In this document: in pieces, positions 1 to 64,000 of the stretch
How positions within the stretch are numbered: position 1 is the first letter of the stretch
Layout of the letters: every line of letters begins with the position of its first letter
Assembly: GCA_001791305.1 (NCBI GenBank)
Contig: MGEI01000005.1
Location: forward strand, 404,208-468,207
Length of the DNA: 64,000 nucleotides
Source of the DNA: Candidatus Uhrbacteria bacterium RIFCSPLOWO2_01_FULL_47_17
GTDB taxonomy: Bacteria > Patescibacteriota > Patescibacteriia > UBA9934 > GWF2-40-263
Direction: 5' to 3'
Notes under the pieces: generated by a model
The model's input: the letters and a program-made list of their open reading frames with translations, nothing else
What the model was told of the DNA's origin: nothing
Databases searched by the model: none
Made by a program: the position numbers and the translations under genes

Positions 1-221
1 TTCTCCGCCTCGGAGTGTATGAATTGAAGTTTGCCGATGCGATTCCCGCAAAGGTCGCCATCAATGAAGCAATCGAACTCGCCAAAGGATTCGGTGGACA
101 GTCGAGCGGAAGATTTGTGAACGGAGTTCTTGGAGCGGTGTATAAAGATATGGTGGCGAAGGGAGAAGTGAAGAAGGTGGATTTGGAGGTGAAGGAGGAA
201 AAAGTAACTAATATTGGCTGA
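1..221 (+). CDS. nusB: Transcription antitermination factor NusB, C-terminal part (5' end lies outside the window)
   Basis: The translation ...[33 protein letters not shown] matches the conserved NusB C-terminal motif FVNGVLG. It is immediately followed by rnc. Confidence 0.55.
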
Positions 222-282
222 GCTTGTCGAAGCCTCGAAAAACGCATCTGGGCCTTCGACAGGCTCAGGCAATAACTTTTGT

Positions 283-978
283 ATGCCTAAAACCGAACTA
301 GCTGATCTCGAACAAACTCTTGGTGTTACGTTTCAGAATAAAGACACGTTACAACAAGCGCTTGTTCATCGATCGTATTTAAATGAACACCCAGACTTTC
401 GTTTGGGTCATAATGAACGTCTCGAGTTTCTCGGTGACGCAGTTCTCGAACTGGTCGTTACAGAACACTTGTACTCGCATTTTGAAAATCCAGAAGGGGA
501 ACTCACAAACTGGCGCGCGGCTCTTGTGAATGCGGAAATGCTCGCGGAGCTTTGTAATAAATTGGAAATTGAACCGTACTTACATTTGTCGCGAGGGGAA
601 TCAAAGGATACGGGATCAAAGGCGCGCAAATATATTCTCGCCAATGCCTTCGAAGCCATCATCGGATCGATTTACCTCGACCAAGGTTGGGTCGGCGCCA
701 AAAAGTTTATCGATGAGCGCGTGCTCTCTCAGCTTGATCGTATTTTGAAAGACCAATTACACATCGATCCAAAAAGCCGTTTTCAAGAAGCGGCACAAGA
801 ACATGAGGGTGTGACGCCTTCGTATAAAGTCTTGTCGGAAACGGGTCCAGATCATGCAAAAGAATTTATTGTTGGCGTGTTTATCGGTAAGGAACAGATC
901 GCGACAGGAACCGGAATGTCCAAGCAAGAGGCACAAGTTTCAGCTGCGCAGGCGGGGATTGCGGCGAAGGAGTGGTAA
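283..978 (+). CDS. rnc: Ribonuclease III
   Basis: Carries the RNase III signature HRSYLNEH...NERLEFLGDAVLELVVTEHLY and a C-terminal dsRBD (GPDHAKEFIVGV...GTGMSKQEAQVSAAQAG). The start was taken at M24 of the ORF (ATG at 283); an alternative ATG lies at 214. Confidence 0.85.
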   Translation: MPKTELADLEQTLGVTFQNKDTLQQALVHRSYLNEHPDFRLGHNERLEFLGDAVLELVVTEHLYSHFENPEGELTNWRAALVNAEMLAELCNKLEIEPYLHLSRGESKDTGSKARKYILANAFEAIIGSIYLDQGWVGAKKFIDERVLSQLDRILKDQLHIDPKSRFQEAAQEHEGVTPSYKVLSETGPDHAKEFIVGVFIGKEQIATGTGMSKQEAQVSAAQAGIAAKEW

Positions 979-1028
979 TTTTTGCGTCATCCTGAAGGAG
1001 TCAGACGACTGAAGGATCTCTCATGAAA

Positions 1029-1058
1029 ATCAAAATCGGCTCGTGTGAGCCGATTTTA
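1029..1058. terminator. Bidirectional hairpin terminator between rnc (+) and the hydrolase gene (-)
   Basis: AATCGGCTC-gtgt-GAGCCGATT stem-loop with flanking T/A runs. Confidence 0.5.
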
Positions 1059-1064
1059 AATTTG

Positions 1065-1667
1065 TCATTGCGAGGAGTTCGACGACGCGACAAGCTTGAG
1101 TACTGCCTCAAGCGCACTCGGCAATTCTTTTGTCCCTCCGTCTTCGGTGAAGTGTCCCATTGCGTGTTCAACGACAATTTTTGATCCAAGTTCGTCTCTA
1201 AATCGATCTTGATTATCCATTGGCACGAACGGATCATTGTCGGAGAAAATCGCGACAGAGTTTGGAAGGTGTGATTTTATTTTTTCGAGATTGAGGGGAG
1301 TTTCGAGCCAGTGTTTTTCGATGTCTTGTGATTCTTCTCCCTCCTCCGCAATATTTGTGAGTCTCGTTAAGAATCCAGCGACAAACACCGCACCACCAAC
1401 GCGAACGTTCTCGGGCAATGTCTCGAGATAGCGTACAATCGCCTGACATCCCATTGAGTGCCCGACAAAGAATGTTTGTTCGTCAGCGGTTCCAACAATC
1501 TCGGAAATTTTTGGAATCCAATTAAAAATGCGAGGACGAGCCGCATCCGGCATGTGAGGAGTGACGACTTCGAATCCTTGTTTCTTGAGTTCAGTTTTCA
1601 ACCAAGGGAGCCAACCTTCCTCCGGTGTACCATCCCAACCATGAATAATGAAAGCGCGTTTGTGCAT
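1065..1667 (-). CDS. Alpha/beta-fold serine hydrolase (YdeN/RBBP9-like)
   Basis: Has a GHSMG nucleophile elbow (FFVGHSMGCQAI), begins AFIIHGW, and is about 200 aa, as typical for this family. Confidence 0.5.
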   Translation of the reverse strand: MHKRAFIIHGWDGTPEEGWLPWLKTELKKQGFEVVTPHMPDAARPRIFNWIPKISEIVGTADEQTFFVGHSMGCQAIVRYLETLPENVRVGGAVFVAGFLTRLTNIAEEGEESQDIEKHWLETPLNLEKIKSHLPNSVAIFSDNDPFVPMDNQDRFRDELGSKIVVEHAMGHFTEDGGTKELPSALEAVLKLVASSNSSQ

Positions 1668-1702
1668 ATGGAAACAGAATAACAGATTGTGTCATTCGTT
1701 TG

Positions 1703-1726
1703 TAGGGGAGGGTCGTGACCCTCCCA
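1703..1726. repeat. Family-C palindromic element GTAGGGGAGGGTCGYGACCCTCCC (second copy at 32163)
   Basis: A near-identical palindrome recurs at 32163..32192 with a similar 3' flank (AATGC). It sits intergenic, downstream of the minus-strand gene 1761..2108, and probably acts as its terminator. Confidence 0.6.
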
Positions 1727-1760
1727 CACAAATGCATAGCATAAAAAAACTCCGAACAGG

Positions 1761-2108
1761 TTAGTCGGAGTTGACGCAAATAGATGATTCGACCAGATCA
1801 TGGAATTTCATGTGGTGTGAGAATCGATGACCTTCGAAATGAACTTCGATAACATTGCTTGTTTTTCCGTTTGCGTATGGTCGATGAATCTTGATGACGA
1901 TTCCGCGTGCGCCCTCTTCGGCGCCAAACTTTCCGTTTGCAATCACCATCTGACCGCGTTCGGCGCGCGCACGATTGTTTCGAATCGAATAATAAACCCC
2001 ACCAGTTTCTCGTTCAAGAAAAAAACCATTGACTTCTTCTGTGGCGATCCCAAACTCAGGTCGAATCGGAACCGGATCTTCATGAGCGTTTACGGTCGGT
2101 TTTATCAT
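1761..2108 (-). CDS. Hypothetical protein (115 aa)
   Basis: The ORF is intact and followed by the palindromic terminator. No family was recognised; a dUTPase/dCTP-deaminase-like beta-rich composition is only a guess. Confidence 0.3.
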   Translation of the reverse strand: MIKPTVNAHEDPVPIRPEFGIATEEVNGFFLERETGGVYYSIRNNRARAERGQMVIANGKFGAEEGARGIVIKIHRPYANGKTSNVIEVHFEGHRFSHHMKFHDLVESSICVNSD

Positions 2109-2227
2109 TGTGGTTTGCCTTTTTGGTTGGGGGGAAAGAGCGAAACGTAAAGGAAACGTATCAGAAGAATTGGTTTACGTCAACTGTCCGAATCAAAAAA
2201 AATACACCACGAAAAGTGATGTATTTT

Positions 2228-2302
2228 TGGTGCACCGGGCGGGGATCGAACCCGCGACCAAGAGATTAAGAGTCTCCTGCTCTACCGCTGAGCTACCGAT
2301 GC
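2228..2302 (-). tRNA. tRNA-Lys (anticodon CUU)
   Basis: The reverse complement GCATCGGTAGCTCAGCGGTAGAGCAGGAGACTCTTAATCTCTTGGTCGCGGGTTCGATCCCCGCCCGGTGCACCA folds as a cloverleaf. It has a 7-bp acceptor stem, a GGAGA/TCTCT anticodon stem with loop CTCTTAA giving anticodon CTT, a TTCGATC T-loop and an encoded CCA. Confidence 0.85.
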
Positions 2303-2377
2303 ATGTGCGTCGAAATAATACTGAATTGATTGACGGACGTCAATATTTGCATTATGATTCCGCTGTTCGAGGAATAT

Positions 2378-2454
2378 GCGAGCGTAGCTCAGCTGGATAG
2401 AGCGCGTGGCTTCGAACCACGAGGTCGGGGGTTCGAGCCCCTCCGCTCGCACCA
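2378..2454 (+). tRNA. tRNA-Arg (anticodon UCG)
   Basis: GCGAGCGTAGCTCAGCTGGATAGAGCGCGTGGCTTCGAACCACGAGGTCGGGGGTTCGAGCCCCTCCGCTCGCACCA. The acceptor stem GCGAGCG/CGCTCGC pairs, the anticodon stem is CGTGG/CCACG with loop CTTCGAA giving TCG, the T-loop is TTCGAGC and CCA is encoded. Confidence 0.85.
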
Positions 2455-2566
2455 CAAAAGCACCACGATTAGTGGCGCTTTTTTGTTTCCTGGAATCTTG
2501 ACATTTTTGGAAAAATTTGATAGTTTCCATTCATCGTTCCTTTTGATTTCCACATGAAGGGAGGTT

Positions 2567-3094
2567 GTGATGGCCGCAGATAGAGATTGGAATCTCCAGT
2601 TTGTTCTTCCTCGAATCGTGTTTTTGGTCTTGTGTCTTGTTGGTGGATTCGGATTGTTTCACGCAAGTCGAGTGATCAAAATCCCTTCTTCGTTCATGGA
2701 ACCAACAGGTGATCCGATTTCACCACCTTCTTCCAATCCTCAACCGTCCGCTCTGCTCTCTATGCCCGTGCTTACGGAAGCGCAGATGAGGCAAGCGATT
2801 GCATCTGATTTGAAGATTCAAGCTGGTCCTTGCAGAGGGTACCCTGGAACCGAACAAATCATTGCGAACATTTGCGATGACGGAAACGGATCGTTCTTTG
2901 TCATGCTGAATCCAAACGCCCCACCAACGCTTCGGATCGCGCATCTCATGGAACGCGTTCGTTCCTACAAGCGCGATTTTCCTGATCGACGTATCCTTGG
3001 TGTGACACCGGTGACAGACACACTTTGCGAAGAGAATAATTGCGCGCATATCATGTACGGCGCGTACGGTCGGTACGAAGTTGTTCAAAAGTGA
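2567..3094 (+). CDS. Hypothetical membrane-anchored protein
   Basis: Has an N-terminal TM helix (IVFLVLCLVGGFGLF) followed by a Pro/Ser-rich linker. A hairpin plus T-run follows the stop (3101..3128). Confidence 0.4.
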   Translation: MMAADRDWNLQFVLPRIVFLVLCLVGGFGLFHASRVIKIPSSFMEPTGDPISPPSSNPQPSALLSMPVLTEAQMRQAIASDLKIQAGPCRGYPGTEQIIANICDDGNGSFFVMLNPNAPPTLRIAHLMERVRSYKRDFPDRRILGVTPVTDTLCEENNCAHIMYGAYGRYEVVQK

Positions 3095-3163
3095 TTTCTC
3101 AACAGTCTCCGCGTGAGGCTGTTTTTTATTTTTTGGACAAAGAAAAAAACGCACCGGGGTGCG

Positions 3164-3547
3164 TTAGAAGGTGGAAGGCCGAGGCGTCATGGAAGAGTTT
3201 GGAGCGGTGTATCCCGCTGCGGGTTCGTTCATGCGGCGTTCGGTGTACTTGACCGCGGAAGAACCTGACACGGCGCGATACGAACCGGACGGGCGACCAG
3301 AGCTCACGAACTTCGTGTTCGTGTCGAGCGTACGGGTTTCGATCTTGATGGTCGGGAAGCGACCCTTGAGCTTGTCATAGGCGCGTCGATGGCACGCAGG
3401 AATGAGATCTGCGCGTGCGGTCGACGGCGTCTTGTGGACGTGGCCGATCGGACGCGTACCGCCCAGGGCGAAAATCGGAACGATGTTTTCTTCGTACGCG
3501 TATTTTTCGCACCCGAGACACTTTTCAGCTTGACCCTGACTTGGCAT
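3164..3547 (-). CDS. Small Cys/His-rich zinc-ribbon protein (HNH-like?), 127 aa
   Basis: AAGGAAA SD before the ATG (MPSQGQAEKCLGCEKY...IGHVHKTP...IPACHRRAYDKLKG). It has its own TTGACA-N17-TATTCT promoter (3655..3683 on the minus strand) and a hairpin plus T7 terminator (3141..3165). The GC content is higher than in flanking DNA. Confidence 0.4.
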   Translation of the reverse strand: MPSQGQAEKCLGCEKYAYEENIVPIFALGGTRPIGHVHKTPSTARADLIPACHRRAYDKLKGRFPTIKIETRTLDTNTKFVSSGRPSGSYRAVSGSSAVKYTERRMNEPAAGYTAPNSSMTPRPSTF

Positions 3548-3654
3548 GAGGATTTCCTTGTGGAAGTCCACCAAAAGCAATTAATCTGCCACATGACAGA
3601 TGTCCGCCTTTGGCGGGGTGAGGGTTGAAAGAACCAGGCACTAGGGATTTCGAT

Positions 3655-3683
3655 AGAATACGTGCGCTAGATTATTTTGTCAA
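3655..3683 (-). promoter_or_regulatory. Sigma70-like promoter TTGACA-N17-TATTCT for the zinc-ribbon gene
   Basis: Minus-strand sequence TTGACAaaataatctagcgcacgTATTCT. The same consensus is seen at 27825, 29227, 39731..39759 and 52489. Confidence 0.45.
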
Positions 3684-3696
3684 AGCTTCCGGTGTG

Positions 3697-3718
3697 AATA
3701 AAAAAAGACCCGGGCAGG
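3697..3718 (-). terminator. Rho-independent terminator of the GNAT-like gene
   Basis: Minus-strand GACCCtgcccGGGTC followed by TTTTTTT. Confidence 0.5.
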
Positions 3719-3727
3719 GTCGAAGGG

Positions 3728-4441
3728 TCAGGAGGGTTTTGTGATGCGCGAATCGATAGATCGCTCCGGCTTGCCGACCCGTTGCCAGGTCGGGAACGGA
3801 ACGCGCACGCGGCAGGACTGATTCTTGAGCGGGCATTTCATGTTGTTGTGCGTCCCTGTTTTTTCAAACGGGCATACACAAGTCGCCTTATGCGTTTTCT
3901 TCGGCAGCGACGCGTACGAAATCATCTGCATGCCATGACGCATGCCAAGATGAATGGCGGCGAGGTTCGTCGTGGTCGCAAGAATGTTCTTGCTTTGGTT
4001 CTCTGAGAGGATGCGACGATAAAGCGCGTCTGCAATCGGCATATGACGACTGCCATGATAGCGATAGTCAGGATGAACCCAGAGCGTGCCGAGTTCGAAC
4101 CAGTCGCGATCCTGTTCGTCTCGACCAAGGTGCCAAAGCGCGATGCATCCGACGACGAGGTAGTTGAGTCGTGTATCAACAGCGATGATGATGTGATGCT
4201 GGTCCGCAACGGTCCGAAGTTCGAGACTCGTCTTTGTGAGCAGGTGTTCTTCATTTTGCGTTGCGTCAACGACTTGCGGAATCCACCAAGCAAAACGCTT
4301 GAGAGCTGATCCAGAGAGGTATTGAATTCCCGGTGTGCGAAACGTGTCGAACAGATTTGCGGGCGTGGTGCCAAGCGAGCTTGTTTGGAACACCGCGAGC
4401 AAATCTTTGCGTGTTTGCGGATTAAACAACGATGGGATCAT
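3728..4441 (-). CDS. GNAT-like acyltransferase with a Cys-rich C-terminal tail
   Basis: GNAT motif-A-like segment WVHPDYRYHGSRHMPIADALYRRIL and a C-terminal CVCPFEKTGTHNNMKCPLKNQSCRVRV. The start was chosen at the internal Met preceded by GGAGGA; the longer ORF reaches 4585 but would overlap the divergent gene. Confidence 0.4.
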   Translation of the reverse strand: MIPSLFNPQTRKDLLAVFQTSSLGTTPANLFDTFRTPGIQYLSGSALKRFAWWIPQVVDATQNEEHLLTKTSLELRTVADQHHIIIAVDTRLNYLVVGCIALWHLGRDEQDRDWFELGTLWVHPDYRYHGSRHMPIADALYRRILSENQSKNILATTTNLAAIHLGMRHGMQMISYASLPKKTHKATCVCPFEKTGTHNNMKCPLKNQSCRVRVPFPTWQRVGKPERSIDSRITKPS

Positions 4442-4527
4442 GATTCCTCCGTGCATGAGCCAAAGGAGAATATCGGAATCATTGGAAAGTTGCAAGACGC
4501 GTACCACTTCTTTATGATACAGAACAT

Positions 4528-5427
4528 ATGATCGAAGCCATCTCAGAATCCATTGCAAAAGTTGTTGGGGCGCAAAAAGGTCCAACGATTGTGGTGATGG
4601 GCGGAATTCACGGAAATGAACGTACAGGTGTTGAGGTCGTAAAAAAACTTGCGTATCAGTTTGAACATAGCGAAATCAATCTTGCGTCAGGAGTGTTGTA
4701 TTTGATTTTAGGAAATCCAAAAGCGATTGAGCGTGATACCCGGGGGAGTGAAGACCATGCGGATTTGAATCGTTGTTTTAAACGCGACGTTCTCGAATGC
4801 ATTCCCGAAACGTACGAACAGACGCGCGCTCAAGAGATCGCAAAGATTCTCGCCACAGCCGACATCTCAATCGACCTTCACGCCACAAACAAACCTTCCG
4901 TCCCGTTTCTTTGCTGCGCCGTCGACGAGGCACACGAAAAAATTTACCAATGGTTTGACTGCGACCGCGTCCTCGCTGATCCACGCTACATCCTCGGCGG
5001 CGAGCCTGTGACGACGGACGAGTTTATCGATCTCAACGGTGGAGTCGGAATTTGTTATGAGACTGGACAGTCGAAGGATTTGAGTCGCATTGACGAGGTG
5101 TTGAGTGATGTGAGGGATGTGTTGAGGGATCAGAACATGATCGCGGCTATGGCCCCCTCTCCCTTCGAGGGAGAGGGCGGGGGGAGAGGGGTCACACGAT
5201 CTGTTTATGAACTCGTCTCCGTCATCAATCTCACCGAAGCTGGATTTCGATACGAAGGAACTCTCGGTGGCGGGTCGTTCGAGGAATTCACTTCTGGCCA
5301 AACGATCGGCTACATCGGTGATAAACCCGTGGTTGCCGAGTTTGATGGCGTGATCGTGTTCCCAAAGATTCCGGAATTGCAGACCTTTGGGAAGCCGGTG
5401 GTGTATCTCGCAAAGAAAATCAAGTAA
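4528..5427 (+). CDS. Succinylglutamate desuccinylase/aspartoacylase (AstE/AspA) family zinc hydrolase
   Basis: VVMGGIHGNERTG signature and the HADLNRCF region. It carries an in-frame family-A repeat at 5152..5195 that encodes PSPFEGEGGGRGV. Confidence 0.6.
   Translation: MIEAISESIAKVVGAQKGPTIVVMGGIHGNERTGVEVVKKLAYQFEHSEINLASGVLYLILGNPKAIERDTRGSEDHADLNRCFKRDVLECIPETYEQTRAQEIAKILATADISIDLHATNKPSVPFLCCAVDEAHEKIYQWFDCDRVLADPRYILGGEPVTTDEFIDLNGGVGICYETGQSKDLSRIDEVLSDVRDVLRDQNMIAAMAPSPFEGEGGGRGVTRSVYELVSVINLTEAGFRYEGTLGGGSFEEFTSGQTIGYIGDKPVVAEFDGVIVFPKIPELQTFGKPVVYLAKKIK
5152..5195. repeat. Family-A palindromic/G-tract element (GCCCCCTCTCCCTTCGAGGGAGAGGGCGGGGGGAGAGGGGTCAC), in frame within a CDS
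   Basis: A near-identical copy lies at 24672..24715 inside the ComEC-like gene. Related copies lie at 29402..29445, 36916..36960 and 35402..35440. Confidence 0.75.
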
Positions 5428-5445
5428 TGTTACTATCTGTCTGTT

Positions 5446-6714
5446 ATGAAATATTCAAATTGTTTTGCGAAAACGTCTAAAATGGCGCCGGCGGATGCGG
5501 ATTCGGCGAATGCCAAATTCCTTGTTCAAGCCGGGTTTGTGGATCAGACCATGGCCGGGGTTTATACCTGGTTGCCGTTCGGATTGTCTGTGCTTCGTAA
5601 AGTTGAACAGATTGTCCGCGAAGAAATGAATGCGCTCGGAGCTCTTGAGATTTTTATGCCGTCCCTTCATCCAAAAGAATTTTGGGAGGCAACCAATCGT
5701 TGGGACAATGTAGGCTTTCATTTTAAAACTCATTCGCAAACAGACAAAGATTACGCGCTCGGCGCAAGTCATGAAGAAGTTGTGACGCCACTCGTGAAGA
5801 AATTTATTGAGTCGTATAAGAGTTTGCCGTTTGCAACATACCAGATCAACACAAAGTTTCGTGACGAGCTTCGAGCGAAGTCCGGCGTGCTTCGTGGTCG
5901 AGAATTCCGCATGAAAGACATGTACAGCTTTCACACGAACCAAGAAGATCTTTCCGCATTTTATCAGAAGACTCTCGAGGCATACGTTCGTGCGTACAAC
6001 CGATGTGGTCTCAACGTAAAAGTTGCTGAAGCAAGTGGAGGCGTTTTTACAAAGAACATGTCGCACGAGTTTCAAGCATTGACGGATGCGGGTGAAGATA
6101 CGATTCTTGCATGTTCGAAGTGTGAATTCGGACAGAACGTCGAAGTTGCAACGGTAAAGGATGGAGACGCGTGTCCAAAATGTGGAAGTTCGATTGTGAC
6201 CGTGAAGGGAATTGAGATCGGAAATATTTTTGATCTTGGAACAAAATACTCGGACGCCTTCGACCTGAACTTCACGGATGAAAATGGCGAGCGCAAAAAA
6301 GTTTTGATGGGATGTTATGGAATCGGAACTTCGAGATTGGTCGGCGCAATCGTTGAGGCGTGTCATGATGAAAAGGGAATGATCTGGCCAAAGTCTGTTG
6401 CGCCATTCCAGGTTCATCTTGTGACACTCAACAGCAAAGACGATGCGGTTCGCGAGAACATCATGGGAACGGCTGATGACCTTGTGCGAGATCTCGAAGC
6501 ACAAGGTGTTGAGGTTCTCTGGGATGATCGCGAGGATGTGTCTCCGGGCGCCAAGTTCGCGGACGCAGATTTGATCGGCGCGCCACTTCGTGTGATTGTT
6601 TCCGAGAAGTCATTGAAAGAAGAATCGGTTGAATGGAAAGAACGCGCAGGAACAGAAAGCCGATTGGTGAAATTGGCGGATGTATTGGAAGAAATAAAAG
6701 AATTCGTGAAATAA
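5446..6714 (+). CDS. proS: Prolyl-tRNA synthetase (short form without the INS editing domain)
   Basis: N-terminus SNCFAKTSKMAPADADSANAKFLVQAGFVDQ...YTWLPFGLSV, class II motifs (FRDELRAKSGVLRGREFRMKDMYSFH) and a CxxC...CxxC mini-insertion (CSKCEFG...CPKCGS) where bacterial INS domains normally sit. Confidence 0.85.
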   Translation: MKYSNCFAKTSKMAPADADSANAKFLVQAGFVDQTMAGVYTWLPFGLSVLRKVEQIVREEMNALGALEIFMPSLHPKEFWEATNRWDNVGFHFKTHSQTDKDYALGASHEEVVTPLVKKFIESYKSLPFATYQINTKFRDELRAKSGVLRGREFRMKDMYSFHTNQEDLSAFYQKTLEAYVRAYNRCGLNVKVAEASGGVFTKNMSHEFQALTDAGEDTILACSKCEFGQNVEVATVKDGDACPKCGSSIVTVKGIEIGNIFDLGTKYSDAFDLNFTDENGERKKVLMGCYGIGTSRLVGAIVEACHDEKGMIWPKSVAPFQVHLVTLNSKDDAVRENIMGTADDLVRDLEAQGVEVLWDDREDVSPGAKFADADLIGAPLRVIVSEKSLKEESVEWKERAGTESRLVKLADVLEEIKEFVK

Positions 6715-6721
6715 ACGGATA

Positions 6722-6750
6722 ATAGGCGGGGTCTCTGACCCCGCTTTTTG
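6722..6750. repeat. Family-B palindrome ATAGGCGGGGTCtctgACCCCGC plus T-run (terminator of proS)
   Basis: The same element recurs at 22715, 26057 and 34038. Here it is followed by TTTTTG right after the proS stop. Confidence 0.6.
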
Positions 6751-6824
6751 TATTGACAAAATGCCGAAAATCGGGTAGTATTCGACCTCGTCTAAAAACG
6801 ATTTGGCGAGCGGGAGGAAGGAAT

Positions 6825-8141
6825 ATGTACGACGTCATCGTAGTCGGCGGTGGAGTTTCTGGAACGGCTTTGCTCTGGGTTTTGTCTCATTACTCGAGCG
6901 CAAAGCGTATTTTGTTCATTGAACGACGCAAGGGCGTTGGAATGGTGAACTCGAACGTCACGAACAATTCGCAGACGCTTCACAAGGGCGACATCGAAAG
7001 CAACTATGCGCTCGACAAAGCGCTCCAAGTGAAGTGGGGTGCGGATCTGCTCAGCGCGTTTGTGGACGAGCATTTGCCGCACGGCAAGCTCGTGATTCCA
7101 AAGCAATTGATCGCCGTCGATCATGAAATCGACGAACTTACGACTCGGTTCCACGCGTTCAAGTCGCACTATCCGGACATCCAACTCCTTGATCGAGAAG
7201 GCATTGCCGCGCTCGAGCCGAAGGTGATGGAAGGTCGTGATCCGAATCAAAAGATCGCGTCGCTCTACAGTCCTCGCGGTCACGCCGTGAACTATCATCT
7301 GCTCGCGGAGAAGTTTCTCGAGCTCGCGCGCCAAGGCGGTGCCGAGATCGATGTGCTTTACAACACGTCCGTTCAAAGCATCGATCGCGCTGCGCATGGA
7401 TTCAATGTGAAAGCGGACGGCGTCATTCATTCGGCGAAGTTTGTGAACGTATCGGCAGGATCGGCGAGCCTCTTGTTCGCTCATGCTCTCGGTTACGAAC
7501 AGGATCTCGCACTTCTTCCCGTTGCCGGCAGTTTTTACACCAACAAGCGTGTTGGTGGATTGCTGCAAGGCAAGGTGTACACCATGCAGAATCCGAAGCT
7601 GCCGTTTGCGGCTGTGCACGGAGATCCAGCGGTGTACAACACGGACGAAACACGTTTCGGTCCGACCGCTCGGCCGCTTCCGCTCCTCGAGCGCGACTCG
7701 TGGCGGACGCTCGCCGAGTTTCTCGACATCGGCACCATAACGCCGCGCGGAATCTGGAGTCTTCTGAAGATCGTCTGCGATCCAACCATCGGCAAGTTCG
7801 CCGCCTGGAATATGGTGTTCGACCTCCCGTGGATCGGCACGCATGCATTCCTGCGCGACGCGCGCAAGATCGTGCCAAGCCTCGGTATCGACGACATCAT
7901 GCTCGACAAAGGCGCAGGCGGTGTGCGCGGTCAGCCGTTCAGTCTCGTCACCGGTCAGATCGTGAAAGGTCGCGATCGCTTCATTCCAAAGGACGCGCCC
8001 ATCGCGTTCACGCTCGCTCCTTCGCCAGGTGCATCGTACTGCCTCGGCAACGCGGTCGAACTCTCGCGCGCGATCGCAGAGCGCACGTCGATCCAGTTCG
8101 ACGAACGGCGTCTCCTTGCAGATCTCCATCCTGCGATGTAA
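6825..8141 (+). CDS. mqo: Malate:quinone oxidoreductase
   Basis: MYDVIVVGGGVSGTAL FAD motif, the Mqo-specific SNVTNNSQTLHKGDIESNY (cf. [21 protein letters not shown]), PKVMEGRDPNQKIA and C-terminal APSPGAS. GGAGGAAGG SD precedes the ATG at 6825. Confidence 0.8.
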   Translation: MYDVIVVGGGVSGTALLWVLSHYSSAKRILFIERRKGVGMVNSNVTNNSQTLHKGDIESNYALDKALQVKWGADLLSAFVDEHLPHGKLVIPKQLIAVDHEIDELTTRFHAFKSHYPDIQLLDREGIAALEPKVMEGRDPNQKIASLYSPRGHAVNYHLLAEKFLELARQGGAEIDVLYNTSVQSIDRAAHGFNVKADGVIHSAKFVNVSAGSASLLFAHALGYEQDLALLPVAGSFYTNKRVGGLLQGKVYTMQNPKLPFAAVHGDPAVYNTDETRFGPTARPLPLLERDSWRTLAEFLDIGTITPRGIWSLLKIVCDPTIGKFAAWNMVFDLPWIGTHAFLRDARKIVPSLGIDDIMLDKGAGGVRGQPFSLVTGQIVKGRDRFIPKDAPIAFTLAPSPGASYCLGNAVELSRAIAERTSIQFDERRLLADLHPAM

Positions 8142-8145
8142 TTCT

Positions 8146-8178
8146 CTTCTAAGAGTCTCTGATGAGACTCTTTTTTCT
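8146..8178 (+). terminator. Rho-independent terminator after mqo
   Basis: AGAGTCTCtgatgGAGACTCT followed by TTTTTT. Confidence 0.6.
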
Positions 8179-8431
8179 TTACGTTTGTGGTGCATGGACG
8201 GCTCGCGAACCGCCCCTACGTTGACAAACCTCTTTTTTTCTGCTTTACTAGAATTAGTATGAACTTATTTTTTGCTCACATCACAGGGAAACCAATGTTC
8301 GCCGATTACTCCGTCGAACGTACTTTTATTTTCCCGGTTTGTGATGCATTGATTTAAGGTATTTTCCTAGAATCAGTCCAAGATCAACCCGGGAAACCGG
8401 GTTGTTTTGTTTGTAGTGCATCGATGAACTG

Positions 8432-9700
8432 GTGAAAACTGGTTCTATCGATCGCGTTACTTTTTCGAAGAAAACGGGTGCAGATGTCCTGCAAACGGTT
8501 GCTTCGTGCTGCTCTTTGGAGGAATTCGTGCGCACTGAACACAAATATTATTTGTATGACGCGGTTGTTGATTTCGGACTCGCGATGACCGTTACGGCTT
8601 ACGCGCCGTTTCTTATTTCGATCGGACTCACACTCGGCGAAGTCTCGCTCATCAACGCGTTCTTCTGGCTCACAATCGTCCTTGCGGAAATTCCAACCGG
8701 GATGCTCGCGGACGGGAAGAGTCGGGCGTGGTCGCTCAAAATGGGATGTGTATTTTTCACTCTCGGTGCATTTGCTTATCTGTTTGCGAACGGATTTTGG
8801 AGCGCACTCGTTTGCGAGTGTGTAATCGGAATCGGCATGGCGTTTTTCTCGGGAGCCGAGCAGGCGTGGGTCACAGACGCGCTTCATCGCGAAGGTCGCG
8901 ATCATGAACGTCGCAAGGTCTTTGCGACCGCGGGTGTGATCCGTGGATTCGTGATGGTTGTTGGTGGATTTCTCGGATCGATCTTCGCCCTCTCGAACGC
9001 ACGACTCATCTGGCTTCCGATGATCATCACCTCGCCGCTTGCATGGCTCGTGGTTCACAAACTCATGAATGGACAAGGAGAGCCGATTCACAAGATGACC
9101 GAAGTCGAAGCGTTGCGCGCGAGTGTGTCGCTTCTGAAATCGAATCGATCGCTCAAGTGGGTGATTGGAATGATGTTCGTGTTTGGTGCCGTCATATCGT
9201 TCAATCACTTTTGGTCGCCGTATTTCCAACCGCTCGTTGGAACGATGGGGCTTTCCTGGGTGTGGGCGATCATGTATATCGGTCTCGCGCTTTCCGCCGT
9301 TATCGTTCGTCGTCTCTCGATTCCTCAAGGGCAAGAAGCGGCATGGATTGCGGCATCGGTTGTTGTGACCGGTATTGGTCTTGGGGGTGTAGGTCTTTCC
9401 TCCGGCCTTCTTCTTCCGCTCTTTATGGCGACCATGCATGAATGCGGCCGTGGAATGCTCGGTCCGCTCGTCGATTCGTTTGTGCAACATCGCGTTGAAA
9501 GCGGATACCGCGCAACGTTCGGCTCGCTTCAATCTCTTCTCGGAAAGATCAGCCTCGCGATTGTGCCGGCTCTCATCTGGCTCACAATTCGTCATGATCC
9601 AAACACGCCCGAGACGATCCGCTTCGTCTGGTTTGTGTGCGGACTCGTTCTGATCATTGGATCGCTCATGTTGTTTCTTGTGCGTCCACGAAACGCATAA
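8432..9700 (+). CDS. MFS transporter
   Basis: Hydrophobic TM helices throughout (~400 aa; a 12-TM topology was not counted). The first TM may begin near residue 40, so the true start may lie downstream of 8432 or use a non-ATG codon. Confidence 0.55.
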   Translation: MKTGSIDRVTFSKKTGADVLQTVASCCSLEEFVRTEHKYYLYDAVVDFGLAMTVTAYAPFLISIGLTLGEVSLINAFFWLTIVLAEIPTGMLADGKSRAWSLKMGCVFFTLGAFAYLFANGFWSALVCECVIGIGMAFFSGAEQAWVTDALHREGRDHERRKVFATAGVIRGFVMVVGGFLGSIFALSNARLIWLPMIITSPLAWLVVHKLMNGQGEPIHKMTEVEALRASVSLLKSNRSLKWVIGMMFVFGAVISFNHFWSPYFQPLVGTMGLSWVWAIMYIGLALSAVIVRRLSIPQGQEAAWIAASVVVTGIGLGGVGLSSGLLLPLFMATMHECGRGMLGPLVDSFVQHRVESGYRATFGSLQSLLGKISLAIVPALIWLTIRHDPNTPETIRFVWFVCGLVLIIGSLMLFLVRPRNA

Positions 9701-9705
9701 CTTAA

Positions 9706-9746
9706 AACCACCCGTCGCTAAAGCTTTGGGTGGTCTTTTTTTCTTG
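9706..9746. terminator. Bidirectional terminator between the MFS gene (+) and hup (-)
   Basis: ACCACCCgtcgctaaagctttGGGTGGT followed by T8. Confidence 0.55.
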
Positions 9747-10037
9747 CTAAACCGTTCGCTTGCCTTTCAACGTATCCTTCAGCGCTTTTCCTGCTTTAAA
9801 CTTTGGTACAACAACGCTTGGAATAGTGATCGGCTCGGATGGTTTTTGTGGATTCACACCAATGCGTCCTTTGCGTTCGCGTGCAGAGAAGGTTCCGAAT
9901 CCTGCGATGGTAACCTCGCCGCCGTTTGCGAGTTCGCGTGTAACGATCTCTTCAAACAAGGCGATGAAATCATCGGCGAGTTTTTTGGAGATCTGTAATT
10001 TTTCCGCGATCCGAGTCGCGAGATCAGCTTTATTCAT
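9747..10037 (-). CDS. hup: DNA-binding protein HU
   Basis: MNKADLATRIAEK...GFGTFSARERKGRIGVNPQKPSEPITIP; a 96-aa HU/IHF fold. Confidence 0.85.
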   Translation of the reverse strand: MNKADLATRIAEKLQISKKLADDFIALFEEIVTRELANGGEVTIAGFGTFSARERKGRIGVNPQKPSEPITIPSVVVPKFKAGKALKDTLKGKRTV

Positions 10038-10058
10038 ATTGGTCTTATTCTACACGAA

Positions 10059-11687
10059 TTACCTTGCGTATTCAATCACGCGTGTCTCGCGGATGATGGT
10101 GACTTTAATTTCTCCAGGATAGCTGAGTTCGGATTCAATCTTATTCGCAATATCTTTTGCAAGTTGGTAACTCGCCAAATCTGAGATTTTTTCTGGGTGG
10201 ATGAAGATACGAACCTCGCGTCCCGCTTGAATCGCATAAACTTTCTCAACGCCTTCGAAGGATCCCGCCGTGCGTTCCAATTCTTCCATGCGTTGAATGA
10301 AGTTCTCGAGAGACTGCTTGCGTGCTCCTGGGCGTGCTCCGCTAATCGCATCCGCCGCTTTTACGATCGCACCTTCAATCGTTCGAGGTCGGTCTTCATG
10401 GTGCGCGATCGATTGATAACAAATCTCTTCCGGGAATCCGAACTTCTTCATGATGTTGTATCCAATTTCTGGATGCGCACCTTGCATGTCGTGGTCTACT
10501 GCCTTGCCGATATCGTGGAAGAGTCCACCTTTTTTACAGATGAACACATCTGCACCAAGTTCTTCTGCCATCATTCCGGCGAGTGTTCCAACTTCAATCG
10601 AGTGTTGAAGCGCGTTTTGTCCGTAGCTGGTACGGAAGCGCATACGGCCAAGGATTGAAACAAGTTTTGGATCGATCGAAGAAACAGGAATTCCAAGTTG
10701 GTACAGTGCATCTTCTCCGTTCTTTTTCAATTCTTGCGCAAGAGATTTCTTTGCTTCCATGATGGATTCTTCGATACGTGCTGGTTGAATGCGTCCGTCT
10801 TTGATGAGCGCATCGAGCGCGCGCTTTGCGACTTGGCGACGAATAGGGGAGAATCCGCTGATCGTAATCATGTTTGGCGTGTCGTCGACAATGATTTCTG
10901 TTCCGGTTTGAAGTTCAATCGCTTTGATGTTGCGTCCTTCTTTTCCAATGATACGTCCTTTCATTTCGTCATTTGGAAGTTCGACGGCGGTGGTTGTTCC
11001 GTCAACAGAGACAGAGGATGCAAATCGGGTGATGGCGAGTGAAAGAAGTTTGCGAGATTTGATTTCGACTTCTTCTTCCGTAATCTCATCCATTTTGCGC
11101 AAACGACTCTGCAATGCTTCTTGTGAGTCGACCTCGATCTGCTTCAACAAACGCTCTTCTGCTTGTTCTTTTGTGAGTTTTGCAATCTCTTGCAGCTTTT
11201 CGTTTTGTTCAAGTTTGATGAGTTCAATACTCACCTTCACATCTTCGATCTGTTTTTTCTGATCTTCAAGTTTCGTTTTCTTGTCTTCGATCTCGATCAA
11301 TTTCTGATCAAACAATTCTTCACGTTTTTCCAAACGCTTTTGTTGTTCTTGGAGTTCGCGTCGGCGTGTTTGTTCTTCTTGCTTGGCTTCTTCAATCATC
11401 TTGATCGATTTTTCTTTTGCTTCGATCAGGTACTCTTGTTGTTTTGTCTTTGCCTCGTTTAACAGTTCTTGGTGTTTTGCTTTTGCCTCTGTAATAATTT
11501 TTTCTGCGCGATTTTCCGCATCATCGGCAAGGCGTGCAGCTTGGGCTTTGCGATAGGCATATCCCGCAGCTGCTCCGCCACCGAGTCCGATGAGGAGTAG
11601 AAGGATTGAAATAAACATATAATAAAACTTCTCAAATCTTGAGAAGTTCAAACCAGGCTCCGAGGATTCTCGAAGTGGAGTATTCAA
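10059..11687 (-). CDS. rny: Ribonuclease Y
   Basis: N-terminal TM helix followed by a long coiled coil (KEQAEERLLKQIE...), a KH domain (IIGKEGRNIKAIE) and an HD domain (LFHDIGKAVDHD), in a 542-aa protein. Confidence 0.85.
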   Translation of the reverse strand: MNTPLRESSEPGLNFSRFEKFYYMFISILLLLIGLGGGAAAGYAYRKAQAARLADDAENRAEKIITEAKAKHQELLNEAKTKQQEYLIEAKEKSIKMIEEAKQEEQTRRRELQEQQKRLEKREELFDQKLIEIEDKKTKLEDQKKQIEDVKVSIELIKLEQNEKLQEIAKLTKEQAEERLLKQIEVDSQEALQSRLRKMDEITEEEVEIKSRKLLSLAITRFASSVSVDGTTTAVELPNDEMKGRIIGKEGRNIKAIELQTGTEIIVDDTPNMITISGFSPIRRQVAKRALDALIKDGRIQPARIEESIMEAKKSLAQELKKNGEDALYQLGIPVSSIDPKLVSILGRMRFRTSYGQNALQHSIEVGTLAGMMAEELGADVFICKKGGLFHDIGKAVDHDMQGAHPEIGYNIMKKFGFPEEICYQSIAHHEDRPRTIEGAIVKAADAISGARPGARKQSLENFIQRMEELERTAGSFEGVEKVYAIQAGREVRIFIHPEKISDLASYQLAKDIANKIESELSYPGEIKVTIIRETRVIEYAR

Positions 11688-11853
11688 TGATTCTTGGAAT
11701 TATCGCAAAAACAATCTCGTTAGGTGTTGAGAGTCGGAAAAGAGAAGACGAAAATTGTTTGTGATAGAAAAACCCATAATCTGTTGAACAGCTTGAACTT
11801 CTGAAGAACTTTTTTCTCAAGAATTACACAAAAAGAGTACCAAAAAGCCGTTC

Positions 11854-12564
11854 CTACGTCAAACGGCTCAAAAACGATTCGATTTTTATGAGATGACTCT
11901 CGATGTTTGCGGAATCGAGCTGGTCGAAGGTCATGGCGTCCGCAATAACGAAGAGTCCAATGGATGTTCGACGAAGTTCCGAAACATATCCACCCACACT
12001 AAGTTTGGCGCCAAGATCCCGGGCGATCGATCGAATGTATGTTCCAGAAGAGCAATGAATCCGGAGGGAAATGTTTGAAAAGTCTGAAAGGTCGGAAAGG
12101 TTTGAAAGGCATTCGATCGAATAGATTTTAACCTTTCGAGGTTCCACAAGCGTTGGTGTTCCGGCCCGAGCTAGTTCGTACAGCTTTTTCCCTTGCACTT
12201 TAATAGCTGCATACGTAGGCGGAACCTGGTCGATTGTCCCTGTAACTGTTTTGAGAGCTTCTTCGATTACGGAAGGGGTTAGGGGCGAGGGGTTGGGGGT
12301 TAGGGTGATTTCCCCCTTTATATCATCTGTTGTCGAGGTTGCCCCCAAAATAAATGTCGCTTCATAACGTTTATCAAGTCCGACGAACTTCTGGAGTTCG
12401 CGTGTGGCCTCTCGAGAAACAGCAATCAAAAGCAAACCGGTTGCAAACGGATCGAGGGTTCCAGCGTGGCCGATGCGTTTTTCGCCCGTTAAACGACGAA
12501 GTCGCGCGACGACATCAAACGAGGTGATTCCTTCTGGTTTGTCGATGAGGATGAAACCTTTCAT
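11854..12564 (-). CDS. truB: tRNA pseudouridine(55) synthase TruB
   Basis: MKGFILIDKPEGITSFDVVARLRRL...GHAGTLDPFATGLL. The start was taken at the internal Met of the longer ORF. An in-frame G-tract repeat at 12272..12316 encodes LTPNPSPLTPS. Confidence 0.8.
   Translation of the reverse strand: MKGFILIDKPEGITSFDVVARLRRLTGEKRIGHAGTLDPFATGLLLIAVSREATRELQKFVGLDKRYEATFILGATSTTDDIKGEITLTPNPSPLTPSVIEEALKTVTGTIDQVPPTYAAIKVQGKKLYELARAGTPTLVEPRKVKIYSIECLSNLSDLSDFSNISLRIHCSSGTYIRSIARDLGAKLSVGGYVSELRRTSIGLFVIADAMTFDQLDSANIESHLIKIESFLSRLT
12272..12316. repeat. G-tract element GGGGTTAGGGGCGAGGGGTTGGGGGTTAGGG (G-quadruplex-capable) inside the truB coding region
   Basis: Five G3+ tracts sit on the plus strand; truB mRNA carries the C-rich complement, translated as TPNPSPLTP. 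A short related CCCTAACCCC lies at 14786..14797. Confidence 0.55.
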
Positions 12565-12733
12565 AATATTCGAATCATACTCGACCGATTGGGCTTTGAC
12601 AAAAGTTCGGGTGCACTTGATTTCATTGACCATTCCCCCCTTTTCTTATACACTCGTCGACAACTGCCAGATTTATTTTTATTTCATGCATGGGTACTCA
12701 TAAAGGGCACCCCTACGATCGTTTCGGCCCCAT

Positions 12734-14782
12734 TTGCCTATGAACATTACCGAACTTGCCCGTCGTCTTCGTGTCCGTCCGGATGAACTCTTGCAGAAAT
12801 TGCCAGAGCTTGGTTTTGCGGTTGGTGCACGCGCCATCAAAGTGGATGACCGCCAAGCGCAGAAAATTATGGAGGCGTGGGCGGAAATGTCTCGTAAAGA
12901 GCGTTTGGCGCGCAAAGTGGAAATGCAAAAGGCACATTCGGGCACGCGTCTTGAAATGCCGGAAGAAGATCGTAAGCCGGTAAAGATTCCGGCGATTACG
13001 ACGGTGCGTGATTTCGCATCGTTGTTGGATTTGTCTGTGCCACGCATCATGCAAGAGCTCATGAAGAACGGAATTCTTGCGAGTATCAACGAACGCATCG
13101 ACTTCGACACAGCTTCGATCATCGCGGAAGATCTTGGATTCCGCGCGGAGCTTGATACGGATACAAAAAATAATAACGAAGACACATCGGGAATTGATAA
13201 AATTCGCGAACGTTCGGATAGCGAAAAGAAAGAAGACTTGGTTACGCGTCCGCCGGTTGTGGTTGTCATGGGACACGTTGACCATGGAAAAACAAAATTG
13301 TTGGATGCCATCCGCACCACAAACGTGATGGCAACAGAAGCGGGTGGAATTACGCAGCACATTGGTGCATATCAAGTGGAACGCAACGGTCGTCATCTGA
13401 CATTTATCGACACGCCAGGTCACGAAGCGTTTACGGTTATGCGTTCGCGTGGTGCAAAGGTTGCGGACATTGCCATTCTTGTGGTCGCAGCTGATGATGG
13501 AGTGCAACCACAAACAAAAGAAGCGATTAACATTATCAAATCCGCAAACCTTCCATTCATTGTTGCGCTCAACAAGATCGATAAAGAAGGAGCAAACATT
13601 GATCGCGTGAAAGGTGAGCTTGCAGAATTGAACATCACCGCAGAAGATTGGGGTGGTTCGAGTATTATCGTTCCTGTGTCTGCGCGAGAAGGAAAAAACA
13701 TCGATCAACTCCTCGACATGTTGCTCCTCGTTACAGACATGGAGAAAGATCGTATTGTTGCAAATCCAAATGCACGCGCGATTGGAACCGTTGTCGAGTC
13801 TCATGTTGATACAGGAACGGGTCCTGTTGCAACCGTGCTCGTTCAAAGCGGAACCCTCAGTGTTGGCGACACATTGTCGATTCGCGACACACTTTATGGC
13901 CGCGTTCGCGCCATGAAAGATTGGAATGGAAAAACACTTTTGAAAGCAACGCCATCCACACCGGTTGAGATTGTTGGATTTAAAGTGGCGCCGGCTGTTG
14001 GGGATGTTATGGATGTTCCAAATCCATCCAAAGAATTGAAAAAAATGAAAGCCACAGACAGCTCGATGAAAGCCACGGAAGAAATGGCGTCTATTCATCG
14101 CACACAAGCGCAGTCCGAAGAATCAAAAACAGAAGAAGGGAAAAAGCATGTTTTGCCACTCATCATTCGTTCAGACGTTCTCGGGTCTCTCGAAGCGATT
14201 CTTGGAATGATCGACAAAATTAAACATGAAGATGTTTCTGTCAAAGTGATTAAGAAAGGTCTTGGAAACATTACCGACACGGACGTTCAAGATGCAGAAG
14301 CGGGTGGAGCCATCATCATGGCGTTTAACACACGTCCAAGTGGAACGGCAGAAATCCTTGCGCGCGACAAACACGTCTCTATTCGCAAGTACGACATTAT
14401 CTACAGACTATTTGATGATGTGATTGAAGAGTTGAAGAAGCTGCTTCCAGCAGAACTCATCATCACAGAACTTGGTGGATTTGAAGTGGTGAAAGTCTTC
14501 CGCAAAACAGATCATGGATTTATTGTGGGAGGAAAAGTAAAGAAATCAAAAATCTTGCCAAAAACAAAATTGCGTATTTCACGTAATGGAGAGTATGTTG
14601 GTGAAGGAGAAATTCTCGTGCTCCAACTTGGCCCCGGTGAAATCAAAGAAGGACAACCCGGACAAGAAATTGGATTGTCGTTCAAAGGAAAAGTAAAACC
14701 AGAAGAAGGGGATATCTTTGAAACGTACACAGAAGAGAAGATCACAAAATTATTTAAAATTGAAGGCATTGACGCGCGTTAA
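12734..14782 (+). CDS. infB: Translation initiation factor IF-2
   Basis: G-domain motifs [25 protein letters not shown] and NKID, within a 682-aa protein. Confidence 0.9.
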   Translation: MPMNITELARRLRVRPDELLQKLPELGFAVGARAIKVDDRQAQKIMEAWAEMSRKERLARKVEMQKAHSGTRLEMPEEDRKPVKIPAITTVRDFASLLDLSVPRIMQELMKNGILASINERIDFDTASIIAEDLGFRAELDTDTKNNNEDTSGIDKIRERSDSEKKEDLVTRPPVVVVMGHVDHGKTKLLDAIRTTNVMATEAGGITQHIGAYQVERNGRHLTFIDTPGHEAFTVMRSRGAKVADIAILVVAADDGVQPQTKEAINIIKSANLPFIVALNKIDKEGANIDRVKGELAELNITAEDWGGSSIIVPVSAREGKNIDQLLDMLLLVTDMEKDRIVANPNARAIGTVVESHVDTGTGPVATVLVQSGTLSVGDTLSIRDTLYGRVRAMKDWNGKTLLKATPSTPVEIVGFKVAPAVGDVMDVPNPSKELKKMKATDSSMKATEEMASIHRTQAQSEESKTEEGKKHVLPLIIRSDVLGSLEAILGMIDKIKHEDVSVKVIKKGLGNITDTDVQDAEAGGAIIMAFNTRPSGTAEILARDKHVSIRKYDIIYRLFDDVIEELKKLLPAELIITELGGFEVVKVFRKTDHGFIVGGKVKKSKILPKTKLRISRNGEYVGEGEILVLQLGPGEIKEGQPGQEIGLSFKGKVKPEEGDIFETYTEEKITKLFKIEGIDAR

Positions 14783-14799
14783 CCCTAACCCCTTTCTTT

Positions 14800-15120
14800 A
14801 TGTCCGAGCTTGTCCTCACAGAAGAAAATTTTGATCAATCCATTTTGCAGGCAGAAAAATTAGTGCTCGTGGATTTTTGGGCACCGTGGTGTGGTCCGTG
14901 CCGCATGATGGCTCCTGTCCTTGAAGAACTCGCGGCTGAAATGGATTCGGTGACGATCGGAAAGATTAACGTCGACGAACAATCCGCCCTCGCGCAACGG
15001 TTCAACATTCTCTCCATTCCAACATTCATCTTGTTCAAGAAGGGAGAAGTGATCGATCAGTTCTCCGGAGCGATGACGAAACAAGCGTTTAAGAGTCACA
15101 TCGAAAAACATTTAGTATGA
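14800..15120 (+). CDS. trxA: Thioredoxin
   Basis: WAPWCGPC active site in a 106-aa protein. Confidence 0.9.
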   Translation: MSELVLTEENFDQSILQAEKLVLVDFWAPWCGPCRMMAPVLEELAAEMDSVTIGKINVDEQSALAQRFNILSIPTFILFKKGEVIDQFSGAMTKQAFKSHIEKHLV

Positions 15121-16049
15121 CGCACAATCTCATCATCATTGGTTCAGGGCCCGCTGGATATACGGCGGCTATTTATGCCGCACGTGCAGAATTGAAACCA
15201 ATTTTGTTCGAGGGGCAAGTCGCGGGCGGACAACCTGGAGGACAACTCATGCTTACAACGGATGTTGAGAATTTTCCGGGATTCCCAACGGGAATCATGG
15301 GGCCTGACCTTATGGTGGAAATGAAAAAACAAGCAGAACGATTTGGAACCGAGATCGTCTCGAAGGATGTGACGTTTGTCGATTTTTCCTCTCGTCCATT
15401 CCTCGTAAAATCCGGAGACGATGAGTATCGCGCGAACAGTGTGATCATTTGCACAGGCGCGCAAGCAAAGTGGCTCGGGGTTCCAGGCGAACAACAATTT
15501 CAAGGTCATGGAGTTTCTGCATGTGCAACATGCGACGGATTTTTTTTCAAAGAAAAACACGTCGTGGTGGTTGGCGGGGGAGATGCGGCTATGGAAGAAG
15601 CAAACTTCCTCACACGCTTTGCGTCGAAGCTCACGCTTCTTGTTCGATCGGATGCGCTTCGTGCAAGTAAGATTATGCAAGAGCGCGTCAAGGCGAATCC
15701 GAAGATTACGATCATGTGGAATACAGAAGTTGTGGAAGTTGTTGGTGATTCCAAGATGACGGGTCTCAAATTAAAAAACAACAAGACAAACGAGATGATT
15801 GAAATACAAGCTGACGGACTCTTCGTCGCAATTGGTCACAAGCCGAACACAGAATTGTTTCAAGGCAAGCTCGAGCTCGACGAGGTTGGATATATCGTGA
15901 CAAAGGCACACTCGACCGCAACAAGCGTCGACGGCGTTTATGCGGGAGGAGATGTTGCGGATCATGTGTACCGTCAAGCGATTTCGGCTGCGGGAACTGG
16001 GTGTATGGCCGCACTTGATGCCGAACGATTCTTGAGCAAAAACCATTGA
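15117..16049 (+). CDS. trxB: Thioredoxin-disulfide reductase
   Basis: IIIGSGPAGYTAAIYAARA, the redox-active CATCDGFFF and the NADPH site VVGGGDAAMEEA. Confidence 0.9.
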   Translation: MTHNLIIIGSGPAGYTAAIYAARAELKPILFEGQVAGGQPGGQLMLTTDVENFPGFPTGIMGPDLMVEMKKQAERFGTEIVSKDVTFVDFSSRPFLVKSGDDEYRANSVIICTGAQAKWLGVPGEQQFQGHGVSACATCDGFFFKEKHVVVVGGGDAAMEEANFLTRFASKLTLLVRSDALRASKIMQERVKANPKITIMWNTEVVEVVGDSKMTGLKLKNNKTNEMIEIQADGLFVAIGHKPNTELFQGKLELDEVGYIVTKAHSTATSVDGVYAGGDVADHVYRQAISAAGTGCMAALDAERFLSKNH

Positions 16050-16066
16050 CATTTCAATGGTTTTTT
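16041..16066 (+). terminator. Terminator after trxB
   Basis: CCATTGAcatttcAATGG followed by TTTTTT. Confidence 0.5.
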
Positions 16067-16116
16067 GATACCTTATTTGCTTCGTGTGCAGCTCGTGCAC
16101 GCGATGTGGAGGTGTG

Positions 16117-18072
16117 ATGGAACCCGTTTTCGAAGCTCCTTCGCGCACGTCGCGTGTTTGGAAGTGGGTTGTTGGTCGGCCGCGGAGTCTCGCGGACAAT
16201 CAGATTTTTCATCAGCTGTCCCTGATTCCGTTTCTCGCTTGGGTCGGACTCGGTGCGGACGGACTTTCGTCCTCCGCGTACGGCCCACCCGAATCATTCG
16301 CTGCGCTCGGGACACATCGGTGGCTCGCGCTTGCGATGGCCGCGATGACCGCGATCACGGTTCTCATCATCTCGTTTGCCTACATGCGGATCATCGCTTC
16401 GTTCCCGAACGGAGGGGGCGGATACGTTGTCGCAACACGGTCGCTCGGCGCTGTTCCCGGACTCGTTTCCGGTTCCGCCCTTCTTGTCGACTATGTTCTC
16501 ACGGTCACGGTTTCGATCGCGGCTGCGGGTGACGCGCTCTTCAGCTTCATGCCAGAGACCGCCGTTCCATTCAAATTCGGGTTCGAGGTTTTCCTGCTTG
16601 CTGGAATGACCCTCCTCAACTTTCGCGGCGTCAAAGAAGCGATTCTTCCGCTCGTGCCGGTTTTTCTCCTGTTTATTCTGACACACATCATTTTGGTGGT
16701 GGCGGGGTTGATGGGATCTGAAACCGCCGTGCCAATCGCAACGCAGGTTCGTGAAGGTTGGCGCGCGAGTTCCTCACAACTTGGACTCATAGGCGTTCTC
16801 TTGCTTGCCGCACGCGCATGGTCGCTTGGCGGTGGTACGTACACCGGGATTGAAGCGGTTTCAAACGCGATGCCGATCTTGCGTGAACCGCGCGTGAAAA
16901 CCGCGCGCGTGACCATGATCTACATGGCGCTCTCACTTGCGATCATGGCATCCGGTTTGCTCATGGGGTACTTGCTTGTCGATATCCATCCGGTTTCTGG
17001 TCAAACGTTGAACGCGGTTCTCGCGTCGCGTGTGTCAGAGAATTGGATGGGTGGAAAGACCTTCATGATGATCACCCTTCTTGCAGAAGGCGCCCTCCTT
17101 GTGGTGGCCGCGCAAGCTGGCTTTCTTGGAGGCCCACGCGTTCTTGCTAACATGGCACTTGATGGATGGGTGCCGCGTCGTTTTGCCGCATTGTCCCAAC
17201 AGCTTACGGAGCGGAACGGCATTGTGCTTATCGGCGGAACCGCCCTCATCGCCCTTTGGTACACGAAGGGAGATGTGAGTCACTTGGTCGTCATGTACTC
17301 CATCAATGTGTTTCTCACGTTTTCGCTTTCCATGCTTGGCATGCTCAGAAAGTCGTGGGAGAAACGTTCGGCTTCGGACTTGTTCCTTTTCGCGATCGCG
17401 TTTCTATTGTGCGCGTCCATTCTGTGTGTCACCGCCATCGAAAAGTTTTCGCACGGCGGATGGGTCACACTTCTTGTGACCACGCTCCTTGTGGTTCTCT
17501 GTTACGTCATCCGTGCCCATTATCGTGCGGTGGCAAAACGACTGCCTTCGCTCGATGTGGATTTGCCACAGATTGAAATTCCAGAGGAACCGCATTCCTC
17601 CACTCTCAAACCGAATGCCCCGACCGCCGTGATTTTGGTGGGTGGATATAACGGTGTTGGTCATCAGACCCTGAATGTGGTTTTGCGGGCGTTCCCGGGC
17701 CACTACAAAAATGTCATCTTTGTTGCGGCAGGCGCCGTCGACTCTGCCACCATCAAAGACGAACACGAGCTCGAAGTGCTTCGTTCGCGCACAAAGGAAT
17801 CGGTTCATCGATACGTTCTGCTTGGGCAATCGCTCGGTTTGAACGCCGATGGAATGGATTGTGTTGGAACGGATGTCGTTCAAGAGCTCGAGTCGCTTTG
17901 TCTCATTGCGGCAACGGTTCACCCAAACATCACCTTCTTTGCCGGCAAGATCATGTTCGGCCGCGAAAAGTGGTGGCACAACATTCTCCACAACCAAACC
18001 GCGTTCGCCTTGCAAAAGCGCCTCCAATGGGACGGCCACACCATGGTGATCCTCCCCGTCCGTCTTCACTGA
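16117..18072 (+). CDS. Amino acid permease (APC superfamily) with a C-terminal cytoplasmic domain
   Basis: Many hydrophobic segments in the N-terminal ~430 aa (SFAYMRIIASFPNGGGGYVVATRSLG is APC-like) plus a ~200-aa hydrophilic C-terminal domain. The start was taken at MEPVFE. Confidence 0.55.
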   Translation: MEPVFEAPSRTSRVWKWVVGRPRSLADNQIFHQLSLIPFLAWVGLGADGLSSSAYGPPESFAALGTHRWLALAMAAMTAITVLIISFAYMRIIASFPNGGGGYVVATRSLGAVPGLVSGSALLVDYVLTVTVSIAAAGDALFSFMPETAVPFKFGFEVFLLAGMTLLNFRGVKEAILPLVPVFLLFILTHIILVVAGLMGSETAVPIATQVREGWRASSSQLGLIGVLLLAARAWSLGGGTYTGIEAVSNAMPILREPRVKTARVTMIYMALSLAIMASGLLMGYLLVDIHPVSGQTLNAVLASRVSENWMGGKTFMMITLLAEGALLVVAAQAGFLGGPRVLANMALDGWVPRRFAALSQQLTERNGIVLIGGTALIALWYTKGDVSHLVVMYSINVFLTFSLSMLGMLRKSWEKRSASDLFLFAIAFLLCASILCVTAIEKFSHGGWVTLLVTTLLVVLCYVIRAHYRAVAKRLPSLDVDLPQIEIPEEPHSSTLKPNAPTAVILVGGYNGVGHQTLNVVLRAFPGHYKNVIFVAAGAVDSATIKDEHELEVLRSRTKESVHRYVLLGQSLGLNADGMDCVGTDVVQELESLCLIAATVHPNITFFAGKIMFGREKWWHNILHNQTAFALQKRLQWDGHTMVILPVRLH

Positions 18073-18099
18073 ACTCTCGTATGAGAGTTCTTTTTTTGT
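18073..18099 (+). terminator. Terminator after the permease gene
   Basis: GAACTCTCgtatGAGAGTTC followed by T7. Confidence 0.6.
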
Positions 18100-18171
18100 T
18101 CGATCCATTGACACACCCCGCATTTTTTGGTTCACTTCCGGCATCGAGAGCGGTTTCTCGACGTACATTGC

Positions 18172-19305
18172 ATGGAGGTTTCCGTGTCTGACTATCCAAT
18201 CGAACGTGAGCGTCGATGGCTTGTGAAGGATTTCGATCGCGGCGTTCTCGAGAGCTTCGGCGTCATCCGCAAATACATTCGCCAAGGATACTTTGATGTT
18301 TTGGGCGAACGCAGTTTCCGTGTGCGTATTATCGATGGCAAGAAAGCTGTCGTGACGCTGAAAACTGGTTCGGGTGAATATCGCACAGAGCGTGAGCATG
18401 AGATCAATCTTGAAGCAGCGAACGTGATGTTTGACGCGACAACGTACGTCGTCGGAAAGACTCGTTACGTGATCGACGGATGGGAACTCGATCTTTTCGA
18501 TGGCTCTTTGCAAGGGATTGTCGTGCTTGAGTACGAAGCGCATGGCGATGAACCGATTCCTGAATTGCCGTCGTGGATTCACGACGCGATCGATGTGACG
18601 GACTCGCTCACAAACCTGCATCTCGCACGCATGGCAAAGGAGATCAGCGGCGATGTGAATGAACACGTCTCGCGTTACCTGGAACCAAAGCTGCCGAAGA
18701 TTGTGCTCACCGGCGGGCCATGTTCGGGCAAGAGCACGCTCATGCGTGAGATCATGGAAAAGTATGGCGATCGCGTGCACTGCGTGCCCGAGGTCGCGAC
18801 GATTCTCATCGCGCAAGTCGGCATTCTGCCGGATGCGAAAGACGAGGCGCACAACGCACGCTTTCAGAAAATCTTGTACCGCGTGCAACGGTCGTTCGAA
18901 GAAGCGGCGGAGTTGCAAGCGATCAAAGACGGGAAGCAGGTGATTATTCTGGATCGCGGCACGCTCGATGCGGTCGCGTATTTCGAGGGTGAAATCAACG
19001 AACAGCGACAGGCGTTGTTCAGTATCGCAACAGGTGTCAACGTGCGTGATGAGCTGAAGAGGTATGATCAGGTCATCTATCTTGCGCCGCCTTCGCGCGA
19101 GGTGTACGAAGCACAACGGACAAACAACGCCGCGCGTCTTGAGACGTTCGAACAGGCAATGAAACTCGCTGATCGCACGTGTGAGGCGTGGCTTGTCCGA
19201 GAAATTCCCGAGTGGTCGTATTTTCGTTTCAAGCATGTCGGTGGAAATACCTGGGAAGAAAAGCGCGACACTGCCTTCGATGCACTCAGAATGTTCTTTC
19301 TTTAG
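18172..19305 (+). CDS. CYTH (triphosphate tunnel) domain fused to a P-loop AAA_28/NadR-type (nicotinamide-riboside-kinase-like) domain
   Basis: N-terminal YPIERERRWLV...FRVRIIDGKKAVVTLKTG...EYRTEREHEI matches the CYTH beta-tunnel pattern. C-terminal KIVLTGGPCSGKSTLMREI ... IILDRGTLDAVAY resembles NadR-C/AAA_28 kinases. Confidence 0.5.
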   Translation: MEVSVSDYPIERERRWLVKDFDRGVLESFGVIRKYIRQGYFDVLGERSFRVRIIDGKKAVVTLKTGSGEYRTEREHEINLEAANVMFDATTYVVGKTRYVIDGWELDLFDGSLQGIVVLEYEAHGDEPIPELPSWIHDAIDVTDSLTNLHLARMAKEISGDVNEHVSRYLEPKLPKIVLTGGPCSGKSTLMREIMEKYGDRVHCVPEVATILIAQVGILPDAKDEAHNARFQKILYRVQRSFEEAAELQAIKDGKQVIILDRGTLDAVAYFEGEINEQRQALFSIATGVNVRDELKRYDQVIYLAPPSREVYEAQRTNNAARLETFEQAMKLADRTCEAWLVREIPEWSYFRFKHVGGNTWEEKRDTAFDALRMFFL

Positions 19306-19308
19306 AAC

Positions 19309-19331
19309 CCCAACGGGTTCTTTTTTTGTCC
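19309..19331 (+). terminator. Terminator after the CYTH-kinase gene
   Basis: GAACCCcaacGGGTTC followed by T7. Confidence 0.6.
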
Positions 19332-19348
19332 GAGAAAATAAAAAGACA

Positions 19349-19367
19349 CCTTCTTAAGGTGTCAGAT
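19349..19367 (-). terminator. Terminator of the minus-strand gene 19373..20257
   Basis: GACACCttaagaaGGTGTC with a T-run on the minus strand. Confidence 0.5.
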
Positions 19368-19372
19368 TTGCT

Positions 19373-20257
19373 TCAAGCCGCTTGCGCGTCTGTGTTTGCG
19401 GCACGTTGCGGCTTAAAGAGAAAAAAATTTCGGACTTGTTTCACCTCGTCATCGATCCGAAAGTCGAATGTGTAGGGAATCGTCATTTGACAAGGGTGAA
19501 ACACATATCCCGGATACTGCTCATGGATGCGGGCCATGCCTTCCTGAAGACGCCGTGTCCAATCATCTGCAGAATCTTGGGTGCTGACATTTTCCTGATG
19601 GCGAACACGTTCGATCTGAAACGTTTTGTCTGTTGGATTTGCTTGTTTCACTTGGAGACAAGTCACTGCTTCGTTTTTTTCGCTGAAGACGAACAGATCA
19701 ATTCCAAGCATATATGATTCATAGACGCTTGGTAAATACATCCAGCACTCGTCGAGTTCTGAAATGATTTCGATGGTCTGTGCGCATGCGTGCGCGTAGT
19801 CGCAGCTCATGTTCCAGATGTTCGATCGGATCCCGGGCAGGGCGCCGATTTTGAGCACGCTCGGAATATCTTTCGGATCAAGATCCAAAAAGAGTTCAAC
19901 GAGTTTCTGCTTACACATGGCAACAAGAACGCTGTGAGATCTACGTTCATTGTCCGAGAATTGCGGGTGCATGAAGTGGAACGTCATGCGGTGCAAGATG
20001 ATCGCTTCAAACAGACATTTTTCCACTTCCGACAGCTGCTTTCTGAACGCGATGTATGTGGAGTCGAGCACGCGCTGAAAGAATGCGTTGTGTGTTTGCA
20101 CATGTCGTGTTTTCGAAAGCTCGGGCGCTTCCGGGAGATAGACAGGTTTGTTTTGCAAAAAGTCTTCCACACGACGCAAAATATCTGGCGTGAACATTTT
20201 GCTTCCGCGCACAAGACAGATTTCGTGATGAGTACGCAAGAATGTGTCGAGCATCAC
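19373..20257 (-). CDS. Hypothetical protein (294 aa; the start may instead be the internal Met at 20197)
   Basis: A long intact ORF with its own terminator. No family was recognised; a ThyX-like RHR..S..S.RY motif was looked for and is absent. Confidence 0.35.
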   Translation of the reverse strand: MMLDTFLRTHHEICLVRGSKMFTPDILRRVEDFLQNKPVYLPEAPELSKTRHVQTHNAFFQRVLDSTYIAFRKQLSEVEKCLFEAIILHRMTFHFMHPQFSDNERRSHSVLVAMCKQKLVELFLDLDPKDIPSVLKIGALPGIRSNIWNMSCDYAHACAQTIEIISELDECWMYLPSVYESYMLGIDLFVFSEKNEAVTCLQVKQANPTDKTFQIERVRHQENVSTQDSADDWTRRLQEGMARIHEQYPGYVFHPCQMTIPYTFDFRIDDEVKQVRNFFLFKPQRAANTDAQAA

Positions 20258-20365
20258 CTACCTCATGGAGATGGATATCCCATCTCATCTAAAAAGGACG
20301 ATATGGAAGACTACCAACAGAATCCGGTTGCGTCAAGCCTTTTTGTTCGATATGATCCTTTTACT

Positions 20366-23209
20366 ATGAGCTATAACCATCAGGAAATTGAAAAGAAATG
20401 GCAGGCCAAATGGGCGGCCAATCGAGCGGGTCATGTTGACGAGGCCGCGTCGAGAGACAACGCGCTCTATTATTTGATCATGTTTCCGTACCCATCTGGA
20501 TCTGGTTTGCACGTGGGACACGTGGAATCGCAAGCCGCGATCGATATTTTGGCTCGCATGGAACGCATGCGTGGAAAAAATGTGTTGTGTCCGATCGGAT
20601 ACGATGCCTTCGGTTTGCCCGCCGAGAATTATGCGATCAAGACGGGAGTACACCCTGCCGAGACCACAAAAAAAGCGATCGAGAATTTTCATAACCAAAT
20701 GCAATCGCTTGGTCTTTCGTTTGATTGGTCACGCGAAATTTCGACGGCTGATCCGGAATATTACAAATGGACGCAATGGTTATTTTTGTTGTTCTACAAA
20801 AACGGATTGGCGTACAGAAAAAAATCTCCCGTGAACTGGTGCGAAGGATGCCATACGGTTCTTGCAAACGAGCAGGTTGTCGCGGGAGCTTGTGAGCGTT
20901 GCGGGACGGTTGTTGTGCAAAAAGAGTTGGAGCAATGGTTTTTTCATATCACAAAATATGCAGATCGACTTCTTGCGGGATTGGATTCGATCGACTGGCC
21001 AGAGAAGATTAAGTCGATGCAACGCAACTGGATTGGGAAGAGTGTGGGGGCAGAGATAAACTTTTTAGTGATGAGTGATGAGGGATCAGGGATCAGTGAT
21101 CAGGCGAAAGATTCCCTCAAGTTTACACCGGAGCTAACCGAGTTAATTTATTCAGGAAAAAAGACCAACACGATTCGTTTGGAGAAAAAGAATTTGCAAG
21201 TTGGTGACACGGTTCGACTCATGACTCGATTGAGTGCAACAGAAACGCATTCATTCGCGTTTGCGAAAATTACGGGTGTTGATTTGATAAAGCTGAACGA
21301 CATCTCACTTGATCTCAAAGGACACGAAAGATATGAATCACGAGAAGCCATGTTAAAAAGTTATCAAGATTTTTATGGTGCAACTGTTTCGTTAGAAACA
21401 GAATTTGTTCTTTATCACTTTGCGAACGTTACGCCGCTCATTACCGTCTTCACCACACGCCCAGACACACTCTTCGGCGCAACCTATCTCGTTCTCGCGC
21501 CCGAACACGCACTCGTCGATCAGATCGTCACAGACGAACATCGATCCGAGATCGACACGTATCGAATCGCTGCATCAAAAAAGTCTGTGCTTGAACGAAC
21601 GGAATTACAAAAAGAAAAGACGGGAGTCTTCACAGGTGCCTATGCAATCAATCCGGCAAATGGAGAACAGATTCCAGTCTGGATCGCGGATTATGTGATC
21701 ACAACTTACGGAACAGGAGCGATTATGGCGGTACCCGCACACGATGCGCGCGATTTTGAGTTTGCAAAGAAATATGAGTTGCCAATCAAAGTTGTCGTGA
21801 AGCCGGCCGTGCTGCAAACGCTCATGTCCGAGACTCTCGCAGTCTCTCACGGTGCACAGTCTTCCGTCGAGATCGTCTCGGATTGTTTTACAGAACAAGG
21901 AATTGCGATCAACTCCGCGTTTCTCGATGGCCTCTCGACTGCGGACGCAAAACAAAAGATGATTGCTTGGCTCGAAGAAAAACATATTGGAAATGCAAAA
22001 ACGACTTTTCGTCTCCGTGACTGGCTTGTTTCTCGCCAGCGATACTGGGGAGCGCCGATCCCGATTATTTGGTGTGAAAATTGCGGTGCGCAGCCGGTTG
22101 AGGAAGCACAGCTTCCTGTCGAACTTCCAACCGACGTCGATTTCTCCGCCATAGGCGGATCCGCCTCCGGCGGAAAACCAACAGGTGAATCACCGCTCGT
22201 CGATTCAAACACATTTCACAATGTGAAATGTCCGACGTGCGGAAAAGCCGCGCGTCGCGAATCCGACACGATGGACACGTTCGTCGATTCGTCCTGGTAC
22301 TATCTTCGCTACACAGATCCGCACAATACGAATGCGTTCGCGGACAAATCAAAAATTGATTATTGGTGCCCGGTCGACCTGTATCTCGGCGGTGCAGAAC
22401 ATGCTGTGATGCATTTGTTGTACGCGCGATTTTTTGCGTACGCGCTTCACGATCTGGGCTATCTTGGCTTCGAAGAGCCATTCTTGAAACTCAAAAATCA
22501 AGGTCTCATTCTTGGTCCGGACGGCGACAAGATGTCAAAATCAAAAGGGAACGTGGTGAACCCGGACGAGATGGTTTCCGAATATGGCGCGGACGCACTT
22601 CGTTTGTATGAAATGTTCATGGGCCCACTCGAAGACGCAAAGCCGTGGGATACGAAAGGCGTAGTCGGCGTTCGTCGTTTTCTCGATAAGGTTCACAATT
22701 TGTGCATTCGCGTTATAGGCGGGGTCCCCAGACCCCGCGACGATGCGCATACGAAATTGATTCATAAATCCATCAAAAAAATCACGTCCGATCTCGAAGA
22801 ATTAAAATTCAACACAGCCATCTCTCAGCTCATGATTGTTGTGAATGAATTCTCGAGCGCGTCTTCGATCAACAAAGAAACGTTCGAAACGTTTTTGAAA
22901 CTCCTCGCGCCTCTCGCACCACACCTCGCCGAGGAACTGTGGGAGAAGCTTGGACACACGACGTCGATCTTTGCAGAGTCATGGCCTGTGTTCGATTCAA
23001 CACTCATCGTCGACGATGTGGTCGACATGGGTGTTCAAGTAAATGGAAAAGTTCGCGGGACGATCTCGCTTGCACCAAGTGCGGACGAGGCCACGGCAAA
23101 AGAACTCGCGTTTGCAAATGTGAATGTGATGAAATGGATTGATGGCAAAGAGATTATGAAGATTGTGTATGTGCCAGGAAAGATTTTTAACATTGTTGTA
23201 AAGGAATAG
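20366..23209 (+). CDS. leuS: Leucyl-tRNA synthetase with an inserted ASCH-like domain
   Basis: Starts MSYNHQEIEKKWQ, with PYPSGSGLHVGHV (the HIGH motif), the TTRPDTLFGATYLVLAPEH editing domain and KMSKS. A ~115-aa insertion (21067..21420) sits between the catalytic and editing regions. A family-B repeat lies in frame at 22715..22742. Confidence 0.9.
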   Translation: MSYNHQEIEKKWQAKWAANRAGHVDEAASRDNALYYLIMFPYPSGSGLHVGHVESQAAIDILARMERMRGKNVLCPIGYDAFGLPAENYAIKTGVHPAETTKKAIENFHNQMQSLGLSFDWSREISTADPEYYKWTQWLFLLFYKNGLAYRKKSPVNWCEGCHTVLANEQVVAGACERCGTVVVQKELEQWFFHITKYADRLLAGLDSIDWPEKIKSMQRNWIGKSVGAEINFLVMSDEGSGISDQAKDSLKFTPELTELIYSGKKTNTIRLEKKNLQVGDTVRLMTRLSATETHSFAFAKITGVDLIKLNDISLDLKGHERYESREAMLKSYQDFYGATVSLETEFVLYHFANVTPLITVFTTRPDTLFGATYLVLAPEHALVDQIVTDEHRSEIDTYRIAASKKSVLERTELQKEKTGVFTGAYAINPANGEQIPVWIADYVITTYGTGAIMAVPAHDARDFEFAKKYELPIKVVVKPAVLQTLMSETLAVSHGAQSSVEIVSDCFTEQGIAINSAFLDGLSTADAKQKMIAWLEEKHIGNAKTTFRLRDWLVSRQRYWGAPIPIIWCENCGAQPVEEAQLPVELPTDVDFSAIGGSASGGKPTGESPLVDSNTFHNVKCPTCGKAARRESDTMDTFVDSSWYYLRYTDPHNTNAFADKSKIDYWCPVDLYLGGAEHAVMHLLYARFFAYALHDLGYLGFEEPFLKLKNQGLILGPDGDKMSKSKGNVVNPDEMVSEYGADALRLYEMFMGPLEDAKPWDTKGVVGVRRFLDKVHNLCIRVIGGVPRPRDDAHTKLIHKSIKKITSDLEELKFNTAISQLMIVVNEFSSASSINKETFETFLKLLAPLAPHLAEELWEKLGHTTSIFAESWPVFDSTLIVDDVVDMGVQVNGKVRGTISLAPSADEATAKELAFANVNVMKWIDGKEIMKIVYVPGKIFNIVVKE
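22715..22742. repeat. Family-B palindrome ATAGGCGGGGTCCCCAGACCCCGCGACGA inside leuS (in frame, encoding IGGVPRPRDD)
   Basis: 27 of 29 nt are identical to the intergenic copy at 34038..34069. The same core occurs at 6722 and 26057. Confidence 0.7.
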
Positions 23210-23212
23210 GGT

Positions 23213-24523
23213 ATGAACTTGGTGATCATCGGCACGGGCTATGTTGGCCTTACGTCTGCGCTCGGATATACACAACTCGGTCATCGTGTTGCGTGTGTTG
23301 ATGTGAATGCGGAAAAAATTGCGCAATTGGATCTGGGACATGTTCCGTTTTTTGAATCGGGTTTATCGGATGTTCTTCATACAGCGCAAGAAGCCGGTTC
23401 GATTATTTTTACGACAGACCTCGCATCTGTTTTGTCCGAAGCGGAACTTGTGTTGTTTGCCGTTGGAACACCGTCGGCCTCTACGGGCGAAGCGAACTTG
23501 TCGTTTTTATTGCATGCAGCGCGTGATGTTGGTCGTCATTTGGATCACGAAGTATTGCTCGTCGTGAAGAGTACGGTTCCGGTCGGAACAAATCGTCGTG
23601 TTCTTGAGGTCGCGCGCGAGGCGATGACCGTTGCCGGTCGAGGAGATCTCACAAGTTTGATTCAAATCGCGTCGCTCCCAGAATTTTTGCGAGAGGGAAG
23701 TGCCATTGCGGATTTTATGGCGCCGGAGCGAATCGTTGTTGGCGCGGATGATGACGTTGCCTATCGACTTGTGGAAGAACTCCATCGCGGCATTCAAACC
23801 ACATGGGTGAAGACAACGATCGAGACAGCAGAGCTTACGAAGTACGCGGCGAACGCAATGCTCGCAACAAAGATTTCGTTTATCAATGAGATCGCAAATA
23901 TCGCAGAGCGCACCGGAGCGAATGTGGTCGACATTGCGCATGCGATCGGACTCGACTCGAGAATCGGGCCGCATTTTTTGAACGCAGGCATCGGCTACGG
24001 TGGTTCATGCTTCCCGAAGGACGTCTCGGCGCTGCGACAAATTGCGGGCGCGAATGGATATGATTTTAAATTGTTGTCTGCTGTGATTGAGGTGAACAAT
24101 CATCAACGCGATCTTTTTTTGAAAAAAATTCAAGAGATGCTTGGAAACATGAAGGGCCGACGCATTGCGGTCTGGGGACTCGCGTTCAAACCGGGAACAG
24201 ATGATGTGCGTGAATCGGCGGCGATTGATCTTGTACGAAGACTCTACGCGATCGGTGCGGAAGTTTGCGCGTTTGATCCGCAAGCGATCGAGACGGCGCG
24301 AAAAATTTTGCCGGATGGAATTCAGTTCGCGGGAACCGCGATCGATGCAGCCGAAGGGGCAGAAGCACTCATCGTTCTTACCGAGTGGCCAGAGTTCCGC
24401 GATGTTTCATTCTCGACCCTCAAAGCACGCATGCTCGATCCGATTGTTTTTGATGGACGCAACTGCCTGAAAGATGCACACCTCGAAAAATTTGGATTCA
24501 CCTATGTTGGTGTCGGTATTTAA
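23213..24523 (+). CDS. ugd: UDP-glucose 6-dehydrogenase / nucleotide-sugar dehydrogenase
   Basis: MNLVIIGTGYVGLTSA NAD-binding motif and the catalytic GGSCFPKD. Confidence 0.85.
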   Translation: MNLVIIGTGYVGLTSALGYTQLGHRVACVDVNAEKIAQLDLGHVPFFESGLSDVLHTAQEAGSIIFTTDLASVLSEAELVLFAVGTPSASTGEANLSFLLHAARDVGRHLDHEVLLVVKSTVPVGTNRRVLEVAREAMTVAGRGDLTSLIQIASLPEFLREGSAIADFMAPERIVVGADDDVAYRLVEELHRGIQTTWVKTTIETAELTKYAANAMLATKISFINEIANIAERTGANVVDIAHAIGLDSRIGPHFLNAGIGYGGSCFPKDVSALRQIAGANGYDFKLLSAVIEVNNHQRDLFLKKIQEMLGNMKGRRIAVWGLAFKPGTDDVRESAAIDLVRRLYAIGAEVCAFDPQAIETARKILPDGIQFAGTAIDAAEGAEALIVLTEWPEFRDVSFSTLKARMLDPIVFDGRNCLKDAHLEKFGFTYVGVGI

Positions 24524-26036
24524 AAAGATCACAACATCGCCATCAAGAACATTCGCCCTTCTCGCGGCGATGTTTTGTTTCGGCATCCTCGTAGGTCCAC
24601 TCGCGATCGGCATCTCGACGTCGGTCTTCGGCGTGCTCCTCGCGATCTGTCTCCTGAGCTTCTCATTCATAGCCCCCTCTCCCTTCGAGGGAGAGGGCGG
24701 GGGGAGAGGGGTCACAAGTGCATCTTCTCGAAACACATTCCGCATCTTATGCCTTGCTCTCTTCTTCCTCGTCTTGGGATTATTTTGCTACCAACAAAGT
24801 GAAATTCCAAAAAACATTCCCACGGTTCGTGACTTCACCGGTTCTCAGATCCGCATCGAAGGTGATGTGATCGCCGAGTCATCCATCAAAACAAAATCAC
24901 AACAAGTGACAATTGGTCGCGTGAAAGTTGCTGACGTGCCCGTATTCGGAAACGTGCTCGTAACTGTCTTGAGGGAACAGTCGATCGCATACGGCGATCA
25001 CCTCGTCTTCTCTTGCTCCATGCAAATTCCACGACCATTCAGTGGATTCGCGTATGATCGCTTCCTCCAAGCAAAGGGAACCTTTGCGCTTTGTCGCTTT
25101 CCGCACGATCTCGAACGCGCGCCCTCGAATGCGTTCTCGCTTGTTGCTTCGATCCTCACATTCAAACGAGACGTTGTCTCAACCATGAAACACGTCTTTC
25201 CCGAACCGCATGCTTCGTTCCTCTTTGGTCTCGTCTTCGGAGGAAATGTTGGTCTTGAGCGAACGATCCAAGACGAGTTTCGAGAAACCGGCATGTCACA
25301 CATCCTCGCCGCCTCCGGTTTCAATGTCTCGCTTTTCACCTTCGTCTTCTTCGGCTGGATCGTTCAGCACCTCGGCCGTAAACGCGGCGCGATCGCAACC
25401 GCAATTTTGCTCGCTGTGTATGTGATCATGGCCGGCGCAACCGCCGCCGTGGTTCGCGCCGCAATCTTCGGAGGTGTTCTCCTTATCGGTTCCATGATCG
25501 GGCGACGCGCGTCGATCGTGAATACGCTTCTGCTCACCGCATCCGTCATGTTGTTTTACAATCCGCGTTGGCTCCTCGACGACGTTGGTTTTCAACTCTC
25601 GTTCGTCGCCTTCGCCGCAATCATTTTCATCGCGCCGCGTCTCGAAGAAAAACTCGAGTTCGTTCCCGAACACATCGGCATCCGCAACGCCCTCGCCGGT
25701 TCACTCTCTGCAATTTTTCTCACGCTTCCCATCATCCTCTGGCAGTTCGGCTCGATCTCGCTTGTCGCCCCATTCGCAAACGTTTTCGTGCTCCCACTCG
25801 TTCCATTCCTCATGTTCTACACAATCGCGATTCTGCCGATCGCCTGGCTTTCGACTTCCATCGGACAACTCATCGCTCTGCCGGCGCTCTTCGGATCGAA
25901 ATACATTCTCGCGATAGTCTCGATATTCGCCTCGCCAACATTCGCCTCCGTTTCCGTTCCGTTCGCGCAGACAGCCGCGGTCATCGTTGTGATTGGGCTC
26001 GCCATCGGATCCGTTGTCTTTTTTCGACGGGCGTGA
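24504..26036 (+). CDS. ComEC/Rec2-like membrane protein (DUF4131 plus competence domain)
   Basis: FGLVFGGNVGLERTIQDEFRETGMSHILAASGFNVSLF, the ComEC core, and multiple TM helices. An in-frame family-A repeat lies at 24672..24715. The start was taken at an internal Met because the long ORF overlaps the end of ugd. Confidence 0.6.
   Translation: MLVSVFKKITTSPSRTFALLAAMFCFGILVGPLAIGISTSVFGVLLAICLLSFSFIAPSPFEGEGGGRGVTSASSRNTFRILCLALFFLVLGLFCYQQSEIPKNIPTVRDFTGSQIRIEGDVIAESSIKTKSQQVTIGRVKVADVPVFGNVLVTVLREQSIAYGDHLVFSCSMQIPRPFSGFAYDRFLQAKGTFALCRFPHDLERAPSNAFSLVASILTFKRDVVSTMKHVFPEPHASFLFGLVFGGNVGLERTIQDEFRETGMSHILAASGFNVSLFTFVFFGWIVQHLGRKRGAIATAILLAVYVIMAGATAAVVRAAIFGGVLLIGSMIGRRASIVNTLLLTASVMLFYNPRWLLDDVGFQLSFVAFAAIIFIAPRLEEKLEFVPEHIGIRNALAGSLSAIFLTLPIILWQFGSISLVAPFANVFVLPLVPFLMFYTIAILPIAWLSTSIGQLIALPALFGSKYILAIVSIFASPTFASVSVPFAQTAAVIVVIGLAIGSVVFFRRA
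24672..24715. repeat. Family-A element in frame within the ComEC-like gene (encodes PSPFEGEGGGRGV)
   Basis: 43 of 44 nt are identical to the copy at 5152..5195. Confidence 0.75.
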
Positions 26037-26056
26037 TATCTTTGCGACAAATTCAT

Positions 26057-26080
26057 GCGGGGTCAGGGGACCCCGCCTAT
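26057..26080. repeat. Family-B palindrome (reverse orientation) GCGGGGTCaggGGACCCCGCCTAT between comEC and ndk
   Basis: Same core as 6722, 22715 and 34038. Confidence 0.6.
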
Positions 26081-26092
26081 AACATAAAATGT

Positions 26093-26551
26093 ATGGCCGA
26101 CATTCAACGCACCCTCGTTTTGCTTAAACCAGACGCGCTTCAGCGTGATTTGCTTGGGGAGATTCTTACGCGTTTTGAACGCAAAGGACTCAAAATCATC
26201 GGACTCAAGTTGTTCCAACTTTCAGACGAACAACTGAATGTGCACTACGCACACCTTGCGGAAAAATCCTTCTTCGCCGATTTGAAAAATTTTATGAAGC
26301 ACACACCGGTTGTCGGAATCGTGCTTGAAGGCATGGAAGCGGTTTCCGAAGTGCGCAAAATGATTGGTTCCACAAACCCATTGCAAGCGGATGCAGGAAC
26401 CGTGCGTGCAGATTTCTCGATGAACGTTTCATCGAACTTGGTGCATGCTTCCGACAGTCTCGAGAACGCCGCGGCAGAAGTTGCACGATTCTTTAAAGAA
26501 GAAGAATTGTTTACCTACGTAAAAATTACCGATCAATATATTTTCGGATAA
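26093..26551 (+). CDS. ndk: Nucleoside diphosphate kinase
   Basis: MADIQRTLVLLKPDALQR...NLVHASDS, with the catalytic His in NxxHxSD, in a 152-aa protein. Confidence 0.9.
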   Translation: MADIQRTLVLLKPDALQRDLLGEILTRFERKGLKIIGLKLFQLSDEQLNVHYAHLAEKSFFADLKNFMKHTPVVGIVLEGMEAVSEVRKMIGSTNPLQADAGTVRADFSMNVSSNLVHASDSLENAAAEVARFFKEEELFTYVKITDQYIFG

Positions 26552-26653
26552 TGCCATAAACAGCTCTGACGTCACGTCGGGGCTTTTTTGTTTGACAAAG
26601 CCCGTTCGTTTCTTTAAGGTCAAGCTATCGTTCTTTTACCAGTCGAGGGTCGC

Positions 26654-27802
26654 ATGATTGATTGGGCAACTCTGCAAGAATGGCAAACGGATTGGTTGCA
26701 TGTGGATCCGAGTCAGATCCAAAAACGTCGCAGGTTTTTGATCGATGCGCTCAGCCGCGAGCAAACACATGTCACGCGCGCGATGAATACGCTCAGAAAT
26801 GGTCGTCTGCGTTTGGTGCGTGAGTATGCGGATATTTTTACGGATCAGCTCGAGCTTGATTCGTCCGTTTCCACAACGCTCAATCCGCACCGATTACTCG
26901 AACTTGCCGAAAAGCCGTGGGCAGATCAAAAACCAGATGCGCAACGCTGGTTTGAGTCCATCAGTCGGTTTGATCAAGCGGTCGCGGTCGCAAAAATCGA
27001 AATGTCGGATTCGTACGAAATGCTCGCGCGCGACATCAACGATCTCATGGATTTTTTATGGGGACATTTGTTTGAACCTGTTTTTGAAAAGATCGAGGTC
27101 TATTGCTATCACGATCCGGCAACTGGGTACGCTGTTTCCGCCGAAGATGTCGGCATCGGTCATCATTTGTCACGACCGGGATTAAAACGCCGCAAATCGA
27201 ATTTGACCTGTCGAAAAACCATGAAGGGTGAACTCGCGTTTTTTCGCCATCGCATCAAAGACGCGTTTGACGCGTGGCTGAAATCGCAACGACAGGTTCA
27301 TGATCCGGAGAAAAAACATCCTTACACGGTGTATGATCGCTGCGGGCTCACATTCATTGTTCCGACCATGATGGAGTTGCATGACGTAGCTCTTCAAATC
27401 GTCGAGCTGTTGCTCGATCACGGAGGAACGGAGATTGAACCGCTCGATACGAATTTTGTTGCGGAACAGTCGATCGACGCAACGAATCGTCAATCTTCAC
27501 CTGCCTACAAAGCCGCAAAGACCCTGATTCAATTTCGCGGACGCGTGTACGAATTTCAGTTCCTGACATTTCATGATTACTTCACAAGTAAGCGTTCCTT
27601 GAATGATTCAAATCATGATTTGTATCGTTTGCGACAAACGCTCAAATACTTCTTGCCACTTCTGTGGCCAAAAGAAATTTACGCGGTCGATTGGGGGAAT
27701 CCTCACATCATCTCCTCGCTCCGCAAATGGAAAATCAATCAACTTGGTTTGCGTGTGAACGGAAAACACACATCCACACATGAGTCTTCTGAAGATCCTT
27801 GA
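26654..27802 (+). CDS. RelA/SpoT-like nucleotidyltransferase-fold protein (small alarmone synthetase / toxSAS-like)
   Basis: RHRIKDAFDAWLKS...VYDRCGLTFIV parallels RvKs..Si..Kl...iyDi.g.RiIV, and GRVYEFQFLTFHDY parallels vEvQIRT..mH. An unrecognised ~190-aa domain sits upstream of it. Confidence 0.4.
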   Translation: MIDWATLQEWQTDWLHVDPSQIQKRRRFLIDALSREQTHVTRAMNTLRNGRLRLVREYADIFTDQLELDSSVSTTLNPHRLLELAEKPWADQKPDAQRWFESISRFDQAVAVAKIEMSDSYEMLARDINDLMDFLWGHLFEPVFEKIEVYCYHDPATGYAVSAEDVGIGHHLSRPGLKRRKSNLTCRKTMKGELAFFRHRIKDAFDAWLKSQRQVHDPEKKHPYTVYDRCGLTFIVPTMMELHDVALQIVELLLDHGGTEIEPLDTNFVAEQSIDATNRQSSPAYKAAKTLIQFRGRVYEFQFLTFHDYFTSKRSLNDSNHDLYRLRQTLKYFLPLLWPKEIYAVDWGNPHIISSLRKWKINQLGLRVNGKHTSTHESSEDP

Positions 27803-27824
27803 ACGGGGATCTTTTTTTGATCGG

Positions 27825-27853
27825 TTGACAGGTATCACTCCATCACGTATTCT
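27825..27853 (+). promoter_or_regulatory. Promoter TTGACA-N17-TATTCT
   Basis: TTGACAggtatcactccatcacgTATTCT, 34 nt upstream of the 27887 ATG. Confidence 0.45.
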
Positions 27854-27886
27854 TTTGCTCGCGTGCGTGCACGCTTGGGGGTTCTC

Positions 27887-28357
27887 ATGATGACAGAATT
27901 CAAGCTCCGCTTCGGTCAGCTCACGAAAAAGGCCCGTGTGATGTTCATGGAAGGGAACATCACGTTCGGGCAGGCGCACCAGTTCTCGACGGCTCGGCAT
28001 CGGTTTCGGAAGGTGCAACTGAACGACCTCACTCGTCGTCACATCGATCATCACACCGAGATTCTCAAGTCCCTGCCGTTCATCACGTACTCGATCCAGT
28101 CGGTCGATGATTTGATGCATGAGATCTCGCGTCTTCCGCGTGCGATCCAGCATGCGATCATGAGCGGACAACTGACTCTCGTGCAAGCGCGCTACGCTCG
28201 CGAGCGCTCGCTCGGACGCAAAGACATCGCGGCGCTCACGTCGCGCAACGCAACCGATCTCATCACCGCACCCGTCACGCGCCCGGTTCGCAAAGCCCCG
28301 CGTGACCTCGTCCCGCTCCGCCGCCCGTCCTCGCCGCGCATCCCCACGCGTCGATAG
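27887..28357 (+). CDS. Hypothetical basic protein (156 aa), GC-rich
   Basis: Has its own promoter and a GGGG SD; the sequence is Arg-rich. The overlapping minus-strand ORF 27608..28186 was rejected. Confidence 0.3.
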   Translation: MMTEFKLRFGQLTKKARVMFMEGNITFGQAHQFSTARHRFRKVQLNDLTRRHIDHHTEILKSLPFITYSIQSVDDLMHEISRLPRAIQHAIMSGQLTLVQARYARERSLGRKDIAALTSRNATDLITAPVTRPVRKAPRDLVPLRRPSSPRIPTRR

Positions 28358-28707
28358 TCTCCTCGATCCTGATTCGTCAGGGTTTTTTTGTTGTGCATAA
28401 CCAGTTCATAACAAGTGCATAAGTTTGGTTGATTTTCCTTGAGCCTTTTTCATTTTCGAGATACAGTTAAATTGCCTCCCGGGCTAGCGGGTGCCCTCAA
28501 CTATGCCCTTCCAAGACGGTTTCGCGTTTTGCCTGCAAAACAAGAAACTCACGGATGTTTCTCATTTCGATGTTGGCGTCGTGGAGCGACCCCTCTACCT
28601 CAACCGCATCCAATGAGGAAGAGACGAATACTTCATCGCATTTTGTCTCTTCACCGATTTTCCTCATGGTCCTCGAGGAACACCCGTTTTCCCGCCAGGC
28701 GCCAAAA

Positions 28708-28737
28708 AATCCTCTTCCCTTCGGAGAGGATTTTTTG
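28708..28737 (+). terminator. Strong hairpin plus T-run in the long noncoding gap
   Basis: AATCCTCTtcccttcggAGAGGATT followed by TTTT. Confidence 0.5.
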
Positions 28738-28865
28738 ATTTTGATTGGATGATCCTTGGATTTTGGTAATCAACCAAGATTGTTTGACAAAAAGCCCAAA
28801 ACGCGATAGTCTTTTCTCTCGCGTTTTTGTTTTGCGAGACGTATTGTCATAACCACGGAGGAGAG

Positions 28866-29189
28866 ATGATCTACTGTCTCATGACGTCCATTGGTCTTAC
28901 CGAGGAGATTCGTTGGTGCTTGTTTGATCAAGCACGTGAATTGATCAGTCTTGGTCGGGAGCGGTGCAACATCGCCTCAGATTTTTTGGAAGGATATGTC
29001 GCGACAACTGGTAAGACCTGTGCACTTGGTGGAGTGATCGGCGTTCAGTTCGAGGCGTATGTGGAATCCAATCGCGGCAAAGGCTTGGTGCGATACCTCG
29101 TCCGTACGGGCGATCTTCCGGATCGCGAAAAACTCGCTTGGGCCTCACTTGATCCCGAACAGGGTACAGCCAAACAGGACGTGAACTAA
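28866..29189 (+). CDS. Hypothetical protein (107 aa)
   Basis: GGAGGAG SD before the ATG (MIYCLMTSIG...) and a terminator hairpin ACAGACGCatgaaGCGTCTGT plus T5 after the stop. Confidence 0.35.
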   Translation: MIYCLMTSIGLTEEIRWCLFDQARELISLGRERCNIASDFLEGYVATTGKTCALGGVIGVQFEAYVESNRGKGLVRYLVRTGDLPDREKLAWASLDPEQGTAKQDVN

Positions 29190-29226
29190 CCTTACAGACG
29201 CATGAATGCGTCTGTTTTTCTTTTGT

Positions 29227-29390
29227 TTGACATATGGTTTTGTATCGCGTATGTTGAATGTAACAAGTTTATGTTGAAACAAGTATTTCTCAATTCCGTT
29301 CACCATATTCGCCCTTCCGCCTGAAGGTCTGTGTTTCTGTTGTTTAAAAAAACAAAAACACCCTTCCAGGTCGGAAGGGTGTTTTTGTTT
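29227..29390 (+). ncRNA. Candidate small RNA: promoter TTGACA-N17-TATGTT (29227..29255) to a rho-independent terminator (29358..29390)
   Basis: There is no plausible ORF. The ~130-nt transcript ends at ACACCCTTCCaggtcGGAAGGGTGT followed by TTTTGTTTT. A family-A repeat and the GNAT start follow. Confidence 0.35.
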
Positions 29391-29401
29391 TGGGCGTCCC
29401 A

Positions 29402-29445
29402 GCCCCCTCTTCTCATCGAGGAGAGGGCGGGGGGAGAGGTGTCCC
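29402..29445. repeat. Family-A variant element immediately upstream of the GNAT start codon
   Basis: GCCCCCTCTTCTCATCGAGGAGAGGGCGGGGGGAGAGGTGTCCC, directly followed by the ATG. Confidence 0.65.
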
Positions 29446-30009
29446 ATGCGTATTCGTCGATTGAATTTCAGTGATCTTCGGCAAGTGGTTCTGTTGTATT
29501 GCGGGTGTTTCACAGAAGCTCCGTGGTTCGAATGCTTCGATCCGGAAGAAGTGTGGCAAGAGTTCGTGTTGCTGTTTGCGCAAGCGCTTCCAAAAAAGGT
29601 TCGTGCAAAACACAAAGAACGCGCAGAGTTTCTCGTATGTGAAAATGAGGGTCAAATCGTGGGCGCTGCGATCGGATTTCCAATGGCTCAGAAACCAGAT
29701 GTCGCCACCCTTGTGACGACAGACACGGAACACACATTTTATTTTTCCGAACTGTTCGTGAGTTCGATGTATCGCAAGCAAGGTGTCGCGAAAGCGCTGA
29801 TTCGTGCGCGTATGAAAAAAGCTCGCGCGCGCGGGTTCACACACGGCGTGGTGCGCACCTCGATTGCGCAGTCCGTCATTCAACATCTCTATGTCGACGA
29901 GCTCGGGTTTTCGATCGTTGCGACACAAGAGGTCACATCGACAAAAGTGATCGATGGCGTGAAACAGGACGTCCCTGACACGCGTGTGATCATGGCCGGA
30001 AAAATCTAG
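29446..30009 (+). CDS. GNAT family N-acetyltransferase
   Basis: Motif A VSSMYRKQGVAKALI in a 187-aa protein. Two hairpin terminators follow (30006..30030, 30041..30075). Confidence 0.6.
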   Translation: MRIRRLNFSDLRQVVLLYCGCFTEAPWFECFDPEEVWQEFVLLFAQALPKKVRAKHKERAEFLVCENEGQIVGAAIGFPMAQKPDVATLVTTDTEHTFYFSELFVSSMYRKQGVAKALIRARMKKARARGFTHGVVRTSIAQSVIQHLYVDELGFSIVATQEVTSTKVIDGVKQDVPDTRVIMAGKI

Positions 30010-30107
30010 GAGAGGGAGGGGCATGCCCCTCCCTTACGTAAACGTACAGGCGCACGACATGCGCCTGTTTTTTGTGTATGAAAAAACCATCTCGAGATTC
30101 GAGATGG

Positions 30108-32072
30108 TTAGAGGTTGACTTCTTCGATCCAAGCCGTGAGGACAACGTCCGCAGGAGCGCGCCAGTCACCGCGAGGCGAGAGCGACACGCTTGCGATCTT
30201 CGGGCAGTCCGGCAGGTTTTGCCGTTTGAATTGTGCGTTCGAGAATCGCTTCAGGAACGCGAGCAACCATTTCAGAATCGTGGCGCGATCGAATTCTCCC
30301 GCGAACGTGAGTTCGGCGAGCCAAGCAATTTTTCGCGGCGCGTATCCATTGCGGATCATGTGCCAGAGGAAAAAGTCGTGCAGGATGTACGGACCGATGA
30401 TGTCTTCGGTTAGTTGCTCGATTTCGCCAGCCTTCTTTGCTTTCACAAGTTCTGGCGAAACGGGCGTCGCGAGAACGTCGAGGATCGACGTGCGGATTTC
30501 CTTGAAGAGCTCGATGTCCGCCGCGTGGCGAACAAGGTATTTCACGAGCGTTTTCGGGATGTCGCCGTTTGGATTGTACATCGACTGTTGATCGCCGTTG
30601 TACGTGCACCAACCTTGCGCGATTTCCGAGAGATCGCCCGTGCCAATCACGAACCCGAGGTCCATGAGAATGTGCGTGCGTTCACGCGCTTGCGCGTTCT
30701 CACACTGCAGGCACGTCCAGCACGGCTCGTGGCCAATGCTGCGAAGATGAGTCGTCACATTCTTCACAATCGAAATGTCTTTCCAGGTGACGCCGGTTTG
30801 CTGAATGAGCTTCAGCGCATTTTTCTTTGTGCGCTTCGAAGTGCCAGCGCCCGGCATCGTCACCGCAAGGATGCCCTTGCGATCCCAACCGAGTTCGTCA
30901 AACGCGCGAAGTGTGAAGAGAAATGCGAGAAGCGAATCGAGTCCGCCCGAGATGCCGATGACAACCTGACGTTTCGTCACGTTTTCGACACTCAAGAGTT
31001 TTCGCTTGAGCGCGGTCACGGCGTGGGCGAAGATGTCTTCGCACCGTTCGGCGCGTAGCTTGTCATCCGACGGAACAAACGGGAGTTTGTTCAGGGGGAC
31101 GATCGGACGCACCGCGATCGCATCGTCGGACGATTTGATCGTGCACTCGATCCGATGGAACGTTTTCGGATCGACCATCGAGGTCTGACCGAAACTTCCG
31201 GACATGAATCGCTCGCGTTCGAGCTTCTCGACATCAATGTCTGTGATGAGGAGTTGCGATTCGAACTGAAACGGTTTGGAGCGAATCCGCAGATGGCCGT
31301 TTTCGGCAATCATCGCGTCGCCGTCAAAGATGACATCGCCGGACGATTCCCACGGACCAGACGAGACGTACAAGTACGCACTCATGCAGCGCGCCGACTG
31401 TTGCGTCACGAGGTCTTTGCGATACGCTCCCTTTCCAATCTCGCTGTTTGAAGCAGAGAGATTGGTGAGGATCGTCGCGCCCGCATTCGCCATGTGCGAA
31501 CTCGGAGGAATCGGCATCCAGACGTCTTCACAGATTTCCGTGCCGAGACAAAAGATGCGGTGCTTGCTCGAACCCGTGCCCACGAACACATCTATCACGT
31601 GATTCGTTCCAAACGGAACACGCTGTCCGCAGAGTTCCACTTCCGAAATAGTCGCTTCATACGATGGTCGAAACCATCGGCTTTCGTAGAAGTGCTTGTA
31701 GTTCGGAATGAACGTCTTTGGCGTCACACACAAGATCTTGCCCTTGTGGCAGGTCACTGCAACATTGAACAACTTTTGGTTCACGAGCAGTGGCATGCCG
31801 ACTTGGATGATCATGTCGATCGCGTCTGTTAGATTGAGAAACAACTGAAGTTCCTCGACGGCTTTCTTGTGGAGAAATGGTTGCAAGAACAAATCGCCGC
31901 AGGTGTAGCCGGTAAGCGAGAGTTCTGGAAACGTGAGCAACTGTACACGCTCATGTTCAGCATTCCCAACAAGTTTCATCATCTCAAACACATTCATACG
32001 TGGATTTGCAACGTGCACTCTCGGCACCGCAACCGCCACACGAACAAGACCAAACGTATTCTTGGGTTTCAT
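30108..32072 (-). CDS. nadE: Glutamine-dependent NAD+ synthetase (N-terminal CN-hydrolase domain plus C-terminal NAD synthetase)
   Basis: Nitrilase-type N-terminus (LLTFPELSLTGYTCGDLF), C-terminal PP-loop VIGISGGLDS and a GGAGG SD. The start was chosen at the internal Met, giving 654 aa. Confidence 0.85.
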   Translation of the reverse strand: MKPKNTFGLVRVAVAVPRVHVANPRMNVFEMMKLVGNAEHERVQLLTFPELSLTGYTCGDLFLQPFLHKKAVEELQLFLNLTDAIDMIIQVGMPLLVNQKLFNVAVTCHKGKILCVTPKTFIPNYKHFYESRWFRPSYEATISEVELCGQRVPFGTNHVIDVFVGTGSSKHRIFCLGTEICEDVWMPIPPSSHMANAGATILTNLSASNSEIGKGAYRKDLVTQQSARCMSAYLYVSSGPWESSGDVIFDGDAMIAENGHLRIRSKPFQFESQLLITDIDVEKLERERFMSGSFGQTSMVDPKTFHRIECTIKSSDDAIAVRPIVPLNKLPFVPSDDKLRAERCEDIFAHAVTALKRKLLSVENVTKRQVVIGISGGLDSLLAFLFTLRAFDELGWDRKGILAVTMPGAGTSKRTKKNALKLIQQTGVTWKDISIVKNVTTHLRSIGHEPCWTCLQCENAQARERTHILMDLGFVIGTGDLSEIAQGWCTYNGDQQSMYNPNGDIPKTLVKYLVRHAADIELFKEIRTSILDVLATPVSPELVKAKKAGEIEQLTEDIIGPYILHDFFLWHMIRNGYAPRKIAWLAELTFAGEFDRATILKWLLAFLKRFSNAQFKRQNLPDCPKIASVSLSPRGDWRAPADVVLTAWIEEVNL

Positions 32073-32162
32073 GTTGTCTCCTTCCTGATTTTCGCATACC
32101 GACACGATTGTCAGTGGGCGAAGAAAAGGGGCGATGTAAACATCGCCAGATCGTATCGTGTC

Positions 32163-32192
32163 CGTAGGGGAGGGTCGCGACCCTCCCCTACG
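32163..32192. repeat. Family-C palindrome CGTAGGGGAGGGTCGCGACCCTCCCCTACG between the radical SAM gene and nadE
   Basis: Paralog of 1703..1726 with the same AATGC flank. Confidence 0.6.
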
Positions 32193-32205
32193 AATGCGCA
32201 TCGCA

Positions 32206-33165
32206 TCAATACAGAATATCGCCGTTGTGATCCCAGTTGCGGTAACCGTGACCGTCGGGCTTGTGCACGATCGACTTCATGACCGTACCGCCGTTTGCTT
32301 CTTCGCAGCGCGCAAACGTGACGTTCACGCCATGCGACTGCTCGTCGAAAATCCCGCCGACCAGGAACACAGGCGTGCCCCACGGAAGCGGATTGCCGAT
32401 GCGGACGCCGTGTTCCTTGTTCATACCGAACTCGGTGAACGCGGTCTGGAGCGGCGCGATGTCGATCCAGTTCGTCGCATTCCAGTCGATCACTTCCTGC
32501 GTCGCGCGGCCAACCGATTCCGGTCGCCATACTTCGCGGATGACCACCATTTGCACGCCGAGGTTGCCGAGCACACGAATGTACTCGAGAATCCCAGCCG
32601 TATTTTTCACACCTGACTTGTTGATGACAAGCGACGCGCGAACCATGAGTCCAAAGCTTCGACAACGTTGAATCAACTCCGCCGGCGACTTCTTGATCAA
32701 CATGAGTTCACGATTCTGTTTGAAGTCGTGACTCGCGATCGAGAGCGTGATCATGGTGAGACCAGCATTGACGAGATCCGGAAGTAGATATTCTCTTGAA
32801 ATGGACGGTGGTAGATTGGGTTGGAACAAGTAACCGTTCGTATGCATGTCCACGAGCGGAAGATAACGACTGCATTCTTTCACAACACTCACGAGGTACT
32901 CAGCTTTTTCCTGACTTGGATCCGCACGCCCTGTGAGGATCGCGTGCGTTGCGCCCGTGCGTTCTGCAAATCGCAGACCGACACGAAGACGCTTCAAGCC
33001 ACAGAGCTTCACAAGCTTCTCGTCTTCAACCTCCGTCCCGGGCGTTGTGCGACTGATGCAAAACTTGCAACCAGCTGTGCAACGCTCGCGGGTAGAGAGC
33101 TGAATCGAAATGCTTTGTGCGCGCATCTGTCCAGAACCGTGAGCGATTTGCTGATGGTCTGCCAT
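32206..33165 (-). CDS. Radical SAM protein of unknown function
   Basis: CTAGCKFC (a Cx3Cx2C motif) near the N-terminus and an AAGGTGAAGGAG SD. Confidence 0.55.
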   Translation of the reverse strand: MADHQQIAHGSGQMRAQSISIQLSTRERCTAGCKFCISRTTPGTEVEDEKLVKLCGLKRLRVGLRFAERTGATHAILTGRADPSQEKAEYLVSVVKECSRYLPLVDMHTNGYLFQPNLPPSISREYLLPDLVNAGLTMITLSIASHDFKQNRELMLIKKSPAELIQRCRSFGLMVRASLVINKSGVKNTAGILEYIRVLGNLGVQMVVIREVWRPESVGRATQEVIDWNATNWIDIAPLQTAFTEFGMNKEHGVRIGNPLPWGTPVFLVGGIFDEQSHGVNVTFARCEEANGGTVMKSIVHKPDGHGYRNWDHNGDILY

Positions 33166-33248
33166 TGAATGAACTCCTTCACCTTCACACGTCGACGAAA
33201 TTGTCGGCGGGTGGAGAAAAGGATGATGCATGTGCATCATCAAGCCTG

Positions 33249-33962
33249 TTAATCCATTTCCACTCCATGTTCTTCGCCATCCATATCGTCATCACCGCGC
33301 TCATCTTCGAACGGATAGGCGGCATCGTCGCTAGAGACACCCTCGCAATCACAGGAGTGATCGATGACCTCGTTCAGACGAACGATCTTGCGTTCGAGGA
33401 GCTTCAAGCGAATGTATTGAATGAATGCGAGCACGCGCAGGTCGTCGCAGACGAACGTTTCGAGATCTTTTGTTGAGACCCAGTGACGGGTGATCCCTTC
33501 GTTCTCGCCTTCCGCGCTGCGAACGTCATCGTCCTTGCCCGTAAGTTGTTCGGGGCGTACCTCGGCATAGCAAAGGTATGCACGTTCGGTGAGGACACCA
33601 ATCGATAGCACCATGCTTTGGCCGAAGTTCAACATCTCGATGTCATCCTCCGTGAGGTCAACTCCGACTTCTTCCATCGCTTCTTTGATGAGAAGTTGTT
33701 TGGGCGAAAGTTTTACATCGAATCGACCCGCAAACGGCGTGACGAGCGTGCCGTGCGGATTCTCGTCTGACATCGCCGCAACGTGATCTTGCCTGATGAG
33801 CAAAATGCGTTCGTTGACGACATCGTGGAGAACTCCCGCAACAGAATCCGTTGTCCGGATGAATTCATTCAAGAATCGATTGCCGGGTTTTAGCCAGCGC
33901 TCCAGTATGACAAACCCTTTGTGAGGGATGTCGACCAGAACGGGAAGCGGTTTGTTTGCCAT
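33249..33962 (-). CDS. Nudix hydrolase (ADP-ribose/NAD-related pyrophosphatase candidate) with an acidic C-terminal tail
   Basis: Nudix box GRFDVKLSPKQLLIKEAMEEVGV. The SD is nearly identical to that of the radical SAM gene. Confidence 0.6.
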   Translation of the reverse strand: MANKPLPVLVDIPHKGFVILERWLKPGNRFLNEFIRTTDSVAGVLHDVVNERILLIRQDHVAAMSDENPHGTLVTPFAGRFDVKLSPKQLLIKEAMEEVGVDLTEDDIEMLNFGQSMVLSIGVLTERAYLCYAEVRPEQLTGKDDDVRSAEGENEGITRHWVSTKDLETFVCDDLRVLAFIQYIRLKLLERKIVRLNEVIDHSCDCEGVSSDDAAYPFEDERGDDDMDGEEHGVEMD

Positions 33963-34037
33963 CGTTGTTTCCTTCACCTTCACATGCCGACACAATTGTC
34001 AGCATGCGGAGAAAAGGGGTGATTGAATCACCCAGGT

Positions 34038-34069
34038 TATGGGCGGGGTCACCAGACCCCGCGACGAAT
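34038..34069. repeat. Family-B palindrome TATGGGCGGGGTCACCAGACCCCGCGACGAAT downstream of pncB
   Basis: Near-identical to the copy inside leuS. Confidence 0.65.
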
Positions 34070-35325
34070 CAGACCAAACACGTAACATTTACATGTTCGT
34101 ATCGATCGTAATTCGTCAGTCGTTTCACACGCAGTACAGCAGATGTGCGGCCGGTCAGTTTCTTTCGGTTGTCCGAGAGTTTGACGGTTGCGCGTCCCGA
34201 GATGTGAGTGAGCTTGCAGACAATCGAGAGTGCTTTCAGTCCGCGATTGTTTTCGTAATTCTGGAAACCCATGTTGTTGCCAAGGTTCGTGCCCCAGCCA
34301 AACGCGAGTTTGATGCGACCGCGGAAGTGCGCGTTCAATTGCACGATGAGTCGTGCGTCGAGACCGTCCGAGAAGACAATGAGTTTCGTCTTTGGATCGA
34401 TTCCGATCAACTCGTAAAACTTGATGATCTTTTCGCCGTATGCAAACGGGTCGCCGGAATCGTGACGTGTTCCGATCCACAGCTCGGCAAACGCCTTGAA
34501 GTGTTCGAGGAAGTAGTCCGAGCCGTACGTGTCCGAAAGCGCGATCGAAAGGATGGTGCCGTAGAGTGCAAACCATTGTTCGAGGAGCAGATCGTGCGAG
34601 TACATGTACCCGCGTGCGTCGTCCTCTTTGTGGTAAATGCCTTGATAGCCCATGTCCATTTCGTGGGCGATGGTGCCGATCGCTTCAATGCCGAGTTCAA
34701 GCGCGATCCAGATGTTGGATGTGCCCGCAAATTGTTTGCCCATTGTTGCAGCACAGGTTGCAACAACTTCGAACTGCCAATCATAGCTCCACCGACGACG
34801 CGTGCTGAAATCTGTGACGACGGCGTCCGATTCCATGACAATGTCGATGTTCTCGATGAGCTTGTCGCGGCCCGAGGCAATGACTTCTTCTTCCGTGAGC
34901 CCGAGCTCTTTGCACTTTGCGCGGAAGTAGATGCGATTGACCACGTTCATGATGAACGTTTCCCACATCGTGATTGCGGTCCACTTGCCCTGCGCGTAAA
35001 TGGCGAGCTTGCCTTTCACCACGCCGACATGAATGTCCGAGAGCTTGTAGCTGCGAAGCCACGTAAGGAACGCAGGCTGCAGTTGTTTGCCAAGGGTTGG
35101 ATGATTCCGAAGGCGTTCGATCATGCCCTGCGTCATCGTCATCTGCTTGATGTGGTCGAGTTCCGCTTGGACTTGTTCGACCGTCATGTAATTGAGCAGA
35201 TTCACATCTGTCCGATTTTTGAACGTGAAGCGTCCCTTGCGTTTGCGCTGATGGAGCCAGATGAACTGGAGCATCATCAGTTTGTACTTGTCTGTATCGA
35301 GTAAGTTCTTGACGATGTCGAACAT
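34069..35325 (-). CDS. pncB: Nicotinate phosphoribosyltransferase
   Basis: MFDIVKNLLDTDKYKLMMLQ (cf. pncB's DTDxYKLTM), ~418 aa, AGGAGG SD. Confidence 0.75.
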   Translation of the reverse strand: MFDIVKNLLDTDKYKLMMLQFIWLHQRKRKGRFTFKNRTDVNLLNYMTVEQVQAELDHIKQMTMTQGMIERLRNHPTLGKQLQPAFLTWLRSYKLSDIHVGVVKGKLAIYAQGKWTAITMWETFIMNVVNRIYFRAKCKELGLTEEEVIASGRDKLIENIDIVMESDAVVTDFSTRRRWSYDWQFEVVATCAATMGKQFAGTSNIWIALELGIEAIGTIAHEMDMGYQGIYHKEDDARGYMYSHDLLLEQWFALYGTILSIALSDTYGSDYFLEHFKAFAELWIGTRHDSGDPFAYGEKIIKFYELIGIDPKTKLIVFSDGLDARLIVQLNAHFRGRIKLAFGWGTNLGNNMGFQNYENNRGLKALSIVCKLTHISGRATVKLSDNRKKLTGRTSAVLRVKRLTNYDRYEHVNVTCLV

Positions 35326-35348
35326 CGTGCCTCCTGTTTCAACGCTTA

Positions 35349-35371
35349 CTCATGAACCCCGTGTTCATGAG
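35349..35371. promoter_or_regulatory. Inverted repeat CTCATGAAC-cccgt-GTTCATGAG in the pncB leader
   Basis: Perfect 9-bp arms, 24-46 nt upstream of the pncB start. Confidence 0.35.
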
Positions 35372-35506
35372 AGAAATGTGCCCCCGAATGCGTTCCACGA
35401 AGCCCCTCCTGCGAAGGAGGGGTTGGGGGAGGTTGCGCTCAGGAAAACGTTTCTTGAAGGAAAAATGTTCCCGGGGCTGAATGATTCAACCCCGAGACGA
35501 GATGAC

Positions 35507-36895
35507 TTACAATTCGCTGATGCGACGTTGCAAATCTGTTTCTGGAAAGAAGGCGAGTTCTGCGGTTGCGGTTGCGCTTCGACGAATATTCATCCAGTTT
35601 AGTTCGCCAAGCGCGACGCCGTCGCAGAAACCGCGCATAGGGCGCTTTTCTTGGTTCATGGCTTCGAATCGAATGCTTGTTTCGATCGGAAGCGGTTCGT
35701 TCTTCCAATGATGGGAGCACACGCAGCTTCCAACAAGTTGGAGCATTTGTGTGCCGGGGATGAGGCGTGATCCGCCCATGCGGTACGCATACCCCGTTGA
35801 TCCAGCCGCCGTTGAGACGAGCATGATGTCTGACATGATGGGATCGAATTTCACTTCGCCGTTCATGAGGACACGTGTCCAAATTGTTTGCCCGCTGAGG
35901 CGATCCACCCATGCATCGTTGAATGCGAGCATGTTGGATTGTGTGCCGTCAACAGATTCCGCCTCTATGTATAACAGCGATTCTGTGTACGTCTTGAGTT
36001 CGAGGTGTGATTGCAGTTGATCAACAATCTTCGTTTCGTCGAAGTCGTTGAGCAAGAATCCTTTCGTGCCGCGATTGAGTCCGAGGAAGGGAACATGGTC
36101 ACGCCACAGACGACGAATCGTATGAAGCATGAATCCATCGCCCCCAATCACGACAATGCAATTGTGTTCACCGATGGGTGTCTGAAACGCATCTGATAAT
36201 CTCTTGCCGATCGCAACCGTACTTTCATTGCGGTCGTTTGCGACAACAAGCGGTCGAAGTGTTTCTTGAAATTCCGCAGGACCTCGCATGATGCGTCCCG
36301 TGAATAACTGATGTCGTGCGATGTATTGACCAATCGCTGGTGACACAAGATCGTCGATTGACTGATGCCTGAAGATCCGTTCGCGAATTTCCGAACTGGA
36401 TCCACGGAGCGTCGGTTCGATGATCGTGTGGTGTGGCGGAAGATCTTCGGGCACGCATTCGATTCCATGGCGCATGTGCACGAGGAAGTGAAGTGTGTTC
36501 CAGACTTCCTGTCCGCAAAACCACGTTCGATGAATCTCGGACAATCCATGCGCGCCACCGGCAACGATGTCGGCGCCGATCACGTGACAGATTTCATGAT
36601 TCGGATACAGCGCACGATAGCGCTGATCTATGTCGAACGAACGCGTAAACACAGATTGCTCGAGATCTGTGAGATCAATTTCGACACGCGGGATGCGGCC
36701 GAACGCGAGGTCACAGAGTGCTGCACGAGACGCAAGTGAAAGATCGTTCGTCGTCTCTTTGTCCGGTCGCGGCCCGCACGGAAGAACGATGAGACGATCA
36801 TCCGGTCCGAGCTTACTCGCAAGTTTCTGAACAATCGCCTCATGATGCAATCCCGGAGGATTGAAACTGCCACCGTACAGAAAAATCTTTGGCAT
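35507..36895 (-). CDS. Bifunctional NaMN/NMN adenylyltransferase (NadD-like) - NAD kinase (NadK) fusion
   Basis: N-terminal IFLYGGSFNPPGLHHEAI and SSEIRERI; C-terminal VVIGGDGFMLHTIR (GGDG) and TAAGSTGYAYRMGG; 462 aa. Confidence 0.7.
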   Translation of the reverse strand: MPKIFLYGGSFNPPGLHHEAIVQKLASKLGPDDRLIVLPCGPRPDKETTNDLSLASRAALCDLAFGRIPRVEIDLTDLEQSVFTRSFDIDQRYRALYPNHEICHVIGADIVAGGAHGLSEIHRTWFCGQEVWNTLHFLVHMRHGIECVPEDLPPHHTIIEPTLRGSSSEIRERIFRHQSIDDLVSPAIGQYIARHQLFTGRIMRGPAEFQETLRPLVVANDRNESTVAIGKRLSDAFQTPIGEHNCIVVIGGDGFMLHTIRRLWRDHVPFLGLNRGTKGFLLNDFDETKIVDQLQSHLELKTYTESLLYIEAESVDGTQSNMLAFNDAWVDRLSGQTIWTRVLMNGEVKFDPIMSDIMLVSTAAGSTGYAYRMGGSRLIPGTQMLQLVGSCVCSHHWKNEPLPIETSIRFEAMNQEKRPMRGFCDGVALGELNWMNIRRSATATAELAFFPETDLQRRISEL

Positions 36896-36915
36896 CTTGT
36901 ACTCCTGTGTTCGAA

Positions 36916-36960
36916 GCCCCCTCTCCCTTCGAGGGAGAGGGCTGGGGAGAGGGTTTGTCC
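36916..36960. repeat. Family-A element upstream of the nadD-nadK start
   Basis: GCCCCCTCTCCCTTCGAGGGAGAGGGCTGGGGAGAGGGTTTGTCC. Confidence 0.65.
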
Positions 36961-37042
36961 TTGCATTAAGCGTCTCACCTCTTGAGGCGCTTAAGAAAAG
37001 GGCAGAGCTTTGGAAAACTCTGCAAGTTGGAAAAAGTTCGTG

Positions 37043-37813
37043 CTACTCTTGGATGAATCTTTCCGCGATCAGGAGTTTACGGAGGATATGCGGGCTCGAT
37101 TTGTCGACGACGTAGAGGTTCTCTCTTTTATCGGCGAACGTGCCAGCGACGAGTTCGGCGGCGATCTCGTCTGCCGCACGACCCGAGCCTTTCACCACAA
37201 TGGTGGGCCAACCTTTCTTGATCGAGCGCATGACTTCATCGCGCGTGATCGCACCGCCGTTCCAGGCAATGACGCCGGCGCGGTGGAAGCCGCCGTATTG
37301 CGTGAGCTGATCCATGAGTCCGAACGCGGCATCCAAGTCGCCATCCCAACCGAGCTTGCCTTCCGCCCCGTCTTGAACGAGGAGGATTGCGTTCATGCTC
37401 GGGTTTGGCGCGGTGCCGTAGTCGTCGAGTACGAGGCGAGACTCTTCGACGAGACGCAGAACGTCCGTGCGAGGAGTCGAACCGAGTGCGACACACTTTG
37501 GATTGCCCGCGGCAACAACGCCAGGAACATCTGTGACCATCGGATCGAGGTTGCCGTCTTTGTCGAATTGGCGCGTGCCACCCGACCAGATCATGCCCTC
37601 GAAACCCTTGAATGCGATCTGGAAAAAATCCATCATCGCTTTCTTATCATCGGCATTCATCCCTTTGCATCCGCCGCTGATGCGAATGCAGACTTTACGC
37701 GCCGCACGCGTTGCCATGAGGGCGAACGTTGCGGGGAGTTGAGCTCCCTTGTCTTGAATGATCAGAACAGTCCTGCCGTCCTGACCAGTTACCGTTTTTG
37801 CGGACATGAACAC
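37043..37813 (-). CDS. SLOG/LOG-like Rossmann-fold protein, paralog 1
   Basis: RISGGCKGM..., WSGGTRQFD..., WNGGAITRDEV... and VVKGSGRAADEI parallel the LOG motifs GGG.G.M / PGG.GT.EE. Confidence 0.4.
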   Translation of the reverse strand: MFMSAKTVTGQDGRTVLIIQDKGAQLPATFALMATRAARKVCIRISGGCKGMNADDKKAMMDFFQIAFKGFEGMIWSGGTRQFDKDGNLDPMVTDVPGVVAAGNPKCVALGSTPRTDVLRLVEESRLVLDDYGTAPNPSMNAILLVQDGAEGKLGWDGDLDAAFGLMDQLTQYGGFHRAGVIAWNGGAITRDEVMRSIKKGWPTIVVKGSGRAADEIAAELVAGTFADKRENLYVVDKSSPHILRKLLIAERFIQE

Positions 37814-37858
37814 CTTCGCACTTCCTAATTTTCCACACCCATGATTTCACGGACGCAG

Positions 37859-38605
37859 TTACTCCGGGGGAAGCATCCCGAAGGAAATGAGATGTTGGCG
37901 AATGTCGCGCGAATCTTTTTCGGCGACACGAACGTTTGGATGTGCTTCGAGAAACGCATTGTTGCTCGCGTACTCATCCGCCTTGCGACCACTTCTTCGT
38001 ATGAGGAGGACGGGCCAACCACGTTTTGCGGTTGCGAGGATTTCGCGTTCCGTCACGCCACCGCCGTTGTAGACGATGAGCAATGATTTGAATTCCGCGA
38101 ACTCGCGCAGGTCTTTCGTGATCTGCAAGCACTCTTCGAACTCCGCGTCCCAAATGGCCGGTTGATCCGGCGACACTTGAACGAGCAGGCACATATCTTG
38201 GTTCGGATGAATGATGGTGCGATAGGTATCCGCATCACTCTCCGAAACCACGAGTCCGTGTTCCGTGATTTTGATCTCCGACGTCCTCGGCACAACGCCG
38301 AGTGACACCATGTTTGGACACACGTCGCGAATGTGCGACGGAATCTCGGTGATCCCAGGCACAATCTGCGACACGTCTTGTTTCTGAATCATGCGCGTGC
38401 CACCAAAGAGCATGGCGCCTGCAAATCCAGCGAATGCATCTGCGAAGAGCGAAAGAAAATCCCGCGCATCCTCGGCGGACATGTATCCACATCCGCCCGT
38501 GAGTCGTACAACAACTCGATTGCGAGCGGTCGTGAGTCTCAGAGCGATCTTTACTGACCGGTCTCCTTGATTCTTCACGAACAAGGAGGGAATGATGTGT
38601 GACAT
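37859..38605 (-). CDS. SLOG/LOG-like Rossmann-fold protein, paralog 2
   Basis: RLTGGCGYMSAED, LFGGTRMIQ, YNGGGVTEREI and LLIRRSGRKADEY share their motif order with paralog 1 (37043..37813). Confidence 0.4.
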   Translation of the reverse strand: MSHIIPSLFVKNQGDRSVKIALRLTTARNRVVVRLTGGCGYMSAEDARDFLSLFADAFAGFAGAMLFGGTRMIQKQDVSQIVPGITEIPSHIRDVCPNMVSLGVVPRTSEIKITEHGLVVSESDADTYRTIIHPNQDMCLLVQVSPDQPAIWDAEFEECLQITKDLREFAEFKSLLIVYNGGGVTEREILATAKRGWPVLLIRRSGRKADEYASNNAFLEAHPNVRVAEKDSRDIRQHLISFGMLPPE

Positions 38606-38751
38606 CGTGTTCTCCTTGTGTTTGTGAACCTTCGATTTCAGAACCTCATGGTTGAGGTGCTGAAGAAAAGGGCTCTGTCATTTCTTTTTGCGGATCTGTA
38701 TGTGCAAGCGGAAATGGAGAGCAGGGGAGAGTTGAGAAAGAGCGAAGAGAC

Positions 38752-39510
38752 TTAGACGTGGATCTGATTCGAGTTGATGCACTCCACGCCGCGAGCGATG
38801 AGGCGCGCTTCCATGAAGGCAATCGAACCCGGGTAGTCGCCATCGGGAGGCAAGCCAACCGAACGCGTGCCGTCGCGGACGATGTAGGACTCGAAGCCTT
38901 CGAGTGCGGCGTCTTCGGCCGTGAAGCCAACGCAGAAGTCGAACGCGAGACCGACGATGAACACGCGCCTGATGCCGCGCTCCTTCAGAATGCGACCGAG
39001 TCCGGTCGGCATCCAAAGCGTATCGCGAAACGCGCTGTAGCTGTCGACACGCGGATCCGTTCCTTTCGGAAAGTGCAGAACGAACGCGCTCTCGAGATCA
39101 CGCAAGCCATCGAAGAGACGAATCTCGTTCGTGGTCATTTCGGCATGTTCGTCCCAGAGGAGCGTTTCGTGCCGATTCAGGCGCATGAGGTAAGCGATCA
39201 AGTCTTCATTGGTGAAGAGTGCATGTTTCGCGATCTTGACCTTGTGACCCAAAACTTCCGTGATCGTGAGCGGACCGCGAGCCCGCTTCACGTAGGAGGT
39301 TCGATAGTTGATGTGTCCTTTCGGATGCGCGTCAAAGACGTTGTATCGCTGATTGCGCTTGAATTTCAGAACGAGCTCTCGGATGACATCGACGATTTCA
39401 AGGGCGCCAGGCACGGGCAGTCCGCCATTTGGACCGAATGCATTTGTGACATCGACCACGATGACAGCATCGCCTTTGCCGATCTGAATCAAACCATCAA
39501 GGTTCCGCAT
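38752..39510 (-). CDS. pncA: Nicotinamidase (isochorismatase-like cysteine hydrolase)
   Basis: VIVVDVTNAF...VFDAHPKGHINY...VFIVGLAFDFCVGFTAEDA (catalytic Cys); GAGGAG SD. Confidence 0.7.
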   Translation of the reverse strand: MRNLDGLIQIGKGDAVIVVDVTNAFGPNGGLPVPGALEIVDVIRELVLKFKRNQRYNVFDAHPKGHINYRTSYVKRARGPLTITEVLGHKVKIAKHALFTNEDLIAYLMRLNRHETLLWDEHAEMTTNEIRLFDGLRDLESAFVLHFPKGTDPRVDSYSAFRDTLWMPTGLGRILKERGIRRVFIVGLAFDFCVGFTAEDAALEGFESYIVRDGTRSVGLPPDGDYPGSIAFMEARLIARGVECINSNQIHV

Positions 39511-39725
39511 GACTTCTCCTCATTCCCCACATGGGGGAGTTTAATGAACAGCAGCTGCGGGAAACCCTGTGTTTTCCGCATGTGAATTCATTGAAAAACG
39601 TATTTTTAGAACCCGAGAGAATACCAGTTTTTGGCGAAAATGTCAATGGTTTTTGGCCTGTTTACACGAACGGATCCTCGGGCGCCTCTTTCATGGATTT
39701 TTCGGTTGGAACGAACGTTAAATTA

Positions 39726-39760
39726 AAGTAAGTGTAGTACATACACTTACTTGTGTCAAG
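39726..39760 (-). promoter_or_regulatory. pncA promoter (minus strand TTGACA-N17-TACACT) overlapped by the perfect inverted repeat AAGTAAGTGTA-gtaca-TACACTTACTT
   Basis: The 11-bp palindrome arms span the -10 element and spacer, as expected for a repressor operator. Confidence 0.45.
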
Positions 39761-39818
39761 ACCCAATAAAAACGCACCAATCTTTCGATTTGGTGCGTTT
39801 TGTTCCGTTGACTTTTCG

Positions 39819-40487
39819 TTACATTATCTCTACATATTCCAGCTTCTTGTGCTTGAACTTATAGAGCTCCGCCGGGCGGTTTGCCTCGCCGCCTCGTTTC
39901 TTTCCAATCGGAACGATCAGATCAAGAGCCAAAATGCGCTTACGGAAGTTGCGTTTATCAACAGTTGTATCAAGAATAATCTCGTAAACACGCTGTAAAT
40001 CTGTGAGGGTGAACTCTTCGGAAAGCAGGCTCCAGGCGATGTTTGTGTACTGGAGTCGGCTTTTGAGCCGTGTAATTGCTTCTTTTGCGATGTGCTTATG
40101 ATCATAAGCCAATTCCGGGAGTTTTTTCACGGGCCACCACTTCACGTCTTGGTACTTATCGGTTGTTTTGAGCTCGACTTCCGATGAGGAAATAAGCGCA
40201 AACGACGCGACCGAGATCACACGCTCGAGTTGATCGCGTTCAATGGAATCAAACGTTTTGAGCTGTTCGAGGTAGACGTTCGAAACACCGGTTTGTTCTT
40301 TTAAGATCCGAACGGCCGTCTCTTCGGTTGTCTCTGTATTCTCGACGCGTCCGCCAGGGAAGGCCCAGAGTCCTGTATACGGCGACTTTTTCATTTGGAT
40401 GAGAAGGGCGCAGAGTTCGCCGTCTTTGACGGTGAAGATGACGGTATCAACCGCGACGATGATCGATTGCTTTGGGGGATTGGGCAT
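39819..40487 (-). CDS. nrtR: NrtR-like Nudix-related transcriptional regulator of NAD metabolism (Nudix plus C-terminal wHTH)
   Basis: Nudix box GGRVENTETTEETAVRILKEQTGV. The C-terminal ~90 aa (FTLTDLQRVYEIIL...RNFRKRILALDLIVPIGKKR...) fits the NrtR winged-helix domain. It heads an NAD-salvage gene array. Confidence 0.55.
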   Translation of the reverse strand: MPNPPKQSIIVAVDTVIFTVKDGELCALLIQMKKSPYTGLWAFPGGRVENTETTEETAVRILKEQTGVSNVYLEQLKTFDSIERDQLERVISVASFALISSSEVELKTTDKYQDVKWWPVKKLPELAYDHKHIAKEAITRLKSRLQYTNIAWSLLSEEFTLTDLQRVYEIILDTTVDKRNFRKRILALDLIVPIGKKRGGEANRPAELYKFKHKKLEYVEIM

Positions 40488-40494
40488 ATTTGTT

Positions 40495-40509
40495 TGTGTA
40501 AATTACACA
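40495..40509. promoter_or_regulatory. Perfect palindrome TGTGTAA-A-TTACACA immediately upstream of the nrtR start (candidate autoregulatory operator)
   Basis: Perfect 7-bp arms, sitting in the divergent nrtR / 40583 intergenic region. Confidence 0.4.
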
Positions 40510-40582
40510 CAAAGTACCAGAGAATGCGCGTTGCGTCAAGCGGGTGGAAAAAAGCGCGCGAGTCTCGTATACTATTCTCACT

Positions 40583-40885
40583 ATGTTTGATCGAGAAAAA
40601 TCACCATACATTCCACCCATGACCGGAGAAGAAGCGCTCGCCATGTTTGGCGATCGTTCACTCCTTACGCTTGAAGAGCAGCGTGATCGTCTTGGTTTGC
40701 TCACAAATGAAATGGCACAAGAACTTGCCGCACTTCGTGAAGATCCCGAAGCAGATTGGGAGGTTGTTTCAAGATTGGAATCTGATTTGGATGAGGTGCG
40801 TGAAACATTAAGCAGAACAAACAAAGAGATTCGAAAATTAGGACAAGATTTTGGAAAGAAGCGCGGTCCGCTTACGCTGCATTAA
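40583..40885 (+). CDS. Hypothetical coiled-coil protein (100 aa)
   Basis: A TATACT -10 element lies 10 nt upstream (near-leaderless). It is followed by murA. Confidence 0.35.
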   Translation: MFDREKSPYIPPMTGEEALAMFGDRSLLTLEEQRDRLGLLTNEMAQELAALREDPEADWEVVSRLESDLDEVRETLSRTNKEIRKLGQDFGKKRGPLTLH

Positions 40886-40888
40886 CTT

Positions 40889-42187
40889 ATGTCTGTTTTT
40901 CATGTCACCGGCGGGAAACCTCTCATTGGAGAAATTACTGTTTCTGGCGCAAAGAACGCTGCGTCCAAAATGTTGATCGCAACATTGCTCACTTCGGAAT
41001 CCGTTGTACTCAAAAATGTTCCGCGTCAACAAGAAACACAAATCACGCAAGAGATTCTCGAAGCCGTTGGGGCGAAGATCGACTGGCGCGCGCAGAATGA
41101 AGTGTGTGTAACAACAGCGTCGATCGCATCCACAAACGCTACATCACTCTCGCGAAAAAATCGCATTAGTATTTTGGCACTCGCGCCACTCTTGCATCGT
41201 GCGGGCGAAGCATTTGTTCCTCGGGTGGGTGGCGACGCGATTGGGCCGCGCCCCGTGAATTTTCATATTGATATTTTGACGAAGATGGGTGCGGAAATTT
41301 CCGAAACAGAAAACGGATATCACGCAAAAATCTTGAAACGATTAAAAGGAACACTCATTGAGCTCGCGTATCCATCCGTCGGCGCAACGGAAACCGCTAT
41401 TCTCGCCGGTGTACTTGCTGAAGGTCGCACCACGATCAGAAACGCGGCGGGAGAGCCGGAAGTAAAACAGTTGATCATGATGCTCCAAAACATGGGAGCG
41501 ATTATTCAGATCAATTCTGGACGTTGGATTGAAATTTTCGGCGTTGAAAAATTACGAGGAACAGAAGTCACAGTGATGCCGGACCGCATCGAGGCCGCAT
41601 CGTACGGATCGATGGCGATCGGAACGCGTGGCGAAATTCTCGTCCGCGGCGCAGAGCATGCGCATATGATGACGTTTCTCAATGCGGTGCGTAGAATCGG
41701 TGGGGAATATGAAGTGAAGCCGAACGGGATTTTGTTTCGCGGAACGCGGCCGCTGAAAGGTATTGAGCTCGAGACCGACACACATCCAGGCTTTATGACC
41801 GACTGGCAGCAACCGTTCGTCACTGTTCTTACACAGGCCGAAGGAACTTCGGTCGTGCACGAAACGGTTTACGAAGAACGCTTCGGCTACACAGACGCAC
41901 TCAAAAAAATGGGGGCGGACATCACGCTCTTCTCGAATTGTCTTGGTGAAAGTCCGTGTCGATTTAAAGGCATGAATTACAAACACTCGGCGGTGATCAA
42001 CGGACCATCGAAATTGCACGCCGCCGAAGTTGAAGTCCCAGACATTCGCGCCGGCCTCGCGTTCGTTGTTGCAGCACTCATTGCAGACGGCACATCGACC
42101 CTTACAGGAATCGAACATCTTGATCGTGGGTATGAGAACCTCGAAGAGAAACTGCGGGGAGTTGGCGCGGATATAAAAAGAGAGTGA
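40889..42187 (+). CDS. murA: UDP-N-acetylglucosamine 1-carboxyvinyltransferase
   Basis: MSVFHVTGGKPLIGEITVSGAKNAASKMLIATLL, 432 aa. Confidence 0.9.
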   Translation: MSVFHVTGGKPLIGEITVSGAKNAASKMLIATLLTSESVVLKNVPRQQETQITQEILEAVGAKIDWRAQNEVCVTTASIASTNATSLSRKNRISILALAPLLHRAGEAFVPRVGGDAIGPRPVNFHIDILTKMGAEISETENGYHAKILKRLKGTLIELAYPSVGATETAILAGVLAEGRTTIRNAAGEPEVKQLIMMLQNMGAIIQINSGRWIEIFGVEKLRGTEVTVMPDRIEAASYGSMAIGTRGEILVRGAEHAHMMTFLNAVRRIGGEYEVKPNGILFRGTRPLKGIELETDTHPGFMTDWQQPFVTVLTQAEGTSVVHETVYEERFGYTDALKKMGADITLFSNCLGESPCRFKGMNYKHSAVINGPSKLHAAEVEVPDIRAGLAFVVAALIADGTSTLTGIEHLDRGYENLEEKLRGVGADIKRE

Positions 42188-42321
42188 ATAAGTGATGGAG
42201 TGGAAGAGTGAAGGAAGAAAACAATTTTTGTTTTTGTAATGCCTCTTCTGCCGATTTACTAAATAGAAAAATTGCCCCCCTCGATCACTCCTCCACTCCA
42301 TCACTCATTCACTTTGTCTCT

Positions 42322-43002
42322 ATGTTTCTCACCCTCTTATTTTCCTCCCCACCTCTCGCCCTCGCCTGGATCCTCGCGATTCTTTTTTCGCTCACCATTC
42401 ACGAATTTTCGCACGCTCTCGTCGGCAAGCTGAAGGGCGATCACACGGCCGAGCGCGAAGGTCGACTCACACTTAATCCAATGGCACACTTAGATTTATT
42501 TGGATTTATTCCGCTTTTGCTGTTTGGATTTGGTTGGGCAAAACCCGTTCCGTTTAATCCGTACAATTTAAAAAATCCAAAATGGGATTCTGTGCTCATT
42601 GCGCTTGCTGGACCTGGATCAAACTTGATCATCGCGGCTGTGTGCTCCGTCGCATTTCGTGTGCTTCTCGAAGGGGGATTGTCACCTTATAGTTTGCTCA
42701 CTGCGTTTCTCTTTTTTCTCATCCTCCTCAATTTGTTTTTAGCGCTTTTCAATGTCATTCCAATCGCGCCACTCGATGGATCCAAATTATTTTTCGCGCT
42801 TTTCGATGCGCCAAAGTATGAACAGCTCAGGAACTTCGTCGCGTTTCGCGGCCCACAAATCTTGATGTTCGCTGTACTCATTTCGCTTTTTACAAATTTT
42901 AACATCTTCTTTTTTATCTCCACGCCAGCATACGCGATTTGTGACACACTTACCGGTGCAAGTTGTGCGGCGTATCAAGGGATGTTGTTTGGATCGTTGT
43001 AA
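42322..43002 (+). CDS. Site-2 protease family (M50) membrane metalloprotease
   Basis: HEFSHAL (the HExxH motif) in the first TM region and a second motif region NLFLALFNVIPIAPLDGSKL. Confidence 0.55.
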   Translation: MFLTLLFSSPPLALAWILAILFSLTIHEFSHALVGKLKGDHTAEREGRLTLNPMAHLDLFGFIPLLLFGFGWAKPVPFNPYNLKNPKWDSVLIALAGPGSNLIIAAVCSVAFRVLLEGGLSPYSLLTAFLFFLILLNLFLALFNVIPIAPLDGSKLFFALFDAPKYEQLRNFVAFRGPQILMFAVLISLFTNFNIFFFISTPAYAICDTLTGASCAAYQGMLFGSL

Positions 43003-43071
43003 AACGGTTCACGCTTTGACTTTTTTCCTCTTCGACTTTATGCTGCCTCCAGCTCTTTCCTGGAGGATTTC

Positions 43072-43788
43072 ATGTTTTTAAGATTTGGGGAGCAGTTTTA
43101 TCCCGTGATCCACGTTGTGGATGATGTACAAGCGCTCCGCAATGTCCGCATTGCGTTTGAAAACGGTGCGCATGGGGTGTTTCTCATCAATCACGAATGT
43201 TCTGCGCAAACCCTGCTCGGTGTTTACCAAGCTGTGCGTTCGGTGTTTCCGAATCGTTGGATCGGTCTCAATTTTCTTGATCTTGATCCGCTTCAAGCGC
43301 TGACAGTTGTACCACAAGACGCAAACGCTCTTTGGGTTGATTCCGTACGAATCAATCTTGCGGCAGAAGATCCGGTGCAACACGCGCGTCGTTACGATCT
43401 GTTTCGTCGCTCGACCGGTATACGCTGGCGCGGCGAGTTGTTTGGAGGCGTTGCTTTCAAGTACCAACCGCAAAACGGCGATCCTGCACGCGAAGCCGAA
43501 CTCGCTGCTCCGTTTGTGGACGTGATTACCACAAGCGGTTCCGGAACGGGTTCCGCGCCGGACATCGAGAAAATCCATCTCATGAGGTTCGCCACACCCC
43601 TCAAACCACTCGCGATTGCAAGCGGCATGACCCCGGAAAACGTCCGTGATTTCATCCCGCTCGCAAGCAAGTTCCTGGTCGCAACCGGCATCAGCGATTC
43701 CCACACCGAACTGAATCCCGCCCGCGTCCGCGCCTTCGCAGACGCCGTCACCGCGTACACCCTCGAACTCTACGACCTTCAATCCTGA
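43072..43788 (+). CDS. BtpA/SgcQ-family TIM-barrel protein
   Basis: PVIHVVDD...ENGAHGVFLINH and VITTSGSGTGSAPDIEKI...ASGMTPENV resemble the BtpA family. A hairpin that sequesters the GGAGG SD precedes the start. Confidence 0.45.
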   Translation: MFLRFGEQFYPVIHVVDDVQALRNVRIAFENGAHGVFLINHECSAQTLLGVYQAVRSVFPNRWIGLNFLDLDPLQALTVVPQDANALWVDSVRINLAAEDPVQHARRYDLFRRSTGIRWRGELFGGVAFKYQPQNGDPAREAELAAPFVDVITTSGSGTGSAPDIEKIHLMRFATPLKPLAIASGMTPENVRDFIPLASKFLVATGISDSHTELNPARVRAFADAVTAYTLELYDLQS

Positions 43789-43959
43789 GACACCTCTCAG
43801 GTTTTTTGTTTGAAAAACCCACAAAAACCCCACAAACCATTGACAAAATCGCATTTTTGTGGTATATTTATCCGTCAAAAATTGGGCGAAGTGCGCCCTC
43901 TTTTTGCACGATTGTTCGCTAAAATCGAACCTTTATTGTTTCAGCCAAAGAGGTGACAC

Positions 43960-46900
43960 GTGTCGAATCAAGAGAAAAAAGGTGCATTCGGGTTCATTGT
44001 GAATGAAGCGGTTGGAAAAGTGGAACCTGTTCTTGTCGTAGTTGATAAGAATGGGGATGCAGAAGTGTTCGATGTTCTGAGTGTTCGTCAACAAGCATCA
44101 AAAAGTCTTCCGTTCGACGATTACGAGGCTCAGTTCCTCGATCTTGTGCGACAGAATCAGGTCGTCATCCTCGCGGCCGAAACCGGCGCGGGGAAGTCGA
44201 CCAAGGGTCCGCTCGCGCTCCTGCGTGCAGGGCTCGGTGGCAGCAAGTTGATCGGGGTTTCCGAACCTCGTCGACCGGCTGCAACCTTGCTTGCAAAGTG
44301 GGTGGCGGAACTTTACGGAACTAAACTTGGTGACGAGGTTGGTTATCAGATTGGTCAGGATCGCACGCTTGGATCCTCGACGAAGCTCGTGTATCTGACC
44401 GAAGGCGTCCTTCTGAACCAGCTCCACTCGGATCCGCTTCTCTCGCGCTACAGCGTCATCGTCCTCGACGAGGTGCATGAGCGTGGGGTGAATCAGGATT
44501 TGTTGATGGCGCTCGTGAAGAACGTGCTTCCGAAGCGGCCTGACCTCAAAGTTGTGGTCATGTCGGCCACGATCGATACGGACAAGTTTTCAAAGTACTT
44601 CGGCAATGCTCCTGTGCTCACGGTTCCCGGTCGGGTTTTCCCGGTTGAGATCCGTTATGCAAAGGAGACTCCGGAGAATGGCAACATGGTCAAGGCTGCG
44701 ATCGAAAAGGTTCTCGAGATTTTGCATAGCAACGAGCCGGGCGACATCCTCGTTTTCCTCCCGGATCAGTCCACCATCATGCAAGTTGTGAGCGCGCTCG
44801 AAAAAGAAATGGAGCGCGAACTCTCGCGTTACCGGTTCCTGCCGCTTTACGGCTCGCAGGCACCGGATGATCAAGCCGAAGTCTTCGTGGTCGATCATCG
44901 TCGTCGCGTCATTGTGGCGACGAACATCGCGGAAACCTCGCTCACGATTGATCCTCTTGGACACACCGTCGATTCTGGGCTCATCAAGGCGACGGTCTAC
45001 GTCGATGCCAACATGTCCGCGCTGCAAGTGACCGAGCATTCGAAAGCTGGTTGCAATCAACGCGCAGGACGAGTTGGTCGAACCAAAGGTGGTATCTGCC
45101 ACCGTCTGTATACGAGAGAAGATTTCGAAAGCCGCGTGGAATTCACGAAGCCCGAGATCTTGCGCATGTCGCTCGATCAAGTGCTTCTGGACCTGCGTTG
45201 CATGAAGCATTCGCTTGCGGAAATCCTCGCTCTCGACCTCATGGATGCTCCGAAGCCCGAACAGTGGAAGGACGCCGAAACGCGTCTGAAGCTGCTTGGT
45301 GCGCTCGGCGCGGACGGGGAGGTCACGAAGGATGGGTTCAGGATGAAGAAGTTCCATGTGGAGCCGATGATCGGCCGCATGATCCTTGAGGGCGAAAAGC
45401 ACGGATGTCTGGAAGAAGTGATCGTGATCGCTGCGTGCCTTGCAAGTACGCGCCCGATCTTCGTCGCTCCGAAAGACAAGCGTGAAGAAGCTCGCAGGGC
45501 AAAGAAGGCCTTCGACGATCCGAACTCGGACTTGCTCACCTTTCTCAAGGTGTGGAGGATCTGGGATCAGTCCGAAGGAGATCATCGTTGGGCGAGGGAA
45601 AATTTCCTCTCGTCTCGTGCGCTCAGTCAGGTGGATCGCATGCGCGACCAGCTGATCGATACGCTCGAGCGTGAAGGGGTTGAATACTCGTCTTCGAATA
45701 ACGAGCTCGCGCTCCGTAAGGCGGTTGCCGCGGGACTCATCGTGAATATTGCGCAGAGGACAGGCGAATACAATTACGCATGGAACGGTCGCGGAACGTT
45801 CATCTCTCCAGGCTCCGCGCTGTTTGGAGATGATCCGCCGCGACTGCTCGTGTGCACCAAAGTCATGGAATCCACTTCGACCCGTACGAATAATCGAACG
45901 GGACGTCCGGAACAGGTGACACGTGCATACATGCACAACTGTCACGCGATTGAACTTGCGTGGCTGAATGAACTCGTGCCCGCGGAAGCGTGCGTGGTTG
46001 ATGTGACTTTTGAGACGGATTATGAAACGAAGAAGGATCAGTTGGTGTATCGACGTTCGTGGAACGGAATCGAACTCGAGCGTAAAACCTTGGAGACGAT
46101 TCCGGAATCACTCATTCCGTTCATTGCCGCTTGGGTGACCAAGCAGCTTGCAGACGGGTATGGATTTTTCTGTGATAGCGCGCCGCAGCTCGTGAAGATA
46201 AAGAAGCGGATCGCTCCAGCGATTCCGTTGTATGTCTTTGGTGACGAACGGCGTCAGCTCATGCAGCCGACCATGGAATTGTTTACGAAAGCGATTGCGA
46301 AGAAGATCGCGGGGAAGCCCACGATCGAACTCGTTCTCGCGGCAGTGAACGCAATCACCGCGGAAGACATTTTGATCGGTGACGCACTCAAGGTTTACCA
46401 AGCGCAACACGCGGCAGAGATGCAACGTGAGCGTGAGGAAACCGAGGCGCGTGCTCGTCGTGAACAAAACCTGCGCGAACAACAGGAACGCATGTTGGAA
46501 CAGCAGCGAAAGTCTCGCGAAAAGGCCGCGCAAGAGCGAGCCGAACGTGAGCGGATTGAAGCTGAGCGGTGCGTGACGGTTCGTTCGAACGTGGTTCGTC
46601 TTCCGGAGTCGCTTGTGGATCAACGCGAGTTGATTCTCCTGTGGCTCTCGGAGCTCGAAGAGGCAAAGACCGCGCTTCAAGCCGAACTCGCATGGGTGGA
46701 AACACTCAAGCGTGGTGTGGTGAAAGGTGAGATCATTGCTCTCACGTTTCGTGATCGGGGTGACGGGTTCATGGTTGCGGATTGGAAACGTGAGTTGGTC
46801 ATGGCTCCGGCAAACGACCTCGCTCATTATCCGAAAAGCAACGAATCTTGGTGGTGCCACGTGATTCCTAGGAACGGTCCGACGCAAATTTTGCTCTGCC

Positions 46901-46992
46901 GCAAGGTAGGCAAGAAGCGGGCAGACATCGAGAAAATCCTTCAAGATGGTCTCGAAATGTTCCCCGGCCTCCCGAGTCAGCTCCTTCAGTAG
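43960..46992 (+). CDS. hrpA: ATP-dependent DEAH-box RNA helicase HrpA-like
   Basis: AAETGAGKST (motif I), LDEVHER (DEVH), MSATID and QRAGRVGR, plus HA2/OB-like regions and a coiled-coil C-terminal extension. GTG start with an AAAGAGGTG SD. Confidence 0.75.
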   Translation: MSNQEKKGAFGFIVNEAVGKVEPVLVVVDKNGDAEVFDVLSVRQQASKSLPFDDYEAQFLDLVRQNQVVILAAETGAGKSTKGPLALLRAGLGGSKLIGVSEPRRPAATLLAKWVAELYGTKLGDEVGYQIGQDRTLGSSTKLVYLTEGVLLNQLHSDPLLSRYSVIVLDEVHERGVNQDLLMALVKNVLPKRPDLKVVVMSATIDTDKFSKYFGNAPVLTVPGRVFPVEIRYAKETPENGNMVKAAIEKVLEILHSNEPGDILVFLPDQSTIMQVVSALEKEMERELSRYRFLPLYGSQAPDDQAEVFVVDHRRRVIVATNIAETSLTIDPLGHTVDSGLIKATVYVDANMSALQVTEHSKAGCNQRAGRVGRTKGGICHRLYTREDFESRVEFTKPEILRMSLDQVLLDLRCMKHSLAEILALDLMDAPKPEQWKDAETRLKLLGALGADGEVTKDGFRMKKFHVEPMIGRMILEGEKHGCLEEVIVIAACLASTRPIFVAPKDKREEARRAKKAFDDPNSDLLTFLKVWRIWDQSEGDHRWARENFLSSRALSQVDRMRDQLIDTLEREGVEYSSSNNELALRKAVAAGLIVNIAQRTGEYNYAWNGRGTFISPGSALFGDDPPRLLVCTKVMESTSTRTNNRTGRPEQVTRAYMHNCHAIELAWLNELVPAEACVVDVTFETDYETKKDQLVYRRSWNGIELERKTLETIPESLIPFIAAWVTKQLADGYGFFCDSAPQLVKIKKRIAPAIPLYVFGDERRQLMQPTMELFTKAIAKKIAGKPTIELVLAAVNAITAEDILIGDALKVYQAQHAAEMQREREETEARARREQNLREQQERMLEQQRKSREKAAQERAERERIEAERCVTVRSNVVRLPESLVDQRELILLWLSELEEAKTALQAELAWVETLKRGVVKGEIIALTFRDRGDGFMVADWKRELVMAPANDLAHYPKSNESWWCHVIPRNGPTQILLCRKVGKKRADIEKILQDGLEMFPGLPSQLLQ

Positions 46993-47205
46993 AAGGTTTC
47001 TTACCCCAGATGTTCACTGAACACCTGGGGTTTTTCTTTTCCCCAATATTCTTGACGCTTTTCCCCCTCCGTGATATCTTTTGGCCACATAAAACGCTGC
47101 TGAAATTCAGAAATTCGTCGACCTCAATTTATTTGAGTTTTATTTTTCTTATAACGTCTTTATTGGCCCAACGGGTCGTCTGGCTTTTCCGAGCCTTCCA
47201 CAATT

Positions 47206-47634
47206 ATGCCAACAGTCAATCAACTTATTCGTAAAGGCCGACATCCAAAAGGATCCAAGACAAAATCTCCAGCCATGCAATACACCTTCGATTCTTTGCA
47301 CCGCAAAAAAACAACCCTCACAAAGGGAAGTCCATTTAAGCGCGGTGTTTGTGTAAAGGTTGCAACCATGACTCCAAAGAAGCCAAACTCTGCTATTCGT
47401 AAAATTGCGCGCGTGCGTCTTTCAAACGGAACAGAAGTAAACGCTTACATCCCAGGAGAAGGACACAACTTGCAAGAGCACTCAATCGTCATGATTCGTG
47501 GTGGTCGTGTAAAAGATCTTCCGGGTGTTCGTTATCACATCGTTCGCGGTGTGTATGACGCCCAAGGAGTAAAGGGTCGTATGCAAGGTCGTTCAAAATA
47601 CGGCGCACAACGTCCTAAAGTCAAAAAAGCTTAA
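47206..47634 (+). CDS. rpsL: 30S ribosomal protein S12 (with a ~18-aa internal insertion)
   Basis: [12 protein letters not shown]...KRGVCVKV...[10 protein letters not shown]...[10 protein letters not shown]...[14 protein letters not shown]. Confidence 0.9.
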
Positions 47635-47705
47635 CATTTATTCATGAGTGGAGTACCTGATTATTGAGTCAGGGAATAAATTCCATTCGATTATTTCATA
47701 ACATT

Positions 47706-48173
47706 ATGCGCGGAAAAAAAGCTACTCGACGTGAGATTACTCCAGACCCAAAGTTTGGAAATGTTGTTGTTGCAAAACTCATCAACACCATCATGCAAAA
47801 CGGAAAGAAAACCGTTGCACAAGGAATTGTGTATGACGCGTTTGAACTCATGAACAAAAAAACAAACGAAGATCCTATTGAAACATTTGAAAAAGCTTTG
47901 AAGAACGTCATGCCTTCGCTTGAAGTGAAGTCAAAGCGTGTTGGTGGTGCTAACTATCAAGTTCCGATGTCTGTTCGTGGTGATCGTCGTTATCTTTTGA
48001 CATTTCGCTGGATTATTACAGCCGCTCGCGCAAAGAAAGGTCGCCGTATGGCAGAAAAACTTTCAGACGAATTGCTCGCAGCTGCAGCAGGAGAAGGGGA
48101 CGCCGTAAAAAAGAAATTGGATGTTCAACGCATGGCAGAGGCAAACCGCGCGTTTGCTCACTTTGCGAAATAA
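47706..48173 (+). CDS. rpsG: 30S ribosomal protein S7
   Basis: MRGKKATRREITPDPKFGN...; start taken at the internal Met. Confidence 0.85.
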   Translation: MRGKKATRREITPDPKFGNVVVAKLINTIMQNGKKTVAQGIVYDAFELMNKKTNEDPIETFEKALKNVMPSLEVKSKRVGGANYQVPMSVRGDRRYLLTFRWIITAARAKKGRRMAEKLSDELLAAAAGEGDAVKKKLDVQRMAEANRAFAHFAK

Positions 48174-48236
48174 TTTTTTCCATTCTTCTATTCTATTTCT
48201 GTACGGGCGACTCGTGAGTCGCCCCTACGATCATTT

Positions 48237-50336
48237 ATGCCTCGTGAATACCCACTGCAGGACGTTCGTAACTTCGGAATTTTCGCTCACATCGATGCAG
48301 GAAAAACAACCGTTTCTGAACGCGTGCTTTTTTACACAGGAAAGAAACACAAAATTGGTGAAGTGCATGAAGGTGCTGCAACCATGGACTGGATGGAACA
48401 AGAAAAGGAACGTGGAATTACCATCACAGCCGCTGCAACAACGTGTTTTTGGAAAGATCACCAATTGAACTTGATTGATACTCCAGGACACATCGACTTT
48501 ACCGTTGAGGTGAAGCGCTCGATGCGTGTTTTGGATGGAGGAGTTGCTGTGTTTGATGGTGTTGCCGGAGTGGAACCACAATCCGAAACTAACTGGCGCT
48601 ATGCGGATGATTTTAAAGTGCCTCGTATTGTTTTTATTAACAAACTTGATCGCACAGGAGCAGATTTTTACAAGGATGTTGCGTCTGTTCACAACCGTCT
48701 CACAAAGCGCGCATACTGCATTCAACTTCCAATCGGAACAGAAGGTGGATTCAATGGAATCATCGATCTTTTGAAAATGCGTGCGTTCATGTACCGAGAT
48801 GAAACCGGACGTGAAATTGAAGAGACGGATATTCCAGAAGATTACAAAGCGAAAGCAGATGTATATCGCACCATCCTCGTTGAAGCTGTTTGTGAAAATG
48901 ACGAGAAGCTCATGGAAAAATATTTGGCCGGTGAATTTATTACCGAGGCTGAAATGAATCCTGTGATTCGTCGCACAACCATCTCAAACGAATTCATTCC
49001 AATCATGTGTGGTTCCGCGCTGAAAAACAAAGGTGTTCAACTTTTGTTGGATGCGGTTGTTGCGTATCTTCCAAGCCCACTCGATGTTCCAGCCTTTCAC
49101 GGAACAGATCCAGATGATCATGAAATCATCATTGATCGTCACTCCTCTGATTCTGAACCATTTGCCGCCCTCGCGTTTAAGATCGCAGCGGATCCATTTG
49201 TTGGAAAGCTCGCCTTTTTCCGCGTGTACTCCGGTTCGGTAAAAGCAGGAACATACATTTTGAACTCTTCAAACGGGGCAAAGGAACGTGTCGGACGTAT
49301 CGTCCGCTTGCACGCAAACACCCGTGAAGAAATTCAAGAAGTGTTTGCGGGAGAAATCGCCGCAATGGTAGGACTCAAAGAAACATTTACTGGTCACACA
49401 CTTTGTGATCCTGAAAACCCAATTTTGCTCGAGGCGATTGTGTTCCCAGAACCAGTTATCTCGATTGCGATTGAACCAAAAACAAAAGGAGACCAAGAAA
49501 AAATGGGAGTTGCTCTTCAAAAATTGGCTGAAGAAGACCCAACCTTCCGCGTTCGTACGGACGAGGAAACAAACCAAGTCATTATTTCCGGAATGGGAGA
49601 ACTTCACCTCGACATTATTGTCGATCGTATGAAGCGCGAGTTCTCCGTTGACTGTAACGTTGGAACTCCACAGGTTTCTTACCGCGAAACCATTAAAGGA
49701 AACGCGGAAGGAGAAGGAAAATACGTTCGTCAAACCGGTGGAAAGGGACAATACGGACACGCAGTTGTGCGTATCGAAAAATTGCCACCAGGATCTGGAT
49801 TCGAGTTTGAAGAAGAAATTAAAGGTGGATCCGTTCCAAAAGAATTCTTTAATCCAATCGAAAAAGGTGCACACGAAGCCGCAGATCGCGGAGTTATCGC
49901 TGGATATCCTCTTCTCGACGTTAAGGTTATCTTGACTGATGGAAGTTTCCACGATGTCGACTCTTCCGAAGCCGCCTTTAAAATCGCAGGATCGATGGCG
50001 TTCCAAGACGCAGCAAAGAAAGCTGGCGTGGAACTCATGGAGCCAATCATGAAAGTTGAAACAGTTACACCAGAAGACTTCATGGGATCTGTTGTTGGAG
50101 ACATGAACGCAAAGCGCGGACAAATTCAAAGCATGGAAGACCGCTCAGGAGCAAAAGTCATCCTCGCGTTTATTCCACTCGCAGAAATGTTCGGCTACGC
50201 AACAACGCTTCGCAGCATGACCCAGGGCCGCGCAAGTTACTCCATGGAATTTGATCACTACGATTCCGTTCCAAGTAACGTGTCAAAGGAAATTATTGAG
50301 AAACGTGGAGGACAGAACAGACGTGTTGGAGGTTAA
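48237..50336 (+). CDS. fusA: Elongation factor G
   Basis: [22 protein letters not shown], 699 aa. Confidence 0.9.
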
Positions 50337-50351
50337 ACGATTAGAAAAAGA

Positions 50352-50384
50352 AAAAACCGAGCCTCACACGAGGCTCGGTTTTAG
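50352..50384. terminator. Bidirectional terminator after fusA
   Basis: AACCGAGCCTCacacGAGGCTCGGTT flanked by A and T runs. Confidence 0.6.
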
Positions 50385-50923
50385 GTTTTGATATATAATC
50401 TCACATTCTCAATTGTCTTCTCCTCTTTCCATTTCGGAAACTTAAATCCATTTGCTACCACTCTCGCACCAACCGGCAATTCTTTTTGTAACTTTTCTTC
50501 AATTCCTTTCATGGCGTAAGAGATCTGGTAGAGCAACACGAGATTTGTGTTTGAAACATCAACATGCCAAAATGATTCAGGACGTATTTCGATTTTGTCG
50601 GAAAGATGTTCGTTCTCGACCAACTCGCGAGACTGCTTCACAAGCCAATGTTGAATTTCATACCCGATCGATTTTTTCGCTCCAGCTTTTGCGGCCGCAA
50701 TGAGCAATCGACCATCGCCGCTTCCGAGATCCATGACGATATCGTTCGGCTGGATATTCGCAAGTTCAAGCATGGCAGGAATAGCTTCGACGGGAGTGCC
50801 AACATAAATTCCGCCGCCGGCGAATGTTGGAATCATGACGCAAATCAAATCGCGTGTGGCGAAGAAGAGGTAAAAAAGCGCACCAATTCCAATGATACCC
50901 AAGAGAAGATAAAGAAAAACCAT
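50381..50923 (-). CDS. Class I SAM-dependent methyltransferase with an N-terminal TM anchor
   Basis: VMDLGSGDGRLLIAAA (motif I); inserted between fusA and tuf on the opposite strand. Confidence 0.55.
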   Translation of the reverse strand: MVFLYLLLGIIGIGALFYLFFATRDLICVMIPTFAGGGIYVGTPVEAIPAMLELANIQPNDIVMDLGSGDGRLLIAAAKAGAKKSIGYEIQHWLVKQSRELVENEHLSDKIEIRPESFWHVDVSNTNLVLLYQISYAMKGIEEKLQKELPVGARVVANGFKFPKWKEEKTIENVRLYIKT

Positions 50924-51940
50924 ATGATTCCAAAAAAAGTGTTAGTTGCGTTTGGGTTTACGAGAGTCACTTCGACAAAACAACTCGCAAGCGGACTCAT
51001 TCACCAAACATATCGCATCAAGAATGATCGGAAGCAGTATATCATCCAACGTTTACACCCGGTACTTGCGTCGAAAGAAATCGCGAACGATTTTTTGGTT
51101 GTCACAAAATATTTGAAGGAAGAAAAGTTCCTCGCACCCGAGTGTCTTCTTTCAAAAAAGGGCGAAGTGCTCGTCGATGATGGGGAATGGAAGTGGCGCG
51201 TACAGACATTTGTTCCTGGAAAAACCGTCTCCTTATTAAAGGATGCGAAGATGGCGACGGAAGCGGGGAAGATTTATGCGCGGTTCCACGAAACAGTCGC
51301 ATTGATGCCGTATAAATTTCAATCGAAGAAAATTTTGCATGATACAGAGGCGCTTTTCGAAAAGTTTCGCCACACGGTTGATGCGTATCGCGACTCTGAA
51401 CTTATGCTCGATGTTATTCATGATGTTGTGTTTCTTCTCGAGCAAACACCAAGATTTTTTTTACCTAACACATTGCCACTTCGCGTGATTCACGGTGATC
51501 CAAAAATTTCGAACATTCTTTTCGATAAAGTTGGAAAAGCAAAAGCGCTTGTGGATCTCGACACAGTGAATCGCCGACCTGTGCTCGTTGAGCTTGGGGA
51601 TGCGTTTCGTTCTTGGTGTGGTGGAAGGGAAGATGACCCGAAGAGTGTGTTTTCGATCCCAATGTTCCGCGCAGCTTGGAAGGGATATGCCTCGAACGCA
51701 ACATTTTTAACGAAAACAGAGCGTAAATACGTCGGAAAAGCAATTGGAACGATCACGCTCGAGCTTGCTTGCCGATTCATGACGGATTACTTTGTTGACG
51801 ATTACTTTGGTTGGGATGCGTCTCGATATGCATCTCGACGCGCTCATAATCTTGCTCGCGCGCGGGGACAAATTGTCGAATTCAAAGATTACCTAAAAAA
51901 GCGCGAAATCATTGAGAAAATCATTCAAAAATCTGCTTGA
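50924..51940 (+). CDS. Aminoglycoside/choline-kinase-like phosphotransferase (APH family)
   Basis: Brenner motif VIHGDPKISNILFD and LVDLDTV. Its ATG abuts the divergent MTase start (CATATG). Confidence 0.55.
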   Translation: MIPKKVLVAFGFTRVTSTKQLASGLIHQTYRIKNDRKQYIIQRLHPVLASKEIANDFLVVTKYLKEEKFLAPECLLSKKGEVLVDDGEWKWRVQTFVPGKTVSLLKDAKMATEAGKIYARFHETVALMPYKFQSKKILHDTEALFEKFRHTVDAYRDSELMLDVIHDVVFLLEQTPRFFLPNTLPLRVIHGDPKISNILFDKVGKAKALVDLDTVNRRPVLVELGDAFRSWCGGREDDPKSVFSIPMFRAAWKGYASNATFLTKTERKYVGKAIGTITLELACRFMTDYFVDDYFGWDASRYASRRAHNLARARGQIVEFKDYLKKREIIEKIIQKSA

Positions 51941-51972
51941 CAGGGGGCTCGAATCGACTAAAATGCGGACAT

Positions 51973-52485
51973 ATGAAAGATCAGCTCAAACGCATCTTGA
52001 ATCTGGTTCGTAAAACCGGTGACACTATGATTGTTACGGATCCGGATGGGGAAGATGTTTATGTTGTGATGGGGCTCGATCGGTATGAAGATCTTCGCAA
52101 TGAGACGGGTTTTGATGAAGAAATGGCTGAAGATGAGTGGAATCGGTTTGAAGAAGAGCAAAAACGTCTGGGTGATTGGGATGCAAACAGTGACTTTTTG
52201 TCCAAGAATGAGGAGCCTGAGGAGTCCGTCGTTGAAAACACTCCAGACATCTGGAACACGATGAAGCCGGCGGGAGAGGTGGGTGAAACCTGGGATTTGG
52301 CTCAATTATCTGAGGAGGAGGCGGTAAATCTTGAGGAACAGTATAAAAAGTATACACAGGAGTTCGTCATGGGTTCCGTTCCTGAATCTATTTTAGAGAC
52401 AAAAATTGAAGAAATTCCACCAAAATTAGCAGAAAATGAGGAGGATTTTGGTGAAGAACAGTTTTATCTCGAACCGATTGAGTAA
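51973..52485 (+). CDS. Phd/YefM-like N-terminal domain followed by a long acidic tail
   Basis: MKDQLKRILNLVRKTGDTMIVTDPDGEDVYVVMGLDRYEDL resembles the YefM antitoxin fold; it is followed by ~130 aa rich in Glu/Asp. Confidence 0.35.
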   Translation: MKDQLKRILNLVRKTGDTMIVTDPDGEDVYVVMGLDRYEDLRNETGFDEEMAEDEWNRFEEEQKRLGDWDANSDFLSKNEEPEESVVENTPDIWNTMKPAGEVGETWDLAQLSEEEAVNLEEQYKKYTQEFVMGSVPESILETKIEEIPPKLAENEEDFGEEQFYLEPIE

Positions 52486-52488
52486 GAC

Positions 52489-52517
52489 TTGCGCGATTTA
52501 AAAGGGTTTGCTATACT
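52489..52517 (+). promoter_or_regulatory. tuf promoter TTGCGC-N17-TATACT
   Basis: Lies between the acidic-protein gene and the tuf start. Confidence 0.4.
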
Positions 52518-52596
52518 TTCGCCTGTCTCGAAAGGTCAACTCTTTTCGATAAATAAGCAAAAATTAATTTTGGGCGTTAAGCCCTTTCTCATCTTT

Positions 52597-53790
52597 ATGG
52601 CAGAAGTATTTGCGCGCACCAAGCCGCACGTTAACGTTGGAACCATTGGTCACGTTGACCACGGTAAGACAACAACAACAGCTGCCCTCCTCGCCGTTTT
52701 GGGTGCGAGAGGACTTGCTGCACAATCAAAGGGAATGGACGATTTGGACAAAGCTCCAGAGTCAAAAGCTCGTGGAATCACGATCGCAACCGCTCACTGT
52801 GAATATGAGTCTGAAAAGCGTCACTACGCTCATGTGGACTGTCCAGGACACGCTGACTACATCAAAAACATGATCACAGGTGCTGCTCAAATGGACGGCG
52901 CAATCTTGGTTGTTTCTGCTGCAGACGGCCCAATGCCACAAACACGTGAGCACATTTTGCTCGCGCACCAAGTTGGAGTTCCAGCCATGGTGGTCTTCTT
53001 GAACAAAGTAGACATGGTTGACGACCCAGAACTTATTGATCTTGTTGAAGAAGAAGTTCGTGATCTTTTGAAAAAATACAAATTCCCAGGCGACGAAGTA
53101 CCTGTTATTCGCGGATCTGCATTGAAAGCCCTTCAAAACCCAACAGACGAAGCTGCTTCAAAATGCATCATGGATATCGTGAATGCGCTCGACACCTACA
53201 TCCCAGAGCCAGTTCGTGAAACAGACAAGCCACTCCTCATGCCAATTGAAGACGTCTTCTCTATTGAAGGACGTGGAACAGTGGTAACAGGACGCATTGA
53301 GCGCGGAACTATCAACTTGAACGATGAAGTTCAATTGGTCGGAATCCACGAAGAACCACAAAAAACAATCGTTACTGGAATCGAAATGTTTAACAAGTCT
53401 TTGGCTCAAGGACTTGCTGGTGACAACGCTGGAATTTTGCTTCGCGGAATCAAGAAAGAAGATGTTGAGCGCGGAATGGTCCTTGCAAAACCAGGATCCA
53501 TCACCCCTCACACAGAATTCGAAGCAGAAATTTACGCCCTCACAAAAGAAGAAGGTGGACGCCACAAACCATTCTTTAAAGGATACAAGCCTCAGTTCTA
53601 CGTCCGTACAACAGACGTAACAGGTGAAGTTATTCTTCCAGAAGGAACAGAGATGGTTATGCCTGGAGACACTGTTAGCGCAACCGTTAAACTCATCCAC
53701 CCAGTTGCTTTGGAAGAAAAGATGAACTTCGCTATTCGCGAAGGTGGAAAAACAGTTGGAGCCGGAATCGTTGTAAAAATTATCAAGTAA
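52597..53790 (+). CDS. tuf: Elongation factor Tu
   Basis: [26 protein letters not shown], 397 aa. Confidence 0.9.
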
Positions 53791-53846
53791 TTTAACGTGT
53801 AAGGGGCGCTTCCCGCTCCTTACACATCGTTCTTTCTTTCATAATT

Positions 53847-54185
53847 GTGAGCAATACAACTACAAAAAAAGAACAAGAGGACAAGCCACGCTTGCGCATC
53901 AAAATTCGTGCATATGATAGCAAGATCATTGATCAAGCTACAGAAACGATTTTGAAAACAGTTGAGCGTTCCGGAGCAAAAGTGATTGGCCCAATTCCTC
54001 TTCCAACAGAGAAGAAGAAATATACCGTTAACCGCTCTACGTTCGTCCACAAAGATTCTCGTGATCAGTTTGAAATGCGTATTCATAAGCGCATTATTGA
54101 CATCACAGAAACAACAGACAAAACTATTGATGCCTTGATGAGTTTAAACCTCCCAGCTGGTGTTGATGTCGAAATCAAAACATAA
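53847..54185 (+). CDS. rpsJ: 30S ribosomal protein S10 (GTG start)
   Basis: [21 protein letters not shown]... Confidence 0.85.
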
Positions 54186-54476
54186 CCCTGACTTCGGTCA
54201 GGTTTCAGAGAAAAGAACTTTTCTTTCTTCTGAAGCCTGACTGAATCAAGCAATCAATTAAACAAGGAAGAAAGATCTTACGCATCTGGTACGTACTTGC
54301 AAGAAAACCTTCCTGAGCTTTGAGCGATTGTCCCGGAGATTATTACATTGTAAGCAACAATTCCTTCGTACAAACGGTATTCCTCCAGAATTTTGGAGAT
54401 CTTGTATTAGGGGCTAGAAGCCGAACGTTATTTGTAAAAATGACTTTCGACTTCTAGCTTTTGTGCTAGTAAGCAT

Positions 54477-55121
54477 TTGAAAACACGTATGCCATTTATC
54501 ATCGGACGCAAAGTCGAAATGACACAACAATTTAAGGATGACGGTACCGTCGTTCCGGTTACGCTTATTAAAGCCGAGCCAAATATTGTTACCCAAATCC
54601 GCGAAGAATCACGCGACGGTTACGTTGCGGTTCAAGTTGGATCTGAGGTTACAACCAAATCACTCGTTAAGAGTGAGGCGGGGCACCTCACAGACCTTCC
54701 GCAAGTGAAAACATTGCGTGAGTTTCGTGTGGCGCGTGTTCCAGAAAATTACGTTCGTGGAGCAAAGATTCGCGTAAGTGATTTTGTTCCTGGTACAAAA
54801 GTTGATATCGTCGGTGTTTCAAAAGGACGTGGATTTGCTGGTGTGATGAAACGCCATCACTTCTCAGGAAGTAAAGCAACACACGGTAACAAAGATCAAC
54901 AACGTATGGGAGGTTCCATTGGTTCTCAACGCCAAGGAAAAGTTATCAAGGGTCAACGCATGGGTGGACATATGGGTGATGTGCGTGTGACCGTTAAAAA
55001 TCTTGAAGTTGTCTCCTTTGATGCAGATAAAAACTTACTTGCAGTAAAAGGTGCGATTCCAGGTGCACGTGGAGGACTTATCTTGGTTCGTTCACATGAA
55101 AGAAAACAATTATGGCAGTAG
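54477..55121 (+). CDS. rplC: 50S ribosomal protein L3
   Basis: GRKVEMTQQF...; 214 aa. Confidence 0.85.
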   Translation: MKTRMPFIIGRKVEMTQQFKDDGTVVPVTLIKAEPNIVTQIREESRDGYVAVQVGSEVTTKSLVKSEAGHLTDLPQVKTLREFRVARVPENYVRGAKIRVSDFVPGTKVDIVGVSKGRGFAGVMKRHHFSGSKATHGNKDQQRMGGSIGSQRQGKVIKGQRMGGHMGDVRVTVKNLEVVSFDADKNLLAVKGAIPGARGGLILVRSHERKQLWQ

Positions 55122-55747
55122 TATCCCTCCTCAATACAAAAGGTGAACAAGTCGGATCGCTTACTTTGGAAGCGAGTTTGTTTGACGTAAAAATGAACCC
55201 CGCACTCATTCACGAAGCTGTTGTTGCTCAACAAGCAAACTCTCGTGAGGCAATTGCGCACACAAAAACACGTGGTGAAGTTGCTGGTTCAAGCAAAAAA
55301 CCATGGAAACAAAAGGGAACAGGACGTGCTCGTCATGGTTCCACAAAGTCCCCAATTTGGGTTGGTGGTGGAATCACTTTTGGTCCACGTAATGAACGAA
55401 ATTTTTCTCTGAAGATCAACAAACGTGCAAAGCGAAAAGCGCTTGCTATGATCTTGTCTGAAAAGGTTTCATCAGAACGTTTTGTTGCCGTTGATGTTTT
55501 GGATCTTAAAGATGGCAAAACAAAAGAATTGGCAATGATTCTTAAAAATTTGCCAATTTCAAAAAAGAAAACACTCATCGTTCTTCCGCCAGCACAAAAG
55601 GATGTTGCGATTGCCGCAAAGAACATGAAGGGTATTGAGACAATGCCGTCAAATACATTAAACGTTGTCGATCTCTTAAAGGCAGACGTTGTGTTGATCT
55701 CAAAAGAAGCGATTGACATGATCACTCAAACTTACAAGCGAGCGTAA
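55112..55747 (+). CDS. rplD: 50S ribosomal protein L4
   Basis: Position within the S10 operon and sequence. Confidence 0.85.
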   Translation: MAVVSLLNTKGEQVGSLTLEASLFDVKMNPALIHEAVVAQQANSREAIAHTKTRGEVAGSSKKPWKQKGTGRARHGSTKSPIWVGGGITFGPRNERNFSLKINKRAKRKALAMILSEKVSSERFVAVDVLDLKDGKTKELAMILKNLPISKKKTLIVLPPAQKDVAIAAKNMKGIETMPSNTLNVVDLLKADVVLISKEAIDMITQTYKRA

Positions 55748-55751
55748 CGGT

Positions 55752-56132
55752 ATGGGAATTTTCAAAAAAAACAATTCAACAACGAAAGTGCCAAAAGTGG
55801 CAAAAGAAAAGAAAGAGGCTTCTGTTTCTGAAACAAAGAAACTTTTGCCATTTATTTCTTCTGTGCTTATTCGGCCGATCGTTACGGAAAAAAGTGCGAT
55901 TCTCGCTTCAAAAAATTCGTATGTCTTTGCTGTAGCAAAGACTGCAAATAAAATCGAGATCGCGTCTGCTGTTCGTAAAATGTACGGTCTTTCACCTGAA
56001 TCCGTAAACATTCAGAATGTACGCGGAAAATACGTACGTCGCGGAAAAGTTGACGGACATCGCAAAGCTTGGAAAAAAGCTATCGTTACATTGCCTAAAG
56101 GAAAAACTTTGAATATTTACGAAGGGGTCTAA
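55752..56132 (+). CDS. rplW: 50S ribosomal protein L23 (with an N-terminal Lys-rich extension)
   Basis: ...LIRPIVTEKSAILASKNSYVFAV... Confidence 0.85.
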   Translation: MGIFKKNNSTTKVPKVAKEKKEASVSETKKLLPFISSVLIRPIVTEKSAILASKNSYVFAVAKTANKIEIASAVRKMYGLSPESVNIQNVRGKYVRRGKVDGHRKAWKKAIVTLPKGKTLNIYEGV

Positions 56133-56162
56133 TCAGGGCTGCAACGAGAATTAACAACACTT

Positions 56163-57011
56163 ATGCCAGTTAAACGCTACAAACCAACGACTGCAGGACG
56201 CCGCAATTCAAGTGTGGATACTTTTGAAGATCTCACAGCATTTAAGCCGTTGAAATCTTTGACCATTCACAAAAAGAAATTCGCTGGTCGTTCCAATGGA
56301 AAAATCACGGTCCGTCATCAAGGTGGTGGGGTAAAGCAACGCATCCGTCTCGTTGATGCGAAGCGTGATAAATTTGATGTCCCTGCTAAAGTGGCAACCA
56401 TTGAATATGATCCAAACCGTGGTGCGCGTATCGCCCTCCTCTTTTATAAGGATGGAGAAAAGCGCTACATCGTAGCTCCAATTGGTTTGAACGTAGGAGA
56501 CACAGTCGTTTCTTCAAAACAAAAAGGTGAAATTCAGACGGGAAATCGATTCTCACTTGAACACATTCCTATTGGAATTCAAGTGTATGATATCGAACTT
56601 CAACCTGGAAAAGGTGGACAATTGGTTCGTGGAGCAGGTTCTACCGCTCAGCTCATGGCCGTTGAAGGCCCTTACGCAACCGTGAAGTTACCATCCGGAG
56701 AAATTCGCATGGTCTTCAAACAGTGTATGGCGACCATTGGTCAAACCTCAAATCCAGATCGCCGATTGATTCGTTGGGGAAAAGCAGGTCGAACACGCCA
56801 TCGCGGTATCCGTCCAACCGTTCGTGGAAAAGCCATGAACCCAGTGGATCACCCACATGGTGGAGGAGAAGCTCGAAACTCAATTGGTCTCAAGCATCCA
56901 AAGACACCTTCTGGGAAACCAGCCCTTGGTGTGAAGACGCGTCGTAAACAAGCGTCTGATAAATTAATCATTCAACGTCGTAAGAAGGGCCGATTCGTCG
57001 GCGGTAAGTAA
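56163..57011 (+). CDS. rplB: 50S ribosomal protein L2
   Basis: ...[13 protein letters not shown]..., 282 aa. Confidence 0.9.
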
Positions 57012-57015
57012 TCCT

Positions 57016-57354
57016 ATGTCACGCAGTTTGAAAAAAGGTCCCTACGTTCATCCGAAGCTGATCAAAAAGATCGGTAAGTTGAAAGCGGGTGATCAAACAC
57101 CAATCAAAACATGGGCACGCTCTTCCACAATTACGCCAGAGATGCTCGGTTTCACCTTTGCTGTGCATAACGGAAAAGATTTCATTAAAGTTCGTGTCGT
57201 AGAAAACATGGTTGGACACAAACTTGGAGAATTTTCTGCAACACGTAAATTTGTTCGCCATGGCGGTAAGCTTCAAAAAGAGGCTGAAGCAGGTGCCGGT
57301 GCTCCAAAAGCAGCTCCAAAAACAGCAGCAAAACCAGCTGCAAAGAAAAAATAG
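57016..57354 (+). CDS. rpsS: 30S ribosomal protein S19 (with a C-terminal Ala/Lys-rich extension)
   Basis: [15 protein letters not shown]... Confidence 0.9.
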
Positions 57355-57367
57355 TGATTGAACATGT

Positions 57368-57787
57368 ATGCAAGTGAAAGCTCACGCTCGCCATATTCGC
57401 ATGTCATCTCGTAAGGTCCGTCTCGTGATTGACCTCATTCGCGGTGCTCGTGTGGAAAAAGCGCAAACACAACTTCGTTTTGCCAACAAACTCGCCGCTG
57501 AACCGGTGCTGAAACTTTTGAATTCGGCTATCGCAAACGCGGTGAATAATTTTCAACTCAATAAAGATGATTTGAAAATTACTTCCATTACCGCAGACGA
57601 AGGTCCTATTTTGGATCGTTGGCAGCCTCGCGCACATGGACGTGCCATGCCAATCCGTAAGCGCAGTACACACATTTCCATTATTCTGGAAGCAATTCCA
57701 CAAAAGGAAAATGGGGAAACATCTGCTGAAAAGCCTGTGTCAAAAAAGCGTGTTTTAAAAAAGTCCGTAACCACTAAGACTGAATAA
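57368..57787 (+). CDS. rplV: 50S ribosomal protein L22
   Basis: MQVKAHARHIRMSSRKVRLVIDLIRG... Confidence 0.85.
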   Translation: MQVKAHARHIRMSSRKVRLVIDLIRGARVEKAQTQLRFANKLAAEPVLKLLNSAIANAVNNFQLNKDDLKITSITADEGPILDRWQPRAHGRAMPIRKRSTHISIILEAIPQKENGETSAEKPVSKKRVLKKSVTTKTE

Positions 57788-57795
57788 TCACTTCT

Positions 57796-58446
57796 ATGGG
57801 AAATAAGGTACATCCAAGAGGGTTCAGAATCGGCGTCACACAAGGGTGGGACAGTCTTTGGTTCGCAGATTCAAAAAACTACGTCAAACTTTTGCAAGAA
57901 GATGTCATGATTCGAGCTCATCTCATGAAGACATTGAAAGATGCATTGATTGACAAGGTGGAAATTGAACGCACACGCCAAGAAATCAAAATTACGATTT
58001 ACTCCGCAAAGCCTGGAATTATCATTGGTCGAGGCGGAACAGGAATCGAAGATCTTTCCAAAAAAATCAAAACAAAATTTTTCGCTGGAAAGCGTGTAAA
58101 ATTGTCCATCAATGTAAAAGAGGTTCAAAATGCCTCTCTTTCATCTCAAGTGGTTGGTCAACAGATTGCCGCGGACATTGAAAAGCGTATGCCATTTCGT
58201 CGTGTGATGAAAGGAACGCTTGAGCGCGTCACGAAGGCTGGAGCAAAAGGGGTAAAAGTTGTCATCAGCGGACGTTTAAATGGTTCTGAAATCGCACGTC
58301 GCGAAATGCTTGCGCAAGGAAAAATTCCTTTGCACACCCTTCGTTCAGATATTGACTACGCTTCCGTAACAGCTCGAACCATCTGGGGAGCAATCGGAAT
58401 CAAAGTATGGATTAACCGCGGAGAAGTTTTTGATAAGAAAGCTTAG
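57796..58446 (+). CDS. rpsC: 30S ribosomal protein S3
   Basis: [18 protein letters not shown]... Confidence 0.9.
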
Positions 58447-58457
58447 GATCGAAATTT

Positions 58458-58877
58458 ATGTTAATGCCGAAGAAGGTAAAACATCGCAAATCCCACAAAG
58501 GACGCGCTCGCGGAAAACGTCTTGCAACTCGCATGACAACTGTTGCGTTCGGAGATTTTGCGATCAAAGCAACATCAGAAGCATGGGTCACCTCACGTCA
58601 GATTGAAGCTGCTCGTCGCGCGATGACACGTGCCATCAAGCGCGGAGGAAAGATCTGGATCCGTATTTTCCCAGACAAGCCCGTCACCTCAAAGGGTTCA
58701 GAAATGCCTATGGGTAAAGGAAAAGGTGCGGTTGACCACTACGTCGCCGTTATCCGTCCAGGAACCGTCATGTTTGAAATGGGTGGAATTTCTGAAGACC
58801 TTGCTCGTCACGCGCTTACGCTCGCGGCAAGTAAGCTCCCGCTCAAGACCAAAATCATCTCTCGTGAAATTGCTTAA
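58458..58877 (+). CDS. rplP: 50S ribosomal protein L16
   Basis: [19 protein letters not shown]... Confidence 0.9.
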
Positions 58878-58882
58878 TCTGT

Positions 58883-59077
58883 ATGGATGCAAAAACTCTT
58901 CGACAAAAAACTCCGGATGCGCTTTTGCATGATATTCATAATGCAGGAGAAAAGCTAAAATCTCTCGAGTTTAGATTGTCTTCAAACCAAGTAAAAAATG
59001 TGCGCGAAATTCGTTTGATTAAAAAACAAATGGCACGTATGCGCACACTCGTCCACGAATCTCAAAAGAATACATAA
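58883..59077 (+). CDS. rpmC: 50S ribosomal protein L29
   Basis: 64 aa, in the expected position. Confidence 0.8.
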   Translation: MDAKTLRQKTPDALLHDIHNAGEKLKSLEFRLSSNQVKNVREIRLIKKQMARMRTLVHESQKNT

Positions 59078-59080
59078 CGT

Positions 59081-59326
59081 ATGAACACAAAGATTAGCAC
59101 AATTCGACGCGCATTTACTGGAGTTGTCACATCCAACAAAATGGAGAAGACGATTGTGGTTCGTGTTGACCGAACACTCGTGCATCCAAAATATGGAAAG
59201 CGTTATGTGCGCAGTGAAAAGTTTCACGTGCATGCCCCAACGGGAACATACGAAATCGGACAAACGGTTTCCTTTAAGGAGTGCCGTCCACTTTCAAAAA
59301 CAAAACGTTGGACCGTTGTTGCGTAA
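59081..59326 (+). CDS. rpsQ: 30S ribosomal protein S17
   Basis: ...GVVTSNKMEKTIVVRVDRTLVHPKYGK... Confidence 0.85.
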   Translation: MNTKISTIRRAFTGVVTSNKMEKTIVVRVDRTLVHPKYGKRYVRSEKFHVHAPTGTYEIGQTVSFKECRPLSKTKRWTVVA

Positions 59327-59407
59327 AACAAACAGTTCGTCGTTCGGCCTGAGAAAATGAATCTTCGTTTTCTGAATCGAACGACCAACGACAAATCATT
59401 CAATTCT

Positions 59408-59779
59408 ATGGTACAAGAACTCTCAGTGATCAAAGTTGCAGATAATACAGGAGCAAAAAAGCTCATGGTTATTCGCGTACTCGGAGGTTTTCAAAAGCGT
59501 TATGCACACTTGGGCGAACTTGTTGTTTGTTCCGTCAAAGAAGCTGTTCCACATGCAGCCGTCAAAAAGTCTGATGTTGTGACAGCAGTCATGGTGCGTA
59601 CACGTAAAGAGACGCGTCGTAAAGATGGAACTTATATCCGTTTCGATGAAAATGCTGCGGTGATCATTGATAAAAAGACCAAAGATCCAAAAGGAACACG
59701 TATTTTTGGACCGGTTGCTCGTGAATTGCGTGCAGGTGGATACAATAAAATTATTTCTCTTGCACCAGAAGTGCTTTAA
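59408..59779 (+). CDS. rplN: 50S ribosomal protein L14
   Basis: [18 protein letters not shown]...; start taken at the internal Met. Confidence 0.85.
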
Positions 59780-59791
59780 CTCACCCATCTT

Positions 59792-60115
59792 ATGAAAATC
59801 AAATCTGGCGACAAAGTCCGGGTTTTGACCGGCAAAGATCGAAACAAAGAAGGGAAAGTGCTTCAGGTATTTCCTGTGCTCGAGCGTGTGGTTGTGGAGG
59901 GTGTGAACATCCTTACAAAGCACATGAAAGGCCGCGGAGAACATGCGGGCCAAAAGATTCAGTTTCCCTCTCCCATTCATGTATCGAATGTGCAGCTCAT
60001 TTCTGAAAAAACAGGGGCACATGGTCGTATTGGATATAAGATGATTGATGCAGAAGGTGCCAAAAAGAAGATTCGCATCCTTCGTAAAAAAGGAGCTGTC
60101 GAGGATATTGAATAA
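59792..60115 (+). CDS. rplX: 50S ribosomal protein L24
   Basis: MKIKSGDKVRVLTGKDRNKEGKV... Confidence 0.85.
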   Translation: MKIKSGDKVRVLTGKDRNKEGKVLQVFPVLERVVVEGVNILTKHMKGRGEHAGQKIQFPSPIHVSNVQLISEKTGAHGRIGYKMIDAEGAKKKIRILRKKGAVEDIE

Positions 60116-60120
60116 ACATT

Positions 60121-60663
60121 ATGTCACTCAAAGATTCATACAAAACATCTGTCGTCCCTGAACTCATGAAAGAGTTTGGGTACAAAAATGTGAATGCGGT
60201 GCCTGTGGTCAACACGGTGACACTGAATATTGGAGTTGGGCCTGGCATGAAAGATGCAAAATTCCTTGAAACCGCACAAAATACGTTAAAGCGAATTACC
60301 GGACAAAAGCCGGTTACCACAAAAGCACGTAAGTCCATTGCAGGATTTAAAATCCGCGAAGGAAGTGTGGTGGGTGTCATGGTGACGCTTCGTGGAAAGC
60401 GTATGTGGGACTTTTTAGAAAAATTGATCAATGTCTCTTTGCCTCGCGTACGTGACTTCCGTGGTCTTTCAAAAAAATCTTTTGATGGAAACGGAAATTA
60501 CTCAATCGGGTTTAAAGAGCACATGGCTTTTCCAGAAATTTCAACAGAAGAAATTGAAATCACGCACGGAATTCAGGTTACAATCGCAACATCCGCAAAA
60601 ACAGATAAAGAAGCAGAAGCTTTGCTCAAACACTTGAGACTTCCTCTCAAACAAGACGCATAA
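60121..60663 (+). CDS. rplE: 50S ribosomal protein L5
   Basis: Position and sequence. Confidence 0.85.
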
Positions 60664-60665
60664 AT

Positions 60666-60851
60666 ATGGCAACAGAAAATCAAATTGCGAAATCTAAAAT
60701 GAAACCAAAGTTTTCGACCCGCATTCACCGACGTTGTTGGAAGTGTGGAAGAAATCGTGGGTTTATGCGTGCCTTTCAGTTGTGCCGTATTTGTTTTCGA
60801 GAATTGGCTAACAAAGGAGAAATTCCAGGTGTAAGAAAATCAAGTTGGTAA
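60666..60851 (+). CDS. rpsN: 30S ribosomal protein S14 type Z (zinc-binding)
   Basis: 61 aa with CWKCGR...CRIC. Confidence 0.85.
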
Positions 60852-60852
60852 T

Positions 60853-61245
60853 ATGATCACAGACCCAATCTCAGACATGCTCACACGCATCCGTAACGCG
60901 CAGGCTGTTAAAAAAGCCTCGCTTGCTTTGCCGTACTCGAACATCAAGTTCGCGATTGCAAAAATTCTTGAAAAAGAAGGATTCATTGTAAAAGCTGTGA
61001 TGACAACGGAATCAAAATTTCCGATGATTCAAATCGATTTGAAATATACAAATCACATCCCTGCTATTCAGTCTATCCAACGCGTGAGCAAACCAGGACG
61101 TCGCGTCTATACCAAGTCAGAAGACTTGCGTTCGATTTTGTCTGGACTCGGTATCTCCATCGTATCCACGTCAAACGGACTCATGACCAATAAAGAAGCA
61201 CATGCTCGCCATCTTGGGGGAGAAGTGCTCTGTGAAGTTTATTAG
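60853..61245 (+). CDS. rpsH: 30S ribosomal protein S8
   Basis: MITDPISDMLTRIRNA... Confidence 0.9.
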   Translation: MITDPISDMLTRIRNAQAVKKASLALPYSNIKFAIAKILEKEGFIVKAVMTTESKFPMIQIDLKYTNHIPAIQSIQRVSKPGRRVYTKSEDLRSILSGLGISIVSTSNGLMTNKEAHARHLGGEVLCEVY

Positions 61246-61256
61246 AAAACAATCAT

Positions 61257-61814
61257 ATGTCACGTGTTGGAAAAAAACCTATTCTTATCCCTCAAGGCGT
61301 CGATGTAACCGTTGATGACAAGTTCGTCACGGTGAAAGGACCAAAAGGATCATTGTCACGGACTGTTCATCCGCTTGTTTCGCTTGCTCTGAGTGACGAT
61401 GCAGAAGGAAAACGTCTGATCGTTTCTGTGGAAGATGAAACAGAAAAGGTGAATCGATCTCAATGGGGAACCGCACGTACATTGATTTCTAACATGATTA
61501 TGGGCGTTACGGTTGGATTCAGTAAAAAATTAGAAGTAAACGGAGTTGGTTATCGCGTAAATCTTCAGGGACGCACATTGAATCTTGTTGTTGGGTATTC
61601 TCATGAGGTTCCATTTCTTCTTCCGGAAGGCATCACGGCAACAGTTGATGGAAACGTCATTACGATTATTGGAAGCGATAACGAATTAGTTGGAGAAATC
61701 GCCGCACGTATTCGTAAGGTGCGTAAACCAGAACCGTATAAAGGAAAAGGAATTAAATATACAGATGAAGTAGTTCGTCGCAAGGCTGGTAAGTCACAAA
61801 AGGCTGCCGCTTAA
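61257..61814 (+). CDS. rplF: 50S ribosomal protein L6
   Basis: MSRVGKKPILIPQGVDVT... Confidence 0.9.
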   Translation: MSRVGKKPILIPQGVDVTVDDKFVTVKGPKGSLSRTVHPLVSLALSDDAEGKRLIVSVEDETEKVNRSQWGTARTLISNMIMGVTVGFSKKLEVNGVGYRVNLQGRTLNLVVGYSHEVPFLLPEGITATVDGNVITIIGSDNELVGEIAARIRKVRKPEPYKGKGIKYTDEVVRRKAGKSQKAAA

Positions 61815-61823
61815 TATAAACGT

Positions 61824-62174
61824 ATGAACGGATTGAAAAAACAACTTGGTCGCGCACGACGTGCACATCGTACACGTATCGTGATGCACGGAACGGAACT
61901 CAAACCTCGTTTGAGTGTTTCGCGCAGCTTGAAGCATATTTACGCTCAACTTATCAATGATGATAAGGGTGTAACCATTGCTTCTGCATCAGACATGGAA
62001 GTGAAATCAGATGCACTTCCCATTCAGGTTGCAAAAGCGGTTGGTGAAATCATTGCAAAGAAGGCAACAGCTGCCGGAGTTGAAACTGTTGTGTTTGATC
62101 GAGGTTCATTTCGTTATCATGGCCGTGTGGCCGCTTTGGCAGAGGGAGCACGTTCAGCAGGTTTGAAGTTCTAA
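61824..62174 (+). CDS. rplR: 50S ribosomal protein L18
   Basis: Position and sequence. Confidence 0.85.
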   Translation: MNGLKKQLGRARRAHRTRIVMHGTELKPRLSVSRSLKHIYAQLINDDKGVTIASASDMEVKSDALPIQVAKAVGEIIAKKATAAGVETVVFDRGSFRYHGRVAALAEGARSAGLKF

Positions 62175-62181
62175 TTTTGAT

Positions 62182-62769
62182 ATGACAAACGCACAAACAA
62201 CTTCACGACCAAAAACATCTTTTTCTTCAAAACCCGGCGGAGCCGGATCCACTTCAGGTGGAAAATCTTTTGGTGGAAAAGGTGATACTCGCGGAAAAGG
62301 CGGAAAACGCCCGGACCGTGAAAAAAAAGAACCACGAGAATTTGATCAAAAAATTCTTGATCTTGCACGTGTTACACGTGTGACCGCCGGTGGAAAACGC
62401 ATGTCTTTTCGTTGTGCCCTTGTGATTGGTGACCGAAAAGGACGCGTTGGATTTGGTGTCGCAAAGGGTGCAGACGTTCAAATTGCGGTTGATAAAGCGT
62501 ATCGCCAAGCCAAAAAGAATTTAATTACCGTGCCATTGGTCCAAGAAACATTGCCACATGCGGTAACCGTCAAGCTTGGTTCCGCAATGATCATGTTGAA
62601 ACCAGCTCCAAAAGGTTCTGGACTAAAAGCAGGTGGGGCTATTCGTGTGATCTTGGAATACGCCGGAGTTCCAAACGCGGTTTCAAAAATTTTGAACTCG
62701 AACAATAAAATTAACATTGCTCACGCAACGTTTCTCGCCATTCAATCATTGAATGATTCCAAAAAATAA
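62182..62769 (+). CDS. rpsE: 30S ribosomal protein S5 (with an N-terminal Gly/Lys-rich extension)
   Basis: ...RVTRVTAGGKRMSFRCALVIGD... Confidence 0.9.
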   Translation: MTNAQTTSRPKTSFSSKPGGAGSTSGGKSFGGKGDTRGKGGKRPDREKKEPREFDQKILDLARVTRVTAGGKRMSFRCALVIGDRKGRVGFGVAKGADVQIAVDKAYRQAKKNLITVPLVQETLPHAVTVKLGSAMIMLKPAPKGSGLKAGGAIRVILEYAGVPNAVSKILNSNNKINIAHATFLAIQSLNDSKK

Positions 62770-62773
62770 TTGT

Positions 62774-63208
62774 ATGTCACTTTCACTTCACACATTGAAA
62801 CCAAGCCCACATTCAAAAAAGGATCGAAAATACATCGGTCGTGGTTTGGGTTCAAAAGGAACTTACTCCGGTCGTGGAGTTAAAGGGCAAGGGGCACGTT
62901 CTGGTGTTTCTGGATTGAAGTTGAAAGGAATGCGTAAGATCATTCTCTCTACACCAAAGTTGCGTGGATTTAAATCGAAGAATCCAAAAGCTCAAGTCTT
63001 GAATCTTGACGTTCTCTCGAAAGCTTTCCCAGAAGGAGGTAAAATTACCCCAAAGCAATTGGTTGCAAAGAAATTGATTTTGGATGCAATGGCCGTGACC
63101 AAAATTCTTGGAAACGGAACCGTTACCGCAAAGTTTATCCTCAAAGGATGTCTTGTTTCTGCGTCAGCAAAAGAAAAAATTGAACAAGCAGGCGGCTCCG
63201 TCGTGTAA
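62774..63208 (+). CDS. rplO: 50S ribosomal protein L15 (directly follows S5; no L30 gene between)
   Basis: MSLSLHTLKP...GRGLGSKGTYSGRGVKGQGARSG. Confidence 0.85.
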   Translation: MSLSLHTLKPSPHSKKDRKYIGRGLGSKGTYSGRGVKGQGARSGVSGLKLKGMRKIILSTPKLRGFKSKNPKAQVLNLDVLSKAFPEGGKITPKQLVAKKLILDAMAVTKILGNGTVTAKFILKGCLVSASAKEKIEQAGGSVV

Positions 63209-63250
63209 TATTTCGAGGGCACCCACAAGGGGAGCCCCTACAAATTTTCT

Positions 63251-64000
63251 ATGAACACTCTTCTTCGCATCTGGAAAACAAAAGAGCTTCGCTCAAGCTT
63301 GCTCTTTGTTCTCCTCATGCTCGTGATTTTTCGTATTGCAGCGCACATTCCAGCTCCTGGAATTGATGCAGCGGCTCTTGCGCAGGTGTTCGCAAAAAAT
63401 CAGTTTTTGGGACTCCTGAATATTTTTTCTGGAGGTACCCTGCAAAATTTTTCGATCGTCGCAATGGGAGTAATGCCTTACATCACAGCCTCTATTATTT
63501 TCCAGCTTCTCGGCATGATTGTTCCTGCATTTGAAGAAATGCAAAAGGAAGAATCCGGAAAACAAAAAATTAACCAATGGACACGATGGCTCACGGTTCC
63601 ACTCAGCTTTATTCAGGCATACAGTTTAATCCTTCTTCTTTCTCGACAAGGTCAATTTTTCACAGGAGCACAATCTACCACCATTCTATTTGCGGTGATT
63701 AGTATGACTGCCGGAACGGTGTTTCTCATGTGGCTTGGTGAATTGATTTCGGAAAAGAATATTGGAAACGGAGTTTCTATTTTGATCCTTGCCGGAATCG
63801 TGGCTGGACTTCCAACGCTTTTGAGTCAATCACTTGCGGTGTATGACAAGAGCCAGCTCGTGACACTCATTTTGTTTATCGTCGTTGTGATTGTAACCGT
63901 GATCGGAATCGTTATCATGAATGAAGCTCAGCGCAACATTCCTGTGCAATATGCTCGTCATATTCAAGGGTCGCGACTTGCGGGTGGATCCAGTTCACAC
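63251..64000 (+). CDS. secY: Preprotein translocase SecY (5' part; continues past the window end)
   Basis: MNTLLRIWKTKELRSSLLFVLLMLVIFRIAAHIPAPGID... Confidence 0.85.
   Translation, partial: MNTLLRIWKTKELRSSLLFVLLMLVIFRIAAHIPAPGIDAAALAQVFAKNQFLGLLNIFSGGTLQNFSIVAMGVMPYITASIIFQLLGMIVPAFEEMQKEESGKQKINQWTRWLTVPLSFIQAYSLILLLSRQGQFFTGAQSTTILFAVISMTAGTVFLMWLGELISEKNIGNGVSILILAGIVAGLPTLLSQSLAVYDKSQLVTLILFIVVVIVTVIGIVIMNEAQRNIPVQYARHIQGSRLAGGSSSH

Follow-up and report, generated by a model that had tools for sequence, protein, structure and literature searches.

Among ASCH proteins of solved structure, the closest to the domain reported here is the N4-acetylcytidine amidohydrolase YqfB of E. coli, in which Lys21, Thr24 and Arg26 were found to be essential by mutagenesis, alteration of Glu74 had an effect of ~100-1000-fold, the T24S variant retained activity and H70A lowered it ~10-fold (PMC6972931). 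The best substrate of YqfB is the free nucleoside, with a kcat/Km of up to 2.8e6 M-1 s-1 (PMC6972931). Binding to nucleic acids was not detected for YqfB-type enzymes, yet in vitro they strip tRNA of ac4C34 and ac4C12, while in archaeal ASCH proteins the affinity for tRNA is supplied by a fused HTH domain (10.64898/2026.02.27.708502).

A 64,000-nucleotide stretch of DNA from a groundwater bacterium of the Candidatus Uhrbacteria (CPR), here called the window, was found to carry a leuS gene with an ASCH domain inside the leucyl-tRNA synthetase (LeuRS) that it encodes. Bacterial synthetases are usually regarded as lean enzymes. In the literature searched, no description of ASCH within a leucyl-tRNA synthetase was found, and autonomous enzyme domains nested in an editing domain are likewise undescribed there. 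Searches on insertions in LeuRS of CPR bacteria or Saccharibacteria, on Nudix in the LeuRS editing domain and on insertions in Patescibacteria aminoacyl-tRNA synthetases returned nothing relevant, and a search on N4-acetylcytidine in Patescibacteria gave gut metabolome papers only. The preprint on ASCH erasers (bioRxiv 10.64898/2026.02.27.708502) makes no mention of synthetase fusions of ASCH.

Results

The host leuS gene

The open reading frame at 19790-23209 of the forward strand encodes a bacterial LeuRS. JGI placed the start at GTG 19790, giving a product of 1139 aa, and similarity to other LeuRS starts at ATG 20366. The length of 947 aa stated in an earlier note on this DNA holds for that ATG, but the protein may instead have 968 aa and start at ATG 20303, as AAGGA stands just 5' of this codon and NCBI gives the same start for the same protein cluster. 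The product scores 1024.9 bits with the leuS_bact equivalog model TIGR00396 of NCBIfam (cut-off 548.4 bits), aligns with T. thermophilus LeuRS (PDB 1h3n) at E 2e-234 and contains the Pfam domains tRNA-synt_1, tRNA-synt_1_2 and Anticodon_1 as well as the editing-domain model PF13603 (198.6 bits).

The role of TTRPDT in the LeuRS editing pocket is established. In an alignment of 89 sequences, T363, R365, D367 and T368 of this motif are invariant, as are H49, G51 and H52 of the HIGH signature, M723, S724 and K725 of the KMSKS loop, and G449, G451 and D460 of the second editing-site segment. Judged from its sequence, with HIGH, KMSKS, TTRPDT and GTG..AHD all present and the leuS_bact cut-off exceeded, the protein has kept all that a synthetase needs, and its editing site is intact. 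It lacks the leucine-specific domain, the alignment passing from residue 593 to residue 638 of the T. thermophilus enzyme.

Position and boundaries of the insert

Query residues 2-236 pair with residues 3-237 of the 1h3n chain, and residues 359-731 with 243-593. As the alignment resumes after this gap, ~120 residues stand in place of a 5-residue hairpin turn. The insert comprises aa 236-354 (nt 21071-21427, forward strand, 119 aa); the earlier note, which had recognized an insertion of ~115 aa that standard LeuRS lacks, gave 21067-21420. It had also set the insert at the passage from the catalytic core to the editing domain, but the insert lies inside the editing-domain (CP1) model, where it splits the Pfam profile between positions ~18 and 19 and the first β-hairpin of the domain just 5' of TTRPDT. 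Since the editing-domain model itself is split, ASCH is nested in CP1 and CP1 in turn in the Rossmann fold. Coordinates are collected in Table 1.

On the N-side, the strand GAEINFLV can be aligned as far as residue 237 of T. thermophilus LeuRS and appears as strand E225-235 in the full-length model. It is followed by a linker whose DNA consists of short tandem-like repeats (GTGATGA twice, GGGATCA twice), whose length and sequence differ between embedded copies, and in which pLDDT reaches its minimum for this region (71 for the block 241-250, full-length model). On the C-side, the last ASCH strand and the LeuRS strand form a single continuous strand, E346-363, in the same model. Comparison of the junctions with the syntenic allele without ASCH disclosed neither direct repeats nor other scars indicative of a mechanism.

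Several other descriptions of the insert were set aside. It is not an intein or a mobile element, as only ASCH (and weakly DUF3850) is matched in Pfam; for an intein, moreover, the N-junction lacks Cys, Ser or Thr and the C-junction lacks His-Asn. An assembly chimera is discounted by the presence of the in-frame insert in >35 independent assemblies. The site is also distinct from the published 'CP1 hairpin', a term used by Huang et al. 2014 for the ZN-1 neck (PMC4138327).

Table 1 Features of leuS and of the embedded ASCH domain, with positions in the window.
Feature	Position	Strand	Remarks
leuS, bacterial-type leucyl-tRNA synthetase	20366..23209	+	947 aa from ATG 20366
HIGH signature HVGH, synthetic site	20510..20521	+	aa 49-52, read from sequence
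GAEINFLV, first CP1 β-strand, last host stretch before the insert	21047..21070	+	aa 228-235
N-side linker MSDEGSGISDQAK	21071..21109	+	aa 236-248, low-complexity
ASCH domain core, DSLKF...VLYHF	21110..21421	+	aa 249-352
ASCH octapeptide G264-K-K266-T-N-T269-I-R271 (GxKxxTxR, 'GKTR' type)	21155..21178	+	YqfB-type
G319-H320-E321 motif	21320..21328	+	E321 aligns to YqfB Glu74, catalytic acid
Tyr337, equivalent of YqfB Tyr89	21374..21376	+	aligns to Tyr of 'DIYPG' in YqfB
C-side junction ANVTPL	21422..21439	+	aa 353-358, runs directly into host strand
TTRPDT, threonine-rich editing-site motif	21452..21469	+	aa 363-368; 9-10 residues 3' of insert
GTGAIMAVPAHD, conserved editing-site segment with universal Asp (GTG..AHD)	21710..21745	+	aa 449-460, read from sequence
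Site B, second editing-domain loop; ~20-aa filler LQTLMSETLAVSHGAQSSVE in the window	21812..21871	+	predicted disordered
KMSKS loop	22529..22543	+	aa 722-726, read from sequence

Identity, fold and predicted active site

The isolated insert matches the Pfam ASCH family PF04266 with 38.2 bits (E 2.5e-9, profile positions 1-95 of 103) and the full protein with 34.1 bits, against a gathering cut-off of 21.2 bits. The AlphaFold2 model of the isolated insert has a pLDDT of 95.8. Its best Foldseek match in the PDB is YqfB (9kyf; TM 0.72/0.77, probability 1.0), ZmASCH and PH0355 being matched as well, and the best 20 PDB matches are of the ASCH or DUF984 type only, with probability 1.0. YqfB also ranks first in a PDB profile search (E 4e-7). 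What is inserted is a whole, folded ASCH domain, and the ASCH/PUA-like assignment of the earlier note is thus borne out by the Pfam score, the predicted fold and both PDB searches, while its motif GxKxxExR has to be corrected to GxKxxTxR, the YqfB type.

The residues expected at a YqfB-type active site are conserved. E321 and Y337 were matched to Glu74 and Tyr89 by HMM alignment to 9kyf/1te7, and by analogy the octapeptide would provide Lys as the base, Thr as the nucleophile and Arg for the oxyanion hole. In 28 embedded copies the Lys and the Arg occur 28 times each and the Thr 27 times (Ser in the remaining copy), and the Glu of GHE is kept in 25, with Asp in two more; the Tyr is present in 33/33 family members and in 28/28 embedded copies. 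The domain is therefore probably catalytically competent, with a predicted Thr-Lys-Glu triad plus Arg.

Two other residues with 100% conservation in the YqfB branch, Asp27 and His70, are missing: the position of Asp27, next after the Arg, is occupied by Leu in 28/28 embedded copies, and no His aligns with His70, the His of the insert standing before the Glu in GHE. The YqfB equivalog model NF003443, the sole NCBIfam family matched, gives 18.3 bits (cut-off 93), so that the insert is not an orthologue of YqfB but belongs to an ASCH subfamily of its own that shares the catalytic motif.

Charge also bears on what the domain might do. The earlier note had seen in it an extra RNA-binding module that could affect editing or specificity. 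Such a non-catalytic, PUA-like binding or 'reader' module could touch tRNALeu at an additional point, for example a modified base or the CCA end, and in this way influence specificity, aminoacylation or the translocation to the editing site. ASCH does belong to the PUA-like fold class, TRIP4, ZmASCH and TthASCH bind RNA or DNA, and the location 9-10 residues 5' of TTRPDT, with the continuous strand of the model, suggests a fairly rigid mount beside the editing pocket. Nucleic-acid-binding ASCH proteins, however, have a pI near or >9, whereas that of the window domain is 6.3 (net charge -1), and 34 embedded copies are acidic to neutral, with a median pI of 5.2 and a net charge of -3 (all values for the whole domain). 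Moreover, YqfB-type proteins have no detected nucleic-acid binding (10.64898/2026.02.27.708502), binding alone would not require strict conservation of Lys, Thr, Arg and Glu, close orthologues function without the domain and unrelated enzymes occupy the same site. The insert may affect tRNA handling, but a purely binding role is disfavoured by this evidence and appears decidedly unlikely.

Spread and evolution

A profile of the embedded ASCH domain gave 25 matches in 185,579 species-representative genomes, and 25/25 lie inside leuS. As the earlier note had proposed to check, relatives do carry the domain: the LeuRS in question belong to Uhrbacteria, Peribacteria and mostly Saccharibacteria, and the nearest syntenic orthologue is without it. 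In one of these loci (L025) a related ASCH occupies another LeuRS site, in place of the ZN-2 knuckle, and in a neighbour-joining tree this copy and P0129 fall outside the main embedded clade; this suggests two or three independent insertions of ASCH into LeuRS. The free-standing proteins P0121, P0123, P0124 and P0125 are nested within the embedded clade of this tree, and for this reason may be donors or escapees. A cluster from human oral Saccharibacteria contains 246 member sequences of LeuRS-ASCH, each member listed having 916 aa.

Selection on the insert

In four close pairs, dN/dS is about 0.1 for ASCH (0.09-0.38) and 0.04-0.06 for the flanking LeuRS, and the insert is under purifying selection. 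Mean pairwise identity amounts to 55% for ASCH and 57.5% for the LeuRS body. The nearest orthologue (P0009, locus L028) has the same gene order, namely AAA_28, an unknown 295-aa minus-strand gene, leuS, UDP-glucose dehydrogenase, ComEC and NDK, and shares 79% nucleotide identity, with a 20-aa hairpin instead of ASCH, from which it follows that LeuRS can exert its canonical function without the insert. The shared neighbours mark leuS of the window as the orthologous locus and not as a paralogue.

A further explanation is a neutral passenger, that is, a functionless or decaying ASCH in a hypervariable, insertion-tolerant loop. The hairpin indeed ranges from 10 to 231 aa across CPR LeuRS and holds low-complexity fillers in many of them, the domain is patchily present inside a shallow Uhrbacteria clade, and in 24/25 loci the insert has a lower GC3 than the host gene. 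This explanation is nevertheless disfavoured, and we regard it as very improbable, given the low dN/dS, the catalytic residues kept across Uhrbacteria, Peribacteria and Saccharibacteria, a degree of conservation roughly equal to that of the LeuRS core over deep divergences, the high-confidence predicted fold and the 246-member oral cluster.

Other domains inserted in LeuRS of CPR bacteria

The same editing-domain hairpin carries Ham1-like or alpha/beta-hydrolase (Ser_hydrolase) domains in other CPR LeuRS. Site B, for which the full-length model has pLDDT <50 at residues 485-504 in the window protein, holds NUDIX, nucleotidyltransferase-like or unassigned domains elsewhere, and in one LeuRS (P0116) ASCH and NUDIX occur together. 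Both loops, the hairpin and site B, can be regarded as natural insertion-tolerant sites of LeuRS. The sites used are the two editing-domain loops and, once, ZN-2; the domains seen are ASCH, NUDIX, Ham1-like, alpha/beta hydrolase and nucleotidyltransferase.

Ham1 (ITPase-type) and NUDIX are folds well known from house-cleaning of the nucleotide pool, and CPR bacteria rely on nucleotide salvage. The same active enzyme could work on free N4-acetylcytidine or acylated cytosine nucleosides, in pyrimidine salvage or pool cleaning, with LeuRS as a permissive, constitutively expressed carrier offering insertion-tolerant loops. The company kept by the domain agrees with this: Ham1-like and Ser_hydrolase domains at the same hairpin, NUDIX at the second loop or, in P0116, alongside ASCH, and NUDIX fusions in 6/34 multidomain members of the ASCH family of the insert outside LeuRS. 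Syntenic orthologues do without the insert, and the best substrate of YqfB is the free nucleoside (PMC6972931). What such a role leaves unexplained is the constant host, LeuRS in 25/25 genome matches and apparently at >=2 insertion sites or lineages, i.e. at least two, and mounting a salvage enzyme on a synthetase brings no obvious kinetic gain. We consider action on the free pool possible but doubtful. The unrelated hydrolases at the hairpin and the NUDIX fusions outside LeuRS are in themselves equally compatible with a nucleotide-pool role.

Discussion

The reading that we tentatively favour, as quite possible though short of probable, is that the embedded ASCH is an active N4-acyl-cytidine deacylase (an ac4C 'eraser') for which LeuRS serves as the tRNA platform. 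Three steps of this reading are inferred: activity of the domain, an acylated cytidine as its substrate, and the location of this cytidine in tRNA as opposed to a free nucleoside. ASCH, grafted on the tip of the first β-hairpin of the editing domain and presumably without RNA affinity of its own, would use the tRNA-binding surface of LeuRS, and the substrate would be the tRNA bound by the synthetase, with tRNALeu as the obvious candidate. As the embedded domains are acidic, any tRNA affinity of ASCH would have to be derived from the host, and the archaeal ASCH erasers, which rely likewise on a fused HTH domain, would offer a parallel.

Against the deacylase reading stand the failed NF003443 model, the differences at Asp27 and His70 and the nearest orthologues without the domain. 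No TmcA-type acetyltransferase (the ac4C writer) was found among ~30 ORFs scanned in the window. No tRNALeu was found in the window, where tRNA-Lys and tRNA-Arg are the only tRNAs, or at related loci, and an Rfam scan of the window gave these two tRNAs only and no leader RNA.

A wider proposal is that the LeuRS of CPR bacteria (Patescibacteria) is a modular platform which has repeatedly gained autonomous hydrolase or transferase domains, the ASCH fusion being a 'Rosetta stone' that would identify tRNA as the substrate of this clade, with N4-acylated cytidine on tRNALeu erased by its own synthetase. This is speculative, and on the whole we think it unlikely. The inserted set of ASCH, NUDIX, Ham1 and alpha/beta hydrolase hints at a link of tRNA charging to nucleotide and tRNA quality control in bacteria with reduced genomes.

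If ASCH is active, this would be the first synthetase with a nucleobase-deacylating activity and would lend independent genomic support to the recent claim, not yet peer-reviewed, of ASCH proteins acting as erasers of ac4C in tRNA. It would also direct attention to tRNALeu as a target, in a phylum for which tRNA modifications are hardly described. If the platform reading is true, the synthetase would edit the tRNA body besides the amino acid. The hypothesis is amenable to work with recombinant protein, since human oral Saccharibacteria carry the fusion, in the cluster of 916-aa proteins described above.

Compared with known systems, the insert resembles YqfB (9kyf, 1te7) in its size of ~100 aa, its β-barrel (TM 0.72-0.77), the GxKxxTxR motif, the aligned Glu and Tyr and its acidic character. 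It differs in that identity is only ~20%, YqfB Asp27 is replaced by Leu, the YqfB His lies four residues 5' of the Glu whereas that of the insert adjoins it, and YqfB is free-standing whereas the insert is nested within another enzyme. Closer in sequence are free-standing ASCH proteins of 105-116 aa from CPR and other bacteria (e.g. P0121, P0124, P0130), which are 40-53% identical to the insert and have the signature LKF...GxKTxTxRL...GHE...YYG in common with it; for P0121 and P0124 ASCH was checked to be a separate gene and not embedded. The archaeal ASCH-HTH (AAAD_HTH) tRNA ac4C erasers share with our proposal the pairing of a catalytic ASCH with a separate module for tRNA affinity, but there a small C-terminal HTH is joined end to end, while in the window an essential synthetase of 830 aa carries ASCH internally.

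Class Ia synthetases have lineage-specific inserts, such as the leucine-specific domain, ZN-1 (the 'CP1 hairpin') and peripheral inserts of the editing domain, and like ASCH these are surface-loop modules that spare the core chemistry. An earlier instance of a class Ia synthetase bearing an acyl-transfer enzyme domain is the IleRS with an N-acetyltransferase domain, judged by the name of the NCBIfam model 'ileS_w_GNAT'. The inserts known from LeuRS are synthetase-specific structural elements, whereas ASCH is an autonomous enzyme type that stands free elsewhere.

The host gene and the site of insertion

The ORF under study encodes a leucyl-tRNA synthetase (LeuRS) of the bacterial type, whose homology to other LeuRS begins at the ATG at 20366 (MSYNHQEIEKKW), giving a product of 947 aa. 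The protein scored 1024.9 bits against the NCBI leuS_bact equivalog model (cut-off 548.4) and matched Thermus thermophilus LeuRS (1h3n) with E 2e-234; its anticodon-binding and C-terminal domains are both present, together with the motifs listed in the table. Two rival start calls exist for leuS: ATG 20303, preceded by AAGGA just upstream, is the NCBI call for the same protein cluster (968 aa), and GTG 19790 is the JGI call (1139 aa), which overlaps an antisense ORF of 294 aa (19373-20257) with a syntenic counterpart in L028, the locus of the ASCH-less relative P0009.

Features of the leuS gene and further regions of the window (aa numbering from ATG 20366)
Feature	aa	nt	Strand	Remark
LeuRS ORF		19790-23209	+	bacterial-type leucyl-tRNA synthetase
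HIGH signature, as HVGH	49-52			present
Host strand GAEINFLV	228-235			directly before insert
Insert	236-354	21071-21427	+	1h3n alignment break
TTRPDT editing-site motif	363-368			present
Editing-site motif GTGAIMAVPAHD	449-460			present
KMSKS	722-726			present
Extra in-frame segment		22145-22174	+	30 nt, in leuS
Further region		35507-36895	-	
Further region		37043-38605	-	
Further region		44506-46992	+	

In the alignment with 1h3n, the break between query residues 236 and 359 corresponds to chain residues 237 and 243, such that about 120 residues stand in place of a five-residue turn, and the insertion described in the earlier note is confirmed. The match to PF13603, the Pfam model of the editing domain, picks up at profile position 19 with residue 355, and GAEINFLV precedes the insert. 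The inserted domain, shown below to be of the ASCH type, therefore divides the first beta-hairpin of CP1, the editing domain, at a distance of 9-10 residues upstream of the threonine-rich motif. The ASCH domain is nested within the editing domain, and the latter within the Rossmann fold. The published term 'CP1 hairpin' does not apply to this site, as it denotes the ZN-1 neck (PMC4138327).

The predicted structure of full-length LeuRS (pLDDT 88.5, pTM 0.80) retained high confidence within the ASCH domain (blocks 86-97), the lowest part of the insert being the N-side linker MSDEGSGISDQAK (block 241-250, 71), and the last ASCH strand was continuous with the host strand (E346-363). The model thus suggests a mount that is flexible on the N-side and stiffer on the C-side.

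Identity of the inserted domain

The isolated insert matched Pfam ASCH (PF04266) with 38.2 bits (cut-off 21.2, E 2.5e-9), and its AlphaFold2 model, computed with 33 family members as input, had a mean pLDDT of 95.8. The best matches of this model among solved structures were all ASCH proteins, headed by Escherichia coli YqfB (9kyf; TM 0.72/0.77, probability 1.0), which also ranked first in a PDB sequence search with the family profile (E 4e-7). The ASCH assignment proposed earlier is upheld by these results; the motif GxKxxExR given with it was wrong, the octapeptide being G264-K-K266-T-N-T269-I-R271, i.e. GxKxxTxR. The correction is of consequence, as it is by the threonine form that the YqfB-type 'GKTR' subgroup is defined (preprint 10.64898/2026.02.27.708502). 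In E. coli YqfB, an N4-acetylcytidine amidohydrolase, Lys21 acts as base, Thr24 as nucleophile and Glu74 as acid, with Arg26 forming the oxyanion hole (PMC6972931).

The insert differs from YqfB: its score on the NCBI YqfB equivalog was 18.3 bits (cut-off 93), Leu takes the place of Asp27, and the His adjoins the Glu (GHE) and is not at the position of His70. It is no orthologue of YqfB but belongs to a distinct ASCH subfamily, many members of which are free-standing proteins of 105-116 aa. Two free-standing proteins with 51-53% identity to the insert, P0121 and P0124, were confirmed as separate genes. In locus L027 (108-991), the gene for P0124 overlaps the start of a GNAT acetyltransferase gene by 4 nt, and His_Phos_1 and Inositol_P genes follow; P0124 and the GNAT protein may be an acetyl writer/eraser pair.

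Conservation of the catalytic residues

Of the 34 LeuRS-embedded copies of the domain that were collected, the 28 with complete flanks were compared. The catalytic Lys, the Arg and the Tyr aligned to YqfB Tyr89 were each present in 28/28, and the catalytic Thr in 27, the remaining copy having Ser, a replacement that is active in YqfB (PMC6972931). Glu aligned to YqfB Glu74 occurred in 25 copies and Asp in two more. Mean pairwise identity among the 28 copies was 55% for ASCH versus 57.5% for conserved LeuRS segments, and dN/dS, estimated from four close pairs, was 0.09-0.38 for ASCH and 0.04-0.06 for the flanks. The insert is under purifying selection, at exactly the residues that catalysis requires, and it is highly improbable that the domain is a neutral passenger.

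The earlier note had described the insert as an RNA-binding module. With a median pI of 5.2 and a median net charge of -3, embedded ASCH domains range from acidic to neutral (the window copy has pI 6.3), and nucleic-acid-binding ASCH proteins have a pI near or above 9; for YqfB-type enzymes no nucleic-acid binding was detected, yet ac4C was removed from tRNA in vitro (preprint 10.64898/2026.02.27.708502). The closest relative in an NJ tree is P0009, with 79% nucleotide identity. Its locus is syntenic throughout (AAA_28, an unknown 295-aa gene on the minus strand, leuS, UDP-glucose dehydrogenase, ComEC and NDK), and the insertion site is occupied by no more than a 20-aa hairpin, without ASCH; thus, ASCH is not required for canonical LeuRS function. 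On these grounds an RNA-binding function is not favoured; such a role without catalysis is unlikely, and ranks with the neutral passenger among the less likely readings.

Distribution and origin

The cluster of the window protein also includes proteins named Candidatus Uhrbacteria, which come from Rifle groundwater and whose sole annotation is 'leucine--tRNA ligase'. When 185,579 species (one genome each) were scanned for the embedded-ASCH profile, 25 loci were confirmed, every one of them inside leuS; as the scan relied on two short peptide patterns, this number is a lower bound. Most are labelled as Saccharibacteria, among them an oral MAG, and others as Uhrbacteria and Peribacteria; one labelled as an 'uncultured Gammaproteobacteria' MAG matches Uhrbacteria-type proteins in sequence. 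The domain occupies the same hairpin in 24/25 loci. The exception is L025 (4001-4306; Saccharibacteria MAG, 29% GC), whose editing domain is shortened and in which a related ASCH (SGKKTNTIRLDKKNF), flanked by TGESPL and RETNTM, takes the position of the ZN-2 CxxC knuckle.

When the ASCH sequences were placed in a rough NJ tree, built without support values, the hairpin copies formed one clade with four free-standing proteins nested within it, and the L025 copy and a further related protein, P0129, branched outside, which suggests that this ASCH family entered LeuRS two or three times independently. LeuRS with and without ASCH were interleaved in a shallow Uhrbacteria clade, so that gains or losses are frequent there. 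GC3 of the insert was 0.378 versus 0.534 in the rest of leuS, below every stretch of equal size elsewhere in the gene, and it was lower than in the flanks in 24/25 related loci (mean difference -0.095); overall, insert GC followed host GC. ASCH pairwise identity levelled off at about 0.52-0.57, however far the LeuRS bodies had diverged. Possible explanations for the GC3 deficit and the plateau are recurrent lateral replacement, weaker selection on codons, or a stretch of slow translation that aids folding of the nested domain.

Other insertions in LeuRS of CPR bacteria

The hairpin that holds ASCH (site A) is hypervariable: across 92 sequences of CPR LeuRS its length spans 10-231 aa. It carries a Ham1-like domain in P0015 and Ser_hydrolase or alpha-beta-hydrolase domains in P0092, P0095, P0108, P0115 and P0119. 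A second loop of the editing domain, after FAKKYxLP (site B), holds NUDIX domains in P0068 (scanned here) and in P0060, P0079, P0100 and P0116 (precomputed Pfam), and an Aminoglyc_resit-like nucleotidyltransferase in P0107 and P0110 (scanned here). P0116 combines ASCH and NUDIX in one LeuRS; P0092 combines its alpha/beta hydrolase with a site-B insert assigned to the nucleotidyltransferase by sequence resemblance only. Inserts of about 115-130 aa at site B of P0090, P0094, P0108 and P0114 share motifs such as GFWNE/GSWY and FIFK.K, and no match was found for them in a Pfam scan. Outside LeuRS, fusion partners of the same ASCH family are NUDIX (6/34, the commonest), RNase H (3), NYN (1) and alpha/beta hydrolase (1).

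The 30-nt segment TCCGCCATAGGCGGATCCGCCTCCGGCGGA of leuS, which codes for SAIGGSASGG, folds into two mini-hairpins in tandem (TCCGCC-nnn-GGCGGA), at a position where relatives read DFKPTGESPL without the segment. It occurs once in the window, is disordered in the model (pLDDT <50, residues 597-606), and resembles an in-frame insertion of a small palindromic element; SARGGSASGG, an almost identical peptide, occurs at another LeuRS position in P0015. Low-complexity peptides recur in varied loops of CPR LeuRS (site A, site B and the anticodon-domain linker): EKIAASSMTPPRNDRK and EKIAASSKTPPRNDMK at one site each in P0008, EIALSSQTPPRNDT in P0090, EIATSLSTPRNDN in P0118, EIAASPAAPRNDK in P0101, and SSRPTEGS...LVDDSSL, common to P0005 and P0019. 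These fillers resemble repeated palindromic DNA elements inserted in frame, like the RPEs of Rickettsia.

In the further regions of the window listed in the table, one ORF joins CTP_transf_like (NadD-like) and NAD_kinase and is followed by two tandem SLOG/LSDAT_prok genes, and the HrpA-type modules of one helicase are limited to the C-terminal ones (Helicase_C, HA2, OB). The remainder consists of housekeeping genes usual for CPR bacteria (RNase III, class II aaRS, RNase Y, TruB, IF-2, TrxB, NadE, MurA, EF-G and EF-Tu).

Proposed function

The favoured reading, put forward tentatively, is that the insert is an active deacylase of N4-acylcytidine, for which LeuRS would serve as the tRNA-binding platform. 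The embedded ASCH would catalyse N4-acylcytidine deacylation, and LeuRS would supply the tRNA binding that ASCH itself would not have. This is proposed because the catalytic residues are conserved, the association of ASCH with LeuRS is exclusive and repeated, the domain would be without RNA affinity of its own, and archaeal ASCH erasers gained tRNA binding through a fused HTH (preprint 10.64898/2026.02.27.708502). The main rival, in which the same enzyme would act on free nucleosides and LeuRS would be a mere carrier, is supported by the company of NUDIX and Ham1 domains and by the high efficiency of YqfB on free ac4C, and is considered doubtful, though the strongest of the alternatives.

PF04266 is already listed on ASCH-bearing LeuRS proteins in the precomputed Pfam annotation. 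A literature search found no mention of ASCH, NUDIX or other enzyme domains inside LeuRS, and the 2026 preprint on ASCH erasers (10.64898/2026.02.27.708502) does not mention synthetase fusions. The NCBIfam entry 'ileS_w_GNAT' (NF040702) denotes, by its name, an isoleucine--tRNA ligase containing an N-acetyltransferase domain and, as far as the name goes, sets a precedent for a class Ia synthetase that bears an acyl-transfer enzyme domain.

Follow-up and report, generated by a model that had tools for sequence, protein, structure and literature searches.

A BoxC/PIT/TMECO-type triplex repeat carried in frame by the ComEC gene of an Uhrbacteria bacterium, probably as a recent replacement of an older motif

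The BoxC or PIT (potential intrastrand triplex) elements, which are said to have been treated by Bachellier in the 1990s and by Hoyne and Maher in 2000, have to our knowledge remained for about 30 years without a known function or route of spread, and we know of no organism in which the mobilising machinery has been recognized. REP elements lie outside genes, carry a conserved GTAG or CGTC tag at one end and come with a cognate RAYT. Rickettsia palindromic elements (RPEs), reportedly described by Ogata et al. in 2000 as selfish palindromic repeats residing in frame in unrelated Rickettsia genes, measure approximately 100-150 bp, have a higher A/T content, fall into Rickettsia-specific consensus families and are not known outside this genus; their translation gives rise to surface loops which leave the fold of the protein intact. 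The G/C clusters of yeast mitochondria are palindromic mini-elements of 30-50 bp within a very A/T-rich organellar genome.

For the BoxC/PIT/TMECO class the pattern CCCTCNCCC-N3-6-GGGNGAGGG-N3-GGGNGAGGG has been published together with a count of 3610 copies in 262 proteobacterial genomes (Holder 2015, PMC4666352). As a single strand, the E. coli element adopts a class II purine triplex in vitro, whereas none was detected in vivo, and it revealed no promoter, terminator or polymerase-blocking activity (PMC4666352). The repeats are tied to local sequence instability, their means of spread is not known, and no association with mobile elements was found in E. coli, where all 23 copies of strain MG1655 are intergenic (PMC4666352).

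The element described here lies in a DNA stretch of 64,000 nucleotides of a CPR bacterium (Uhrbacteria), which was analyzed as a whole and is called the window. It had been assigned by the first-pass annotation to a "family A" of its own, but its pattern and its sequence similarity to E. coli copies identify this family as the known BoxC/PIT/TMECO repeat. The copy in the entC-fepB intergenic region of E. coli, GCCCCCTCTCCCTTCCAGGGTGAGGGCTGGGGGTGAGGGT, is 89.7% identical to the window element over 39 nt, and BLAST searches of complete E. coli genomes yielded matches of 80-95% identity in 3818 of 5426, with no annotated feature under the E. coli matches listed. Positions 36919-36953 of the window fit the published TMECO pattern exactly (chance expectation, 0 matches). 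The copies in ComEC and in an AstE-type gene fit it in their three arms and in loop 1, while their loop 2 has 4 nt instead of N3. A search of the whole window against Rfam 15 at gathering scores returned two tRNAs only and left the element unmatched. The reading that we favor, with a probability of roughly 0.78, is that the ComEC segment is a copy of this small dispersed repeat, that it resides in frame in a tolerated loop and that it recently replaced an older motif. The repeat class itself is already known, and the element does not constitute a new repeat family. What is less ordinary is that the host is a CPR bacterium, that two genes carry the element in frame and that subfamilies have turned over in the same loops.

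The element has in common with its E. coli counterparts the three-block build, nearly the same sequence, the presence of multiple dispersed copies, the lack of an associated mobility gene and the link to local sequence turnover. Arm 1 of this G/C-rich build is a pyrimidine block, arm 2 its purine complement, and arm 3 a further purine block mirroring arm 2. What separates it from them is the CPR host, the published count being proteobacterial, a loop 2 of 4 rather than 3 nt, and the location of two window copies inside genes and not between them. An intergenic location is customary for the E. coli copies; the structure does not require it. The 23-nt hairpin of the element occurs unchanged in Enterobacter and in many phyla: a scan with one genome per species gave at least 118 loci, and the hosts among the matches listed belong to the Proteobacteria (including Enterobacter), Planctomycetota, Chloroflexota, Nitrospirota, Rokubacteria and others, with no Uhrbacteria genome among the loci listed. 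In nearly all of 62 matches listed, the third arm GGGTGAGGG follows the hairpin or its complement precedes it. A metagenome scan with arms 2-3 detected 93 loci from many hosts at G+C contents of 43-76%; the window's organism was not found among them.

The coordinates of the ComEC copy, its parts and the other copies in the window are compiled in Table 1. The sequence of 24672-24715 is GCCCCCTCTCCCTTCGAGGGAGAGGGCGGGGGGAGAGGGGTCAC, and the copy is built as CCCTCTCCC-TTCGA-GGGAGAGGG-CGGG-GGGAGAGGG plus short tails, beginning with GCCCCC and ending with GGGGTCACA. The annotation had counted 43 identical positions out of 44 in the comparison with the AstE-type gene. A search of the window allowing up to three mismatches recovered two places only, 5152-5195 and 24672-24715, each without any mismatch, and the identity, actually 44/44, extends over a shared block of 45 nt (45/45 between 24672-24716 and 5152-5196, synonymous sites included). 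Three further nucleotides upstream bring the comparison to 47 of 48, with ATA in one copy and ATG in the other. None of 100 dinucleotide shuffles contained such a 44-mer pair. The two copies are separated by approximately 19.5 kb, their host genes are unrelated, and both are read on the + strand in the same orientation and frame as the 15 codons APSPFEGEGGGRGVT. The in-frame position in both genes had thus been described correctly, except that the first residue is Ala (GCC) and not Ser. The diverged copies, aligned by the repeat finder as 29399-29446 and 36913-36960, both lie between genes, and the motif at 35403-35433 belongs to the very subfamily found in the ComEC loop of the relatives. All five window copies share one orientation. 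In total, 4-5 triplex motifs were counted in the 64 kb as opposed to none in 20 shuffles. At 1702, 30010 and 32164 the window also contains palindromes of a separate, GTAG-tagged family.

Table 1. Positions of the ComEC copy, its structural parts, its host gene and related motifs in the window
Feature	Position	Strand	Remark
45-nt BoxC/triplex-motif copy in ComEC	24672..24716	+	residues 67-81; identical to 5152-5196
Arm 1, pyrimidine block CCCTCTCCC	24675..24683	+	predicted to pair with arm 2 as RNA and as DNA
Loop 1, TTCGA	24684..24688	+	shared with Enterobacter (copy L086) and numerous other phyla
Arm 2, purine block GGGAGAGGG	24689..24697	+	reverse complement of arm 1
Loop 2, CGGG, 4 nt	24698..24701	+	published pattern has 3 nt
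Arm 3, second purine block GGGAGAGGG	24702..24710	+	mirror/direct repeat of arm 2
Host gene, ComEC/Rec2-family membrane protein	24474..26036	+	DUF4131 and Competence
Identical sister copy, in frame	5152..5196	+	inside AstE/AspA-family deacylase gene 4528-5427
Diverged 45-nt copy, intergenic	29402..29446	+	subfamily with GAGGAGAGGGCGGGGGGAGAGGTGT; same 25 nt in L225
Intergenic copy	36916..36960	+	upstream of a minus-strand NadD-NadK fusion gene, about 20 nt from its start
Sister-subfamily triplex motif CCCCTCC-TGCGA-AGGAGGGG-TT-GGGGGAGG, intergenic	35403..35433	+	

The ComEC open reading frame encodes 520 amino acids, and 594 of its homologues carry the Pfam domains DUF4131 and Competence. A protein with 100% identity is encoded by Candidatus Uhrbacteria bacterium RIFCSPHIGHO2_12_FULL; the next orthologue shows a protein identity of only about 74-76%. 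In the AlphaFold2 model (mean pLDDT 81, pTM 0.76) a coil of residues 65-79 connects the helices 49-64 and 80-108, and pLDDT values drop below 50 at residues 72-81. The model agrees with the earlier placement of the insert, residues 67-81, between predicted transmembrane segments near the N-terminus. According to the positive-inside rule, the loop in question (between transmembrane helices 2 and 3) should be cytoplasmic, and the insert is predicted to be translated into a disordered, Gly/Pro-rich cytoplasmic loop that is tolerated but not needed. No sign of a requirement for the ComEC insert was found, orthologues without it being the majority. The element can be read through in five of its six frames, that of ComEC included. 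Because the length is a multiple of three and the frames are open, the downstream ComEC frame is kept. The in-frame copy most likely just adds a floppy loop of 15 residues.

To trace the history of the site, 22 ComEC homologues were aligned. Most of them (P0006-P0019) have no insert and only 6 residues in the loop, compared to 24 in the window protein, which bears out the comparison with insert-free orthologues that the first-pass annotation had proposed. At the DNA level, a motif-free relative (L218) reads TCG TTG AAA CGA TCT TAT at this place. On the other hand, the four closest orthologues (L119, L215, L120 and L216) harbor a 33-nt motif of the CCCCTCC subfamily directly after the same TTC codon, and the sequences 3' of the motif are homologous again (AGT GCA TCT TCT in the window, AGC GGA TCC TCT in L119). 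In a neighbor-joining tree based on 436 gap-free columns, the window protein is nested with P0002, P0003 and P0004, at weak bootstrap values of 50 and 36. Ancestry in ComEC, which had been set against recent mobility, applies in part: the site is occupied by a motif in the four closest orthologues, while the sequence now present in the window is probably not ancestral. The aligned sequences suggest that occupation of the ComEC site by some triplex motif is probably ancestral to the subclade. It is most economical to assume that only the present sequence is recent and arose by replacement, conversion or re-insertion. The proposal of recent mobility or gene conversion is supported by the identity of 45/45 nt in unrelated genes, given that the nearest ComEC orthologue is so distant at the protein level. 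Since an empty-site allele was not found in the same species, the boundaries of the insertion are deduced from the alignment. The net gain relative to motif-free ComEC orthologues is 18 codons and not a clean 15, and in the AstE-type gene it amounts to 6 or 7 codons; this irregularity does not fit simple cut-and-paste.

The four closest orthologues also carry a Gly-rich insert in the loop, as would be expected if the motif were an ancestral protein-level feature of ComEC and the similarity to the AstE-type gene a product of convergence. Yet the inserts of the orthologues belong to a different DNA subfamily, and convergence does not account for an identity of 45/45 nt that includes synonymous sites. 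Moreover, an identical 41-nt core lies within the YebC gene of another organism, on a contig with 41.6% G+C that encodes YebC and RuvC (L026), in another frame, where it reads PPLPSRERAGGEG. This copy and the intergenic copies at 29402 and 36916 demonstrate that we are dealing with a DNA element and not with a protein motif. An assembly chimera is countered by the presence of the insert in two to three independent assemblies. The ComEC insert was also found in NCBI MGEE01000012 (L221), and the copy in the AstE-type gene in ENA ERZ4903055 (L223), which is 99.96% identical to the window over 7.4 kb with three differences, one of them inside the element. As both inserts occur in independent public assemblies, they are not an assembly artefact. 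The ancestral protein motif and the chimera are thus refuted by nucleotide identity, intergenic copies and independent assemblies, and we regard their joint probability as negligible.

The second coding site, in the AstE/AspA-family deacylase gene (4528-5427), provides a parallel. Orthologues without the motif (P0123-P0131) have a loop of 9-11 residues. An orthologue with 87% identity (L222) has the same flanking codons, which here enclose another motif that points the opposite way, and in another one with 59% identity (L225) a family-A motif is split by a nested hairpin of 37 nt; the purine half of this motif is identical over 25 nt to the window copy at 29402. Judged from these alignments, the history of the AstE site appears to parallel that of ComEC, with a turnover of subfamily and orientation in the same loop. 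Either insertions persist at few places and these loops are among them, or a motif already in place draws in further ones. Further triplex motifs were found in relatives inside ComEC (two further sites), in truB (antisense) and in AstE.

The fold of the element was modeled with ViennaRNA, which considers hairpins only. Arm 1 was predicted to pair with either purine arm, both as RNA and as DNA, and the RNA fold of a 71-nt context including the element reached about -30 kcal/mol. Dinucleotide shuffles reached RNA and DNA energies that were not significantly worse (z from -0.6 to -2.7), because such a G/C-rich sequence folds almost equally well when shuffled. Arms 2 and 3 hold four G-tracts which, as read from the sequence, fit the pattern of a G-quadruplex. 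Since GGGAGAGGG is mirror-symmetric, the ComEC copy cannot distinguish a direct from a mirror third arm. Asymmetric subfamilies are informative in this respect. In CCCCCTCCTT-TCG-AAGGAGGGGG-CA-GGGGGAGG, in ACCCCTCC-TGCCA-AGGAGGGG-AA-GGGGGAGG and in CCTCCCCC-TGCAAA-GGGGGAG-CTG-GAGGGGG the third arm mirrors the second. The same applied without exception to the clear asymmetric cases (window 35403 and the copies of L119, L120 and L216), and a direct-repeat third arm was not seen in any clear asymmetric subfamily. A mirror third arm is what an antiparallel purine-motif triplex would require, whereas it would not follow from a simple alternative hairpin.

The stability of the RNA hairpin in its 71-nt context and the four G-tracts might also point to a functional cis-element kept in the gene, either a hairpin or G-quadruplex in the mRNA at which translation would pause between membrane helices, or a protein-binding DNA site. 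This would agree with the purine arms lying on the sense strand in nine of ten verified coding copies from other phyla. However, most orthologues do without the element, the same loop holds different subfamilies and orientations in close relatives, the same element is scattered through non-coding DNA, and the inactivity of the E. coli element as promoter, terminator or polymerase block (PMC4666352) does not favor a regulatory role. A conserved function of this kind is therefore very improbable, and a tolerated copy of a dispersed repeat remains the preferred reading.

How such copies spread can be narrowed down to some extent. In the lineage of the window, an older resident motif of another subfamily would have been exchanged recently for the CCCTCTCCC type. 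Motif copies could have exchanged sequence through their arms by template switching or short-patch conversion, or a trans-acting enzyme working on the folded single strand could have re-inserted the motif. In the genes of this compact genome, copies would persist only where the loop is permissive and the net length is divisible by three.

It is also conceivable that the element is a conventional non-autonomous one (a MITE or REP/REPIN) which was inserted into ComEC recently and de novo by a transposase encoded elsewhere in the genome, such as an IS200/IS605 TnpA or a RAYT working on hairpins of single-stranded DNA. The strong hairpin and the dispersed identical copies would suit this explanation, as would the common orientation of neighboring copies (5/5 in the window and, tight inverted pairs aside, 7/7 on the multi-copy viral contigs listed), the tight inverted pairs themselves, which look like REPIN doublets, and the occurrence of the motif pattern on at least 120 IMG/VR contigs, some of which may be proviruses with host flanks. 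By contrast, none of the five window copies is flanked by a target-site duplication, which also separates the element from MITEs. A candidate duplication, TCCCA at the 29402 copy, was rejected since the 3' TCCCA aligns with TCACA of the other copies and belongs to the unit. The ends of the element bear neither a GTAG nor a CGTC tag, and no transposase, recombinase, reverse-transcriptase or Y1-transposase domain was detected in the 40 open reading frames of the window. Furthermore, the E. coli copies are not associated with mobile elements (Holder 2015, PMC4666352), and the net size change relative to motif-free orthologues is irregular. We consider a conventional transposable element unlikely, albeit less so than a cis-regulatory function. 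Regarding strand preference, the strand reading Y-R-R was locally C-rich at 116 and not at 52 of 168 pooled loci (p ~1e-6), whereas all five window copies lie on the G-rich strand. A hypothesis relating orientation to the replication strand was dropped as the pooled loci of other organisms are biased opposite to the window.

The BoxC-type element shares with REP, BIME and REPIN sequences the short G/C-rich hairpins, which often form inverted pairs and act or move as single-stranded DNA structures. Unlike REP/REPIN, it has no tag, resides in genes as well as between them and is not accompanied by a Y1-transposase domain in the 40 window open reading frames. With the RPEs it has in common that it is an in-frame passenger in unrelated protein-coding genes, but its unit measures 45 nt, there is no common sequence, and RPEs lack a third mirror arm. 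It also resembles the yeast mitochondrial G/C clusters, G/C-rich palindromes spreading in a genome and sometimes lying inside coding or rRNA genes, although the clusters belong to other sequence families and have no triplex-type third arm.

Residence in genes is not confined to this organism. Across all phyla, 59 of 216 scan matches lie in open reading frames that continue for 60 residues or more to either side, which in G/C-rich DNA is an upper bound for coding copies. All ten open reading frames from other phyla that were checked encode genuine proteins whose Pfam domains surround or span the motif, namely an E2 acyltransferase (linker), MetRS (linker), hydantoinase B, a HemN-like radical SAM enzyme, chorismate synthase, urocanase, SelO, YebC, PyrK and urea carboxylase; the purine arms are on the sense strand in nine of them. 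The literature searched on the translated peptides and on triplex motifs in coding sequences or CPR bacteria offered nothing relevant beyond Holder 2015.

BoxC-type repeats can reside inside genes and turn over there. Recurring database peptides such as PSPFEGEGGGRG or PSPSKGEGxGEG are products of repeat DNA and not a conserved domain. It is tempting to go further and to regard BoxC-type motifs as pan-bacterial, virus-borne mobile DNA structures that are repeatedly "exonised" as in-frame Gly/Pro-rich loops and linkers of conserved proteins and preferentially take the place of motifs already resident at a site, but this generalization is tentative and rather doubtful at present. If true, it would imply a motif-targeted copying mechanism, be it template switching at a folded strand or a dedicated enzyme. 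The defined sites offer a natural record of motif gain, loss and replacement from which the insertion mechanism, its boundaries and the cost to the protein may be derived.

In IMG/VR, at least 120 contigs, viral or proviral, carry the triplex-motif pattern (loci L227-L306 and beyond); the proviral ones may include host flanks. For the triplex motifs of E. coli, Holder et al. (PMC4666352) reported that there was no link to phages or plasmids. When loci were pooled (L001-L306), the motif's Y-R-R strand proved to be the one locally rich in C at 116 of 168 loci (p ~1e-6). All five copies in the window lie on the G-rich strand. Two of these copies are located in the intergenic DNA of a minus-strand NAD salvage cluster (30108-40487), which encodes NadE (CN_hydrolase and NAD_synthase), NAPRTase, a NadD-NadK fusion, two SLOG/LSDAT_prok proteins and an NrtR-type Nudix regulator. 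A single CCCTCTCCC arm within an ORF probably represents a decayed copy or a chance occurrence.

Repeats of other kinds were also identified in the window (Table). A second family of small G/C-rich hairpins, GTTATAGGCGGGGTC-CCCA-GACCCCGC, is devoid of a third arm. Three sites are occupied by a family of palindromes starting with GTAG (GTAGGGGAGGGTCGTGACCCTCCC...). GTAG is the typical tag of REP elements that RAYT transposases mobilise; none of 40 ORFs of the window showed a RAYT domain. Moreover, an inverted repeat of 63 nt (42173-42235/42261-42323; 76% complementary, spacer of 25 nt) spans the region in which the EPSP synthase gene (40889-42187) ends and the M50 peptidase gene (42208-43002) begins.

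Table. Coordinates of hairpin copies, palindromes and the lone arm in the window
Feature	Position	Orientation or strand	Context
Two-arm hairpin copy	22712-22743		within LeuRS CDS
Two-arm hairpin copy	34036-34067
Two-arm hairpin copy	26057-26083	inverted	between ComEC and ndk
Single CCCTCTCCC arm without partner arms	59966-59974	minus	in ORF
GTAG palindrome copy	1702-1735
GTAG palindrome copy	32164-32197
GTAG palindrome copy	30010-30043

The two-arm copy within the LeuRS gene (19790-23209) contributes about five extra residues (GGVPRPR), which are common to the window and L215 and missing in L120 and L218. LeuRS of L216 possesses an unrelated, longer insert at this site. Across close relatives (window; L120, L215, L216, L218 and L221), LeuRS ranges from 800 to 1046 residues. 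In the window lineage an ASCH-like domain is inserted (weak Pfam match), in L216 a Ham1p-like domain takes its place, and L120 LeuRS contains neither of them.

The AstE orthologue P0134 of L225 harbors a family-A triplex motif (L225 10658-10744) whose first loop contains a nested imperfect hairpin of 37 nt (TCGAG-GCT-CTGAGG-AGC-CCTCAG-GCT-CTCGA), the reading frame being kept throughout motif and hairpin. Nesting at this locus is three deep, with a hairpin in a triplex motif in an AstE gene. The window and L223, a near-identical strain from ENA, revealed three differences in all over 7415 nt, one of which (position 5192, T to G, Val to Gly) falls within the 45-nt element. This difference, a single case (n = 1), is in line with the reported instability of triplex motifs.

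Follow-up and report, generated by a model that had tools for sequence, protein, structure and literature searches.

The window analysed here is a stretch of 64,000 nucleotides, and the three genes described below, with their promoters and terminators, lie on its plus strand. A 382-aa ORF occupies positions 26654..27802, and the synthetase motifs quoted in the original prediction are present in its translation. Homology, a structural model and residue conservation mark it as a predicted, divergent pyrophosphokinase of the RelA/SpoT superfamily (RSH). Its start is backed by N-terminal conservation across 19 homologues. The nucleoside diphosphate kinase gene ndk (26126..26551; PF00334, E=2.2e-46) lies directly 5' of this RSH-like gene. 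A gene for a basic protein of 156 aa follows (27887..28357), and its ATG at 27887 agrees with the N-termini of the orthologues. The next ~1.09 kb holds no conserved ORF: the syntenic loci contain no counterpart of a 107-aa ORF at 28866-29189, and an Rfam search downstream of the small gene returned hairpin matches only, all of them sub-threshold. The setting is the one described beforehand, with ndk before the pair and a long stretch free of conserved ORFs after it.

Terminator-like hairpins with a T-run were found 3' of ndk (26562..26584, with an equivalent in most orthologous loci), directly 3' of the RSH-like stop codon (27791..27814, at the same position in 7/8 orthologous loci) and, by sequence scan, 3' of the small gene (28365..28384). 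A promoter-like element of the RSH-like gene, TTGACA-N17-TAAGGT, can be read at 26592..26620; its weak -10 box scores under the -10 threshold of the promoter scan. Of the 11 other loci examined, 7 carry the pattern TTGACA-N17-TA(A/G/C)(A/G/T)GT at this place; a further two, L006 and L007, keep the TTGACA box with an off-pattern -10.

The canonical promoter claimed for the small gene, TTGACA-N17-TATTCT, is present at 27825..27853, as judged by promoter scan and conservation. Its -10 box is nearer to consensus than that of the RSH-like gene. By itself this pattern is not above chance (4 sites found versus 3.5 expected). A perfect TTGACA with N17/18 and a TAnnnT box is found at the same position in 8/8 orthologous loci, and because this position was kept though the flanks diverged, we regard the promoter as real. 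The gap between the two genes, which holds the terminator and the promoter, measures 84-127 nt across loci. The predicted monocistronic architecture of the RSH-like gene is conserved. The gene order UGDH-ComEC-NDK-RSH-like is collinear in 11 loci, and collinear chromosomal synteny persists down to 35% identity. Judged by gene order, the chromosomal position of the RSH-like gene is vertically inherited.

Relationship of the 382-aa protein to RSH synthetases

RSH enzymes are central to bacterial stress signalling, and their inventory has been built by HMM searches. The 382-aa protein has no Pfam, NCBIfam or PADLOC match even at E<=10. The search with PF04607 (RelA_SpoT), proposed earlier as a check of the synthetase assignment, likewise gave no match at this threshold. 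Among 83 distant relatives, PF04607 was the most recurrent Pfam match; it hit 13 of them, with a best E of 3.8e-5 and all scores under the 27-bit cut-off. Routine annotation is blind to the RSH identity of the protein, and since PF04607 does not match, the family escapes HMM-based RSH inventories.

Single-sequence and close-family (A1) profile searches of PDB sequences returned nothing relevant, and hhalign of A1 against RelQ found nothing. The 137-sequence family profile (A2) reached the Rel/RelA chains 8acu (2.7e-6), 6yxa (1e-5), 5iqr (2.6e-5) and 1vj7 (7.4e-5), and the hmmsearch alignment pairs R-x-K...K...D. A profile of the distant members alone gave 3.5e-5. With hhalign, RelQ (sequence checked against 5DED) was aligned at E=9.4e-5 and 3.1e-5, in one register over Syn1-Syn4. 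Only profiles that include distant relatives bridge to RSH.

The structure prediction called for earlier gave an AF2 model with pLDDT 90.1 and pTM 0.86. The best 25 Foldseek matches in the PDB were nearly all RSH synthetase domains (Rel, RelQ, RelP, CapRel and FaRel2; probability 0.72-1.0), with weak scores (E 1e-3 and above, TM 0.2-0.46). CapRel and FaRel2 were no closer than Rel/RelQ in either fold or profile searches. Model and fold search together place the protein in the RSH synthetase fold, and the synthetase-fold core that had been proposed from the sequence was in this way recovered by profile, by RelQ alignment and by structure.

The catalytic core spans aa 194-345 (27233..27688), as defined by hmmsearch to Rel, HH alignment to RelQ, residue conservation and the residue roles in FaRel2. 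It carries the motifs R200-x-K202...K210..R213, D228-x-x-G231, E300-x-Q302..T305 and N320-H321..Y324, together with the G-loop motif D275..N278..S281-S282..Y285...K289. The catalytic Asp and Glu equivalents, which the original prediction singled out for alignment, are both present and essentially invariant. The predicted Mg2+-coordinating Asp, D228 (codon 27335..27337; 137/137), equals RelQ D72 and FaRel2 D90, and the predicted catalytic Glu, E300 (codon 27551..27553; 136/137), equals RelQ E139 and FaRel2 E145.

The Syn1 pattern R-x-K-x3-S-x3-K(-x2-R) is found with R200 in 128/137, K202 in 137/137 and K210 in 132/137 members; R213 is less constant (67 R and 19 K of 137), and the Ser position is variable (D/S/E/G). 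In Syn2 (D-x-x-G-x-R), G231 is G in 105 and A in 23 members, and the adenine-stacking Arg position is Thr in the 382-aa protein and K/R in 65/137. In Syn3 (G-Y-x-S-x-H), Y285 aligns with RelQ Y116 and the family holds Tyr and Phe equally (56 each); the His position is K289 (K in 102, R in 15). The Syn4 pattern E-x-Q-x-R-T is found with Q302 in 104/137 and T305 in 64/137, its Arg not being conserved. Y324 (135/137) and H321 (125/137) are also well kept. The G-loop is ~9 residues longer than in the small alarmone synthetases RelQ/RelP and has its own D275/N278/S281/S282 signature, with N278 in 127/137.

RelQ R46, K48, K56, D72, G75, Y116, E139, Q141 and T144 align with residues of the 382-aa protein, which also has equivalents of FaRel2 R64, K66, K74, R77, D90, G93, Y128, E145 and Q147. 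The near-invariant residues of the family match the donor-site residues of FaRel2 (PMC11782079).

An explanation outside the RSH enzymes was also considered, in which the protein has a generic or convergent nucleotidyltransferase or alpha/beta fold and resembles the RSH motifs by chance, or is a dead pseudoenzyme. The blank Pfam, NCBIfam and PADLOC searches, the blank single-sequence and A1 searches and the low TM-scores would fit it. However, four independent routes lead to RSH in particular, with the residues aligned in one register, and the RSH-type R-x-K...K / D-x-x-G / E-x-Q pattern is near-invariant over 137 sequences at 17-25% overall identity. The classical nucleotidyltransferase pattern, hG[GS]...D-x-D, is unlike it. 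We consider this explanation very improbable and homology of the 382-aa protein to RSH enzymes highly likely. Because these residues are near-invariant at such low identity, catalysis has presumably been retained, and the protein is probably an active enzyme.

Before the core, the model contains a family-specific all-helical N-terminal domain (aa 1-138, 26654..27067; pLDDT about 90) with the motifs R98-W-F100-E101 and F106-D-Q (E101 in 112/137, F100 in 99/137). It is followed by a beta-rich segment that is absent from canonical SAS (aa 139-193, 27068..27232; strands 140-154, 166-168 and 178-189; R187 in 121/137 members). The N-terminal domain had no Pfam or PDB sequence match, and Pfam, NCBIfam, PADLOC and PDB sequence searches left the whole ~190 N-terminal residues without a recognisable family, as had been anticipated. 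No HD_4, TGS or ACT match was found in Pfam, nor an HD signature in the N-terminal alignment.

The 382-aa protein shares with RelQ and RelP (SAS, PF04607) the core topology beta(RxK)-alpha(K)-beta(DxxG)-alpha-beta-beta(Y)-beta(ExQ)-alpha-alpha(H..Y), and like them it is synthetase-only, without HD hydrolase, TGS or ACT domains. Unlike them, it lacks a PF04607 match, carries the ~190 extra N-terminal residues (helical and beta-rich), has the longer G-loop with D..N..SS, has Lys for the Syn3 His and has lost the Syn2 and Syn4 arginines; its family, half of which has Phe for the acceptor Tyr, is Patescibacteria-restricted and ndk-linked. The best profile and Foldseek matches were the long RSH enzymes Rel/RelA (B. 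subtilis Rel 6yxa/8acu, RelSeq 1vj7, S. aureus Rel 7oiw), which also have an alpha-helical N-terminal region before the synthetase core. In contrast to these, the protein has 382 rather than about 730 aa, shows no HD motif or HD_4 match in its N-terminal domain and lacks the regulatory domains (TGS, helical, ZFD and RRM/ACT). With a global TM-score of only about 0.3, the comparison does not establish that the N-terminal domain is a degenerate hydrolase domain.

The family comprises 243 clusters, labelled Uhrbacteria/Patescibacteria only and annotated as 'hypothetical', and no copies were found in phages, plasmids or viral contigs. By sequence comparison, the 382-aa protein belongs to a family that is specific to Patescibacteria/CPR and is missed by standard profiles.

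Nucleotide-enzyme neighbours and the candidate acceptor

The ndk gene adjoins the RSH-like gene in 17/21 loci including the window (15/17 after merging two near-duplicate contig pairs), all ascertained starting from the RSH-like gene. A ComEC-anchored scan for an RSH-like gene after ndk failed as an unbiased check of this linkage: its one return, L021, is a truncated version of the L008 region. The ndk neighbour persists in distant relatives whose contexts are rearranged, in one of them in divergent orientation. In L020, a histidine-phosphatase-superfamily gene neighbours the RSH-like relative.

NUDIX and MazG enzymes occur near some family members. A NUDIX domain is fused to the RSH-like protein in three distant members (P0128, P0140 and P0157), a NUDIX gene adjoins the RSH-like gene in L019, and a MazG gene is nearby in L011; the associations are few, these three fusions, one adjacent gene and one nearby gene. 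Pyrophosphohydrolases of these families are known to act on (p)ppGpp together with RSH enzymes, namely NahA, NudG/MutT, Ndx8 and MazG, and in the known systems they are unlinked housekeeping enzymes. To our knowledge a covalent RSH-like-NUDIX fusion is not a described architecture, and our literature search returned nothing relevant on SAS-NDK-NUDIX coupling. The likeness to the known systems lies in these fused, adjacent or nearby enzymes; unlike such relatives, the 382-aa protein itself has no NUDIX/MazG partner. By analogy, the linkage suggests a pairing of synthetase and hydrolase comparable to SYNTH/HD.

The altered loop raises the question of the acceptor. A Tyr-to-Phe change at the acceptor-stacking position impairs FaRel2 (PMC11782079). 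Given the Phe in many members and the deviations in Syn2, Syn3 and Syn4, the acceptor of the 382-aa enzyme may not be canonical GDP/GTP.

One explanation keeps the RSH-fold pyrophosphokinase and assigns it an acceptor other than a free alarmone precursor. [quoted passage not shown] The longer loop with its conserved D-x-x-N-x-x-S-S, the Tyr/Phe at the stacking position and the Lys in place of His agree with it, and in the model the N-terminal helical domain and the extra beta-strands could form a macromolecule-binding surface. An ordered N-terminal region of FaRel2 that is missing in RelP takes part in tRNA recognition (Dominguez-Molina et al. 2024, PMC11782079), which adds weight to this point. 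The tight ndk adjacency could also reflect a physical or regulatory interaction with NDK, and the histidine-phosphatase-superfamily neighbour in L020 would fit as well. However, a small-nucleotide product accords better with the fused or adjacent NUDIX and the nearby MazG, and neither the fold nor the profile searches put CapRel and FaRel2 ahead of Rel or RelQ. We consider an acceptor of this kind unlikely.

The reading that we prefer is that the 382-aa product is a catalytically competent, extremely divergent RSH pyrophosphokinase of a CPR-specific family and of alarmone type; taken as a whole, we give it about an even chance. R200/K202/K210/R213 would bind ATP in the donor site and D228 would hold Mg2+, and E300 is predicted to assist the transfer of the beta,gamma-pyrophosphate from ATP to the ribose 3'-OH of the acceptor. 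The acceptor would be held by the remodelled, longer G-loop, D275-x-x-N278-x-x-S281-S282-x-x-Y/F285-x-x-x-K289. Most likely it would be a purine nucleotide, and the product then an alarmone of the (p)ppGpp or (p)ppApp type. That the product is a nucleotide alarmone is plausible at slightly less than even chance. The adjacent nucleoside diphosphate kinase may set the substrate pool, and in some relatives the fused or neighbouring NUDIX or MazG pyrophosphohydrolases may provide turnover. The gene would act as its own transcription unit of promoter, CDS and terminator, at a fixed chromosomal site after ndk.

A conserved, ndk-coupled RSH-like enzyme with intact catalytic residues offers a handle on how CPR bacteria sense or control their nucleotide status. 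A new product, or a new way of combining synthetase and hydrolase, might come to light through the altered acceptor site and the fusions with NUDIX.

The 156-aa protein and its diversification with the RSH-like gene

The small protein is built from a ~40-aa helical unit (G-x-[IL]-T-[LF]-x-[QE]-A), present twice, and an Arg/Pro-rich disordered tail. The internal repeat was detected with an HH probability of 82.6% (E=9.6e-6), and the AF2 model (pLDDT 68.9) leaves the tail, residues 110-156, disordered. Only weak matches were obtained in Pfam (HTH_ParB, E=0.027) and PADLOC (E1-E2, E=0.005). No significant PDB sequence match was found, and at this model pLDDT no Foldseek fold match. A word-indexed search returned only 4 homologues, and a profile search located the small protein in 8 loci, each time directly 3' of the RSH-like gene. 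L001, L009, L011, L012 and L014-L020 lack it, and no conserved substitute was found there.

Alleles of the RSH-like protein and of the small protein fall into corresponding groups, and these groups disagree with the highly conserved neighbours. When L002 was compared with L003, the values were 94 for UGDH, 86 for ComEC and 93 for NDK, versus 47 for the RSH-like protein and 37 for the small protein. The two genes diversify together far faster than the neighbouring genes. This co-diversification makes a functional partnership possible, and co-diversification that is so rapid and so out of step with the neighbours characterises conflict systems more than it does housekeeping signalling enzymes.

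The original prediction had compared the two genes to a toxin-antitoxin pair of the FaRel or CapRel kind. In such a scheme the RSH-like protein is a toxSAS-like toxin, and the 156-aa protein, expressed from a strong promoter of its own, is the cognate antitoxin or an immunity protein; together they would be a module for conflict or defence that became fixed at a single place in the chromosome. The likeness to toxSAS (FaRel, FaRel2, PhRel and CapRel) lies in the synthetase fold of the 382-aa protein and in the small, fast-evolving neighbour gene that co-diversifies with it. The adjacency of the genes in 8 loci, allele groups of a pattern typical of co-evolving toxin/immunity pairs and the more consensus-like -10 box of the small gene all speak for such a pair. 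So do the HTH-like helical repeats of the small protein (the weak HTH_ParB match), as in many type II antitoxins, and a 61-aa ORF in L016/L017 with a weak RHH_4 match that overlaps the start of the distant relative by 4 nt.

However, toxSAS loci are defined by conserved, often overlapping operons of 2-3 genes (Jimmy et al. 2020, PMC7229694). The genes here are neither bicistronic nor overlapping, a conserved terminator and promoter stand between them, and the small protein is missing from many loci (L001, L009, L011, L012 and all distant relatives), so that the partner is dispensable in many lineages. It showed no likeness to pZFD, Tis1, SAH or Panacea-type antitoxins, nor to any PDB fold. The locus is a syntenic chromosomal one, collinear down to 35% identity, the family has no phage, plasmid or viral-contig copies, and PADLOC gave no CapRel match. 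The proposed FaRel/CapRel-like pairing is not borne out by this architecture, and the small gene does not resemble a partner of any known antitoxin type. A toxin with a cognate antitoxin is improbable here. We favour over the toxin-antitoxin operon the other option of the original prediction, a novel (pp)pApp/(p)ppGpp signalling module.

In the alarmone-type reading, the 156-aa protein would be transcribed separately, from the stronger, conserved promoter, and would serve as a clade-specific modulator or binding partner rather than an obligatory antitoxin. A co-diversifying small partner could reveal a new mode of regulating or neutralising RSH enzymes.

CPR/Patescibacteria make up a large share of bacterial diversity and have minimal genomes, which are reported to lack de novo nucleotide synthesis. 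Our literature search found no paper that ties alarmones or the stringent response to these bacteria. When RelQ or a Rel fragment served as the phmmer query, no canonical RSH turned up in 276 kb, a sample too small to judge whole genomes. A tentative and rather doubtful extension is that CPR bacteria possess a cryptic alarmone system of their own, with an RSH-like synthetase beside ndk, a NUDIX/MazG degrading arm that is sometimes fused to it, and the small protein as a modulator in some Uhrbacteria. If so, this system would replace or supplement canonical Rel, and its product could be non-canonical, in view of the remodelled acceptor loop. It would then rank as the first pathway akin to the stringent response to be defined for ultra-small episymbionts, and would represent an RSH class invisible to HMM-based RSH censuses.

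The small gene had also been described as Arg-rich and GC-richer than its surroundings, and both properties were confirmed. The protein contains 14.1% Arg with a net charge of +17. The GC content of the gene is 0.607 (GC3 0.758), whereas the window averages 0.49 (sd 0.049); a GC this high is reached by just 0.4% of 471-bp windows. Horizontal transfer was considered as the source of the high GC and was rejected, since most orthologues are GC-enriched too: in five of six, the small-gene orthologues have a GC of 0.51-0.59 versus 0.47-0.49 for the locus. Because it is common to most orthologues, the high GC is a property of the small-gene family.

Kinship with RelA/SpoT enzymes

The RSH (RelA/SpoT homologue)-like gene runs from 26654 to 27802 on the forward strand and encodes 382 aa from an ATG; in 19 homologues, N-terminal conservation begins at residue 1. 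As originally claimed, the immediate upstream neighbour is ndk (PF00334, E=2e-46), and the next gene downstream (27887..28357, also +) is rich in Arg and GC. Its GC content is 0.607 and its GC3 0.758 against a window mean GC of 0.49, a GC reached by only 0.4% of equal-sized windows, and its basic product contains 14.1% Arg with a net charge of +17. An in-frame GTG occurs upstream at 27863, but the orthologues of this product begin at the same "MMTEF" as is encoded from ATG 27887. Sequence scanning placed the promoter TTGACA-N17-TATTCT at 27825-27853; it also gave three terminator-like hairpins, at 26562-84, 27791-814 and 28365-84. All observational elements of the original prediction were thus borne out.

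The 382-aa protein itself matched nothing in Pfam, NCBIfam or PADLOC even at E<=10, including PF04607, so that taken at face value it fails the profile test originally set for it. PDB sequences were matched neither by the protein alone nor by a profile of its 20 close homologues. An exhaustive profile search yielded 243 cluster representatives (130 at E<=1e-10), from which a 137-member family alignment was made. hmmsearch with this alignment against PDB sequences detected B. subtilis-type Rel (8acu, 2.7e-6; 6yxa, 1e-5), E. coli RelA (5iqr, 2.6e-5) and RelSeq (1vj7, 7.4e-5), and "RvKdpfdtllKm…DrrGlrfvv" was paired with "RPKHIYSIYRKM…DLLAVRILV" in Rel. A profile from the 83 most distant members only gave the same PDB matches (3.5e-5). 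PF04607 was clearly the most recurrent Pfam family in these distant members (13/83, best 3.8e-5), with all matches under the gathering score. B. subtilis RelQ, whose query sequence was identical to PDB 5DED across residues 2-211, was aligned by hhalign with E=9.4e-5 for the full family and E=3.1e-5 for the distant members. The single consistent register pairs R200, K202, K210, D228, G231, Y285, K289, E300, Q302 and T305 with RelQ R46, K48, K56, D72, G75, Y116, H120, E139, Q141 and T144, respectively.

The AlphaFold model was confident (pLDDT 90.1, pTM 0.86). Its top Foldseek matches in the PDB were almost all RSH synthetase domains (probability 0.72-1.0), including S. aureus Rel, RelSeq, RelQ, CapRel, RelP, an exported SAS, FaRel2 and SpoT, with modest E-values (1e-3 or weaker) and TM-scores (0.2-0.46). 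Profile, hhalign and model agree with the RelA/SpoT-like fold originally called, and we consider the fold and superfamily assignment highly probable. The family is outside the reach of standard annotation. Its named members are annotated "hypothetical protein".

All genome matches and named database members were "Candidatus Uhrbacteria" or "Patescibacteria group" MAGs, and no relatives were found in viral contigs, phage genomes or plasmids. Five loci (L003, L006, L007, L010, L012) come from TPA metagenome assemblies labelled 'uncultured Gammaproteobacteria bacterium'. They carry the Uhrbacteria-type UGDH-ComEC-NDK synteny and the CPR-specific gene, and the label is probably a placeholder or error. 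The family has no annotation, is restricted to one lineage and differs in architecture from other RSH enzymes; it should be noteworthy to specialists and is directly testable.

Predicted active site and N-terminal domain

Residue conservation was counted over the 137 sequences, whose identity is only 17-25% at the extremes. The catalytic Asp/Glu equivalents are present as D228 (137/137) and E300 (136/137), together with K202 (137/137), Y324 (135/137), K210 (132/137), R200 (128/137), N278 (127/137), H321 (125/137) and S281 (122/137). Conserved positions correspond to residues described in FaRel2, where R64/K66/S70/K74/R77 hold the ATP triphosphate, D90 binds Mg2+, G93/R95/Q147 contact adenine and Y128 stacks the acceptor base; E145, the Syn4 glutamate, is credited with adenosine specificity, and Y128F serves as a catalytically impairing substitution (PMC11782079). 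That the protein is not a true or active RSH would fit its lack of a direct profile match, but the homology evidence and this conservation make it very improbable.

Several positions differ from the usual pattern. The Syn2 Arg position is Thr in the window protein and K/R in only 65/137 members, the Syn3 His position is Lys, and the Syn4 Arg lacks conservation. The G-loop, longer by about 9 residues, bears a signature of its own, D275-x-x-N278-x-x-S281-S282, and the acceptor-stacking position is Tyr in 56 and Phe in 56 of the 137. Judged from the residues, the donor site therefore looks canonical, whereas the acceptor site does not.

In the model, residues 1-138 are all-helical and residues 139-193 add long beta-strands before the canonical core. 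Most members align from profile position ~35-65 onward, which makes the N-terminal domain a family feature. This domain could be assigned to no family or fold, its alignment lacks the HD signature, and Rel N-terminal regions gave long Foldseek alignments to it but a TM of only ~0.3. The conserved polar residues that it carries are F100 (99/137), E101 (112/137) and R187 (121/137).

Linkage to ndk, NUDIX and MazG

In all, 11 genome loci keep the collinear order UGDH-ComEC-NDK-gene, including those in which identity of the RSH-like protein falls to 35%. In L012, ndk still adjoins the gene but on the opposite strand. The distant relatives P0076, P0090, P0097 and P0170 also adjoin ndk, divergently oriented in one locus, in quite different surroundings (RNase III-NusB-L32-NDK-gene). 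Counted from the RSH-like gene outward, ndk adjacency was found in 17/21 loci including the window, or 15/17 once the near-duplicate contig pairs L014/L015 and L016/L017 were merged; a ComEC-anchored scan, meant as an unbiased check, returned one locus and was uninformative. The exceptions are P0012, the NUDIX fusion P0140 and the partial locus L013.

P0012 (59% identical) lies in a heat-shock cluster, hrcA-grpE-dnaK-dnaJ-tgt-gene-125-aa unknown-clpB, which is a stress-response neighbourhood (JGI 3300072015). The NDK beside distant members (L016, L018, L019) has 194-282 aa versus 141-152 aa in the window clade, implying N-terminal extensions. At L003:3707-5001 and L008:3399-4734, an insertion of about 1.2-1.3 kb separates ndk from the RSH-like gene; it encodes a membrane-like ORF of ~319 aa in L003 and contains a run of N in L008.

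Three distant representatives, P0128, P0140 and P0157 (L014:6001-8220), have a C-terminal NUDIX domain in fusions of ~740 aa, an architecture of which we know no earlier description. P0140 lies on an 811-kb scaffold beside photolyase and pyruvate kinase. A stand-alone NUDIX gene is directly downstream in L019 (E=1.5e-18), a MazG protein is encoded ~1.1 kb away in L011 (E=6.7e-11), and L020 has a neighbour from the histidine-phosphatase superfamily. Enzymes of the NUDIX and MazG types are known to act as (p)ppGpp pyrophosphohydrolases. These associations, though few, favour a small-nucleotide product. A rival reading, in which the RSH-fold enzyme acts on a non-alarmone acceptor (tRNA or NDK itself, for instance), would suit the non-canonical acceptor site and the ndk linkage, and is unlikely.

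Our preferred reading is that the protein would be a CPR-specific, catalytically active RSH-superfamily pyrophosphokinase, making an alarmone-type nucleotide in functional association with NDK. It is the most likely reading, with about an even chance of being right as a whole. The ndk linkage and occasional NUDIX fusion are unusual features of the family. Of the two original proposals, this agrees with a novel (pp)pApp/(p)ppGpp signalling module, whose functional part we infer.

The small protein and the surrounding region

The small-protein family is tiny, with 4 database matches and orthologues directly 3' of the enzyme in L002-L008. The protein is an internal duplication of a ~40-aa helical unit with the motif G-x-[IL]-T-[LF]-x-[QE]-A (HH probability 82.6%, E=9.6e-6), followed by a disordered Arg/Pro-rich tail. 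Its sole database signal was a weak HTH_ParB match (E=0.027), and it matched nothing in the PDB by sequence or fold.

The other original proposal was a toxSAS-like toxin with its partner. A toxSAS module is defined as a conserved, often overlapping operon of 2-3 genes (PMC7229694). Here, in contrast, 84-127 nt separate the two genes, with a hairpin and T-run after the enzyme stop codon in 7/8 loci and a perfect TTGACA with TAnnnT 17-18 nt downstream in 8/8. The enzyme, too, is served by a separate conserved arrangement of terminator and TTGACA-N17-TA(A/G)(A/G)GT after ndk, and the genes therefore form three monocistronic units. Moreover, the small protein is absent, with no conserved substitute, from L001, L009, L011, L012 and all distant relatives. 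The toxin-antitoxin reading as stated was thus not supported.

Pairwise identity matrices gave matching allele groups for enzyme and small protein: {window, L003, L004}, {L002, L005, L008} and {L006, L007}. Between groups, the enzymes share ~46% and the small proteins 25-37% identity, whereas the flanking UGDH and NDK of these genomes are 83-95% identical. For L002 versus L003, identities are 94 (UGDH), 86 (ComEC) and 93 (NDK) against 47 (enzyme) and 37 (small protein). Enzyme identities were uncorrelated with those of NDK (Spearman rho -0.14) or ComEC (rho 0.02). The two genes thus behave like a cassette, hypervariable or recombining, within conserved surroundings. This unexplained pattern is the strongest point for a conflict-type reading, and the matching groups are some evidence for functional coupling. 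A chromosomally fixed, toxSAS-like toxin/immunity pair would account for it, but given the separate transcription units and the frequent absence of the partner, we hold that improbable. In our preferred reading, the small basic protein would act as a modulator that is transcribed separately and specific to its clade.

UGDH, ComEC and NDK (23213-26551; L001-L011) gave mutually discordant similarity rankings among close Uhrbacteria genomes. NDK is itself discordant with UGDH (Spearman rho 0.19), so recombination in the region is general. The discordance suggests that homologous recombination is frequent and that its breakpoints lie between genes. On a distant branch, a 61-aa ORF (L016:5221-5406, L017:1318-1503) overlaps the start of P0097 by 4 nt in a TA-like arrangement, with a weak ribbon-helix-helix match (RHH_4, E=0.064).

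The ~340 nt after the small gene (28400-28740) hold no conserved ORF and gave neither an Rfam match nor conservation in syntenic loci; they could be an unannotated sRNA or remnant. They end in a terminator (28703-28737) that is strong and apparently bidirectional, its 15-bp stem lying between an A-run and a T-run. A 107-aa ORF (28866-29189) is preceded by TTGACA at 28784-28789 with a weak -10 TAGTCT and followed by a good terminator (29194-29215). None of the syntenic loci has a homologue of it, so it is either spurious or an orphan gene. Within the 1.09-kb intergenic stretch, conservation of the DNA (L004, L005, L008) is confined to a palindromic hairpin at 29340-29445, upstream of a GNAT acetyltransferase gene (29446-30009), with only sub-threshold hairpin matches in Rfam. 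Most genes of the region close with a hairpin and T-run. Perfect TTGACA with 17-nt spacers precedes nearly every gene (26592, 27825, 28784, 29227), as in orthologous loci, and in these CPR genomes the -35 elements seem very canonical and the -10 boxes variable.
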